Source of the DNA: Octopus bimaculoides
Lineage: Eukaryota
Direction of reading: 5' to 3'
DNA length: 64,000 nt
NCBI RefSeq assembly: GCF_001194135.2
Contig: NC_068987.1
Span: 47,817,420 to 47,881,419, forward strand
The translations under genes and the position numbers were made by a program. Below, in pieces: positions 1-64,000 of the stretch (position 1 is its first letter; every line of letters starts with the position of its first letter). The notes beneath the pieces were generated by a model that made no database searches, was not told where the DNA came from, and worked only from the letters and a program-made list of their open reading frames with translations.

Positions 1-2598
1 ATAGTTTTCTATCCTTATCGAGAAATTTGATGATAGGGAGGAAGAGCTACAGTCCTGTGACGTAGAAGGTAGCTGGGAATTGCTGCAAGACAGCTTGCTG
101 AGTGCCACAGACCAAATCTGTGGCTGGTGCAAAGTCCCTTCCAGACCCAGGGTAACATGGTGGTGGGACAATACTGTAGACAGGGCTATTAGAGTAAAGA
201 AACAGGCTTGGAATGCCTGGAAGAGTGGGGGTAGCAGGAGAATGTATCAGATAGCCAAAAGGGAAGCTAAGAGACAGGTATATATTGCCAAGGGAGTAGC
301 AGAAGAGAAGAAGTTTGCCAATGTTCAGCGATATGAGGACCAAAGAACTGAAGTATTTCGGATTGCAAGACAGTGTGTGGAAGAAAACCATGATGTCATA
401 GGAGAGAAATGCATCTGCATAGATGAGGGTGCTCTTACATTTAATGATTCTGCAAAGAAAGAGGCTTGGAGAAGCTATTATGAAAGACTGCTGAATGTGG
501 AGAATGAATGGGAGGAGGAGAGTCTGCCAAAGGTTGACCCAATTGAGGGACCAGCTATCTGAATCAACAGCACCCAAATAGATAAAGCAATTACCTGGTC
601 CATCAGGAATCACCGCTAGGATGATTAAAATATTGGGTGGTGTGGGTTATGGTCTTGTCACCCGCATCATAAACCAGGTAGTTCATGATTGAGTCATACC
701 CAATGACTGGTGTAGCAGCACCATAGTCAACTGTTACAAGAGGAAAGGTGATGCTTTAGATAGAAATAACTACAGGGGCATCAAATTATTGGATCAGGTG
801 ATGAAAGTTACAGAGAGGGTCATAGCCCAACTAATTAGGGAGAGAGTTAGCCTAGATGAGATGCATTTTGGTTTTGTGCCAGGCAGAAGCACCACTGATG
901 CTATATTTCTGGTAAGGCAACTGCAAGAGAAATACCTAGCCAAAGATAAATCTCTGTACTTCGTTTTTGTTGACTTGAAGAAAGCCTTTAACAGGGTCCC
1001 CCAATCCCTTATCTAGTGGTCAATGCGGAAACTGGGGATAGACGAGTGGTTGGTAAGGGCTGTACAGGGATGCTGTCAGTAAGGTGAAGGTTGGCAACAA
1101 GTACAATGAAGAATTCTGAGTAGAAGTAGGGGTTCAACAAGGATCAGTCCTCAGCCCCCTCTTATTCATTATAATCCTCCGGGCAATAACAGATGAATTC
1201 AAGACAGGCTGCCCCTGGGAGCTCCTCCATGCTGATGACCTTGCTCTAATAGCTGAGTCACTGCCAGAACTGGAGACAAAGTTTAGGGTGTGGAAACAAG
1301 GTCTAGAATTGAAAGGCCTCAGAGTTAACCTAGCAAAGACCAAAGTCTTAGTAAGGCTGTCAAATCACAACTCCCTGCTCGATCTGTAGAAAAGGCATGG
1401 GTAAAAACTCTATATGATGTACCCAGTGTAAGCTTTGGACACATAAAAGGTGCCTCAATATCAAAGGAAGGTTAATTGGGAAAATAGATTTTGTGTGTGG
1501 CAGATGCACCGGGGCAATAAACACTGAAGATGAACAGAAAACAGATTACATCACATTCCAGGGGGAAAAACTAGAAGTAGTTAATAGTTTCCGCTACCTA
1601 GACAACCAAGTAGTGGTTGTCTACCCTCCATGTAGTGGGGGTAGCTACTCTGAGAGTGTAGTGATTAGAGTAACAATAGCCTGGGCAAAGTTCAGGGAGC
1701 TCCTACCTCTGCTGACAACTAAGGACCTCTCGCTCAGGGTGAAAGGTAGAATGTATGATGCATGTGTGCAAACTGCCATGCTACACAGCAGTGAAACATG
1801 TACTATGAATGCTGAGGACATGCTTAGGCTTGAAAGAAATGAAGCTAGTATGATCCGCAGGATGTGCTATGTCAGTGTGCATACACGACAGAGTAAAAGT
1901 TCCCTGATAAAAAAGTTGGGCATTAGAAGCATCACATGTGGTGTGCAAGAGAGGCATCTGCGCTGGTATAGTCATGTGTTATGTATGAATGAAGACAGCT
2001 GTGTGAGGAAGTGCCATTCCCTAACTGTACAAGGAACCTGTGGAAGAGGTACCCCAGGAAGACATGGGATGAGGTGGTGAAGCATGACCTTTGAACATTG
2101 GTAATGTTCAGAGGCAATGATGGGAGACCAGGACCTTTGGAGATATGCTGTGATTAAGAAGACCTGGCAACTAAAGTGCGATCACAGTCACACATGTCCA
2201 GCCCTGTTAAGAGTACCCCTGATGCGTTGGGCAATATCATATGCTTGAGAAGACCTGTTGAGTCAAGTGAAACCAATATCGTAGCTGTGGCCAGTGCTCC
2301 CTGACTGGCTCCCGTGCCAGTAGCATATAAAAAGCACCAACCAACTGTGGCCGATGCCAGCACAGCCTCACTGGCTCTTGTGCCGGTAGCACGTAAAAAG
2401 CACCATCCGAATGTGATCGATGCCAGTACTGCCTGACTGGCTCCCATGCCAGTGGCACATAAAAAGCACCCACTACACTCTCGGAGTGGTTGGCGTTAGG
2501 AAGGGCATCCAGCTGTAGAAACATTACCAGATCAGATTGAAGCCTGGTGCAGCTGCTGGTTCTCCAGACCTCAGTCAAACCATCCAACCCATGCCAGC
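1..2598 (+). mobile_element. Degraded RTE-clade LINE (RT region plus 3' UTR); 5' part lies outside the window
   Basis: ORF pieces 80-562, 789-1016 and 1493-2080 show RT features (GFVPGRSTTDAIFLVRQLQEKY, FVDLKKAFNRVP, QGSVLSPLLF at ~1138, LHADDL at ~1225 for YADD, C-terminal LRWYSHV..CVRKC). Several stops and frameshifts. The 3' UTR matches other RTE tails in the window. Confidence 0.9.
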
Positions 2599-3059
2599 TT
2601 TATTGCCAATTCTTCAACTGATAATGCAGGATTTTCTTCAAGTAATGCCTCAAGGAGCTTATCATCAAACTCGACTGGACGTCCTGTTCGATCTTCATCT
2701 TCAAGGCTGAAATCTCCACTTCTGAATTTTGCAAACCATCTTCTGCAAGTTCTTTCATTCAAGCATCCTTTCCCATAAACTGAGTGTATGTTTCGGGTTG
2801 CTTCGGCTGCAGAGTTTCTTTTTTTGTACTCATAAAGCATTATGTGCCTCAAATGCTCTTTGGATACTTCCATGTTAGAAAGGGTTTTAATCAAAGAAAT
2901 TTTAACTCTATTATTCTGTAAAATAATATTTAATTAGTTTAAATGTACACAAATGCATAAAAATAATTTTTAATTCCATAAGACATTCTAAAATACTATT
3001 AAATCTCATTCAATTTTAAAAAAGGTAAAATCAGACAGAACTTATGGGATGACCTGATA
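2598..3059 (-). mobile_element. Mariner 5' fragment (N-terminal HTH) with one TIR
   Basis: MEVSKEHLRHIMLYEYKKRNSAAEATRNIHSVYG..CRRWFAKFRSGDFSLEDEDRTGRP is a mariner N-terminus. The TIR-like end reads TATCAGGTCATCCCATAAGTTCTG on the minus strand at ~3035-3059. It abuts and truncates the RTE tail. Confidence 0.88.
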
Positions 3060-3171
3060 TATGATATATACTTTTATTTTATCATTCCATTACATGTTAA
3101 GCCCCACACTTTACGTCTGTCTTTGTATTGTCCCCCTCATCCTTTGCCCTGGTGGCAAATAAAAGAAATCA

Positions 3172-3225
<54 letters not shown>

Positions 3226-3270
3226 TATTATGGACGGAGTAATTCTTTATTTCTTTATTGTTAATTTCAG

Positions 3271-3476
3271 ATCGCAATCCAACTTCAACACACCTACCCT
3301 TGGCCAAGACTAAATGTACTCCAGAGGAAGAGGTTCTTTTCATGAACAAACTTGATGACCTAGTAACTAAATTTAGCAAGAATTCCAGTGGTGATACACT
3401 GCCAGGCCCTGGCACAACAGAAGATGGTGAATATGCTTCATCCAGCTCATCATCAACCCCTAAATACAGCCCATAG
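3271..3476 (+). CDS. Probable terminal coding exon of an unidentified gene whose upstream exons lie before the window
   Basis: Pyrimidine tract and TTTCAG acceptor end at 3270, followed by a non-repetitive open frame (D)RNPTSTHLPLAKTKCTPEEEVLFMNKLDDLVTKFSKNSSGDTLPGPGTTEDGEYASSSSSSTPKYSP ending in TAG at 3476. Phase-1 acceptor. No family recognised. Confidence 0.55.
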
Positions 3477-3499
3477 ATCAACAATGACATCATGAACAC

Positions 3500-3815
3500 A
3501 CCTCATATATCTCGTCACCTCAACAATGAAGATCATGATGACAACAACAACAATAATAATATTATTAATATGACAGTGATGATGACGGGAATAATGGAAG
3601 CGATAATTACAAGTACAATGATGATAATGAGGAGGAGGAGGAGGAGGATGACAATGACATTGACAATGACGACGGTCATGTTGACAAGAATTAAAATGAT
3701 AATGACAATGACAAAAACAATAACAGTGATGATGATAATAAAGATAATGTTGACAACAATGATTATGATGATGACAGTGGTGATGATGATGGTTATAATG
3801 ATAATTATTTCTTAT
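3500..3815. repeat. Degenerate (ATG/ATA/AAC)n trinucleotide low-complexity tract
   Basis: Runs of gat/aat/aac/gag; source of the spurious His/Met-rich ORFs. Confidence 0.85.
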
Positions 3816-4455
3816 GTAGCAGGCATGAAATCTACATATAAATGGTACAGTGAAACAAAAATGAGATTGTGTGATGTTCAAACTTTTCCTGAGAACATTA
3901 GTGATATAAACAAAATGAAACAGTGAGATAACTCCAACCAAGAACTGAACTTTGATTGCAAACATATCTGTATGATAGGGAAGAATAGTAATGATTTGTA
4001 ACATTAGAATAAAGATTACTCTCATAATCATATTAGTAATAATACTAATAATGTTAATAATATTAATTTCATGTTTGATAAGGGAATTCAGTTGAAGGTA
4101 TTTACGTATGCCATCAAACACTCTAAGTTCAAATCTTGCCAGAAGCTTTCATCTCTTCAAGGCTTGATAAAATAAGAACCAGTAATCTACTGTTATCATT
4201 TTCAGTAAGATGTTTGCCTGTGTATTAAACTTGGCCTCAGTGGCTCAACCAAATACAACAATAGGAACAAAAAATAACAATTTTTTTGCCTTTTTTTTCC
4301 TGTCCTTGCACAAAGGCCATACTTAAAACAGTATTTCACAGATTAATTAGCACACTGACACAAATATTTGTATGAGAGAACTATAGTTCATGCTAAAGAC
4401 CACTACACTGTATTATAGACACATGTGTGCACCCACTCATACATGTGTGTGCGCG

Positions 4456-4492
<37 letters not shown>

Positions 4493-4641
4493 ATACACTT
4501 TCTGCTTAGAGTATCACCAGCTAAATACAACAGTACAAAGAAAACTTACCTTGATAATAATGCTAACAATTAGTAATGATAACAATAATTATTATTTTTT
4601 TATTTGCTACAGCAGATATATGACTGAATTAGGGTGTGTGA

Positions 4642-4683
<42 letters not shown>

Positions 4684-6057
4684 GTGTGTGTGTGTGTGTG
4701 TGGAGAGAGAGAGAGAGAAAGAGATTTAGTAATACAATCAAGTAAAATAGAACTCAAACATGAATATATATATATATTTCTACTTTTAATCATTAGAAAT
4801 TAGAAAGTGATTCAAGAGCCAAGAGTTTTGTGCTTGGCATTTATCAAAGAGCCATACATGAAACTCTTGGCCCTTGAGTCACTTTGTAACTTCTGCTGAC
4901 AGAAAATAAATAAATGAATAATATGTATATATATAATATATTTATATATATCATAAATGTCATGAAAAAGATAACACAGAGTAGACAAGTTTTAACAAAT
5001 ACTGTATTAGCTTAATGCATATATGTATGGGTAATGTGATGTTCTTGCTGCTACAGGTCTGCTTGATGTTGATGAGATTAGAACAGGACATATTCAAATG
5101 ACCCTGGTTACAACAAGCATATAATCTAGTTTGTATCCTCTCACTCCATTACTAGCCCCAACATTTTGCTTTTCTTTCTAATCACATTATTGTGTTTCTG
5201 TTCAGAATGTCTTTGGAATGGTCAATTTGTATTTACACCTCAATGTTCAAGCTTATTCCAAACTTCTTTTCTGTCAGAGATAACATCTCATGCACCATTT
5301 CCTTAAATGCTTTCATTGAATCCAAAGCCATCCTAGAATAAATCATGAACTATGTTTTTGACCAATTCCTTTGCTATATAATGAGGTATCAGTAAATGCT
5401 CGTCTGTTTTCTACTCAGTGATAGCCTGACCACTGATATTTTTGATATTCAGTACTATTTCTATAATCTCTTAAATGGGACTTCTGTTCATGTTATCTAT
5501 ATGTTAGGCCATTTATCCCTTCCTTACTACTTTCACAAATCCGATACTGAAGAGTTGCACTCAACTTTGCATCTGGATGTGTAGGCAGTTATCCTCCTTT
5601 GCCCTTTATTTCCTGTAATAGTCTGATGCCAGTTTCTGGTCTTCACACCTTTGCAGCCATCTCTATACATCATGCACTGAGATTTTCATTTCCTTTCCAA
5701 AGCTCATCATTATTATTATTATTGTATTGCTGTTATTACTGCTGCTACTATTATTGTTAATTCTGCATTGGCTGCTGCTGTTGCCATAGTTGTTTCCCAA
5801 CTTGTTATTGTTCCTATTTTTCTTGATGTTATGGTTAATCTTATTCTTGTTAATTTTGTTGTTCTTGTTACTGCTGCTGTCATCTCCATTTCATACACTA
5901 CCACAGACATTGCTGGTGGTCAGTAATGTAGTTGCTGCCATTTTTATTAGTGTTAACACCAGCTTCATAACTAGCTATTGTTGGCTTTAAGTTGTTGACA
6001 AGATATCTGTTAACACAACTACAATACTCCCTTTATCCCCTGCCAAAATGATTTTAA

Positions 6058-6263
6058 CGCTTTAGCATTCAGATTACTCTGTCAAATGTAATGCTTATTT
6101 ATTAACATTGTTTTGAATTAATCATGCATTATCTCATAGTTTTGAGATTTTATATTTTTAGAATGACATTGTAGGGTAAGTGTGAGATACCACATCTGGC
6201 TGGTTTGAACATAAAACAGGTAGAATAATTGGGCTGTACATGGCCAATTTAAATGCTAATGGG
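6058..6263 (+). mobile_element. piggyBac-type MITE, copy 1
   Basis: TTAA|CGCTTTAGCATT...AATGCTAATGGG|TTAA, with TTAA at 6054-6057 and 6264-6267. Same family at 25407 and 44402. Confidence 0.8.
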
Positions 6264-6570
6264 TTAATGTATTCATCATAGTTGAATTTCTTTTACTATA
6301 AAATCTCTTACAGCTAACTACTACTTTGTTTGTAGTTGTAATTGTAGTAACGTACAGCTTATCTAAACAAAAAAACATCTACTAAGTTTGTATTTATAAC
6401 ATTTTACAGAACTAAGACTGAACAACAGAATGATGGAAATAATTATGCCAGAGTGAATGTCTTATATTTTATTGAAACTATTAATATTCTGAGTTCAAAT
6501 CCTGCCAAAGTTCACTTTAACTTCCATTGTTTCAGTCTTACTAAAATGACTACCAAGTCAAATCTGTAGG

Positions 6571-7052
6571 CAGGACTGGCCTTAAGCCAATTGGACTGAT
6601 TGCTTCCAATCGGGCCCCGCTTTCAAGTAGGCTACATCCTATACTGCAGCATTTCATGAAGGTGGTCTCCTTGAAGTTTAAATAAAATCTGCATAAAAAT
6701 ACTCCTTAAAAAAAACATACTTTCTACACTTTAGCAACATAAGATACCAAAAGAAAGATATCAAAAGAAAAACCCATTCATCCAAAATTGCTTGGGTCAG
6801 CCTTGCTTGTATTTTTAGTGTAAGGGTCAATTGTATGTATGCATGTGTGTATGTGAATGTTTGGGAATGTTTATGGGCATGTTTGGGTAAAATATTTGTG
6901 TGTGTGTGTGTGAGTATGTTTGTGGTTTAAGTGTATGATGAATTGTACGTATATATGTGTGTGTGTATGTTTGTGTGTGTGAGTTGCTATAAATATGCTT
7001 TGTATATGTTTAATTTTGGGAAAACTTTATTTCAATTAAAGTGTATTTTATA

Positions 7053-7094
<42 letters not shown>

Positions 7095-7729
7095 CTGACT
7101 GGCCCCAGTGCCAGTGGCATGTAACAAGCACTATCTGAATGTGATTGATGCCAGGCCCGCCTGACTGGCTCCTGTGCCGGTGGCAAATAAAATACACTCA
7201 CTACACTCTCCAAGTGGTTGACGTTAAGAAGGGCTGTAAAAGCATTGCCAGATCAGATTGGAGCCTAGTGCAGCCGCTGGCTCTCCAGACCTCAGTCAAA
7301 CTGTCCAACCCATGCCAGCATGGAAAATGATGATGATGATATATATGTATATATTAAAGAAAGCAAAAAGTAAAACAAAAATGATAAAAGCAAAAGGCTG
7401 AATGTGTGCTCAGTATTTTGGCCACAAGAATTTCTGTCAAAGAAACATGGTTAAACAAAGGTGAAAAGTTCAATTATTTTTCATAGTGGTTTGGCTAAAG
7501 TCTTTGTATTTGTGTGAATGTATGCATATGTATGTTTATGCTTGTATGTATATGTATTTTTTAACGTGTGGTGAATTGTATACATACACACGCATATGTG
7601 TGTGTACAGTGAGAGAGAGAGACAGGGAGGTGAGATAAAATTTCTTGTCTCATGTTTAAAAGAGAAAATCTTTTTGCAATGACTCCCATTCAGGTTTTTG
7701 GACAAGCACAAACATAGCCACATACATAT

Positions 7730-7763
<34 letters not shown>

Positions 7764-8292
7764 AGAGGCCAATTGTAGGAGTCATTTGGTGTAACACCGT
7801 GGTGCTAAACCCAAAACTATACAGCTAAGAAACAGGCAGACAGAACTGTGTTTTCTACAACAGAGGTTATAGAAAAAGATACAAGGCAAGTATATAACCA
7901 GCTTCTGAAAAATTCTAATTATCAATTTGCTTTTTATGAATATCTCTTTTAGCGTAACATCATGCAACAGATAAAAGTTTCTTTGGGATCTTGTTAAATT
8001 TCTTTCCAGTTTTTGCCATAATATTTTTAAAATGTGTAGTCTAAATGTAGTTTCACTTACTGATTGTGAAAAGTTTTGGTAAATTTATAGTTTAACATCC
8101 AACTCAATTTTGGTAGGAAGTAATGCTTTATCCTCTTTTTTTTTTTTTTCTTGTGCTATCAACTAATCTAATCTCCTAATATGCCACAAATAATTTTTCC
8201 ACGGAAATCGGAGAGGGGGTGTAGGGTGAACCCTCAGAAATCCCCTACTCACCTCACCCAATTGAGCCCTGTACTTTCTAGGGCCGGCCCTG
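6571..8292. mobile_element. Non-autonomous hAT-type DNA transposon with 8-bp TSD
   Basis: Ends CAGGACTGGCCTTA and TAGGGCCGGCCCTG form an imperfect TIR. Identical TCTGTAGG at 6563-6570 and 8293-8300. Interior holds microsatellites and a nested RTE tail (~7092-7340). Confidence 0.8.
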
Positions 8293-8416
8293 TCTGTAGG
8301 TAGTGGTGGCGGGCTTGGGCAGTGTGACTGACTGTTCTCAACCAAAATTTACAAACTTGTGTCTGTAAGAAATTATCTAAACTCATTGTGTATGTGTGTA
8401 TTTACATAAATTTATA

Positions 8417-8728
8417 TATAACAAAACAGGAAGTTTGGAAAAGTTTTTGGTATTATTTGTTCACCATTACACATGTTTCATTTGCTAATAGGAATCACAA
8501 AGCTGTACATTATAGATAAACATGTAAGAAATTTCCTATGAAAATTTCTTCAGACAGAGAATCAAATTATATGTATTATTTGATTCTCTGTCTGGAGAAT
8601 TTCTAATAGGAAATTTCTTACAAGTTTATCCAATATGTACACCTTTCTGATTCCTATATGCAATTGAAACATGTGTAATAGTGAATAAATACCACCAAAA
8701 AAATTTTCCAACTTCCTGTTTTGTTATA
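8417..8728. mobile_element. Fold-back (palindromic) MITE-like element
   Basis: Arms of ~150 bp are reverse complements, from TATAACAAAACAGGAAG / CTTCCTGTTTTGTTATA at the ends to CAGACAGAGAATCAAAT / ATTTGATTCTCTGTCTG at the centre (~8572). TA-bounded. Confidence 0.75.
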
Positions 8729-9719
8729 CAATAACTCTGCAAACAATATTTCCAGAATGTTCAACTCTAATATGTACTTCACACCAATACAAAAACTGTC
8801 TTTCGAATAAGCAGATGTGCTTCAAGAGAACACAGCTTGAATTTTACCCTACTCTACATTATATGTATATATCAATGTATATGTACACATGCACACACAC
8901 ACATGCAAATGTATATATATATATATATAGTTTTGTAAGGAACAGTTTGATTGTGACATCGAAGTTTCAGCTTGCTAGCTTTTATCAGACTGTCTGCTGA
9001 AAGTTCATAGCCACTGTCAACCTTTTTCCTTGAAAAAGTTAATAGATATGTACTCTACCAAAAAATATTTAGTAATCCTTCAGTTTGATATTAAATTGTT
9101 TTTATATATAATTTTACCATTAATATACACACACACACATTATATATGTATGTGTGTGTGTGTCACCATCATCATCATCATTTAACAGTTTTTCATACTT
9201 TATTTCTATACAGGTACAAAAAATCTTCAATTTTCCTTCATTTCTTCTGGCTGATATTACTACAGTACAACTGTGTACACTACCAAAAGCGTTTTATTCC
9301 TATATATAAATATATTTCAGCTGTTGTTTTCGCAATGTTACTGTTGTTATTAATGCTGACATTAATATCATTGCACAGAAGGACAGTGGATGGGCAGAAG
9401 TAGTAGTCTTGCTGTAGTGGATTGTTTAAAGTCTGAGTTTTGAGACTCTACTCTTTATCATAGGTTGGCTGCAGGCAGGGGAGGTGGGAATCCATACATC
9501 GTTTAGTCTAGTTCTCCAGCATTTTAAACTACAGGTCTGTTATGTGCTGGTAAATTCTTTGCAATTCTACTCTGGAATTTGGTGTCCTTTCCTATTGGAG
9601 TCTTTCCACTCTACTTCAATCACTTATGTAATTGGATAAGGCATGAACATCCTAAGTTAGCATATTTTTCTCTTCAGTAATTCTGAGACTTCATGCTTGT
9701 TAGAAAGTATTGTTATTAT

Positions 9720-12700
9720 ATGGCAGTGGATTGATGGAATTGTTAGAGCATTAAACAAAATACTTTGTGGTGGGTTTTGTTTTTTCTTCAGCTCTTTACA
9801 TTCTGAGTTCGAAACTTGTTGAGGTAAAGCTTTACCTTTCGTCCTAGATAAAATAAAGTACCAGCTAAGTACTGGAGTCGATGGTATCGACTAAGCCACC
9901 ACTCAACAAATTTATGGCCTTGTGCCTACGCTAGAAATTATTGTTATTATCATTATTATTGTTAAAATGCTGCCAAGGTCAACTTTGCCTTTCATCCTTT
10001 CAGGGTTGATAAAATAAGTACCAGTTGAACACTTACTAGGATCAATGTAATTGACTTACCCTTTCCCCAAAAATTTCAGGCCTTTTGCCTATAGTAGGAA
10101 GAATTATTATTATTATTATTATTAAGGCAGCAAGTTGGCAGAATTATTAGTATGCTGGAGGGAATGCTTAGCTGTATTTCGTCCATCGCTATGTTCTGAG
10201 TTCAAATTCCACTGAGGCCAACTTCGCCTTTCATCCTTTTGAGGTCGATAAAATAAGTACCAGTTGAACATTGGGTCGATATAATTGACTCATGCCCACC
10301 TCCCCCAAGCTGCCCTTGTGGCAAAATTTGGAATAATAATTATTATTATTATTATTGTTATTGTTAATATTGTCAGACAAATCATATATATATATATATA
10401 AATATATATTGGAGATGACCTCCTCAAACATATCAAATAATAATGAACCAAAAAAATAAATGTATAATTGAAAACTAAAAAATTTTTAAAAACTATATAT
10501 GTAAAAATAACAGAAAAATTGTTTATCTAAACATTATTAAAATTGAAAATTTACTGGAGAAAAATAAACAATTAAATTTGTTAAAGCAATATAATGCAAA
10601 TAACAATTAAATAATAAAAAAACATTTTGGAAATTTTTAGACTGGTGATAATTCCAGGTAACGACAATACTAAAATTATATTTAATTTATTGTAAGAATT
10701 ATTTGTTCTATGAAAAAAAAAAAAAGACATCAAAATATCTGTTTCTGTAATCTTAACTTTTAGTGTGTTGGCTTAGTTATATTATTATTGTTGTTGCTGT
10801 TGTTAAGTTAGCGCCTCTTATTTTCTAATTCAAATGCCACAGAGATTGGACTTTACCCTTATCCTTCAGGGATTTGATCAAATAAGTGCCAGTTATATAC
10901 TAAGGTTCAGCTGAAGTGAAAATTTGTAGCTTTGCTACAGTGTCAAAAATTAGCTGAAATCGCTAAAGTGTCAGATGAAACATGTGGTATTTCATCTGAC
11001 TGGCTCTCTGTGTTCTAAGTTCATGGCTTTCTATGTTCTGAATTCAAATCCCACCAAGGTCAACTTTGGCTTCCATCCTTTCATAGTCAATAAAATAAGG
11101 TACAAGTCAAGTACTAGTATTCATAAAATGAAGTACCAGCCAAGTAATGTAATCAACCAACCCCCTCTCCCTATAATTGCTGGCCTCATATCTAAATTAT
11201 TATAATTATCATTGTTGTTATTATTATTATTATTATATTCCGACGAGGTTGACTTCGCCTTTCATCCTTTCGGGGTTGATAAATTAAGTACCTGTGAAAC
11301 ACTGGGGTCAATATAAGCAACTAGTCCCCTTCCCCCAAATTTCAGGCTTTGTGCCTTTAGTAGAAAGGACTTATTGTTATTAAAATGGTGAGCTGGCAGT
11401 ATCGTTAGCATGCCAGGCAAAATGCTTAGTAGCATTTCATCCCTCTGAGTTCAAATTCTGTCAAGATCAACTTCACCTTTCATCTTTTCAGGGTAGATAA
11501 AATAAGTACCAGTTGAACATTGGAGTCAGTGTAATTGACTTACTCCTCCTCTAAACACTGCTGGACTTGTGCCAAAATTTGAAGCCGTTATTATTATTAT
11601 AAAGGTGGTGAGCCAGCCGAATCATTAACGCGCTGGACGAAACTTTGCCTTTCATCCTTTCGGGGTTGATGAAATAAGTACCAGTTATGCACTGAAGACA
11701 GTGTAATCAACTAGCCCCCTCCCCCAAAATTTCAGGTTTTGTGCCTATTGTAGAAAGGATTAGTATTATTAGGGAGAAAATGGCAGTAGCATTCATCCAG
11801 CACTTTTGAATAAAAACAATGCTTCTGACTTTAAGGGCAGAATTGTTAGCATGCTGGGTGAAATGCTTTGCAGCATTTTGTCTGCTTTCATGTTCTGAGT
11901 TCAAATTCCGCCGAGGTCCACTTTGCCTTTCATCCTTTTGAGATCGATAAAATAAGTACTAGTCGAGTACTGGAATTNNNNNNNNNNNNNNNNNNNNNNN
12001 NNNNNNNNNNNNNNNNNNNNNNNNNNNNNNNNNNNNNNNNNNNNNNNNNNNNNNNNNNNNNNNNNNNNNNNNNNNNNNNNNNNNNNNNNNNNNNNNNNNN
12101 NNNNNNNNNNNNNNNNNNNNNNNNNNNNNNNNNNNNNNNNNNNNNNNNNNNNNNNNNNNNNNNNNNNNNNNNNNNNNNNNNNNNNNNNNNNNNNNNNNNN
12201 NNNNNNNNNNNNNNNNNNNNNNNNNNNNNNNNNNNNNNNNNNNNNNNNNNNNNNNNNNNNNNNNNNNNNNNNNNNNNNNNNNNNNNNNNNNNNNNNNNNN
12301 NNNNNNNNNNNNNNNNNNNNNNNNNNNNNNNNNNNNNNNNNNNNNNNNNNNNNNNNNNNNNNNNNNNNNNNNNNNNNNNNNNNNNNNNNNNNNNNNNNNN
12401 NNNNNNNNNNNNNNNNNNNNNNNNNNNNNNNNNNNNNNNNNNNNNNNNNNNNNNNNNNNNNNNNNNNNNNNNNNNNNNNNNNNNNNNNNNNNNNNNNNNN
12501 NNNNNNNNNNNNNNNNNNNNNNNNNNNNNNNNNNNNNNNNNNNNNNNNNNNNNNNNNNNNNNNNNNNNNNNNNNNNNNNNNNNNNNNNNNNNNNNNNNNN
12601 NNNNNNNNNNNNNNNNNNNNNNNAAGGTGATGTGCTGACAGAATCAGTAGCATATCAGACAGAAAGCTTAGCAGCATTTCTTCCAGCTCTTTACATCCTC

Positions 12701-13506
12701 AGTTCAAATTCTCGCAAGGTTAACTCCGCCTTTCATTCTTTCTAGGTTAATAAAATAAGTGCTAGTTAAGCACTGAGGTCAATGTCATCAACAAACCCCC
12801 CCCCACTCCCATCTCCTAAAATTTCTGGTCCTGTGCCAAAATTTGTAACTATTATTATCATTTCTATTTTCCTTTCTTTTCCTATGTTACCTGTGTCGTG
12901 TTTTAGCTTCTTCCTGCAACTTAGAGGCGCAACACTTTTCTCAACACATGCTGTTCTAAGTATTGCTGCCAACCATGTACTTCCTATGATGCTTATTATT
13001 TGCAGCTTTTCATGCCAAAATATTGCTTTCTTCTTCTTTTGATGATGATGATTAATATTATTAAGGTGGTGAGCTGGCAGAATTGTAGCATGCTGGGAAA
13101 AATGCTTAGTGTTATTTCTTCTGTCTTCACATTCTGAGTTCAAATTTTGCTAAGGTTGACTTTGTCTTTCATCCTTTCACGGGCAATAAAATAAATACCA
13201 GTCGAGTACTGGGGTCAATGTAATTGACTATCTCTCTCTTCCAAATTTCAGGCCTTGTGCCTTTAGTAGAAGAGATTACTATCATTATTATTAAGATGGT
13301 GAATTGGCAGAATCATTAGCACACTGGACAAAATGCTTAGTGATATTTCATCCGTCTTTACGTTCTGAGTTCAAATTCCACCAAGGTTGACTTTGCCTTT
13401 CATCATTTCTGAGTCGATAAATTAAGTACCAGTTGTGTACTGGGGTCGATCTAATCGACTGGCCCCCTCCTTCAAAATTTCAGGCCTTGTGCCTAAAGTA
13501 GAAAAA

Positions 13507-13537
<31 letters not shown>

Positions 13538-13540
13538 GTG
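9720..13540 (+). mobile_element. Head-to-tail array of ~12 tRNA-derived SINE units (Meta/MESC-like core) separated by (ATT)n
   Basis: Units contain an A-box-like TGGCAGAATCG, a B-box GAGTTCAAATTCC, a core GAGGTCGACTTTGCCTTTCATCCTTTCGGGGTCGATAAAATAAGTACCAG and tails ending CCTTGTGCC...(ATT)n. Core name is from memory. Spans gap 11978-12623. Confidence 0.85.
11978..12623. other. Assembly gap (N run)
   Basis: N characters. Confidence 1.
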
Positions 13541-14629
13541 TAGTGAGTTGACAGGAGTGGGTGAGTGATGTACAAAATGCATTGCAATTCTTACATTCCT
13601 TTGTGTTCTAAATTCAAATCCTTCTATGGTTGATTAGGTATTTTTCAAGACTCTTTCAAGATTTAATAAATTTAAGTATCAACAAAATATAATTAACTGT
13701 ACTTTTCTCCCCAAATTTGAACCTATCTAATTATATTTATTTATTTCTCTCTCTCTCTCCCTCCATATTTTTTTATAAATCAGCCCAAATTTATTTATCT
13801 TAATTGATATTATATATATATATATATATATATTGAAAGACTTTCTGTTAACTCTTAAATGTTTAACGTTGGGTAAACATCCTGACATTTTTTCATCAAC
13901 TCCCTAATTTAGTAAATTCAATCAACTACCAGCCATATGTTTGCCCCACTTCTTGTATCATAACTTGGCTTACACTTTCTCATTTTGTGCTTCCATTTTG
14001 GGAAATTTGTACTATGCATGATAATTTCCTAAGGTAAAAGAATTTGGGTGTCAACATCAAGTTCTATGTTTTGTTAGTTGCCTATTTATATAGTAATTTA
14101 CTGTAAACATTTGTGCTGTGTCATAAAAATAGAACAGCATTTCAGGTTGACCTATTTAAAGTCCACTTGTGTTTTATGGGTTACTTTTAAGCTTTGCGTC
14201 TCAAGTGTGTTGTACTGTTACTTAGACCATAACTATTCTTACTGAGTTACCCATTTTATAGTAGGTTGTATTGACATCTCATATTGTGCTTGTCAACTAA
14301 CTATCCTAAAGTAAACTGGATAAATATTCTGTGGTTTTTCTTTTTTATTTTCTTTTTATATACAATCAACCTCTATTTGTGTTACAAATTGAGTCCCCAT
14401 CTTATGTTGTTAACTGGGTCCTTATCTTCTGTGTTTGTCAACAACTTAAAAATAATACACAGGGTCAACGTGAGACCCTGATTGTAAGTACTGGTTCATC
14501 TTAAACTTATAAACTCACTCAACATAATGTTAATATTCAAAACGATCAACTTACAAATTTTGGGTTGCCAAAATATCTGAACTTAGTTTTAACAAGGAAT
14601 GTTACTATCATTATATATAAATGAATGTA

Positions 14630-14671
<42 letters not shown>

Positions 14672-15414
14672 TGCATATATAGATTCAACATATGTCAATA
14701 GGTTTCTTGAAAAAGAATGAGCCATTTTACGACTAGCTCTTTACCTTGTTAGCCTGTATTTTCTCATGAAAGGATCAATCTGTTATTGTAATATGTAGTA
14801 GTACAGACGTTGCTCTACACAATTGTCATTGCAGACTAATATCTCAGGCTATACAACATCTGTTACTGTGCAAATCTGATTCTGAATGCAATACATTCAT
14901 ATGTGACATGTTAACATTTGTCACTGTGTATTTAGTCTGGTCTGTTCTTTATTACTGTACATGTATGTAGCTGTATGCCTATTAATGCATACTGTTTCTG
15001 TGATGTGTGTTTACTGTATGTTGTAGCTGTACAGTTTGATTCCCCTTAGCTGAAAACGTTTTTTTCTTTTTCTTTGCTTTCGTTTTTTACCTGTTTTGTG
15101 TACATCTGCAGCTGTAGATATACATACAAACCTGCATATGTACATATCTCTTCTTATACATTCCTCTTAACGTCCACTTCTATTCTGGTGGGGAGTATCA
15201 TGTGATGAAGCTGAAAATAAAAATATTTAAAAAATAAATAAATAAAATAACTATTACTGTCAAGAAGATGGTTTTATTTTCTTTCTTTGGTTTTTCTTTC
15301 TTTTCTTAATGTTTTACTGTTATTTTATATTTTACTTATTTTATGTTCAGTTAAAACTTGCAAGATTGTTGTTGTTGTTATATTTTTGTTAATATCTCTA
15401 AGTAGAACATAAGA

Positions 15415-15720
15415 GCAGTGGATTGGCAGAATTGTTAAAGCACCAGACAAAATGCCATGTATTATTTCTTCTGGGTTCTAAGTTCAGAACCCACTGCAGT
15501 CAACTTTGCTTTTTATCTTTTCAACTCAATAAAATGAAGTACCAGACAACTACTGGGACCAGTTGAATGGGATGTGGGTAATCAATAACATTGACCTCAG
15601 CACTAGATCAGTGCTTTATTTTGTCAAAAGGCCGAAAAGCAGAGTTGACCTCGGCAGGATTTGAACTCAGAATATAAAAAATCAGTACTGTTAGGCATAT
15701 TTCAAATGCTCTAAATTAGA
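15415..15720. mobile_element. Two SINE units of the array family in tail-to-tail (inverted) orientation
   Basis: Plus-oriented unit ~15415-15565 followed by a minus-oriented core and head (GAGTTGACCTCGGCAGGATTTGAACTCAGAAT) at ~15590-15720. Confidence 0.65.
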
Positions 15721-18700
15721 CATAAGGTTAGTTATTCAAGAAGAATTCAGGTGGAGTGGCAAGTGGGTTTGTGTGGATGGGTGATGGCAAGGTTAGTTGA
15801 AATGACTGACTTTTGTGTATCTACAGATATTTATTTTCTCAACTCCCAGAAACATTAGTTAAAATAGTGGCTAGATTTGATCTGAGAGCATACAAGGATA
15901 AGACTAAATACTGTAATTAGCATGTTGCTAATTCAAGGTTTTGAGTTGACTAAATTGTTCAGAGGAAATAACTGCAAGACCATATAAGCAAAATTAATAT
16001 TTTATCATGAACAAGAATTGAAAAATGTATTGTTGAGCTAATGCACAATGACATCAAGAACATACAGTAGCTAATTGCTATTAGTTCAGTTGAAACTTCA
16101 TGATCTATCTATCTATCTATATATATGTGTGTGTACATACGTATGTATGTATGCATGTGTGTGTGTATATTTATATATATGTGTGTGTCTAGATGTTATA
16201 AACAAGCATCATCATCATACAATCAGTGTCTTTGTTTCCAACCTCCTGTGAAAATGTGTAGCCATGGAGAAATATCACCTTGCTTGGAAGCAGATAAAGA
16301 CTGGTGATAAGAAAGATATCCAACTATAGGAAATCTACCTCGATAAAATTCATGTGACCCATAGAAGCATAGAAAAATGAAAGTTTAAATGATGATGATG
16401 ATAGTGATATTGGAAGACAAGTTGTGTATATGATGTGGTTTATGGATGATATAACCAGATGTATTTACAATTCTTCCAGTTTAAATTACTGTGACTATGT
16501 GTCTGTGTGTTTGTATATGTGAAAGGATACAGCTGACAGTGTAATCATCTGTCAGAGAAATCAGTGAATCTGGTCCATTCTTGGAAGAAAATCAATCAAT
16601 CTCTTATTGAAAAGAATCCACTAGTTAAGGGGTTTGGGTGCAAAAGTGGGAGTTTTTTTTGTAAGGATTTTAGTGTTTCAATAGAATTTCCATTATGCAT
16701 TTTTCTACATTCTTTGAACTATGCCAGAATATAGAAATCAAAAATATGCTGGAACTTGGACAATTGCATTTTGTCATTAAAAGATTATTATTCCATGTTA
16801 TTTGATAAAATTATGATTAGCTTTAATGGTTTGGTCACCTGTTGCCTTAACAGCTATTTGGCAATATAGCACAAGTCAACAGGACACACTGGATAATGTG
16901 ATCCTAGAAACACTATGCTCGAAAAACAGATTAAAAGCTCATAACCTAAAATTCATCTTAGGTCTTCTCAATCAGGATTGACCTCAGGTTAACAAATGAT
17001 CTAGAACAATGCCATTTCTGCCGACTTTTTTTAACTAACAAGTAAGATATCTAAATTTCATAGTAATGGGGTCAGGAAGTCTAAACATTTGATTTCTAAG
17101 GCATTTTCTCAGAATTATTATCAGCAAAAGTAATGGGGAATTGAAACCAAAATGAAGTTTTGGCTTGTCTCATTGCTTGTTTTTTTGCTCACATCCCATT
17201 CTAAATAATGATGGTTTCTCGAGCATAGTTACTAATTTTGGTAAAGTATAGTTGTTTCAATTAACATAATTATGATATAATTATTCTACAGAATTTAGAG
17301 CAGTGATTTTTCAACCTTTTTTTATCCAAAGCCCAGTGAAAAAGGCACTAAAAGTGTTACAATACACTATTTTTGCTTTTTAAAAAGTTTTATTACATAA
17401 AAAGAAAACAAGTATTCAAATTGTTTTAAAAGAGATATAGGTGCTCACACTGCCTTTTGTTACTAGGGAACATACGTGCATTGTCAAAATGCACAAGCAT
17501 CAGTGAATGTACATTAAAAGCACTCAAATTTTTCTTAAATAACCAGATATTTTCTGACTCACCTCAAAAATTCATGGCCCTCAGCAACATGTAGCCAACT
17601 CTTTTTCACATGTGGGTACAGTAGGCTGGTCAGGAATATTTGGTCTGTAGGAGCACTAAAATAAGATCTTGGCTACCCAATTTTCTTTTCCAGTTGTTAC
17701 TAATCTCCTTTACTTCACTTTGGGTGTGTTCTATAACCAGTGAGATTCCATTAGACTATCACAGACATCTTCCCCTTTATGCTGTGATATCATAAGTAGT
17801 ACAATATGCACTCACAGGAGAAGCTAAACTCAGCAATTGAAGCTAACAAAACATCAAATTCATTATAGTGTCACTACTTTTGTTAGTAAGTTGCACTACT
17901 CTGTAGTATCAGTTTACAGCTATGTAGATTGGATTTCTACTTGAATAATAATTTTGAAGTTTTATATGCTCTTTTACACACACACACACACATTACATCA
18001 TATTTAGTTATATGCTACAATTTAAGTTGCTATTGATGTTCAGTTTAATTTTCTGTAGGTTGGAATATCTTAGACTATAGGACTGCTCAGTCAAGGATTA
18101 TCGAACAACTCAATTATATCAAACATATTGAGAATCTCTAACTTAACCACAAGGCCAGAGATTTTAGGAAGGGACAACTGTTTATTAGAGAGCTATGAAC
18201 AACAGATTCAATATCCATTGCTGATGAAGTGTAACGATACAGAAACACAAATGCCCTACAGTCTGATGGCATCATCACAGCCTAATGATGTAATTTTCAC
18301 ACATTGTTTATAAGGAGAATTTCTCTCCTGAATTAATTTCTACAGCAGAGCTCTTTCCATGTTTGAGTACACATGAACATGCTAAATATAACTGTACACA
18401 TATATGTAGCTGTATTTGTCATTAGTCTCTACAAATCTCCAAAGACAATAAGATGTTCTCAAAGAATAACTACACAGGCAATTCAAAAGCAAAGTGTTTT
18501 TATAATTCTTACCATTACTAATTATTTTCTGCTTCTTTTCTATTGAAAGTGAACATCATTTCGACATACTGTCAAACTTTGAGTAGTAGGTCTAACATGC
18601 TGCACAGTTTAGCAATGCAGCTTGAGCCTTGGGTACTTTTCATCAATATTTACTTGATTGCAAACATTCAAACCTGGCCTTCAGTTCTGTCTCCACTCAC

Positions 18701-19290
18701 ATTTTTCTTGCAGACATTTACCTGCAGATGGATTTCTGGTTGAGAATCAGTAGCAACAGTTTTAAACACCTACAAAAGACAGTTTTAAACACCTACAAAA
18801 GACATGCCTTTTCTATGTTCAGGCTGAACTATGATTATGTCAATCTGCTAGTCTGGGAAACCTTGGCCAAAGGTACTGGTCATAGGTACTGATCTTATTC
18901 TTAAAACAAATATTTTTTAAAAATCAACATCTCACCCCACTGACATTGTTGTCAGGGATATGGCACTAATTCATCTAATGACACCGTACTAAACAATCAA
19001 AATAAAAATGAAGATACTTTGGAGAGATGTTAGTTATTTCGCAAAATTTCTCTTTTAATTTTCTTTAAAATGTATTTGCTTTCTTTGTGCATGTTGTAAC
19101 ACCAATAAAGGAGATAGGCTTTCTAAAATTTTTCAAAACTATTTTATCTAGTTAGGAATCTTGGGATCCTAAAATATTTATTTTTCTGTATTATTTTTAT
19201 CATATATATATATGTGTCATAAATTGATGTGGAATTATTTCTCTATTCTGCAGCATTCCTAGAATATATTTTAGCATTTCTAGAAAAAAC

Positions 19291-19325
<35 letters not shown>

Positions 19326-20117
19326 CAGAAAATGGAGAACACTTTTGATCATTTCCTCCATTTTCTGATTATTTAAATTTGATTGCGGATAAACTTTTGT
19401 TTATTCAGTTATTACCTGTACCCTATGAGCATAGTATGCCTGCATACCCATGCCCAGGGATAGCTTAGGTAAATGATACCGGTAGTAATAACAGATATAC
19501 TTATCCCTTAGATAAGTTATTCCAACTGCTAATTCTGCTTACCTTATGTATATATGTATGTATGTATGTGTGTGTGTGCATATACATGTATGTATGTTTG
19601 TTTGTTTGTATGTATGTATATATGGATCAAAACAGTTTGATGCCAATTTGTTGGTACTCTGAGTTTCAAGTGTGATGCTAATCTTCAGACATTTTGAATT
19701 TGAATGAGAGAAGTTCATTGTTATTACCATAAGGTAGGCTGCGATTGTTCAAGGAAGGTCATGTGGTATCGTGGTTTGATGTTGATATATCAATGACAAC
19801 AATTACTTGGAAAATACCATGTGGTGTACAGGTAGTCAATCGCTTGGTGGACAGGAAATCAGTCATGTTGCTGGAGGAGAAGTAGGAAGGGGCAGTATGT
19901 GTAACTATATAGTTGTACATGTGAATGTGTGAACACATTTATATGGTTTTGTATGCATGTCTGTATTGCTGCAAGCATGTGCATCTCTATATGGGTGCAC
20001 ATGCAGAGACCCATACACACACACACATGCATGCACACACACACACACACACATGTACATACATACACGTGTACACGCACATGAGTATACATGTGCATAA
20101 TAAGCTTTGGGGATTGG

Positions 20118-20156
<39 letters not shown>

Positions 20157-21046
20157 NNNNNNNNNNNNNNNNNNNNNNNNNNNNNNNNNNNNNNNNNNNN
20201 NNNNNNNNNNNNNNNNNNNNNNNNNNNNNNNNNNNNNNNNNNNNNNNNNNNNNNNNNNNNNNNNNNNNNNNNNNNNNNNNNNNNNNNNNNNNNNNNNNNN
20301 NNNNNNNNNNNNNNNNNNNNNNNNNNNNNNNNNNNNNNNNNNNNNNNNNNNNNNNNNNNNNNNNNNNNNNNNNNNNNNNNNNNNNNNNNNNNNNNNNNNN
20401 NNNNNNNNNNNNNNNNNNNNNNNNNNNNNNNNNNNNNNNNNNNNNNNNNNNNNNNNNNNNNNNNNNNNNNNNNNNNNNNNNNNNNNNNNNNNNNNNNNNN
20501 NNNNNNNNNNNNNNNNNNNNNNNNNNNNNNNNNNNNNNNNNNNNNNNNNNNNNNNNNNNNNNNNNNNNNNNNNNNNNNNNNNNNNNNNNNNNNNNNNNNN
20601 NNNNNNNNNNNNNNNNNNNNNNNNNNNNNNNNNNNNNNNNNNNNNNNNNNNNNNNNNNNNNNNNNNNNNNNNNNNNNNNNNNNNNNNNNNNNNNNNNNNN
20701 NNNNNNNNNNNNNNNNNNNNNNNNNNNNNNNNNNNNNNNNNNNNNNNNNNNNNNNNNNNNNNNNNNNNNNNNNNNNNNNNNNNNNNNNNNNNNNNNNNNN
20801 NNNNNNNNNNNNNNNNNNNNNNNNNNNNNNNNNNNNNNNNNNNNNNNNNNNNNNNNNNNNNNNNNNNNNNNNNNNNNNNNNNNNNNNNNNNNNNNNNNNN
20901 NNNNNNNNNNNNNNNNNNNNNNNNNNNNNNNNNNNNNNNNNNNNNNNNNNNNNNNNNNNNNNNNNNNNNNNNNNNNNNNNNNNNNNNNNNNNNNNNNNNN
21001 NNNNNNNNNNNNNNNNNNNNNNNNNNNNNNNNNNNNNNNNNNNNNA
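20157..21046. other. Assembly gap (N run)
   Basis: N characters. Confidence 1.
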
Positions 21047-22077
21047 AAAAAAAAATAAAACAAATTATCTTTAACAAATTCCAACAACTTTTATTATTGT
21101 TTTTTCAAAATTTTAACTATTGTGTTATGTGTGTGTGTGTGTGTAAATTAGTCTGTGAAAGAAAGAATGTATTCTCATCATTGTTGCTTTCATCATCATC
21201 ATTGTTGCCTTCATCTTCATCATAGTTTCCATGTCCACTTTTCCAAGCTTGCAAAGGCAGACTTCCTTTGAGGCAGATTTTCTACCATTGGATGCCCTTC
21301 CTGTCACCAACCCTCACCTGTTCCCAAGCAAGGTAAGATTTCCCCATAATCCGTTTTTCAAGAAAGACTGAAAACAAAGGACACCACTGCTAAGACAGTG
21401 ATGGAACAAACACAAGCACATACACATATGTAGTATATACAGTGCAATACCCATTTACAAATAGTGATGATATGCTGTACAACGGCTCTATCCAGCCTAG
21501 AAAACCACTCCCTAATAGCTACTAACTCCCAATAGAATATTGCTCTCACATATGGGACAGTGATCCTAAATTGCATTCAAAGAGCAGCCACTTAAATGAT
21601 TGGCATGAAGTCAGTCACCAGTACACTCTAAACTCTGTCCCACAGACATGATGTACTCTCTCAAATTTTTCTATTGCTACTACAGGGTAACCTGCATCTT
21701 AGAGCTGGTCGACTTCATATAACCTCTATATACAGCCACTTCTGAATTATTCATCTCTGCATGCCTTGTCATCCATAGTGTCCATCCTACATAGAATATT
21801 ATTCCACTGAAATCCCTTCACTACCCAAGTTATTCTTTCAGTTGATGATGTGCAACAATTCAGGTGGAACAGTAATCACATCAACTTCATCAGACTCAGA
21901 GACCTTGCGATGCAGTGAACACAGACCCTTCCTCCAGACCAGTGATTCTCAGCTGGGGTCCATATAAGATTTTGTTGTTAAAATCTGTCTGCAATAAATT
22001 TATACATTTACAATTCACAAAATATTTTAGTAATTTTTTTTATACAACATCTAAAAATATTCAATGATAAGAATAGA

Positions 22078-22245
22078 GGTGCAGGCATGGCTGTGTGGTA
22101 AGAAGCTTGCTTCCCAACCACATGCTTTCAGGTTCAGTCCCACTGCATGGCACCTTGAGCAAGTGTCTTCTGCTATAGCCTCAGGCCAACCAAAGCCTTG
22201 TGAATGGATTTGGTAGGCGGAAACTGAAAGAAGCCTATCGTATAT
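22078..22245 (+). mobile_element. CORE-type tRNA SINE, 5' half
   Basis: tRNA-like head (TGGCTGTGTGGTAAG ... GGTTCAGTCCC) followed by GGCACCTTGAGCAAGTGTCTTC, resembling the CORE domain (octopus OR2-like, from memory). Confidence 0.75.
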
Positions 22246-22250
22246 ATGAA

Positions 22251-22362
22251 CAGTAGTCCCCCGGTATTAGCAGGGGTTATGTTCCTAGAATGACCGTGAA
22301 TAGTTAAAAACCACGTGTATTGGATGTGGTCCATAAAAATGCCTATAAATCAAAATATGATG

Positions 22363-22403
<41 letters not shown>

Positions 22404-23357
22404 TAATATTTAACAATAATTTAATAAAAAATAAAGTAAAATGTACAGTCACCCACCAATAATGAATGATATTGATTTATGATGTTGATGTGAATAATGA
22501 TGGTAATGACTGCACAGTAAAGAAGATTTAAAGCTCTTCAGATGATGCCTCTTCTTCAGATGTTTTAGGGGATGCCATATCTTCGTGCAAGGCTTTCTTG
22601 GTGCGCTTGAGGAGCATCATGATGGGAAATTACTGTTGTTGTTTCTTCATGGTGGTGAGGAGAGTTTTATGTCTGCATAGCAGCATTGATGGCATTTTTA
22701 AATTGGAGAGACCAAACCATATAGGAATCCCATGCTTCCACCTTCCCTTACAATTCCTTTACTGTCATTAAAAGGATGTTCGGTTGCCAGGCCCACCTCA
22801 TCCTCTTCCTCTGGTTCTTTCTCTTCCTCTTTGCTAACTCCAACAAATTTTTGTTTCTCAGGGTTTCAGAGTGGGCATTGATGAGGTTGTTGACCTCATC
22901 TTGTGTGATGTCGTCAAAACCTTCACCACCAAGTACCTTTGCAAGTTTCACCGCATTGGTGACAGCCTTGAGCTGAATAACTTCAGGTGAGAAGCCCTCG
23001 CAGTCTTGGACACTCTCAGGCCACACCTTCTTCCAGCATGCAATGAAGGTTTCTTTTTTCATGTCTTTAAGAGCAGCGTGGATGACTGATAGGCACATTG
23101 CAATCGTGAAGTAACGCAAGTACACCTTTAACTTGAAATTCTTGTCCAAATCCATTGAATCCACAAGGTGTTGGAGAGAGTTCTGAGTGTAAAGTGCCTT
23201 GAAGGCACGAATCACGCCTGGATCCATAGGCTGGATGAGGGAGGTGGTGTTGGCAGGGAGGAACTCGACTTGAACTCCCTCTTGTTTCAAATCCAAAGAG
23301 TGACCACCAGCATTGTCCATAACAAGCAATACCTTGAATTCCCTGCAAACATTTTGG
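22251..23357 (-). mobile_element. Tigger/pogo-family transposon, partial copy (one TIR plus transposase C-terminal part)
   Basis: TIR CAGTAGTCCCCCGGTATT at 22251. ORF 22748-23329 has LLVMDNAGGH...FLPANTTSLIQPMDPGVIRAFKALY (pogo DDE domain). Clearly homologous to 36884-40351. Confidence 0.9.
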
Positions 23358-23375
23358 AGGTGATAAACAAAGATA

Positions 23376-25259
23376 TGAGGAGGTGTTCATTACAGATTTT
23401 CCCTGACCCACTTCTGGTTATTGCATGAAACAGAACTTGTACAGGTATAATCACATGTTTCTACATGTCACATTGTGAATTGCAGCTTTCCACTAGCATT
23501 TGTTTACTTTTTATGGCTGCTGAAGTGGACTAAGGTGTTATAATGGAGGCAGTTGAATGCAGATCAGTGATCTGGTTCTTATACTCGAAAGAGACTATCG
23601 ATGAGATGAAAGAAGTTTATGGGGATCTTGTTCAAAACGGGGGCACCAGTTTTCATTTATGTTTTATGTAGTGTTTTTGGTACCGAAAGACTTTCAAACT
23701 TCATATACTTATCTATTTTGTGTTATAGAACAGAAAAAAATTTTTGTATTCGAATTTATTTCATGTAAAAAATTGTCTTATTTCGATAATTTCTACTAAT
23801 CACTGACGTCTATTCTGTTGAAAACAGTTAGCGCTGTAACGGTGTATATCGTATTAATCCCCTAACCCTAACTAGACTGTTAACCCTAAAACTAACCCTA
23901 ACTCTAGAATCCGAACTCTAAAATTGTTACACACATAGATACGCACAGCGTAATTTATTATATAAACAATATATGCGTATAAATTACGATTAAACCGGAT
24001 GAAATATGTCACAGGGAATAACATTTTTATGACCGTCCAGCAGTAACTCTATTCAGCTGAATAGACGTCAGTGATTGGTTGAAATTACAGAAATACGACA
24101 ACTTTAACATGGAATAACTTGCGATGTACGTTTTTTTGTTAAGAAGACTAAGAGTAAAAGATGTTTTATATGACACATTCTACCAGTGTCCCAAGTTTCA
24201 AAGTGTTTCGTTAAGAAAATACTGGTGCCCCCGTTTTGAACTAGATCCGTTTATGGTGATGATGCACCATTATATGAGGTCAAGTACTGACATCACCAGT
24301 TCAAATGTGGTCAGACATTGGTAGAAACTGCTTCTATTCCTGGACAACCACATTCTGCCATTGATGACAACACCATCCATAAAATAGAAGCTGCCATTTT
24401 GGAAGATCACCACATAACTATTCAGCAGCTAGCCTAAGAAGTGAAGATAAGTGGAGGGTCTGTGGAAAACATCATTCATGACCATTTGTACATGCGGAAG
24501 TTGTCTGCATGATGGATTCCCTGGATGCTCACACCTTTTCAGAAGTAGGAACAAGTCAGTTGCTACCAGGCTCTTTTGGCAATGTGCCAAGAAAATGAGG
24601 AGGACATTTTCAGCAGACTTATCACACAGGATGAAACATAAGTCCATCACTATGATCCTGAAACACAAGTCCAGTTGAAGCAATGAAAGCATGATAACTC
24701 ACCACCTCCAAAGAAGGCTTGTATCCAACCTTCAGCAGGCAAGGTAATGCTCAGTCTTTTGGGAGTAGTGATGATGGATTTTTTTGGCAAAGGACACCAC
24801 AATTAACGGGGCATATCATGCTTCTCTGCTGCAGAAATTGCAGGACACCATCAAATCAGAGAGGCATGGCATGCTGACCAAAGGAGTCCGCCTCCTCCAA
24901 GACAACGCCCCAGTTCACAATGCACATGTTGCCAAGATGAAAGCACACTCCTGCGGCTATGAAATCCTTCCTCATCTCCCTTACTCTCCAACCTCGCACC
25001 ATCTGAAATCCACCTCTTTCCAGCCATGAAGTCTTTTTTGAAGGGGAAGCACTTTTAAGATGATAATGAACATATTTTCAAGGTAAAGTCTTGGCTCCAG
25101 ACTTCTACAAATGAGGTTTTCACAGCTGTATAAAGCAATGGGAGAAATGTGTCATCATTGGTGGTGGCTATGTAGAGAAGGACTAATAATTATGCCAAGT
25201 TTCATTTATCCCAGTCCTTGGGAAGTGGGTCAGTGGAAATCTTTAATGACCACCTCTTG
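23376..25259 (+). mobile_element. Full-length decayed mariner interrupted by a MITE
   Basis: TIRs GAGGAGGTGTTCATTACAGATTTTCCCTGACCCACTTC and GAAGTGGGTCAGTGGAAATCTTTAATGACCACCTC. Transposase remnants ETIDEMKEVY|GDDAP, RLITQDET, VRLLQDNAPVHNAHV, LPHLPYSP, with many stops. Confidence 0.88.
23623..24248. mobile_element. Merlin-like MITE (GGATC...GATCC ends, 8-bp TSD) with internal CCCTAA repeats
   Basis: GTTTATGG at 23615-23622 and 24249-24256. TIR GGATCTTGTTCAAAACGGGGGCACCAG. Four CCCTAA at ~23860-23910. Both arms match the 40571-41410 element. Confidence 0.8.
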
Positions 25260-25406
25260 TGGATGTACTCCTAAAAATTATAATCTTAATGTGGTTCACA
25301 TATAATAAAACTAGCATATTTTGATGAAAATGGATAGCACAGCCCTATGGCTCACTGGATCCTGTCGAACTGTCCAACCCATGCCAGCAAGGAAAACCAA
25401 CATTAA

Positions 25407-25604
25407 CCCTTTAGCACTCAGATAACTGTCAAATGTAATGCATTTTTATTCACATTACTTTCAATTAATCATGTATTATCTTGTGGCTTCAGGTTTCAAT
25501 GAGATTATTGTTTACTTTTAGAATGACATAGTAGGGTAGTGCAAGGGGCTGGATCTGGCCAGTTTGAACATAAAACTGGTAGAATATTTGGGCTGGTTTA
25601 AATG
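25407..25604 (+). mobile_element. piggyBac-type MITE, copy 2, inserted at the TTAA of an RTE/SINE tail
   Basis: ...CAACATTAA|CCCTTTAGCACTCAG...TTTAAATG|TTAAATGATGAT; the right TIR is partly deleted. Confidence 0.7.
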
Positions 25605-28600
25605 TTAAATGATGATTATGATAAAGCGATTTGAACTCAATACATAAGACTAGGATAGGAATTGTCAATAGATTCCAACATTAGCACAGTGTAACAAAAT
25701 GACAACATGAGGACAAGTTTACAATTGTAATATTTAATATCATAATGGCAAATTAACACTGTATCAGTCATGTGATAATCATTTCAGTATCAAGTGATAA
25801 CAAAATATGAATTTACACATTCCTTCATCAAGAGTTGTGTGCTAACTTCGTAGTTCAAAAAAGGTAAAGAAAAGAAAATGAAGAATTAATAATACTCTAA
25901 ATAGAATTTACAAAATTAGGTCTGCAAAAAGGGCTCTTTTTAGTTTATGTTGCATGAGCATGTGTGTGTTTATGTACCAATACCTCGTTTTATATTTCTT
26001 CTTTAAATGAAACCTATTTATGACAAAGCTTAATATTGCAGCAATTTAACAGACAAGGTCATGATAAAAATGGACATCTTCATTGCTTGCCTGACCACAG
26101 ACGTTCCCACTCAAATTTGTGTCTTTCTCATAAAGAAACATTTTGTTGTTTTATTAGTGCACATAAAAGAAAGAAAAATCAGTCAATCACAGTTTGTCTG
26201 CTTTTGCATTTTGGAGTCTGTTATTGTAACACTTGTATAACAATTTCAAAACTTAAAGTACACTTCCCAAAAATGTTTTCAGGTTTCATGACACTTTGGG
26301 TAATCATCTTCTGCTATAGCCTGGGCTGACCAAAGCCTTGTAAGTGGATTTGGTAGATAGAAGTTGAAAGAAACTTAATATAAATATATACATACATACA
26401 CACACATATATATAAAGTTGTGTGTCTGAAAGTGTATATATTTGGGTGTGTGTTATTTCCCCCTCAACTTCATGTGTGTTTGCTGATTGTAAACAAAGGC
26501 CTCACTATTCACACAGACAGTCTCATATGATTATAGTCCAATACAAAAGCATGTTTGGGTTGCATGATCTTTATAAAGAAAAGGCTCAATTAGCGTCATT
26601 TGTTTTCAATTTGGGCTGTTTGTTGTTTGATAGACAGGAAGATTATAACCTTGCTTGGAAGTGAGGATTGCCATTAGGAAGGGCATTTGGCCACAGAAAA
26701 CTCTACCCCATGTTCCAGTATATGAGCCATACAAGCATGGAAAAGTAGACATTAAAATGATGGCGATAATTTTTTTTACAAAGATTCATTTAGTACTCTT
26801 GTTATTTCAACTTGTCATGTAAACTTAAAGCAATATTAATAGCTACCAAACTATAAATTATAAAACAAATGGAACATAAATGTTATGGAATTATTAGGAC
26901 TTTCTCGGTCAACTTTAAAAACCATAATAAATCAATTTAATATAATAGTTGCCATACAAAATTCAAGTGAACATAATACTTCTAAACTAACAAGCATAAG
27001 CAATAAAATAAATGTAGTAAATATGGCAAAATCCTTGTGTCTGAGTGGATAAGGGTTCACAAGTGTCACTCTCCCAAGGTACTGATAAGAAAAAAGCAAT
27101 AACTTTCATCAGATGAAGCAAGAAACTTAACAAGTCACTTAAACCTATGAAGACCATATTTTAACAGAATCACAAGTGTATAGTTCCAGATAGCAAAAAG
27201 GAGATTCCTCTAACACTGGTTTTAACAACAAAGACCTTGGTGAAATAATTTGTGCATTAGATTGACCTTCACAAAACAATCCAAAATCTGAATGCAGCAA
27301 TGGGAGATCTGTAATGATATCAATGAACTGTTATAAAGAAGAATTAGAAGACCACAATAAAAATAAAAACCTAACACAACCAGTCATACCATATTTTTCA
27401 TTGCTTTACATTTTTTATTTGTTACACAAACTAAAGTATAACAGCATGCTTTTTATTAAATTACATATAATTCTCTTCAAAAGATTTTATATATTGACAT
27501 TGTATTTGAAATGAATGTATATTTCTTTCAATAATTAAAAGAACTTCTTCTAGCAACAAACTTCCTCATAGCAGAGTAAAAAAAAGTGGAACATATTTAT
27601 TTTAGTAATTGAGGTATCGGTGTAATTATAATAAACAGGTGTATACATGCTATATGTGCAGGTGTGTTCATATATATATATATATATATATATATGCATT
27701 TCTGTCCATTTTGATAGGTACAGTTGATAGTTAGAGATCTATAGTGTACACACATGCCACACTAAGAAGTTTGATGACATTTGGAAGTCATAGAAATAAG
27801 CAAAAACCAGTTAGGAGGGTGAAAAATCCAAACCCAGTCAGTTGGTTCATTGTATCACATCTCCTTAGCCTCTTACAAGGCTTACTAATCTTCATTCATC
27901 ACTTTATCATACATGAGATGGTGTTGTTTAGGTGGAATACTGAAATATGGTATGTGATATACTGATGTGCACACATCATGTATTCTGAGTATATAAAATG
28001 ATATGTGAATCAGTTGAAGGAAAATTTTACTAAAAAATATTTTGGATAGTTTTTATGTACTAAGAATGAAAGAAGAACTGTGATGAAGTTCAAATTCTAT
28101 AAAGAATGTGAACCAGGTTTTGGCAAATTATTTTTAAGAATTATTTTAAAGTATGCTGGAATATGTGTTATTTGCATATGAACATCTATATAAATAAAAA
28201 TACGGAAAGAAACATAAATATATATGCATGTGTGTAAAAACAAAATATATATATGTGTATGTGGAAACAAAATGTAAATATAAGTACAATTAAGAATATG
28301 GGAAATAAAGAAAAATAATGAGAACCAACTAAAATTTTAACCCATGTTAACCTGTTTGTTAATATTAGCTGTCATTTTTTGAAAGCTCAGGTTCTTTATA
28401 ACTTTGTAAGTCAGCACAAGTGAACAAAAACATCGTACTGTATTAAAAGAAATCATACCACTAAACTGCTCTGAATTTTGAGCTGTTTCTCTTATTAATT
28501 ATTTAGAAAACTAATCCCTCTTCAAATTTGCAAAACTAATGTTTTTGATTGAAAAAAATATATTATGTAATAATTTGAAGGAGCCATCATTTTCTCCCAA

Positions 28601-28959
28601 GGCTTTTTTGACAGCAAAGAAATAAAAGTGTAATTATTATTATTATTATTATTATTATCTGGCATTTCTTAGATAGGGTAGAAGCTTGAGATATTTAAAA
28701 AGTCAATGCCTTCAGTTTATGTGAATTTATGATGTTTATGCCTTTCTGAAAAGCATTAGTGATGTAAACAAAATGAAGCACTTCCATCTAAAAATAGAAA
28801 CTAGATCTGTAAACTTGGTCTCTCTCAAAACTTAACCACTGCATTAATAAAAATAACAAATCTGCCCTAGTAAATATGATTTCAATCTTAGGGACTAAGC
28901 CTAAATTAAATTTTTTTTTTATTGTTTTGAAGGGTTGAGGAAAAATTTGGTTTGAACTG

Positions 28960-30350
28960 TACCAGTACTTGACAGGTACTTGTTTCATCAATCCTAGAAT
29001 GATGAATGACTATGTTGATCCTGTTAGGATTTGAACTTAGAATTCAGAAGGATGTAACTAAATACCACAAGGCATTTTGTATCACCAGTGGGGGTTGTCT
29101 GAGGCGTGGTTATTGCTAGTTGAAAACCACTGATTTTGCCATCCACCACTCTTGTAGACATAATTATTTTATAGGAACAGAGTAAAATAAAATTAATTCA
29201 TTCCAGCCAATTACTGATACTTATTTTATTGACCCAAGAGGGATTGTAAGGCAAAGTTGACCTCAATGGGAGTTGAACTCAGAACTGTGAGGGACAAAAC
29301 TAAATACTGTAATGCACTGATTGAGGCTGTTGCTTTAATGATACAGCCATCACAACAACTTTTCTAAATATAGTAATCATAATAATTTATTTATGGTCTT
29401 CTGCGTTGGCAGAATGTCACAATTATTTGAAGTGGGGGACAGAAGTGTATAATTGGTTTAACTGTCCTTAGTGCTTGATTGGTACTTATTTGAAGTTTCT
29501 TTTATTCAACTCCAAAAGAATGAAATGTGAAGTTGTCACTGGCAGGATTTGAACTTGGAAAGTAAGAGAACAACTAAATACAGCAAGACATTAATTTTAT
29601 TCAGCATTCTGCTACCTAGCAACCTGATAATGATTTCTTAAATAGACACAAGCACAAGACCAAAAATTTTGTGGGGAAGAATGAGTTGATTACAGTACTT
29701 GACTACTAATATTTTATATTAATCAACCCTAGAAAGGTTGATAAAATAAAGTATCAATCAAGGACTAGAAAACTGAAAGGAAAAGTTGACCTCAACAAAA
29801 TTTGAACACAGAAAGTAAAAGTAAAGAGCCAGAACAACTACCTCAAAGTATTTTGTCTGATGCTCTAACAATTCTGCCAGTCACACCAACCTAATAATAA
29901 TCCTTCCTATTATAGACACAAGGCCTGAAATTTTGGAGGAGGGGGCTAGTCAAATACATCAACCCCAGTGTTCAACTGGTATTTATTTTATCAACCCCAA
30001 AAGAATGAAAAATAAGTCAACCTCGATGGAATTTGATCTCAAGATGTAAAGAACCAGAAGAAATTCTGTTAAGCATTTTGTCTGACATGTTAACAATTCT
30101 GCCAGGTCATCAATAATAATAATTACTCATATAGGCACAAAGCCAGACGTCTTTTGGGGCGTGGAGGGTAGACCCTAGTACTTGACTAGTACTTCATTCT
30201 ATCAACTTATTTAAAGTTGATCAAATGAAGACCTCATTTCATCTAGATGGATGAAAGTGAAAGTCAATATTAGTAGTAAGTGAACTCAGAACATAAAGAG
30301 CTTTAGTCTATTGCCCTACAGAATCTGCCAGTCACCCCACTATCATTATA
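28960..30350 (-). mobile_element. Array of ~6 degenerate SINE units (same family as 9720-13540)
   Basis: Repeated reverse-complement core (..GGCAAAGTTGACCTC..GGATTTGAACTCAGAA) and tails GCACAAGGCC. Lies just downstream of the ANKRD40 stop. Confidence 0.75.
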
Positions 30351-30406
30351 ATATTAAGGATAATAGATGCTTAGCTCATTCCTTTCAAAGTTTACATGCA
30401 TGTGAA

Positions 30407-30437
<31 letters not shown>

Positions 30438-30489
30438 GAGAAAGTGAGCATGTGCATGCATGCTCGTGCATGAGCTTGTAGTACATTTT

Positions 30490-30794
30490 TTAATACAAAA
30501 TTTGTTCAGACTTCAGTTTTGTGCCAACACCATAAGTCCGAGATGAGGCACTGATGGCTTTGTTAGTAAGAATAAGTTCTAATTCTTGGAAATCCACAAG
30601 ACGCTTCACATCTTTGTCTTTGCGGATGATCGTATTGGGCAATTTACGTATTTTATATACAAGGCGTTTATCAATGTTCAGTTCTTGACACAACAAGTTC
30701 AGGAGGGCATCAAATGTCAATGAAGACCGATCCAACTCTATTTCTATGTAATCTTGTTCTTCAACATTGGCAACTCTTGCTCTGAGGACGATTT
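30490..30794 (-). CDS. ANKRD40: ANKRD40 last coding exon
   Basis: Acceptor TTTTCCAG|AA (phase 1), EIVLRARVANVEEQDYIEIELDR...EQILY, stop TAA. Confidence 0.93.
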
Positions 30795-33700
30795 CTGGAA
30801 AACAGATAAACAAATTAATATCTATGCTTATTATACATTTTCAAGTGTATTTATGTATGTTTATGCATGTGTGTCATATTATCATCATTGTTTTAACATT
30901 CACTTTTTCCATACTTGGAGGGGTCAGATAGTGTTTATTGAAGATTTTCTACAGATGGATGTCCTCCCCCATTACCAACCCTCACCTATTTTCAAGCAAG
31001 GAAATATTTCTTTTTGGCCAGACAGGTTTCTACAGAATATTGGAATTGAATGACACTACTTGTATGATAGTGACACTCATATACAATATGCATCAGGTCA
31101 TTAACAATGAAATGTCCAAGTTTCTTATGCACCAAGTTTGACAGTCGATTATTCAAGTGTTTTATCCTGACAATTCTTTGTTTTACAACACTGAAGAGTT
31201 ACATCGTCAATTTTCGAAATGCAGTTCATGGTGTCTGATTATATCGTGAGTTTTCTCTTGTAAATCAATTTTTGTGAACCCATGGATAGATAAAAAAATT
31301 GTGTTGTTTATGAATATGAGTTCCATCATGGAACCAATGCATCCCAGACAGCTCAAAACATCAATGAGGTGTTTCGTGAAGATGTTGTGACTGAGTGCAC
31401 TGTATGTCGATGGTTTCAGAAGTTTCAGTCTAGTGACTTTACTCTTAAAAATCAGCCTCGTGGTTACCTGAGACCAAGGTGGATAATGAGGAGCTGGAAA
31501 CTGTAGTGGAAGTGGATACATTTCAAACTACGTGAGTTAGCAGCAAGGTCTGATATTTCCATTCCAACTGTATCAGACCATCTGAAACAAATCGGTAAGG
31601 TAAAGAAGCTGGACATGTGGATACCACACGAACTGAACAAGCATCAAATGACATGTTGTCTTGAAACTTGCTGTTGTGGCATAAAAGCAAACCATTTTTG
31701 CATCGTATTGTTACATGTGATGAAAAATGGATTCTTTTCAACAATGGCAAATGTTCTGCATGATAGTTGGATAGAGACGAAGTGCCAAAACACAATCCAA
31801 AAAAGAATATTCACCAAAAAAAGCTAATGGTATCTGTTTGGTGGTCCAGCACAGGTGTCATCCACAACAGCTTCATGAGACCTGGTAAGTCAATTACACT
31901 GGATGTATACATCAACCAGTTGGATGAAATGATGAGTGAACTTGCAATTAAACAACCAAGATTGGTCAATAGAGACAGGCCAATTCTTTTGCAAGACAAT
32001 GGTTGACCACATGTGGCACAAAAAATGCTACTCAAGTTACAGGAACTGAACGTGGAAGTACTTAGTCAGCCACCATAATTCACCAGACCTTGCACCAACT
32101 GACTATCATGTTTTCCAGGCATTAGACAACTTTTTGAAATGAAAAAAAATTTAATTTTAAGAAGATGCAAAAACAACCTTTCATGATTTCATTACCTCTT
32201 GCTCTCCATAATTCTTTGCTACTGGCATAAATAATCTACCGATAAAATGGCAAAATTATGTTGATAAATTAGGAGCATACTTAAATTAACTGCATTGCTT
32301 TTTGTTGAGATAAAGTAAAATAAACTTTCAGTTCAAAATCAGACACTTCATTCTTAATGACCTGATACATTACAAGCTTCTTTCAGTTTCTGCCTACCAA
32401 ATCTACTCTCAAGGTTTTGGTCAGCCTGGGCCAAGTGTCATTGGGTTTACACTGGCACCTTGAGTATTAAATTGAACCTGAAATTATGTGGTTGGGAAGC
32501 AAACCTCTCAACAACACACACCCATACCAGTACCTAGCCATGCCTGCACTTGTATGTGAATGCAACAATTTCTACAGAGATTTTTGAGATATTTGTGCAT
32601 CTATTGCTTTTACTGTGTTAATTTCAATCATGTTCAATCAAAGGTCCTTTTTCATCAGACAAAACTTATTTACATACTCCGGTGAATGTAGGCAACATTC
32701 CTGATGTTAGAACTTCTTAATTAAATTGTTTGGTTGTGAACTTTATTCATTTCCTCACCCTTAAATCAGAAGTATCCTACAAGACAACCTTATTACATGT
32801 GCTGACACAGCTCTCACCAACCCATGTTTTATTAACTGCCATGTATCACGATTCAGTTTATGCCACTTTTGTTCTTCTCTCTTTTACATTTATGAATTAC
32901 TATTTCTAACCACAAACTGTTAATCATGGGTAACACTTTCCTTTGAGCTACATCTTTGGACTCTCATATCTGCTATCATTCTCAACAACACCTCAATTCT
33001 TTACATTATATTTTCATTACTTCCATGAACAGAAAGTTTGAAAATATTCTTCAATAGGGACACAACAGCATTGTTTCTTTCAGCAATACAAAGACAATTG
33101 TTACAGGTAAAAAGAAGACAATCTTACAATATATCATCACACTTATGCATGAACACACAACAATGATACTGTCTCAAACATCATCATCAACAATACGAGC
33201 CACTTTCAGTCACTTAATGTTTTAGCTATGAAAATCTTTTCCTGGGAAGCAAATTATCCCAAGATTTAGATCTAGTGACAAAAGTTCCTGTTGTGACCAC
33301 AGCAATGAGATGTATCAAGGAAGTTTAGCTGCTGTATTGAGCAAATTAGATACTTTCATAGAAGATACCTAACTTGTCAATCCCTTCTCTAGGACATACC
33401 ATTTAAAGCAGCAGCATCTCTATAAGTAAGGGCTGCAAGAAATCATAAACACTTACAACCTGCATAGTCAAAAAGATTTTTGATACAAAAGAACAATTTA
33501 AACATGTAAAGTTCATGGTTATGGACAGCTGCATCATCTAGCCCATCTAATTGTATGTAGCCATTATAGGAGAAGTACATCTTACAACTGTAAGAGAAGG
33601 GAAGACTGAACAATTAATGAATGTGTTGTTAGTTTGTGGTCTTGAATTAGGATTATATGTTAAATAGGTGCAGACGTGACTGTGTGGTTAAGAAGCTTAC

Positions 33701-34413
33701 TTCCCAATTATGTGGTTTCAAGTTCTGTCCCATTGTGTGGCACCTTGGGCAAGTGTCTTCTACTATAGCCCTAGGCCAACAAAGCTTTTTGAATGGATTT
33801 GGTAGACAGAAACTGAAAGAAGTCCATCATATATATATATGTGTGCATGTGTTAGTGTGTACCCTTGTCCTGATATCATGTTGGTAGTAAACATGCATCA
33901 TGGTCACATAAATGATCTGTAAAAAAATATGTCTGGCCATAGGCAAATATTGACTTGCTTGGAAACAGGTGAGGACTGATGACAGGAAGGGCATCTCATT
34001 TAACTGTAGAAAAATCTGCCTCAGTGAATTCTGTCCAACCTATGGGAGCATGGAAAAGTGGATATCAAAATGATAATGATATAAAAAAATTTAGAAACAA
34101 AAACTGATTCCAATACTATCTTTTGCTTAAAAGGTTAGAAGTTATATCTATAGCTTGCTTATTCTTCTCTAGTTTTCAATTCCAATCAATCTATATAAAA
34201 ATTAACATGATGAAGCTACTAACCATTTTCAAGGTTAAAGGCAAATAAACCTTTGGATGGTGCCATCTGCTGCTGTGGAACACCACTGAGAGCAGGTTGT
34301 GCAGGGTTTGCGTGTGGCATTGTTCGATGTGCCTGGTAATTTGAATGTATTGGTATGTTCTGTTCTTTTATATCCAAAGCAGCAGTGGCATCTGTGACTG
34401 TAACAAAAGACAA

Positions 34414-34445
<32 letters not shown>

Positions 34446-37400
34446 AATTAAGAAAAGAAAGGAAAGGAAAATAGCAACTACATTTGTTTAGAACCATGAG
34501 CTGTAACTAATTCCTTTGAGCTACATCTTAGGACTGCCATATCTTATCTTTAATACCTCATATCTGCCACTATTCTCAACATCATCCCAAACCTGCTGTC
34601 AATGATCACAACCACCTTTCTCCTTCATTCACAATAACCACCTCTCCATCTCTGTCACAATACATCTCTTTCTTGCTCTCCAACCACTCTTCAACCATGC
34701 ACATCATCTCCCTATTTCCTGATCTATCTACAGGTTTATTATACTACTGCTCTTTACCATTCCTGTACTGCTACATATCACCTCCTTCTTGAGCCACTCT
34801 TAGTTCTTTCACTTCCTCCTCCAATCTGATACTTGTCACCAATAAAAACCTCCACCCTTGTTCATCATTCACTACATTCATCTCTATCTCACTCTAACTG
34901 TCTGTCACTCTCCTATTACACTCTAATGAACTTACCCACCTATCTATGAACATCTCCATTTCTGATCTCTTATATACTCACCTTTTTGTAACTTGCAAGT
35001 CTCACTACCAGCATCTTTGTCTTCCATCCAGTTATCCCCACTCACCCTTATATAATGTGGGGTAGCTTTTTATCTCCTTTATAGCAAGATACCTGAGCCT
35101 GTTCCTCTACTGTATTTCAGCATCTCAATACCTGGCATAAAGACTTGTACTAAACTCCACCCAGTCAAGGGAACTTTGTCCTTCTCTTGCAAAGTTACAG
35201 ATGACCTCACTAGTGCCAGTGTTATGAAAAAAAAAAATGTGCAGTACACTCTGTGAAGCAGTTGGCATTAGGAAAGGCATTCAGGTATAGAAACCATGCT
35301 GAAACAGACACTGGAGCTCAATGTAGTCCTTCAACTTGTTGAATCCTGTAAACTACACAACCCATACCAGCATGGAAAACAGACATTAAATGATGATGAG
35401 GAGGAGGAGGAGAACGCACTGCACCAACAATGGTATTATGCAAATGACAACAACAATTGATCCAGCATCATTTTATGCAAGCTTTCACACACTTCTTAGG
35501 GACTGGTGAGGAATGGTTGAGCATCATCGATAATGAACTGATTCTTACTTTAATCTTCAAAAGCTTTGGAACCCAATCCAATAAAGGAGTACTGTGTGTT
35601 AGCTCAGTCTGCTAGAAATAGCAGCCAAATCACCCTTAAAAAACATACTAATACCATCTGAAATAAGGAAGGACACAGTGGATAATGTAGTCCTTGATAC
35701 ACTATGTTTGAATAAAGGATAGGATGGTCACAACTGGAATGCTCAGATATAGACCTGTTGGATTGGGGATAATTTGAGGAGGATAGGGCTTAAACAACTA
35801 CTAACTACAAAATGTCTATTTATTTCTTTCAAGAAACATCATAGTTCACTGAGCTGATGTTTATTGCCAGATCCTGTAGTGTTCAATGCATTGAAACAAA
35901 TTTCGCCTCCCAAATAGAATATCGGTATAAGGGAAGTAATTATTCCTGCAAGAGGTATTTGTCATTTAGAAGAGGAAAATAAGATACTGATATTCAGTGT
36001 CCAACATTAAAACATTATACTGTATGTTAGGTCTCATTTAATGGATTTAATGTTTGTATCCTCATTTGTTAGCATAAGGAGGACACTGAAAATCATTAGT
36101 TTGATCTCTGCAGATGTTTCAACAATATACAGGGATAGCAGGCAGCAAGCTGGAAGAATTGTTAGAATGCCGGGCAAAATAATTAGTGTCATTTCATTGT
36201 CTTTACATTCTGAGTTCAAACTCTGCTGAGGTCGACTTTACCTTTCATCCTTTCAGAGTTGATAAAATAAGTACCAGTTGAGTAATAGGGTTGATGTAAT
36301 TGACTTACCCACTCCCCTGAAGTAGCTGGCATTGTGCCAAAATTTGAAACCAATACAGAGGGACAGCAAAAAAAAAAAAAAAAAAAGGAAAAGGAAAAGG
36401 TGGAAATAGCATAAAAGAAACAAAAGTGAGCAACAGAAAAGAGTGAACAGAAAAAAAGAGGGATACAGAGAAATGAAAAACGATAGCATAGGAGACAGCA
36501 GAGAAGATAGAGGGAGATAACAAAAAAAAAGGAAGGTGAAAATATCAAGACAAAGAGAATAATGTTTCTACAAACCATTCTCAGTGTTATATGAATATAG
36601 TCCTTTGGATGGAGGCAGCTGTTGAGGGGCACTTGAAGGTGTGGACTGCGTAGGAGTTGTGTGCGGAAATGGAGGATGAGCTAAGTAATTTGGATGAATT
36701 GGTAAGTTGGGTTCCTTTATATCCAAAGCAGCAGCATCTGAGACTAGAATGAAAGGAAAAGAAGAAAACAATAAAGGGTTGAAAAGGAAGTAGGGGTAAT
36801 AAAACATATTTGGAGCATTCCTACTGTTAATTGGCTATTTAATTAAATGGCTGTTAAATTTTGGGCTGGTCTATTTTGGTATACAGTAGTCCCCAGATAT
36901 TCGCAGGGGTTATGTTCCTAGAGTACCCGCGAATAGTGAAAAATCATGAATATTGGACATGGTCCATAAAAATGCCTATAAATGTCAAAATATGACATAA
37001 TATATATATATATATGTATATATCAAAAATACATTTCTTTGCCTTCTCTTCTTGCTCACTTTCCCTCCTCTTTTCACTTCACTGTGTCCCTGTGCTCCTC
37101 CTTAATTCTTCTGTCTCTCTGCCTCTACTTCTCTCTCTTCTCACCGCACGTGACTGGTGTTCAACCAAACCTGATCTTTCTTTTTTGGTTCGTCCGTGCA
37201 ACATCTATATTCCTCCCTGTGCCTGTGAAATCTTGTATCCCTTGTAAGGCTTTATTTCCATACATGCCAGCTTGATTTAATTCATCCTTAGTTGAAAGAC
37301 GTCTGTTGTTATGTCTTGTTATTTGTATTTGTGTAACATTCTCCATTTTTTTCCGTCCTTGTTTTCATATTCATTTGCTGCTTTCTTCCAAGGAATCTAA

Positions 37401-39939
37401 TGCTCTTAGCTTAGTTTTTCCTTGGGGCTGTCCAGATTGGAGCAAATTCGAGTATAACCAGCCGATATTGCAAAGATAATCTGGAACTCGACTGAGGAAA
37501 GAAAACTCTGAATGACCCACCCTTGTTTTCTTTGTATCGTCTATCTGGATGTTTTGTTGTTCCTTTTTTGTATCCTCTAACTGTCTGGATGTCCTGGGTT
37601 CTTGTCCCATTTTGTATTTTATATATGTATATGTATATATATATATTTAATACTAATTTAATAAAAATAAAGTAAAATGTAAGGTTACTCACCAATAATA
37701 AATAATATTGATTTAAGATGATGATGATGATGATGAAAATAATGATGGTAATGACTGCACAGCAAAGAAGATTTAAAGCTCTTCAGGTGACACCTGTTCT
37801 TCAGGTGACACCTGTTCTTCAGGTGTTTTAGGGGATGTCGTATCTTCATGCAAGGCTTTCTTGGAAGCCTTGAGGAAAATTGTGATGGGAAGTTGCTGTT
37901 GTTGTTTCTTCATGGTCGTGAGGAGAGTTTTATATGTCTGCATGGCAGCATTGATGGCATTTTTAAATTAGAGGGACCGAACTATATAGGGATCCCATGC
38001 TTCCACCTTCCCTTGCAATTCTTTTACTGTCCTTAAAAGGTTGGACAGACGTTCGAATGCCAGGCCCATCTCATCCTCCTCTTCCTCTGGATCTGGCACT
38101 TCCTCCTCTTCTTCACTGGCAGACTTCATTAATTCCAACAAATCTTTGTCTGTTAGGGTTTCAGAGTGGTCATCGATGAGGTCAAAACCTTCACCAAGTA
38201 CCTTTGCCAGTTTCACCGCTTTCTTGACAGCCTCACGCTGAATAACTTCAGGTGAAAAGCCCTCGCAGTCCTGGCCTCTCTGGCCACACATTCTTCTAGC
38301 ATGCAATGAAGGTTTCTTTTTTCATGTCTTTAAGAGTAGCGTGGATGACTGACAGGCACGTTGCGATCATGAAGTTATGCCAGTACTCCTTTAACTTGAA
38401 ATTCTCATCTGAATCCAAGGTGTTGGAGAGAGTTCTGAGTGTAAAGTGCCTTGAAGGCACAGATCACGCCTTGATCCATAGGCTGGATGAGGGAGGTGGT
38501 GTTGGCAGGGAGGAACTCGACTTGAACTCCCTCGTGATTCAGATCTAAAGAGTGACCACCAGCATTGTCCATAACAAGCAACACTTTGAATTCCATGCAT
38601 ACGTTTTGGAGGTATTCCTTGACTTGAGGGATGAAGCATTGGTGGAACCAGTTCAAAGTTAGACTTTTAGTAATCCAGACCTTGGGGTTGTGCATCCAGT
38701 GGACAGGCAGCAGGTTTTTATTCTTATTTTTGAAGGCCCTAAGGTTTGCAGACTTGTAGATAAATCTTGGTTTCATTATGAAGCCAGCAGCATTGCCACA
38801 CGTAATTAGCATTACTCTGTCCTTCTGTGCTTTAAATCTTGGGGCTCTGGCTTCGTCCTTCATGATGTACGTTCTGGAAGGCATCTTCTTCCAGAACAAG
38901 CCAGTCTTGTTCATATTGAAAGTCAGTTCTGGCTTGTATCCCTTGTCCTCGATGATCTAACTGAAGGTCTCAAGGTACTTCTCAGTGGCTACTTTGGTGG
39001 CTGATGCTGTCTCTCCATGCAGGGAAACACACTTTATTTTAAACCATTTCTGGAAATGATCAAACTATCCCTTGCTGGCTTGAAAATCTTCAGGCTCCGG
39101 TGCTGTCAATTGTCTTGGTTGCAGTTCTTTGGTGCCTTCTGCTCTGTCTTCTCTGTTGAACTGCTGGTATAATTTCAGTGCTTTTTCGTGAATGATGTTA
39201 CTGCTCAAGGGGATGTTTTCCTTCTTGCAGTCACTGATCCACAATGCCAAGGTAGATTCCATCCTGAGGAAGTGCTTATTTCTCACTATCGTTATCTTTT
39301 TGGCACTTTCACAGAAACTTACTGCTATGGTAGTCCTGATTGCCATCTCGTTCTTCTTTATGTAGCATATGGTGATTTCGTTGACAACATAATAGCGACA
39401 GCATAACTTTACCTTCCCAGAACATATCCAACAGTTGTACCTTCTCATGGAGCATCATAACCTTTTTTTGGCATTTAGGTTCACTGCCTTAGAAAGTGTA
39501 GGGCGTTTGGGTGGCATCTTAGGGTTTTAATAAGACACTGCGAAAAACACAGCACTCAACAAAATACTCGAGATAGCCACTGGATGCAGTCCCCCCACCA
39601 CCACCACCAAAAAAAAAACCTACAAAATCTTCCTTTCATCTAATATGTGCATAATCACCAATGGGAGATTAAGCAGAGATTAAAAACAATCATGGTTTTG
39701 AAAAATTTAGTTTGTACTACTATTAGATAAAGTAACCTATATTATAACAATAATAAGAGAGAGAGAGAGAGAGAGAGAGCAGCAAGTAACCTAATTTCAA
39801 TTAGGCTATATTCGCTCATGACCTTAAAAATTATCCTGTTGAAATAAACAATGTGTATGATCAAATGTAGCAATTAACGTTTAGTCTCGTGTTGTATCTT
39901 TGATCTGTCATCAGTAGCCCAAGTAATACTGGTGCGATA

Positions 39940-39978
<39 letters not shown>

Positions 39979-42352
39979 TTCACAACAATGAGAGGTTGTT
40001 GTTGTTGAGAGAAAAATACAGTGAGAGAGGGAGAGAGAGAGTGTGTATGTGTGAAATATAGATAAATGTCGCTATACTAATTCGCAAGCTTTGATTGAAA
40101 GCAGGAATACAAGATACAAAATTGATACAGTGTACTTGTATCTAAAACAATCAAGCGACGTAGAAGGAGAAAACCGTGAAGGGCATCCAGTAAGCCCACA
40201 AATACAGTTTATTGTTATTAATAATTTAGTCTTAAAAGTGTGAAAAAATATATATTGCCACGAAAAAAGCCATAAAAATCACGGACGATATTTATGATTC
40301 CGCGAATAACAGGGACCATGAATGCTGAATCGTGAATAAGCAGGGGTACCAAATTCAGATGTGTACATTATATGTAAGCAAAACATAAAAAAACCCCTCG
40401 TGTACTCAGCACATGGTCTATCCAAATCAAGTACATTTTTATATCTCCAAACACAAACTTTACATAGTTGGCCCTACCAGTATCCCTTCAGCAACCAACT
40501 TCAAGAAATATTCTTTTCATAAAACATTGAGAATTGTTACTACATTGCTCTCTTTTTCATTTCTATTTTCGGATCATTTTGGTTTGACGGGCAACATTTT
40601 TCATTTGTTTTATGTAGTGTTTTTGGTACCGAAACACTTTCAAACTTCGTATACTTGTATATTTTGTGTTATAGAACAGATAAAAATTTTTGTATTCGAA
40701 GTTATTTCGTGTAAAAAGTTGTCGTATTTCGGTAATTTCAACCAATCACTGACGTCTATTGAGCTGAAAACAATTAGTGCCGTAGAATGTAAACAACATA
40801 TTCTAACGGTGTTATGGGATCTTTTCCCTTGAATAAAATTAGTGCCGTTGTTTGTGAACAACAACTATCGGCGGTACTGTTATTTATAACATCGTTCGTG
40901 CGTTTGTACTGGTTTTAGCTTTAGGGTTTTAGGGTTCCGGTTTTAGAGTTAAAGTTAGTTTTAGGGTTACGGTTAGGGTTATGATTATTTTTGCCATAAC
41001 CTCACTCATAACCCTAACCCTAAAACCCTATAACTTATAACCATAACCCTAACTCTAACCCCAACTCTAACCTTAAAACCCTAACACAAACGCACGAACG
41101 ATGTTATAAATAACTACCGCCGATAGTTGTTGTTGAGAAACAACGGCACTCATTTTATTCAAGGGAAAAGATCCCATGACACCGTTGTTTACATTCCAAG
41201 GCAGTAATTGTTTTCACCTCAATAGACGTCAGTGATTGGTTGAAATTACACAAATACGACAACTTTAACATGAAATAACTTATTAAGAACTAATTTTTGT
41301 TAAGAAGGCTAAGAGAAAAAGATGTTTTATATGACACATTCTACCAGTATCCCAAGTTTGAAAGTGTTTCGTTAAGAAAACAAGTGTTGCCCGTCGAACC
41401 AAAAAGATCCCTATTTTCTTTACTGAGACTCTTCTGTGACATTTACCTTCCTAACAGTCTCTCTCCCTCCCTATCTTGTCCCTTTATTGATGTCACTCTT
41501 CCAGTTCATTTCATTCTTGGGCCTTCCTGTCTCACTCTCTTTCTCTTCCCTGCTGATGATTATGCTGCAACGCTTGGCAGGGTATGTAATTTTATGCTTC
41601 ACCTGATCCTTTGCGTTCGTCTTTTTTATTTTCAATTTTGTTTGGGTCCACCCAGTATCTTATCCATATTTTCATTCCTAGTGGGTTTCCAGTATAAGCA
41701 ACACCACGAGTAGCTATTTCTATAAACAGCAACAGATTTGTAGGAGAGAAGCACAGTTAATTTAAGTGATTTGACATATGTACACATTTAGTACATTTAG
41801 GTGTTTCTATTCAGTATATTTAAGTGTGTGTGTGTGTTCACCCCCACTGTACCTTGATGGTACACCCCAACACATTTCTATCATAATCTTCTCTCTGCCT
41901 ATTCCCCACCTCTCTCTTTCTCTTCCCTTTTTTGACTGGAGCAGATATGTATCTCCTTTACAGCAAGACAACTGCTTCTGTCCATCTATTATACCATAAC
42001 TTTTCTTCAACTAGCACAAACCTACCTTCCTAACAGTTGAAGGGATCTTCTTGCAAGTTGTTTGGTGTCTTTGCCAGTGCTGGTGCCATGTAAAAAGTAT
42101 CCAGTACATTCTGTGAAGTGGTTGGCATTAGGAAGGGCCTCCAGCCATAGAAACCACACAAAATCAGACGATAGAACTCAGCACAGTTGTCTGGGTAGCT
42201 ACTCCTGTCATACTGTCCAACTCATGCCAGCATGGAGTACAGATGTTAAATGATGATTTTATATATGTGTGTGTGTGTATGTGTATTTATATGCACACAC
42301 ACACACACATATACTTTGATCTTAGCCATATACATACATACTTTGATCACAG

Positions 42353-42397
<45 letters not shown>

Positions 42398-45300
42398 AAT
42401 CTTCATCATCATCATTGATAACATCTGCCTTCCATGCTGGCATGAGTGATATATACATCATCATCATGAACATTTAACGTTCATGTTTCATGTTAGAATG
42501 GTTTGACAGGACCATTGGGTCCGAACATTCCATTGTATGCTAACATTTGCTCCAACATGGTTCCTGCAAATGGATGCCTTTTTCTAATGCTAGCCACTTT
42601 ACAGCATACACAGGATGCATTTTTTACACAGCTCTAGTGAAGGCATCATGCAGCATAAAAGACTAAGGTGCCTTTCAACTGGATGGAGTTACAGGAGACA
42701 GAAATGGATTTATGCTAGGAAATGAGGGGTTTAAATATGAGAGAAGGGCCAGAACAGAATGGGTTTCTTACTATAGAAGAACTACATGGCTACTCACATA
42801 AAAAGGAGGGTGGAAATGACTGGAGTAGAGTTGGTGATAAAAATGATGATGTGGTATCAGCATGAACCATTAAGACATGAAGTTAGAAGTGAGTGGGGAC
42901 AGAATAGGGGGTTAGGGCAGGTATGAGTTGCAAGAGTATATAGGGGAGTGAGAAATGGGGAATGCGGAAGGGGTTAACTTGAATGATGAACAAGTTTTAA
43001 GGGATAAATAGGGAAAATAGAGGAGGTGATGACTGTAGCAATTAGGTAGAGTTGCAGGGATGTAGTAAATGGTGGATAAAGGGTGGAGGTAACCAATGAT
43101 ATAAATGAATTTGGAGAGGAAGAGATGTGTGGTTATACAGGTTACAAGAGAGAGGGTGAAAGGCATAATGCATGGGGAGAGTGAGAGATTTATGAGTGTA
43201 GTGAAGAAGGAGGTTATAACTGGGTGGCTCAGGAGGATAATCACTGTAAAATGTGAGTAGAGAAAGGAGGGTTTTCAGAATGAAGGATGGATATAAGAAC
43301 TCATAGCTGAGTTCATTGTATGCAGAACTGCAAATTGAAAGATCAAGAAGTCCTATCCTATAACCAATATTGCACTGTGCTCATTGTTAAGATACTTCAT
43401 TTATAAATGGCTCAGTGCATGCAAATGGCTCTAGCTATAAAGACACTCTATAGAAAAGTTCAATATTTACAGCTAGGTAGACAGAGCCATTAAAGAGACA
43501 GTTTTTGCAATAGCCACAGCACAACATAGGGAATCATCATCATCGTTTAACGTCCGCTTTCCATGCTAGCATGGGTTGGACGATTTGACTGAGGACTGGT
43601 GAACCAGATGGCTACACCAGGCTCCAATCTGATTTGGCAGAGTTTCTACAGCTGGATGCCCTTCCTAACGCCAACCACTCTGAGAGTGTAGTGGGTGCTT
43701 TTACGTGCCACCGGCACGAAGGCCAGTCAGGCGGTACTGGCAACGGCCATGCTCAAAATGTTGTCTTTTACATGCCACCCGCACAGGAGCCAGTCCAGCA
43801 GCACTGGCAATGATCTCGCTCGAATGTCCTTACACGTGCCACTGGCACAAGTGCCAGGGCACCGGTGCCATCACGATTTCGCTTGCCTCAAAAGGTCTTC
43901 GCAAGCCGAGTTTCTGTTTCTAATGAAGGAGACGATGGCATGGTTGCCATCCGTCAAGATTAGTTCGATTTCACTTGCCTCAACAGGTCTTCACAAGCGG
44001 AGTTTAGTGTCCAACGTAGGAAGGTACACATCCTGGCAGAGGCCTTGGATTTAGGTCTCACTTGGCTTGCCGGGTCTTCTTACGCACAGTATATTTCCAA
44101 AGATCTCGGTCAGAAGTCATTGCCTCGGTGAGGCCCAATGTTTGAAGGTCATGCCTCACCACCTCATCCCAGGTCTTCCTGGGCCTACCTCTTCCACAGA
44201 TTCCCTCAACTGCTAGGGTGTGGCACTTTTTCACACAGCTATCCTCATCCATTCTCGCCACATGCCCATACCAGCGCAAAACTCTGAGGGGTTATCAAAG
44301 TTGGTATTCAATGTCAGTTCAATGGCATAAAGCAAAGGGGAAATATATATAGATATAACACTCTGGATAAGATGTCAGTCTAACACAAATAACATGCTTA
44401 AGCCTTTAGCATTTAAGCCAGCCATATCCAGCAAAAATATTCTACTTGTTTTATGTTCAAATCAGCTAGATTCTGGCCTCTCACACTTCTGCTTTAATAT
44501 TATTCTAAAAATAAGCAATTGCATCATCAAAATCTCAGAGCATCAAGATAATGCATGATTAATTCAAAACAACGTGACTAAATAAGTATTACATTTGATA
44601 GAGAAATCTGAATGCTAAAGGGTTAAATAGTATTTCTGACATCCAGATAAACTGAGGCAATGTTAATCTGTTTGGCCATCTTACTCTTACAACAGAACCA
44701 AGAGAATAAAGAAACACCACCCAACCATAAACTTTTCCCACTAACTGGCGACATCCTGTAAACTCAGGCAATTGTTGATTTTGAATTTTAAGTAACTTTT
44801 AGTTTTGGTTTTAGGATGTGGTTTGTCCAGGACAGATGATAAGACATGTAAGTGTAGTTGTCACTTATTCTTCCCTCTTCCCTGCCATCTCTACTTATCA
44901 TCCCTAAGCAATTGTTCTTCATAATATTCACTTACCCTACTGTTTTATCCCCATTCACTTCTACTTGCCTCACCACCAGTTCTATCCTAACTACTTCCAT
45001 CACCTCTTCAATAATGTAGGGGAGCTATCAAGCTCCCCTACAGCAATAAACTTGTTCTGTTATACCACCATCTTCCTCATTTTAACTCCTCCTCTTCACA
45101 TATGAAGCTGCCTACCTCTCTACTATAGCCTCTCTCAATCAAAGGCAATCTCAGTCTTACAAGCTTTAAGCCATAAAGCTTGTAAAGTTTATGGTACCTC
45201 ACTAGCATTGATCCTATGAGAAAAGCACCCAGTAGATACTGTAAGGAGATTGATGTTAAGAAGTGCATCCAGTCGTAGAAACCATACCAAGGCAAACATT

Positions 45301-46279
45301 GGAATATGATGCATTGTTCAGATACATTGAATCCTGTCAAATCATCCAACCCATGTCAGCATGAAACATGGACATTAAATGATGATGGTGATGATGATGA
45401 TGATGATGGTTATTGGATCTATCATATACAGTCATAAGACTAATTCAAAGAGAAAATCAATAAAGTTACCTTTAGCATGGACAAGGACTCAAGTCCTCCA
45501 AAAGAGATGACCAGAAATAGCTAGAGACTCAGATTGTGTAAAGAAAAGACATTGGTCTCCAAGAGCATGAAGTATAAATAGTTAGATTCAGTATGTACAG
45601 AGATTGTAAGCTTTCGAGAAGAGAGAAAATATAACTAGACCTAAGTATATATGAAGGTCCACACAGACCCTGCATTACCACTATTTTTATCTCTAATTCA
45701 AGCTCATCCTCCCCACCTAATCAACCTCATCCTCTCTTCTAAAATGTAAGTAGCCATGTAAACCCTCTGCAGGTCACTTCTCTCATACTTTATCTCTTTA
45801 TCTCCTAGGATAAAGGCACCTTTCTCAATTTCATTGTCTTGCAAGTTGCATGGAAACTTCACTAGTGCCAGTGGCATGAAAAAAGCACCTAGTACATGCT
45901 GTAAAGTGACTGGCGTTTGGAAGGGCAACCAGCCATAGAAACTGTGCTAAAGTAGACAGTGGAGGACTTTTGCAATTCTTGGACCCATCAAATCCTGTCA
46001 AACCATCCAACTCATGCCAGCTTGGAGCATGGACATTAAATGATAATAACATGGAAAAGGTGCACAGTTAATTTAATTACAGTAGTTGGCTGCTCAGGCT
46101 TAACTCAAGAGAGAATACATCTCTCTTGGAGTTTGTCATCAACCAGTACACATTGTAAAGTGGTTGACATTGGGAAGGGCATTCAACCATAGAAACCATG
46201 CCAAACTAGACAGGGGAGTAGGGCCCATTGAATCCTGTCAAACCATCTAATCCATGCCAGCATCAAACATGGATGTTAA

Positions 46280-46335
<56 letters not shown>

Positions 46336-47082
46336 ATGAGTTTTACTAGAATAACAAACAGTTACTTACCTCCCAGTAACTGATGTATGGTGGAGTCTGA
46401 TGTTAATTCAGCAGGGATGTTACCATCAAAATTTTTTATATTTTTATCTGCACCATGTGTCAAAAGGAAAGCAACAACAGATGTATGGTTTCTAATTGTA
46501 GCCCAGTGCAAAGCAGTACTGAAATAAAATAAATAAATAAATAAATAAATAAAAAATAATGACATCTATTTGTTTTGCAAGAATCTTGACAAGAAATCAT
46601 GTGCTGAAACAGATACAGATAGTTATAATTATAGATAAGGATGGTCATATTTTGCCAAATAAAGAATAAGAGTAGACATGTGAGATAGAGTTGCTGAAGA
46701 GGTCACAGGATGTGTAATGAAGGAGTTTTGACAAAGAATCTAAAATAATAATAATAATAAAGCTGAAGTGAAGATCAAATATATAGTGTGTGCATGTTTA
46801 ATTGACAAAATATGACCATCTCCAAGTAAACAATAACGATATAATTATTACGATTACTAGCTTTGGCACAAGCAGCAAATCTTCAGGAACTGTAAAATCC
46901 ATAATACAAACTTGACTGGTATTTATTTTATTGACCTCAGGAAAATGAAAAGTAGTCAACCATAGTATCATTTAAAATACAAAACATGAAGACAAAATAC
47001 TGGTTTTAGTCTCAACTATTCCAGCCACTTTACACAACTAAATATTGCAATGTTGTTGTCAAGAGTTCAACTGTTTCTGTCT

Positions 47083-47132
<50 letters not shown>

Positions 47133-47335
47133 TGATGATGATGATGATTTCAAATTTTGACACAAGGCCAGCAAGTTTGGGAGAGGGGCCAAGTCAAATA
47201 CATTAACCCCAGTGTTCAACTGGTACCTGTATTATTGACTCCAAGAGAATGAAAGACAAAGTCAACCTTGGCAGAATTTGAATGCAGAGTGTAAAGACGG
47301 ATAGAATGCTGCTAAGCATTTTGCCCAGCACAGTA

Positions 47336-47393
<58 letters not shown>

Positions 47394-50300
47394 CCTTTCT
47401 ATTATAGGCACAACGCCTGAAATTTTGGGGGCGGGGACTAGTTGATCACATTGATCCCAGAATTTCACTGGTACTTAATTTATCAACTCTGAAAGGATGA
47501 AAGGCGAAGTCAAGTTCAGCAGAATTTGAACTCAAAATGTGGTAATGGGCAGAATACTGCTAAGCATTTCATTCAGCATGCTAACAACTCTGCCAGCTCA
47601 TCACCTTAANNNNNNNNNNNNNNNNNNNNNNNNNNNNNNNNNNNNNNNNNNNNNNNNNNNNNNNNNNNNNNNNNNNNNNNNNNNNNNNNNNNNNNNNNNN
47701 NNNNNNNNNNNNNNNNNNNNNNNNNNNNNNNNNNNNNNNNNNNNNNNNNNNNNNNNNNNNNNNNNNNNNNNNNNNNNNNNNNNNNNNNNNNNNNNNNNNN
47801 NNNNNNNNNNNNNNNNNNNNNNNNNNNNNNNNNNNNNNNNNNNNNNNNNNNNNNNNNNNNNNNNNNNNNNNNNNNNNNNNNNNNNNNNNNNNNNNNNNNN
47901 NNNNNNNNNNNNNNNNNNNNNNNNNNNNNNNNNNNNNNNNNNNNNNNNNNNNNNNNNNNNNNNNNNNNNNNNNNNNNNNNNNNNNNNNNNNNNNNNNNNN
48001 NNNNNNNNNNNNNNNNNNNNNNNNNNNNNNNNNNNNNNNNNNNNNNNNNNNNNNNNNNNNNNNNNNNNNNNNNNNNNNNNNNNNNNNNNNNNNNNNNNNN
48101 NNNNNNNNNNNNNNNNNNNNNNNNNNNNNNNNNNNNNNNNNNNNNNNNNNNNNNNNNNNNNNNNNNNNNNNNNNNNNNNNNNNNNNNNNNNNNNNNNNNN
48201 NNNNNNNNNNNNNNNNNNNNNNNNNNNNNNNNNNNNNNNNNNNNNNNNNNNNNNNNNNNNNNNNNNNNNNNNNNNNNNNNNNNNNNNNNNNNNNNNNNNN
48301 NNNNNNNNNNNNNNNNNNNNNNNNNNNNNNNNNNNNNNNNNNNNNNNNNNNNNNNNNNNNNNNNNNNNNNNNNNNNNNNNNNNNNNNNNNNNNNNNNNNN
48401 NNNNNNNNNNNNNNAACACTTCTCTCTCTACTCTCACCTTCCTTTTCAAGTGGAACTTGAAAAAGTTGATGGGGCCTTGGCCAAAGGGGAAAGTGTCTGA
48501 TTTTAGCCCTTTCAAACAGGTCCACCATACCACCTCTTTCGCTACAGCCACAAGACAAATGAAAATTGCCTTGCCCTCCCGGTTAAAGGAGGTCAGCGAC
48601 CATCTTCACTGTGGATTCAGCTGATAGCCGGATCCGTCCTACACGCAACAGTAGCTATTTGACATAAACCCACAGGTCAGCAATACTCGGGCACTGGACG
48701 AGTGTGTGCAGAAAGGTTTTGTCGCTCTGAGTGCACCTCGGGCAGGCCTGGCACTTTTGTGCTGGTAGAGTTTATCTCAAACAGGCAGCGCCCCACGGGA
48801 GCACTGCCAGACGAGGGACTTTTGGAAATTATCCATGGGCCCCGGCCCAAAAGTTCTGCCAAACAGACTACTCAGTTGGTCATCGTTGATGCCTAGAGTT
48901 TCCCCAAGAATGTCGTCACACTTCTCCTGCACTAACCCTCTATAGAACACTAGAGTGGAACTACTACCGATCGCATTGCCACCCGGTAGAGGGCGGTGAG
49001 AACTTGATGGCACTCAAGGTGCCAAGCACCCTTTCTCGGTCTACATCTGATCCAAGATTGCAGCTTGGTCAACGAGACGAGCTGTGGAAAGGAGAGTCTG
49101 ATGAACGGCGACCACACCTGCTCACCGTCCAGGAAACGCTTGAGATGCTGTAGCCTGAGTGCATCAGCAACCACGGCATGCCCAAGCCTCCATTCAGTGG
49201 CTGTTGACAGCAGACGGAGTGCCTGACCAGTGGTACCTGACCCTTCCACAGAAAGTTGAAGAGCAAGCGCACCAGCTTGGTTACCCAGCAGTCAGGACAA
49301 GGGACGACGGTCAAGCGGTAATAGATGACGGATGTGATGTATGCATTCACCACCTCCGCTCAACCTTTCAGGGACAGCTTCCTCTCAGCCCATTTCTGAG
49401 TGAGATTGGCCACCCTGTTTGTCACTTCATCCCAGTTGTTCTCCACCTGGAGGTTCGGACTGAGCCAGATCCCGAGCAATTTAACAGGACCGTCAGTTCA
49501 GCATTCCATGACGCTGTTGGACGGCATGGACTTGCCCCTCCAGGTGCCCAGTTGCAAGCCCACCGACTTTTCCACGTTAATTTTCGTGCCTTGTCTTATC
49601 GTCCGTCTGCAGAGGGTGTGGTGGACAAAGAAGGGAACAGTTTACTGTTCTCTTCAAATGACATTTTGGCAAAATTTACAAGTTTTAAAATGAAAAATTT
49701 GCCCCTAAAAGGGAAAAATTCTGCCTAACCGATTAGCTCAGCAAGAGCCTAGTCGGCTTGGCTACACAAATATACAAAAATATCAATAGGTTTAACAATA
49801 TTTCCAATGAAAATTGGCTCAAAACTTACAGCTTCTGAAAACACTTCAGCCCGCTTTCAAAACAATAATAATAATAATAATAATGGTTTTAAATTTTGGC
49901 ACAAAGATAGCAGTTTTAGGGGAGGGGTAAGTCGATTACATTGGCCCCAGTTCTCAACTGGTATTTATTTTATAGACACTGAAGGGATGACAGGCAAAGT
50001 TAACGTTGGCAGAATTTGAACTTAGAGTGTAGAGATGAATGAAATGCTGTTAAGCATTTTATCCAGTGTGCTAACAATTCTGCCAGCTCGCCACCTTAAA
50101 TAATGGTTTTAAATTTTGGAACAGGGTCAGCAAGTTTGGGGCAGGGGGTAAGTTGATTACATCAACCCCAGTGCTCAACTGGTACTTACTTTATCGACCC
50201 AGAAAGGATAAAAAGCAAAGTCAACCCTGGCGGCATTTGAACTCAGAATGTATAAAGAGACAGAAGAATCACTACTATGCATTTTGTCCGGTGCAGTAAT

Positions 50301-52306
50301 GATTCTGCCATCTTGCCACTTCAAATAATAATAATGGTTTCAAGTTTTGGCACAAGGCCAATAATTTTGGAAGAGGTGGCGGGGGGGGGGGAATCAATTA
50401 CACAAAACTCAGTATTCAACTGGTATTTGTTGCATTAACCCCAAAAGGATGAAAAGCAAAGTTATCCTTAATGGAATTTGAAGTGTAAAAAAACCAAAAG
50501 AAATTATGCTAACAATTTTTCTAGCTAATTATGTTTTTGTTGTTATTTTTTATTTTTTTTCACAAGGCCAGCAATTTTGAGGGGAAGGAGTGAGTTGATA
50601 CCATCAATCCTAGTATAAGGCAAGTACTTTATTGACTCTGCAGAGTTGAAAGGTGAAGCTGATCTTCAGGNNNNNNNNNNNNNNNNNNNNNNNNNNNNNN
50701 NNNNNNNNNNNNNNNNNNNNNNNNNNNNNNNNNNNNNNNGGGGGGGGGGGGAATCAATTACACAAAACTCAGTATTCAACTGGTATTTGTTGCATTAACC
50801 CCAAAAGGATGAAAAGCAAAGTTAACCTCAACAGAATTCAATATCAAAATGCAAAGAACCTAAACAAATGTTGCAAGACCTTCTGTCTGAAGCACTCTAA
50901 TGAGTCTGCCATCCACCATCCTGACAATAATTTAGGCACAAAGCCAGCAATTTCTGATAAGAGTTAGTTGATTGCAATGACCCCCCCCCCCAGTACTTGA
51001 CTGGCACTTTATTTTATCAATCGTGGAGGGATGAAAGACAAAGTAGACTGCGGCAGGATTTGAACTCAGAAGAGTCAGAACAAATACTGCAAAACATTTC
51101 TTTACAATACTCATGAGTCAGCAAATTCACTACCATAACAACAACCCCTTCTATTATAGGCACAAAGTCTGAAATTTTCGGGGAGTGGGCTAGTCGATTA
51201 CACTGACCCCAGTGCGCAACAGGTACTTATTTCATTGACCCCAAAAGGATGAAAGGTAAACTCGAATTTGAATTCAGAACATAAAGACACGAAATGCAGC
51301 TGAGCATTTTGCCCAGCATGCTAACAATTCAGCCAGCTCGCTGCCCCTAATAATGATAATAATGATTTCAAATTTTGGCACAAGGCCAGTAATTTCGGAG
51401 AACGAGGTCTAGTCGATTATATTGACCCCAATATTCAACTAGTATTTATTTTATCAACCCCAGCATAATTTGAACTCAGAACATAAGGTCGGAAGAAATG
51501 CCACTACACATTTTTTCTGATGTGGTAACGATTCTACCAGCCCGCCACCTTTAATAATCCTTTCAGCTACAGGCACAAGGCCTGGAAAATTAGGGGAGGG
51601 GGCTAATCGATTACGACCCTATAAAGGTTGATAAAATAAGTACCAAAGTCGACTTGGAAATTTGAACAAGACATAAACCCGGAAGAAATGCTGCATAACA
51701 TTTTGTCCAGCGTGCCAACGATTGTCACCTCGCTGCCTTTAATAATCGTTTCTACTATAGGCACAAAACCTGGAAAACTGGAGGAGGGGACCAGTCGATG
51801 ACATAAATGTCACAGTTTAAATGATGTATGGGAGGAAGATAAAACAGAATGTTCACGCCTGACACACCCAAAAGGTCTATTGAACCAGAGCTGACTTGGG
51901 GCTACACATTTTTTTTACACCTATTAGACTTTTTTTTTTTTTTTTGGTGACCGGGAGTTAAACTATATATTAAACACAAAAACTTTAAGAACACAGGAAG
52001 ACAATCAAGTTTATACATTTGCAATGATCGCCGGTGCCGTAAACAGTACTCAAAACCAAAGTTCGTCGTATCATCGTTTAACACACATACACACTACGAA
52101 GACAGACACACTCTAACATGTACACGTGTTTTGTTGTGTAATATTTACCACCCATGAAGACTGCTCTGTGAATTAACATCTACACCACTTTCCACGATTT
52201 CGGTCAGTTTTTCCATGTCCCCACAGGCAGCTGCTTCTCGAAAACTTCCTTCCAATACATGAGGAGCAACGTCTGTATTCTGTTGTGTCTGGTCGTCGTT
52301 TTCCAT
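30490..52306 (-). CDS. ANKRD40: Ankyrin repeat domain-containing protein 40 homologue; join(52306-52149, 46518-46370, 36743-36576, 34397-34224, 30794-30490)
   Basis: N-terminal ankyrin repeats (REAAACGDMEKLTEIVESGVDVNSQ..G.TALHWA), central PNYLAHPPFP motif, and C-terminal IEIELDRSSLTF..KIRKLPNTIIRKDKDVKRLVDFQELELIL, which I recognise as the ANKRD40 C-terminal domain. All introns are GT-AG with consistent phases (2,1,1,1). Predicted 259 aa with exon 3a only, 261 aa with 3b only, 317 aa with both. Confidence 0.92.
31092..32367 (+). mobile_element. Full-length decayed mariner in the last ANKRD40 intron
   Basis: TIRs TCAGGTCATTAACAATGAAATGTC and GACACTTCATTCTTAATGACCTGA. Remnants YEYEFHHGTNASQTAQNINEVF, WIPHELN, IVTCDEKW, KKLMVSVWWS, PILLQDNG, SPDLAPTDYHVF; many stops. 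Confidence 0.9.
33665..34082 (+). mobile_element. Near full-length CORE-type SINE with RTE-derived 3' tail
   Basis: tRNA-like head, CORE-like GGCACCTTGGGCAAGTGTCTTC, internal (TA/TG)n, then CAGGAAGGGCATC..CTGTAGAAA..TCCAACC..GCATGGAAAAGTGGA..ATGATAATGAT. Related copies at ~26310-26765, ~32380-32550 (minus) and 63020-63240. Confidence 0.78.
34224..34397 (-). CDS. ANKRD40: ANKRD40 exon 3b (tandem duplicate of exon 3a)
   Basis: 174 nt, phase 1-1. Acceptor TTACAG|TC after a (CTTT)n tract, donor G|GTTAGT. Encodes TDATAALDIKEQNIPIHSNYQAH...PSKGLFAFNLEN. Confidence 0.75.
36135..36350 (+). mobile_element. Single SINE unit (array family), antisense to ANKRD40, between exons 3a and 3b
   Basis: Complete head, core and tail ending GTGCCAAAATTTGAAACC. 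Confidence 0.8.
36576..36743 (-). CDS. ANKRD40: ANKRD40 exon 3a
   Basis: 168 nt, phase 1-1. Acceptor ATTCTAG|TC, donor G|GTTTGT. Encodes SDAAALDIKEPNLPIHPNYLAHPPFPH...PSKGLYSYNTEN. Confidence 0.85.
36884..40351 (-). mobile_element. Near full-length Tigger/pogo transposon with pseudogenised transposase (~39517 to ~37772), in ANKRD40 intron 2
   Basis: TA|CAGTAGTCCCC TIR at 36884 and a degenerate partner ending ~40351. CENP-B-type N-terminus (MPPKRP.., MESTLALWISDCKKENIPLSSNIIHEKALKLY, FQASKG), MNKTGLFWKKMP, VMDNAGGH, IQPMDQGVI. Frameshifts and stops. Confidence 0.9.
37025..37620. other. Unclassified ~0.6-kb insertion inside the (TA)n tract of the Tigger copy
   Basis: Absent from the homologous position of the 22251 copy; flanked by (TA)n on both sides. 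Confidence 0.6.
40571..41410. mobile_element. 840-bp fold-back Merlin-like MITE with 8-bp TSD and head-to-head telomere-like repeats
   Basis: CTATTTTC at 40563-40570 and 41411-41418. Ends GGATCATTTTGGTTTGACGGGCAACA and TGTTGCCCGTCGAACCAAAAAGATCC. Long inverted arms; centre has TTAGGG variants (~40915-40980) facing CCCTAA variants (~41005-41085). Confidence 0.85.
43530..44280 (-). mobile_element. 5'-truncated RTE LINE (ORF C-terminus plus full 3' UTR ending in (GAT)n)
   Basis: MRWYGHVARMDEDSCVKKCHTLAVEGICGRGRPRKTWDEVVRHDLQTLGL..KTRQAK*, then the UTR ending GGACGTTAAACGATGATGATG. Confidence 0.9.
44402..44622 (-). mobile_element. piggyBac-type MITE, copy 3
   Basis: TTAA at 44398-44401 and 44623-44626; ends GCCTTTAGCATTT and AATGCTAAAGGG. 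Inverted relative to copy 1. Confidence 0.8.
45230..46335 (+). repeat. Cluster of three short RTE/SINE 3' tails ending in (GAT)n, next to ANKRD40 exon 2
   Basis: Three GAAGGGCA..TAGAAAC..CCATCCAAC.CATGCCAGC..GGACATTAAATGATGAT motifs (~45230-45410, ~45850-46030, ~46140-46335), with a long (GAT)n at ~46280-46335. Confidence 0.75.
46370..46518 (-). CDS. ANKRD40: ANKRD40 coding exon 2 (ankyrin repeat)
   Basis: Acceptor TTTCAG|T, TALHWATIRNHTSVVAFLLTHGADKNIKNFDGNIPAELT, donor G|GTAAGT; 149 nt, phase 2-1. Confidence 0.93.
47610..48414. other. Assembly gap (N run)
   Basis: N characters. Confidence 1.
48415..49590 (-). mobile_element. Tx1/L1-like LINE fragment (RT C-terminal part and downstream region)
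   Basis: INVEKSVGLQLGTW..VKLLGIWL..WDEVTNRV..LSLKG*AEVVNAYITSVIYYRLTV..FLWKG..NGGLGMP, later SLVWQCSRGALPV, as in L1/Tx1-clade ORF2. Stops and frameshifts; GC-richer than its flanks. Confidence 0.75.
50671..50739. other. Assembly gap (N run)
   Basis: N characters. Confidence 1.
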
Positions 52307-52450
52307 GTTGTTCTGTCGCCGCAAGGACTGTGTATACGTGTTAGTCACTATTGTTAAGACTTATGTCGTCGTCTGTCTCCGTACAGAAAGAAACTAGAAT
52401 CGGGGTCAATAATAAAATTCATAAAAATGAAATAAATTCAAGCTCGCCTT
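51990..52450 (-). promoter_or_regulatory. CpG-retaining first-exon/promoter region of ANKRD40
   Basis: Visibly higher CpG density (gtcgtcgt, cgccggtgccg, cgcaag) than the CpG-depleted surroundings; ATG context ACAACATGG. TSS not determinable. Confidence 0.5.
52149..52306 (-). CDS. ANKRD40: ANKRD40 coding exon 1
   Basis: ATG at 52306, MENDDQTQQNTDVAPHVLEGSFREAAACGDMEKLTEIVESGVDVNSQSSLHG, donor TG|GTAAAT (phase 2). Confidence 0.92.
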
Positions 52451-52990
52451 GGTCATGTTCGATCCCAGAACATAAATGAATTTAGAAATTAGTCTAAGTA
52501 AGCTAGAAGTTAGTTTACATTAAAAGTCGTCTGTCACATCAGTGGAAGCTTATATCGTCACCTACCCAACCACCTGGCCATCACTCTGGAACCAACTAAT
52601 GCTCAAACTGAATCTTTTCCACTTAAATTATATCTTAAAGTCGTCTAACAGTCAAGTTAAATGGACAAAGATCCCAGAGGGGGGCTGCTACAACCAATGT
52701 TTGAATGACACAACTACTACAGCAGCAGCTGTCACAATGAATTACATATTGTAAACATTGTGATATTGTATTTCTATGACTGGAATGAAAATTATATAAT
52801 TTCTGTTTTGAAAAGCCAATGAGCATCTAGACTCGAGGGTTTTATTTACAATAGCAACCGTATATCCACAGATTAAAAAGAACATTAACAAAGTCAAATA
52901 AATGAAAGGAGATGAAGAGGTAGATGTGGAAACACACACAAGTTCTCTCTCTCTCTCTATCTATCTCTCTCTTTATATATATATATATAT

Positions 52991-53202
52991 NNNNNNNNNN
53001 NNNNNNNNNNNNNNNNNNNNNNNNNNNNNNNNNNNNNNNNNNNNNNNNNNNNNNNNNNNNNNNNNNNNNNNNNNNNNNNNNNNNNNNNNNNNNNNNNNNN
53101 NNNNNNNNNNNNNNNNNNNNNNNNNNNNNNNNNNNNNNNNNNNNNNNNNNNNNNNNNNNNNNNNNNNNNNNNNNNNNNNNNNNNNNNNNNNNNNNNNNNN
53201 NN
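52991..53202. other. Assembly gap (N run)
   Basis: N characters. Confidence 1.
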
Positions 53203-53786
53203 CCCCCACCGATGTTTGATCATATTTTCCTACCTTTCAACGTTCCATCGGAAAAGCTATCACGAATATTTTGAAAGCCCGCCTACACACACACACACAC
53301 ACATACACACAGCCATATATGTAGAAGTACCTCAAGGTAAGGCAAACAGACACCTAAAAAATGTTAAAGTCCCCGTGTAAAACGATTTCTCACGTTAACT
53401 CTACTTCATCGTGATTTACGTACCTCTTGCTGACTTGAAATGGTATTCAGTTTACCCATATTGTGGCAATAGTTAGTAATTATTGCTGATGGTGGTGTGG
53501 TAGTATTACTAGTTAGTAACTGTAGTAGTAGCAACATATGAAACCGCTTTCCGATTAACCACCTGGATGTGTTAGAGGGTAATATGAAATCGATTTCAGA
53601 TCACCTGGGATAACTTGAAAGAAGAGCTTTACTCAGCTCTTAAACCAATAATCAAAGACGTTCCAGGTGTAATCTATCCATCTTTGCGCCCGTGTATACA
53701 TACAAAGCAGTGCTCCAGCATGACCACCGTCTAATGACTGGAACCAAAAAAAGATAAAAGATAGAACTAGAAGTATTCCCCCTTTT

Positions 53787-54268
53787 GGTACTTTTTGGTT
53801 ATCTCACCCCCATTAAAAAATAGGGTTATCTCCCCACTAAAAAAAAACAATTAATGTGGCGACAAGAGATTGAATTAAAAGGGTTAGATCCTTTTGATTC
53901 AATACTTCAACACATTGTTTGACGTTTGGCCTCCTCGATAGACATGGTATGATTTGTTATAAAAATATTATCAGATTCAGTAAGATGTTTAATTTTTTCA
54001 ATTTTCATGTTTACTAATTTTTTCTGTTTTCATGTTTATTAATTTTTTCAGTTTTGTATGATTTGTTATAAAAATACTATCAGAGTCAAAACGATGTTTC
54101 ATCTTTTAACTTTTAATGTTTATCAATTTTTGCATTTTTAAAAAATTTTATTGAGGGTTAAACAGTCTTTTTTAGTTGAAGGAGATAACCAAAAGTACCG
54201 ATATTTCTCGTAAAACGGGGAAGATAACCTAATTTTTTAATGGGGGTGTGTGATAACCAAAAAGTACC
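53787..54268. mobile_element. Second Merlin-like MITE family (GGTAC...GTACC ends, imperfect 8-bp TSD)
   Basis: TIR GGTACTTTTTGGTTATCTCACCCCCATTAAAAAATAGGGTTATC vs GATAACCTAATTTTTTAATGGGGGTGTGTGATAACCAAAAAGTACC. Flanks CCCCTTTT and CCTCTTTT (7/8 match). Confidence 0.7.
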
Positions 54269-55099
54269 CCTCTTTTTTAAAAGGGTAAGAAGCAATCTGA
54301 GGGACTGCCGCTGCTAGTTATGACAGATCAAGCAACTGCTGAGAAGTTCCCTTCATAACTGTAAACACATGGTAGTGGTCACCTTCTGTCACCATTATTA
54401 GGTCACTGAGACAGAAATGACTCAATCTGCATATCATAAATTCATGTCTACATAGATTCCACAGCAGTGAGTCTCCTACTACTTCAAGGAATTAACTGTC
54501 GTCCAAAGAGCTAAGTGAAAACAGCTGGACATGCCAGTAGCACAAGTTCCAACTCCCACACAATAAAGCATTCAATCTAGGAGACAAGAGACAGATGGAG
54601 CCTATAGGTGAGCAGTTTTGCTAGAAGATTCAAGTGCTACATAGTCAAAAATGTTTTAATGACATCACAAACAACTTGCACCAAATTCCTCAAGGATGAG
54701 ACTCTATTAGTGAGTGATATAGGAAAGTAGGTTTTCAATTGATAAGTCTGTGCAAAAACCATACTGGTGGTCATTAAGGAGGAAAAGAAAAAAATTCCTA
54801 CAGAAAAAGAGAGATTGAAAAGTTTTGGTGAGGGTAGGGTCTAGATCTAGGGTGCAGTGGTTGAAGGTATTAGAAAACATGTCATTAGGGGCAAAGTTAC
54901 TTTTGCCTTCAGTTCATGTGTGTATGTATTGACTGTGAACCTGGTAGAGTGAAATGTGATAGTTTTCAAGATTTATCACATCTGTGCAGTGTAGGCTTGG
55001 ACCCAAAGTGGACACTAAAGGTGAAGTCAATCTAACTAAAACTAAAAACTTCGGCACTATACCATTTCTGTCAATATCGTGTCTTCAAAATAATAATAA

Positions 55100-55850
55100 C
55101 AGTAATCCTTTCTACTATAGGCACAAGACCCAGAATTAGTGGGAAGGGGTATAATTGATTACATCGAACCCAGTACTTGACTGCTACTTATTTTTTTGAC
55201 CTTGGCAGAATTTAAACACAGAAAGTGAAGACGGATGAAATGCCACTAAGCATTTGGCCTGGCATGCTAACAATTCTGCCAGCTCACTGCCCTTCATCAT
55301 AATAATAATAAGAGCTGTTTCCAACTTTGGCACAAAGTCAGCAATTTTAGGGGGAGGTGCGAGTCAATTACATCAACCTCAGTATTTGACAGGTACTTTA
55401 TTTTATCAACCCAGGAAGGATGAAAGGCAAAGCTGACTCAGAATGTGAAGTAAAGAAAGCCAGAAGTAATGCCACTCAGTATTATGTCTGATGAGCTAAT
55501 AATACTACCAGCTTACTACCTAAACTTAAGTATTTCAATTTTTTGCACAGGGCCAGTAATTCTGAGAGGAAGGGTGAGTCAACTACATTGATTCCAGTAT
55601 TTATCTTATTGACCACAAAAAGATAATAATAATGATTTCAAATTTAGGCCCAAGGCCAGCAATTTTGGGGGAGGAGTTAAGTCAATTACATCGGCCCCAG
55701 TGCTTAACTGGTACTCATTTTATTGACCCCCCCCCCCAAAAAAAAGGTGAACAGCAAAGTCAAGCACTGTGGAATTTGAACTAAGAATAAATTAAGTGCC
55801 TCTTAGCATTTTTAACCCGGCATGCTAATGATAATGATGGTTATTTATTA
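55100..55850 (-). mobile_element. Array of ~4 SINE units
   Basis: Same reverse-complement unit with (AAT)n spacers. Confidence 0.8.
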
Positions 55851-56750
55851 TCATTACTAGCTGGCCCCATGCCGTCAAAAATGAAGGCTAATTGTAGCAC
55901 TTTATATATAAATATGGATGGTAAATCAAATTAATACACTTGTCAATGTTATCTAGTGGTTGTCTTTTGAGATGTGACATCGATCATCATTTGTTACTGA
56001 AAGAACGCTAGTTCACACATACAAACATTTACATACTTTCCTTGTACATGCACACACATACACTCACACAGAGTTGAAACAATGATTTTTCTTTTCAATG
56101 TTGAATGTTCACCATCCCACTTCCATTGCACACACACACACACACACACCTCCCTTTTATATACACACACATATACTCACACAAAGTTGAAATGCTGTTT
56201 GATTTTTTTTCCAACCCTTCCTTCCTTGTTCATCTATTACCCCTTCCTTTCTCACTCATTTGTTGTGACAGAGAAAAATACTAGAGTATTATTACAGTAG
56301 ATTGTGACAGTCTTTATCAGTTCTGTATTAGTGAAAAGCATAGTAGCTTGAGTGAGGAGAGAATGGTAGGAATTTTGGGAAGTTGCTGCATCTGTTGGCA
56401 ACAAAGATATTTCTCCCTCCATGTAGAAGGTATGAAAAAGGTGTGGAAAAAAAGGTCATGAATAAAAAGTATTGAACTTAAAACATCTGTCAGTGCTGGA
56501 GAGAAATGTGGTGGGCATGAGCCATTGAATATGTCATGTCATGATCTGTCTACACTTATTAGTGGTGTGTGTGTATGTGTGCATCCTGGCAATGTTTGTC
56601 TGGACGGCATGGAAGGGATAGTGCTAAATACATGTCTGGATATTTGGGTAAAATCATCACTATCCTAGTGCAGTGGTTCCCAACCTGGGGTCCACAAAGG
56701 TAGTTTTGGGTGTGTGCAAACTAAATTCAAAATTTCACACACACACACAC

Positions 56751-56790
<40 letters not shown>

Positions 56791-57077
56791 CAGTTTTCAG
56801 AATGTTTGATTTGGTGAAAACTTCATAATACAACATATGTTGTTTCATAGCTAATTATGGTATTTCGGGGAAGAGCTTGAGGATGCAGACAGTGTTACGG
56901 TAACAGATCAAACCAGCTGGACCAAAGAGACATTTATAATTCTGTTAAATCACACCAAAAAAAAAAAAGCTTTAGGTACAAAAATTCATCTAATGGAATT
57001 TTTTTTTTTTTTAATGGACGGATCTATTTCATCGACAAACAGTCAGTCTCTTGCTATGTACTATGTCACAAACACAA

Positions 57078-57144
<67 letters not shown>

Positions 57145-57899
57145 ATGGCTTAAAAGCAAACAACACTTACAGACAGAATGAAGTAAAAGCAAACAGCATT
57201 TACAGACACAAAAGCACAAACATAAACAATAAGCTACACACACACACACAGAGAAAAAAAAACACATGAGAAAGTACACATACAATAACATATACATATA
57301 CAACAGCATCTTCACACAATTGTTTATATAGAAGACACTTTATATGGAAAACAGAGGATAAGTGGAAGAAAGTAAGATGATAAGAAGACAAAATAAAATT
57401 CACATACATAATGTGGAAAACAATGGGAAGAAGAGAAGGGATTATCGTACAGAGACAGGTAGAAATGTTCTAAAATTTTCATATGAGTATGGAAAAATAA
57501 TGAAATGAAAATAGCAAAGTGATAGAATCTTGCCTGTTTTTGCAATATGAAGTGAAGATAATAACATCATCAACAGCAGCAGCTACTGGTGGAGGTGGTA
57601 ACAGTAGAAGCAGTAGTGACAACAGTTATCTCATTGTAACAGCTGTATGTGTATCTGTGTGTGTATTGATATACAAAATGATGCATGTATAGAATCTAAC
57701 AAAATCTGATGTAGACTGTAGACACATGCATATACGGAAAAATATCTGTATATACACATATATTTTGAAAAAACATACAAACACATACAAACGTGTATAT
57801 ACATAGAAAAACACACATGCATGGTCATGCACACACATATACACAAATGGAAGACAGAGAGAAAAAATCGACAACAGTCCACATGTGATTTTACATTTT

Positions 57900-58570
57900 G
57901 GAATATATACAAATAGATATATATAAGTATATATATATAAATATATATGTATAAATAATACATATAATATATATATATGAATAATATATATAATATATAT
58001 ATATAAATAATATATAAAATATATATATATATATATAATATATATAATACATATATATATAAATAATATATATATATATGAATAATATATATAATATATA
58101 TATATATATATAAATAATATATATAATACATATATATATAAATAATATATATAATATATATATATAAATAATATATATCATATATATAAATAATATAGAT
58201 AATATATATATATAAATAATATATATAATATATATAAATATAAATATATATAAATATAAATGATATCATCATCATCATCATCATCATCGTTTAACGTCCG
58301 CTTTCCATGCTAGCATGGGTTGGACGATTTGACTGAGGACTGGTGAAACCGGACGGCAACACCAGGCTCCAGTCTAATTTGGCAGAGTTTCTACAGCTGG
58401 ATGCCCTTCCTAACGCCAACCACTCAGAGAGTGTAGTGGGTGCTTTTACGTGTCACCCGATATAAATATAAATAATATATATAAATATAAATGATATATA
58501 TTATATATATACATAATATATATAAATATAAATAATATATATATAATATGTATATAAATAATATATATAT
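57900..58570. repeat. Almost pure A/T minisatellite-like tract interrupted by a ~190-bp RTE tail (58267-58459)
   Basis: Quasi-periodic ATATATATAAATAATATATATAAT units; source of the YI-rich spurious ORFs. Confidence 0.85.
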
Positions 58571-59515
58571 CATCATCATCATCATCGTTTAACGTCCGCT
58601 TTCCATACTAGCATGAGTTGGACGATTTGACTGAGGACTGGTGAACCAGATGGCTACACCAGGCTCCAATCTGATTTGGCAGAGTTTCTACAGCTGGATG
58701 CCCTTCCTAACACTAACCACTCAGAGAGTGTAGTGGGTGATTTTACGTGCCACCGGCATGAAGGCCAGTCAGGTGGTACTGGCAACGGCCACACTCAAAA
58801 TGGTGTATTATACGTGCCACCTGCACAAGAGCCAGTCCAGCGGCACTGGCACGATCTCGCTCGAATGTCTTTACACGTGCCACTGGCACAAGTGCCAGGA
58901 AGGCTACACTGGGCACAGGTGCCATCACGATTTCGCTTTCGCTTGCCCCAACAGGTCTTCACAAGCCAAGTTTCATGTCCAATGAAGGAGACAACGTTGG
59001 CATAGGTGCCAGTCGTTGAATTTAGTTTGATTTCGATTCCGATTTCACTTGCCTCAACAGGTCATCGCAAGTGGGGTTTTGTGTCCAATGAAGGAAGGTA
59101 CGCATAAGTGGGCTGGCTAGACCCCTGGTGGAGGCCTTAGATTTAGGTCTCACTTGGCTTGCCGAGTCTTCTCACGCACAGCATATTTCCAAAGGTCTCG
59201 GTCAGAAGTCATCGCCACAGTGAGGCCCAAAGTTTGAAGGTCGTGCCTCACCACCTCATCCCAGGTCTTCCTGTGCCTACATCTTCCACAGGTTCCCTCA
59301 ACTGCTAGGGAGAGGCACTTTTTCACACAGCTATTGTCATCCATTCTCGCCACATGACCATAGCAGTGCAATTGTCTTTCTTGCACACCACAAATGATGC
59401 TTCTTAGGTTCAACTTTTCTCTCAAGGTACTTACGCTCTGTCTAGTATGCACACTGACATTACACATCCATCGGAGAATACTGGCTTCATTCCTTACGAG
59501 CCTACGCATGTCTTC
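58571..59515 (-). mobile_element. 5'-truncated RTE LINE
   Basis: VEDMRRLVRNEASILRWMCNVSVHTRQSVSTLREKLNLRSI..KTRQAK*, plus the full 3' UTR ending in (GAT)n. Confidence 0.9.
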
Positions 59516-62500
59516 AACATATGTCTGTAAATTTGGCGGACCTGACCTCTTCATCACCTTTACGTGCAACTCAACTTGGCGAGAAATAAAGGAAAACTTA
59601 TTCAAGGTCCAGGCGGCATGCGACAGGCACGACTTAGTGGTCAGAGTTTTCCACGGAAAACTGCAGAAATTCATGTGGCTATTGAAACATGGCAATGTCT
59701 ACGGAAAACTTAACGCGTGGATGTACACTGTAGAATGGTAAAAGTGGGGTCTTCCACACGCCCATATACTGATATGGTACCAAGAAAGAATCATACCTGC
59801 AGACATCGATCAGATTATATGTACAGAGCTGCCTGACCCTAATGTCGACTTGCAGCTATTCAAAATCGTGCATATGATACACGGGCCCTGTGGTACCTTG
59901 AATCCTAATTCTCCATGTATGGAAACAATAGATGTTCAAAGCACTATCCCAGGGCTTTCAACTCGGCTACATGTACTGGTATTGATGGGTACCCAATTTA
60001 CCGACGACGTGTCCCTGACTTTGGAGCAATTGCAATGAAAAAAAGGATAAAGGGCAAAGACATTGACATCAACAACAGTATGGTTGTTCCATACAGCCCT
60101 TTCTTCATTAAAACTTTCAATGCCCACATCAACGTTGAATCTTGCACCTCGATTAAAGGCATCAAGTACGTATGCAAATATGTAAACAAGGGTAGCGACA
60201 TGGCTGTTTTGGGTGTGCAGGATGAAGAGACGGCGAACAATGAAATCCTTCAATATGTCATGGGCAGGTATATTTCGTGCAATATGGCGGCATGGTTTTG
60301 ATATTCACCAGTCCTCTCCAGCTGTATTTGGTCTACATGTACACTTAGAAAATGGGCAACGTGTTTACTTCACTGAGAACACCACCACAAATGTACTCAA
60401 ACAGCCACCGGAAACAACACTTACACGCTTTTTTAAGTTGTGTACTTCTGATTCCTTTGCGCAAACTCTACTTTATGCTGATGTACCGTCCTACTTCACT
60501 TGGACTAACAAAAAATGGCAAAGGTGGCGGCAGGGAATGCGAATCGACAATGAGGTCGGTGAGGCAATCTACAAAGGAAATATGATCAATCATGTCCACA
60601 TTGTACACCCAAAGGATCAGGAGTGCTTTTTTTTGCGGATGCTTCTGTTTCATGTGAAAGGCCCTAAATCATTTGCTGACGTCAGGTCATTCGAAGGACA
60701 AATGTGTTGCACTTACAGGGAAGCTTCCTTACGACGGTGACTACTCGAGGATGACGGTCTCTGGAACACGGCATTGGAAGAGGCCGCCGAATGCAGGACA
60801 CCAGAAGCAATGCGCTGAATATTTTGTCTCATCTTGCTATTCAGGAATGTGTCTGACCCTCTTCATTTGTGGAAGACATTTAAAGATAGTTTGTCCAAAG
60901 ACTATCTCCGACGACTTCAAACCGAAGATCCAATGGCTGCATTCGACTTCAATGACGTCATCTACAACAAAGCCCTCCTCGATTGGCATTTCAGATTTCG
61001 GTTTGCCGATTCCGCGGGACATTCCAAATGCTTTAACTGCTGAGTATATGCGAGAGTTGAGCTACAACACACAAGAAATGGTGGCAAAGGTTGTTCAGGA
61101 TCCGCCTAGACTTTTGGAAGAACAGAAAATTGCATACAACAGGATCCTCTCCAGTGTAAATTCCAACGAAGGACGACTTTATTCTTGGATGCTCCCGACA
61201 GAACCAGAAAAACTTTTCTCATGAACCTCCTGCTCACCAAAATTCGCCAGGAAAATCGGATTGCCATAGTGGTTGCATCCAGTGGCATTGCCGCAACTCT
61301 ACTGCATGGCGGTCGTACGGCACACTCAGCCTTCTATTTACCACTAGACTTGACCAAACAGGAAAATCCAACTTACAATGTTAGTCGTGGCTCAGCCATG
61401 GGAAATCTTCTCAATGAGTGCAGCCTTATCATTTGGGATGAGGCAACCATGAGTCATAAGGCGGTTTTGAGGCGCTCGATCGGTCTCTTCAGGACCTGAG
61501 ACGCAATATGAGAGTGATGGGTGGAGTGACTGTTCTGCTTGCTGGTGACTTCCGACAAACTCTACCTGTCATTCCACGGGAGACAAGAGCCGACGAGGTA
61601 AATGCTTCCATAAAATCATCCAACTTATGGCAGCACATGGAGAAACTTCACCTTACTACAAACATGAGAGTTCACATGCATGGCGACGAAAACGCAGCCA
61701 CATTCTCAGCGTAGCTTCTCAATGTTGGTAATGGAACTGCAGCTGGTGATGCTGATGGTTTCATCCATTTACCATTTGGTAGCTTTGTGCCTAGCGTCGA
61801 TGATTTGATTTCTTCCGTTTTTCCTGGCATTGCAAACCAAAGCCTTGTCACAACTTGCCTACAAGGAAGAGCAATTTTGGCGCCTCACAATAAAACTGTC
61901 GACGCTATCAATAATAAACTTCTCGATCTGCTTCCTGGAGAAAAACTCTCCTTCAAGTCCATTGACATGCATTAAAACCCGGATGATACAACTGTTTTCA
62001 CAACAGAATTCCTAAATTCCCAAACACCTGCAGGACTTTCGCCTCACAAACTTCATCTTAAGGTTGGCGCGCCCATCATGCTGCTGCGGAATTTGGATGC
62101 TCCAATAATGTGTAACAGCACGCGCATGATAATTAAAAAATTATACTATCGAGTTCTACAGGCAACCATCTTCAATGAACCGGACGCTGGTCAAGATGTT
62201 CTCATAACTCCAATGTCCCTCACTCCCTCCGATACGATCTACAAGTTTAAGCGGCTTCAATTTCCTATTAAACTCTCCTTTGCAATGACAATAAATAAGG
62301 CACAGGGTCAATCATTGCAAATGGTTGGTTTAAATCTTACAGAGCAAGTGTTCTCCCACGGTCAACTTTACGTTGGATGCTCCCGTGTTGGTAGGCCACA
62401 AAGTCTATATATTTGTGCATCAGGAGGGAAAACGAGAAACGTTGCCTACAAAGAAGCGCTCCAGTGAAAAAACAGCATTTCTTCACATCTTCCAAATCAC

Positions 62501-63003
62501 CCCAGTCATCTGCCGCCTCAAAAGCTTTGTACTTGCCGTGCCAGCCAATGTAAGACAATGACACACAACTTCACTCACTCACTCTATCTCTCTTTCTTAC
62601 CCTCTTTCTCTCTCACATACACACACACAAATGTACATCCATTTCATATATCCTTCAATTTCTGCTCTCTGCAAATAAAATTTTTATGGATAAAACTGCT
62701 TACAAAAACTGCAATTAATGTATAATTTCTTTCTATGTTCATAATTAAATAAATCTTTTAATGATTAGATAGTCGTCCAATAGAATAGCTCTCACAAACA
62801 GACTATGTACAAATTCTTTCTTCACAACTCCTGAAGTCATTTTCTGACAGGAGGGGGTGAAATCTTCATACAGCTGGAGGCTCCAATCGAAACGGGACAT
62901 GAAATGATCAGGTTGCGAAACACTGTTATAGATTATGCCTAACCGAAAACAATCACAGCCACATCATCCAAACAGACCGGGTGAAACCAGGTTTAGCTGC
63001 TAG
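59516..63003 (+). mobile_element. Decayed Helitron: Rep (HUH) and PIF1-like helicase remnants with intact 3' terminus
   Basis: PDLFITFTCN; YTVEW*KWGLPHAHILIW (HUH); MIHGPCG..NSPCM; KYVCKYVNKG; HLENGQRVYF; ASSGIAATLLHGGRTAHSAF; IIWDEA; LAGDFRQTLPVI; QFPIKLSFAMTINKAQGQSL..FSHGQLYVGCSRV. Hairpin ACCGGGT-GAA-ACCAGGT (62976-62992), then CTAG at 63000-63003 followed by T. Confidence 0.93.
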
Positions 63004-63019
63004 TATAATATATATATAT

Positions 63020-63240
63020 CTGGGCACGGGAGTGACTGTGTGGTAAGTAGCTTGCTTACCAACCACATGGTTCCGGGCTCAGTCCCACTGCATGGCACCT
63101 TGGGCAAGTGTCTTCTACTATAGCCTTGAGCTGACCAAAGCCTTGTGAGTGGATTTGGTAGACGGTAACTGAAAGAAGCCCGTCGTATATATATGTATAT
63201 ATATATATGAGTGTGTGTGTCTGTGTTAGTTCCCCCAACA
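63020..63240 (+). mobile_element. CORE-type SINE 5' part
   Basis: Same head and CORE-like segment as 22078 and 33665. Confidence 0.8.
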
Positions 63241-63242
63241 AT

Positions 63243-63980
63243 GCAATGACTAGTGACTGAGACCTTTGGAAATATGCTGTGCGTGAGAAGACCCGGCAAG
63301 ACAAGTGAGACTATAACCCGTGGCCTTTACCAGGGGTGTAGCCAACCCACTTATGCGTACCTTTCCTTCTTTGGACACAAAACCCTGCTTGTAAAGACCT
63401 GTTAAGGCAAGTGAAATCAAAATCGAAATTGAACCAAATTCGATGACTGGCACCCATGCCAACTTTCCTTCATTGGACACTAAACTTAGTTTGCGAAGAT
63501 CTGTTGGGGCAAGTGAGATTGAAACTGAACAAAATTCGATGACTGGCACCCATGCCAGTGGAGCACTAACAGCACCATCTGAGCGGGATCACTGCCAGAG
63601 CAGCAGTCTCGCTCCCGTGCTGGTGGCACATAAAAAGCACCATTTGATCACAATCGTTTCCAGCTTCGCCTTACTGGTACTTGTGCCGGTGGCATGTGAA
63701 CAAAACATTAGACTGACTCCTGTGCAGGTGGCACGTAAACAACACCATTTGAGCGTGGCCGTTACCAGTACCGCCGGACTGGCCTTGTGCCGGTGGCACA
63801 TAAAAGCACCCACTACACTCTCGGAGTGGTTGGCGTTAGGAAGGGCATCCAGCTGTAGAAACTCTGCCAAATTAGACTGGAGCCTGGTGTTACCATCCGG
63901 TTTCACCAGTCCTCAGTCAAATCGTCCAACCCATGCTAGCATGGAAAGCGGACGTTAAACGATGATGATGATGATGATGA
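63243..63980 (+). mobile_element. 5'-truncated RTE LINE (last ORF codons plus long 3' UTR, (GAT)n tail)
   Basis: AMTSD*DLWKYAVREKTRQDK*, then the UTR ending GGAAAGCGGACGTTAAACGATGATGATG. Confidence 0.88.
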
Positions 63981-64000
63981 TATATATATATATATATATA

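What the first reader, a model, noticed from the sequence alone, without database searches (positions are those of the whole stretch)
34224..36743. ANKRD40 has a tandemly duplicated internal exon; both copies appear to be under selection (candidate mutually exclusive or additive cassette pair)
Seen: two exons 2.2 kb apart encode clearly homologous peptides (34/58 identical residues by manual alignment). Both are phase 1-1 and multiples of 3 (168 and 174 nt), both have AG/GT sites, and neither has a stop. The only indels are whole codons, many differences are synonymous (AAG/AAA, ATT/ATA, CCG/CCA, GGA/GGT, GAG/GAA), and the intron flanks no longer align. Exon 3a keeps PNYLAHPPFP, which I recall as the conserved ANKRD40 linker motif (human PNYLANPAFP); exon 3b replaces it with SNYQAHRTMP. 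Inference: an old duplication allowing four in-frame isoforms (203, 259, 261, 317 aa), with 3b a variant that swaps or doubles a short linear motif. I know of no description of this in ANKRD40, but could not search.
Basis: partly seen in the sequence, partly recalled or inferred. Interest (0 to 1): 0.8.

Follow-up and report, generated by a model that had tools for sequence, protein, structure and literature searches.

The report
Duplicated linker exon in octopus ANKRD40
Two neighbouring exons of the octopus ANKRD40 gene are old copies of each other and both are kept intact by selection, but current gene models in four octopod species splice both into the same mRNA, so this is an ordinary internal repeat rather than a demonstrated either/or switch.

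Summary
On the minus strand, exons 3a (36576-36743, 168 nt) and 3b (34224-34397, 174 nt) are phase 1-1, AG/GT-flanked and stop-free. They share 34 of 56 aligned residues (shuffle z = 17).

The window is Octopus bimaculoides. E1'+E2+3a+3b+E4 gives 317 aa, identical to RefSeq XP_014772292.1 (ANKRD40 isoform X2), so both exons are already annotated, and jointly included. All seven further models that carry these exons (O. bimaculoides X1, O. sinensis, O. vulgaris, Argonauta hians) also contain 3a followed by 3b. No 3a-only or 3b-only protein exists in the ~15-billion-sequence collection. Only a 2015 model (203 aa) skips both.

Cuttlefish and squid have a single, 3a-like exon, and Argonauta has both copies. 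The duplication is therefore octopod-specific and predates the Octopus/Argonauta split. Both copies are under purifying selection (dN/dS about 0.26 and 0.27, P < 0.001). Only the exons still align between Octopus and Argonauta.

The best reading is a tandem exon duplication fixed as an additive internal repeat of the linker between the ankyrin and ubiquitin-like domains. No known mechanism that would enforce mutual exclusivity is present. Transcript junctions could not be tested here. This is a real, modestly interesting, new example of a common phenomenon.

The parts
52149..52306 (-). ANKRD40 alternative first coding exon E1' (ATG at 52306), encoding the start of the ankyrin domain; used by isoform X2
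   Evidence: Searches give the sequence, the ATG and the donor TG|gtaaat. The assembled protein is identical to XP_014772292.1. The orthologous exon is conserved in O. sinensis, O. vulgaris and Argonauta.
46370..46518 (-). Exon 2 (149 nt), the ankyrin repeat; ends in phase 1
   Evidence: Pfam Ank hit at residues 51-82. 100% amino-acid identity to O. sinensis. dN/dS 0.06 against Argonauta.
36576..36743 (-). Exon 3a (168 nt, phase 1-1): the ancestral-like copy of the linker exon, carrying the conserved motif LPIHPNYLAHPPFPH
   Evidence: Its orthologues are intact in four octopods. dN/dS against Argonauta is 0.26 (Fisher P = 7e-4).
34398..36575 (-). Intron between 3a and 3b (2178 nt), U2-type GT-AG. 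Apart from about 35 nt upstream of 3b and 8 nt downstream of 3a, it has no similarity to the other introns flanking these exons
   Evidence: It does not align between Octopus and Argonauta.
34224..34397 (-). Exon 3b (174 nt, phase 1-1): the derived, faster-evolving copy with the degenerate motif IPIHSNYQAHRTMPH. Its 3' end abuts the UBL-encoding exon
   Evidence: It is intact in five octopod genomes. dN/dS against Argonauta is 0.27 (Fisher P = 3e-4).
30490..30794 (-). Coding part of the last exon (E4), ending in the stop TAA at 30490-30492; encodes the ANKRD40 ubiquitin-like domain
   Evidence: PF27687 (ANKRD40_UBL) is recorded on the orthologues. dN/dS is 0.04. AF2 pLDDT is above 90.

Best explanation
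This is a tandem duplication of the single linker exon of ANKRD40. It arose in the octopod lineage after the split from cuttlefish and squid and before the Octopus/Argonauta split. It has been fixed as an additive internal repeat: both exons are spliced, in order, into the main mRNAs.

The protein therefore has an N-terminal ankyrin domain, two tandem copies of the linker module, and a C-terminal ubiquitin-like (UBL) domain.

The copies have diverged in a complementary way:
- 3a sits next to the ankyrin domain and keeps the family-wide motif LPIxPNYLAxPxFP. AlphaFold places this motif with intermediate confidence directly after the ankyrin domain, but no contacts could be inspected.
- 3b sits next to the UBL domain and keeps the conserved ...N-x-E/D-N end that leads into the first UBL strand. 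Its motif copy has degenerated, and the rest is a predicted disordered, faster-evolving spacer.

The net effect is a linker about 57 residues longer, with a second, weakened copy of the motif.

Shown:
- the homology between the exons;
- the age bracket of the duplication;
- purifying selection on both copies;
- joint inclusion in all modern gene models.

Inferred:
- that inclusion is constitutive at the RNA level in all tissues;
- that the motif docks on the ankyrin domain;
- the functional consequence of the longer linker.
For: Annotation:
- Exact identity of E1'+E2+3a+3b+E4 to RefSeq XP_014772292.1.
- All models of O. bimaculoides X1/X2, O. sinensis X1/X2, O. vulgaris (3 models) and Argonauta hians contain 3a followed by 3b.
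- The 259-aa and 261-aa single-copy proteins are not in the ~15-billion-protein collection.

Conservation of both exons:
- Both exons have canonical sites and an open frame in O. sinensis, O. vulgaris and Argonauta.
- 3b is also intact in a fifth octopod genomic contig (L007), with an in-frame +3 nt.
- The splice boundaries in Argonauta differ from Octopus (3a donor shifted, 3b acceptor 6 nt downstream) yet keep phase 1-1 and lengths divisible by 3 (141 and 159 nt), so the models are not a simple projection.

Selection:
- dN/dS against Argonauta is 0.26 for 3a (P = 7e-4) and 0.27 for 3b (P = 3e-4).
- Between the paralogues it is 0.21 with dS of about 1.2 (P = 1e-5).
- Between Octopus and Argonauta only the exons align across about 25 kb.
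- 3b is 90% identical against 74-84% for its flanking introns in L007.

Dating:
- The tree has a 3a clade and a 3b clade as sisters, with the decapod single exon as outgroup.
- Sepia pharaonis genome and transcripts have one exon 3.

Structure (AF2):
- ANK domain pLDDT above 90.
- The start of 3a falls from 91 to 66, with a short helix at NYLA.
- Residues 151-228 are mostly below 50.
- The last residues of 3b rise into the UBL.

Complementary decay:
- Argonauta 3a has lost the C-terminal KGLYSYNTE segment, while 3b keeps ...NVDN.
- The motif half of 3a is far better conserved than that of 3b (alignment).
Against: - No RNA reads or transcript contigs from any octopod could be examined. The evidence for joint inclusion consists of gene models, and I could not see their transcript support.
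- One older O. bimaculoides model (UniProt A0A0L8HHF2, 203 aa) skips both exons, and a guinea-pig RefSeq isoform X2 skips the homologous linker exon. Some alternative skipping is therefore plausible.
- Both exons have a non-consensus U at donor position +3, a feature compatible with regulated exons.
- Between the closely related Octopus species, dN/dS for 3b is 0.7-0.85, on only 7-8 substitutions (not significant, P = 0.55).
- Docking of the motif on the ankyrin domain rests on intermediate pLDDT only. No contact map was available.
Confidence: 0.72

Rival explanations
1. Regulated cassette exons. 3a and/or 3b (or both together) are skipped in some tissues or stages, giving linker-length or motif-number isoforms alongside the two-copy form.
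For: - Both exons are symmetric (phase 1-1, divisible by 3), so every combination stays in frame.
- A 203-aa O. bimaculoides model lacks both exons, and Cavia porcellus isoform X2 lacks the homologous exon.
- Both donors have +3 U (GTTTGT/GTTAGT), which is weaker than the GTAAGT of exon 2.
Against: - No 3a-only or 3b-only protein exists in the collection.
- RefSeq calls only two isoforms per Octopus species, and these differ in the first exon, not in 3a/3b.
- The three O. vulgaris models all keep both exons.
- The loss of the 3a C-terminal segment in Argonauta is easier to understand if 3a is normally followed by 3b.
Confidence: 0.22
2. Strictly mutually exclusive exons. Each mRNA carries either 3a or 3b, swapping the canonical motif for the variant.
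For: - The exons are tandem homologues of similar length and the same phase, which is the classic origin of mutually exclusive exons (PMC9013439).
- The motif differs between the copies.
Against: - Eight gene models in four species contain both exons, and none contains one alone.
- Double inclusion keeps the frame.
- The intervening intron is 1.5-2.4 kb, so there is no steric block.
- Both introns are U2-type GT-AG.
- No conserved intronic island that could serve as a docking or selector site survives between Octopus and Argonauta.
Confidence: 0.03
3. 3b is a decaying pseudo-exon, or an annotation artefact kept in models only because it is open and in frame.
For: - 3b evolves faster than 3a and has lost the core P-x-F-P of the motif.
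- dN/dS among the close Octopus species is near 0.8, on very few changes.
Against: - The frame is open, with canonical splice sites, in five octopod genomes. All indels are in-frame.
- dN/dS is 0.27 against Argonauta (P = 3e-4).
- 3b is one of only five blocks that align between Octopus and Argonauta across the gene.
- It is more conserved than its flanking introns in L007.
Confidence: 0.03

Closest known systems
Tandem exon duplications retained as internal protein repeats. Tandemly duplicated exons occur in roughly 10% of animal genes, according to a 2002 survey (reference 22 of PMC9013439) as summarised by Ivanov & Pervouchine 2022 (PMC9013439)
   Same: - Adjacent homologous exons on the same strand.
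- The same phase and similar length.
- Introns diverged beyond recognition.
- Both copies coding and spliced in series.
   Different: Nothing essential. The particular gene (ANKRD40) and lineage (octopods) do not appear in the literature I could search.
Mutually exclusive exon pairs derived from tandem duplication (Dscam, ATE1 7a/7b, SCN exon 5a/5b, tropomyosin; PMC9013439, PMC7797038, PMC12772994)
   Same: - Origin by tandem exon duplication.
- Homologous peptides that differ in a functionally conserved segment.
   Different: - Here both exons sit in the same predicted mRNA.
- There is no frame, steric or spliceosome incompatibility.
- No conserved intronic pairing elements were detected.
ANKRD40 family (N-terminal ankyrin repeats, linker with a conserved LPIxPNYLAxPPFPY motif, C-terminal ANKRD40_UBL domain PF27687). 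The protein is poorly characterised
   Same: - The octopus gene is the orthologue: same domain order, same exon phases, and motif conserved in 3a.
- Non-octopod molluscs, Lingula, echinoderms and vertebrates have one motif copy.
   Different: Octopods have two linker modules and two alternative, homologous first exons. Cuttlefish and squid have one of each.
Linker-exon skipping isoform of ANKRD40 (Cavia porcellus isoform X2, 203 aa)
   Same: The ankyrin domain is joined directly to the UBL at the same phase-1 junction as in the 203-aa O. bimaculoides model A0A0L8HHF2.
   Different: In octopus the skip would have to remove two exons at once. Only an older automated model shows it.

Membership tests
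ANKRD40 orthologue | N-terminal ankyrin repeats | tested here: met
   Pfam Ank, Ank_2, Ank_3 and Ank_4 hits at residues 25-82, above their cut-offs.
ANKRD40 orthologue | C-terminal ANKRD40_UBL domain (PF27687) | tested here: met
   PF27687 is precomputed on the cluster that contains the identical protein and on all orthologues. My local Pfam copy did not report it. AF2 gives a confident beta-grasp-like strand/helix pattern at 236-320.
ANKRD40 orthologue | Conserved linker motif LPIxPNYLAxPxFP[YFH] | tested here: met
   Present in 3a (LPIHPNYLAHPPFPH). Degenerate in 3b (IPIHSNYQAHRTMPH).
ANKRD40 orthologue | Sequence identity to a named ANKRD40 record | tested here: met
   The 317-aa product is identical to XP_014772292.1, ANKRD40 isoform X2 [Octopus bimaculoides].
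Tandem exon duplication | Adjacent exons of one gene with homology beyond chance | tested here: met
   34 of 56 aa and 121 of 168 nt identical, z = 17 against shuffles. The exons are consecutive and 2178 nt apart.
Tandem exon duplication | Same phase and comparable length | tested here: met
   Both are phase 1-1, at 168 and 174 nt.
Tandem exon duplication | Single-copy state in an outgroup | tested here: met
   Sepia pharaonis genome and transcripts, and a second decapodiform-like transcript-derived protein (species not recorded), have one exon 3. The tree places the duplication inside octopods.
Mutually exclusive exon pair | Transcripts contain exactly one of the two exons | tested here: not met
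   This was tested on gene models only. All eight that carry the exons contain both, and single-copy products are absent from the collection. RNA reads could not be tested.
Mutually exclusive exon pair | Double inclusion or double skipping breaks the frame (NMD enforcement) | tested here: not met
   Both exons are divisible by 3, and all four combinations are in frame.
Mutually exclusive exon pair | Steric hindrance (very short intervening intron) or U2/U12 incompatibility | tested here: not met
   The intron is 2178 nt (1528-2437 nt in other species). The donors GTTTGT/GTTAGT and AG acceptors with long pyrimidine tracts are U2-type.
Mutually exclusive exon pair | Conserved competing RNA structures (docking and selector sites) | tested here: inconclusive
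   No collinear conserved intronic block between Octopus and Argonauta at blastn sensitivity. No dedicated search for complementary pairs was done.
Skipped cassette exon | Annotated or observed transcript lacking the exon | tested here: inconclusive
   Only A0A0L8HHF2 (203 aa, an older automated model) lacks both exons. An analogous Cavia isoform exists. No read-level data.

The most novel reading that the evidence does not exclude
Octopod ANKRD40 has gained two lineage-specific exon duplications: first exon E1/E1' and linker exon 3a/3b. If 3a and 3b are additionally regulated as independent cassettes in particular tissues such as the nervous system, the gene could produce up to eight in-frame isoforms. 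These would vary the ankyrin cap, the number and variant of the ankyrin-proximal motif, and the ANK-UBL spacing. In that case 3b would act as a competing or attenuated motif copy.
Probability: 0.12. Interest if true: 0.45.

Novelty: new member of a known kind. Interest (0 to 1): 0.25.

Why it matters
It is a clean, datable example of how a short-motif-bearing disordered linker grows by exon duplication. The two copies then decay in a complementary way: the copy next to the ankyrin domain keeps the motif, and the copy next to the UBL keeps the domain-proximal end.

It also shows that the family-wide PNYLAxPxFP motif is the most constrained part of the linker, which gives a handle on a protein of essentially unknown function.

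For cephalopod genomics, it corrects an older O. bimaculoides model (203 aa) that lacks both exons. It also adds an octopod-specific character: two exon duplications in one gene, absent in cuttlefish and squid.

It does not open a new mechanism. Tandem exon duplication is common, and both exons are already in RefSeq.

Tried and rejected
- A second protein-database search with only the linker region was meant to recover octopod transcript fragments that would reveal junction usage. It returned only a genomic ORF fragment (P0137/L007) and the 203-aa model, and missed even the identical RefSeq proteins. Its silence is therefore not informative.
- No Logan or ENA transcript contig from any octopod is present in the ANKRD40 cluster, so read-level or contig-level splice evidence could not be obtained. 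Cuttlefish transcripts were found (L005, L006), but they only show the single-copy state.
- The look-up of O. sinensis isoform X2 (P0122) failed because only the longest product per gene is indexed.
- A paralogue-flank comparison in Argonauta was confounded by overlapping windows and an intronic tandem repeat, and was not used.
- dN/dS between the close Octopus species is uninformative, with 6-8 substitutions per linker exon.
- The PDB sequence search found only generic ankyrin-repeat structures and no ANKRD40 structure.
- I looked for a published Octopus/Argonauta divergence date in the argonaut genome paper and found none in the text. I therefore give no number; dS of about 0.65-0.84 in the linker exons 3a/3b and E4 (0.42 in E2), together with unalignable introns, is the depth measure.
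- I considered a third decayed copy of exon 3 in the introns. tblastn at E <= 10 found only 3a and 3b.
- I considered a single segmental duplication explaining both E1/E1' and 3a/3b. I rejected it because exon 2 lies between them and is single-copy.
Full report
**What is in the sequence**

The gene lies on the minus strand. Reverse-complementing 34200-34420 and 36560-36770 gives two open segments, each flanked by AG and GT.
- Exon 3a is 36576-36743 (168 nt), bounded by cattctag| and |gtttgt.
- Exon 3b is 34224-34397 (174 nt), bounded by tgttacag| and |gttagt.

Both start with two bases that complete a codon begun by a G of the preceding exon, and both end with one base (G). They are therefore phase 1-1 and divisible by three.

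The remaining coding exons in the window are:
- E1' at 52149-52306, with the ATG at 52306;
- E2 at 46370-46518;
- E4 at 30490-30794, with the stop at 30490-30492.

**Is the similarity real?**

The evidence that it is real:
- The two peptides share 34 of 56 aligned residues, with two single-codon indels.
- The exons share 121 of 168 nucleotides.
- The alignment score is 17 standard deviations above 5000 shuffles.
- tblastn of either copy against the window finds the other at E of about 1e-14, and finds no third copy.
- DNA similarity extends only about 33 nt upstream (the pyrimidine tract) and 8 nt downstream of the exons.

**Identity of the locus and state of annotation**

A search of the protein collection with the 317-aa product returned ANKRD40 from across Metazoa.

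An exact-sequence look-up showed that the 317-aa product is identical to RefSeq XP_014772292.1, [quoted passage not shown]. The window is therefore O. bimaculoides, and both exons are already annotated.

The same 90% cluster holds:
- O. bimaculoides X1 (333 aa);
- O. sinensis X1 and X2 (336 and 317 aa);
- three O. vulgaris models (311, 336, 342 aa).

Argonauta hians has a 318-aa model. In the alignment of these proteins, every one contains 3a followed by 3b. The annotated isoforms differ in the first exon or, for one O. vulgaris model, at the extreme C-terminus. They never differ in 3a/3b.

The 3a-only (259 aa) and 3b-only (261 aa) products are not in the ~15-billion-sequence collection. The only model without these exons is UniProt A0A0L8HHF2 (203 aa), which skips both.

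**Age of the duplication**

I fetched the genomic loci of A. hians (L001), O. sinensis (L002), O. vulgaris (L003) and the cuttlefish Acanthosepion (Sepia) pharaonis (L004), plus two cuttlefish transcript contigs.

- All three octopod loci have the order E1, E1', E2, 3a, 3b, E4.
- The cuttlefish has one first exon and one exon 3.
- Transcript-derived proteins of cuttlefish and of a second, decapodiform-like species (not recorded) also have a single, 3a-like module.

A neighbour-joining tree of the exon-3 peptides groups all 3a copies together and all 3b copies together as sister clades. The decapod exon falls outside them, and the 3b branches are longer.

The duplication therefore happened after the octopod/decapod split and before the Octopus/Argonauta split. 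At that depth, synonymous divergence is 0.42 in E2 and about 0.65-0.84 in 3a, 3b and E4, and the introns no longer align.

**Selection**

In Argonauta both copies are open, in phase 1-1 and divisible by three (141 and 159 nt), even though the boundaries have moved.
- The 3a donor lies further upstream, removing KGLYSYNTE.
- The 3b acceptor is the AG 6 nt downstream of the one used in Octopus.

A fifth octopod genome fragment (L007, species not given) has an intact 3b with an in-frame 3-nt insertion. Its upstream AG is mutated, which leaves the same downstream AG.

Nei-Gojobori estimates against Argonauta:

| Comparison | dN/dS | Fisher P |
|---|---|---|
| 3a, O. bimaculoides vs A. hians | 0.26 | 7e-4 |
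| 3b, O. bimaculoides vs A. hians | 0.27 | 3e-4 |
| E2, O. bimaculoides vs A. hians | 0.06 | not tested |
| E4, O. bimaculoides vs A. hians | 0.04 | not tested |
| 3a vs 3b within O. bimaculoides (dS about 1.2) | 0.21 | 1e-5 |

Further evidence of constraint:
- Across about 25 kb, blastn between O. bimaculoides and Argonauta aligns only E1', E2, 3a, 3b and E4.
- Against L007, 3b is 90% identical while its flanking introns are 74-84% identical.

Both copies are constrained coding sequence. 3b is not a pseudo-exon. Among the three close Octopus species there are too few changes to say anything.

**Mutually exclusive, cassette or additive?**

The known ways of enforcing mutual exclusivity are frame incompatibility, steric hindrance from a very short intron, U2/U12 incompatibility and competing RNA structures (background in PMC9013439, and my own knowledge). 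Against each:
- Both exons are divisible by three.
- The intervening intron is 2178 nt here and 1528-2437 nt in the other species.
- Both introns are ordinary GT-AG with long pyrimidine tracts.
- No intronic block is conserved between Octopus and Argonauta that could act as a docking or selector element. I did not run a dedicated complementarity search, so this last point is inconclusive.

Together with eight gene models that all contain both exons, mutual exclusivity is very unlikely.

Regulated skipping cannot be excluded:
- All combinations stay in frame.
- Both donors have an unusual U at +3.
- A 203-aa octopus model and a guinea-pig RefSeq isoform X2 both join the ankyrin domain directly to the UBL.

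I could not obtain any octopod transcript contig or read, so this remains the main open point.

**What the duplicated module is in the protein**

ANKRD40 consists of an N-terminal ankyrin domain, a linker, and a C-terminal domain that Pfam calls ANKRD40_UBL (PF27687).

The linker carries a motif conserved from cnidarians to mammals, with consensus LPIxPNYLAxPPFPY.
- 3a keeps it: LPIHPNYLAHPPFPH.
- 3b keeps only [LI]P[IV]..NY.......PH.

An AlphaFold2 model of the O. sinensis two-copy protein, built from a 67-sequence alignment, gives:
- pLDDT above 90 for the ankyrin domain;
- a decline from 91 to 66 across the first 30 residues of 3a, with a short helix at NYLA;
- pLDDT mostly below 50 for residues 151-228, which cover the rest of 3a and nearly all of 3b;
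- a rise over the last residues of 3b into the confident UBL.

This fits complementary retention. The half of 3a next to the ankyrin domain and the end of 3b next to the UBL do the ancestral jobs, and the two inner halves are a relaxed, disordered spacer.

The Argonauta deletion of the 3a C-terminal segment agrees with this, and so does the much better conservation of the 3a motif half than the 3b motif half. It is also what one expects if 3a is normally followed by 3b.

The docking of the motif on the ankyrin domain is an inference from pLDDT only. No ANKRD40 structure exists in the PDB.

**Comparison with what is known, and verdict**

Tandem exon duplication is common. About 10% of animal genes have tandemly duplicated exons according to a 2002 survey cited in PMC9013439. 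Only a minority of such duplicates become mutually exclusive pairs.

The present case is a new, well-dated example of the additive outcome, in a poorly studied gene. I found no paper that mentions it: 79 papers mention ANKRD40, and none of the 25 listed deals with cephalopods or exon duplication. A search for "exon duplication" plus "octopus" gave nothing relevant.

The exons themselves are already in RefSeq. The finding is real, the 'under selection' inference is right, 'mutually exclusive' is not supported, and 'additive' is supported at the level of gene models. Interest is modest.

Noticed in passing
window 52149-52306 (-); L002 2001-2213 and 17151-17308; L001 2001-2201 and 6645-6794: A second octopod-specific exon duplication in the same gene. 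The first coding exon exists in two homologous versions (about 50-57% aa identity over the ankyrin-cap part), each with its own ATG and donor.
- E1 is used by isoform X1. It lies about 15 kb upstream of E1' in O. sinensis, hence beyond the end of this window.
- E1' is used by isoform X2 and is the one in the window.

Both are present in Argonauta (E1' dN/dS about 0.1 against Octopus). The cuttlefish has only the E1-like exon. These alternative first exons, not 3a/3b, account for the annotated isoforms.
   Followed up: partly
window 34392-34397 and 36738-36743 (-): Both 3a (tctag|TCTCAG|AT) and 3b (ttacag|TCACAG|AT) have a second in-frame AG 6 nt inside the exon. Argonauta and the unknown octopod L007 can only use the downstream AG for 3b. 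A 6-nt alternative acceptor that removes two residues is therefore possible in Octopus.
   Followed up: partly
window 34398-34470 (-): Immediately upstream of the 3b acceptor, O. bimaculoides has a (TTTC)n microsatellite that extends the pyrimidine tract (88% pyrimidine in the last 60 nt). O. sinensis and O. vulgaris have a shorter, T-rich version. UCUU-rich tracts can bind PTB-type splicing repressors, but this was not tested.
   Followed up: no
window 37971-39454 (-): Inside the E2-3a intron there are pogo/Tigger-like transposase fragments: DDE_1 (E = 6e-29) and the HTH_Tnp_Tc5 DNA-binding domain, broken across frames. This intron is 9626 nt in O. bimaculoides but about 2800 nt in O. sinensis and O. 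vulgaris, which suggests a lineage-specific insertion. A related DDE_1 fragment lies at 22751-23386 (-).
   Followed up: partly
window 693-1013 (+) and 59700-62500 (+): Other repeat-derived ORFs are present: a reverse-transcriptase fragment (RVT_1, E = 1e-11) near the start of the window, and Pif1-type helicase fragments (Pif1_2B domain, E = 8e-15), probably Helitron-like, near the end, upstream of ANKRD40 E1'.
   Followed up: partly
window 11978-12623, 20157-21045, 47610-48414, 50671-50739, 52991-53202: There are five assembly gaps (runs of N). Two lie in the E1'-E2 intron. One lies about 700 nt upstream of E1', where its promoter would be expected.
   Followed up: no
L001 about 11150-11870 (Argonauta intron 3a-3b): The Argonauta intron between 3a and 3b contains a tandem repeat array with a period of roughly 52-55 nt and 88-96% identity between units. 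It showed up as laddered blastn hits.
   Followed up: no
P0126 (O. vulgaris CAI9726276.1), C-terminus: One O. vulgaris model replaces the last five residues ...EQILY with SIAAFRFWIVL. This implies an alternative 3' splice or read-through at the end of the UBL exon. It was not examined at the DNA level.
   Followed up: no
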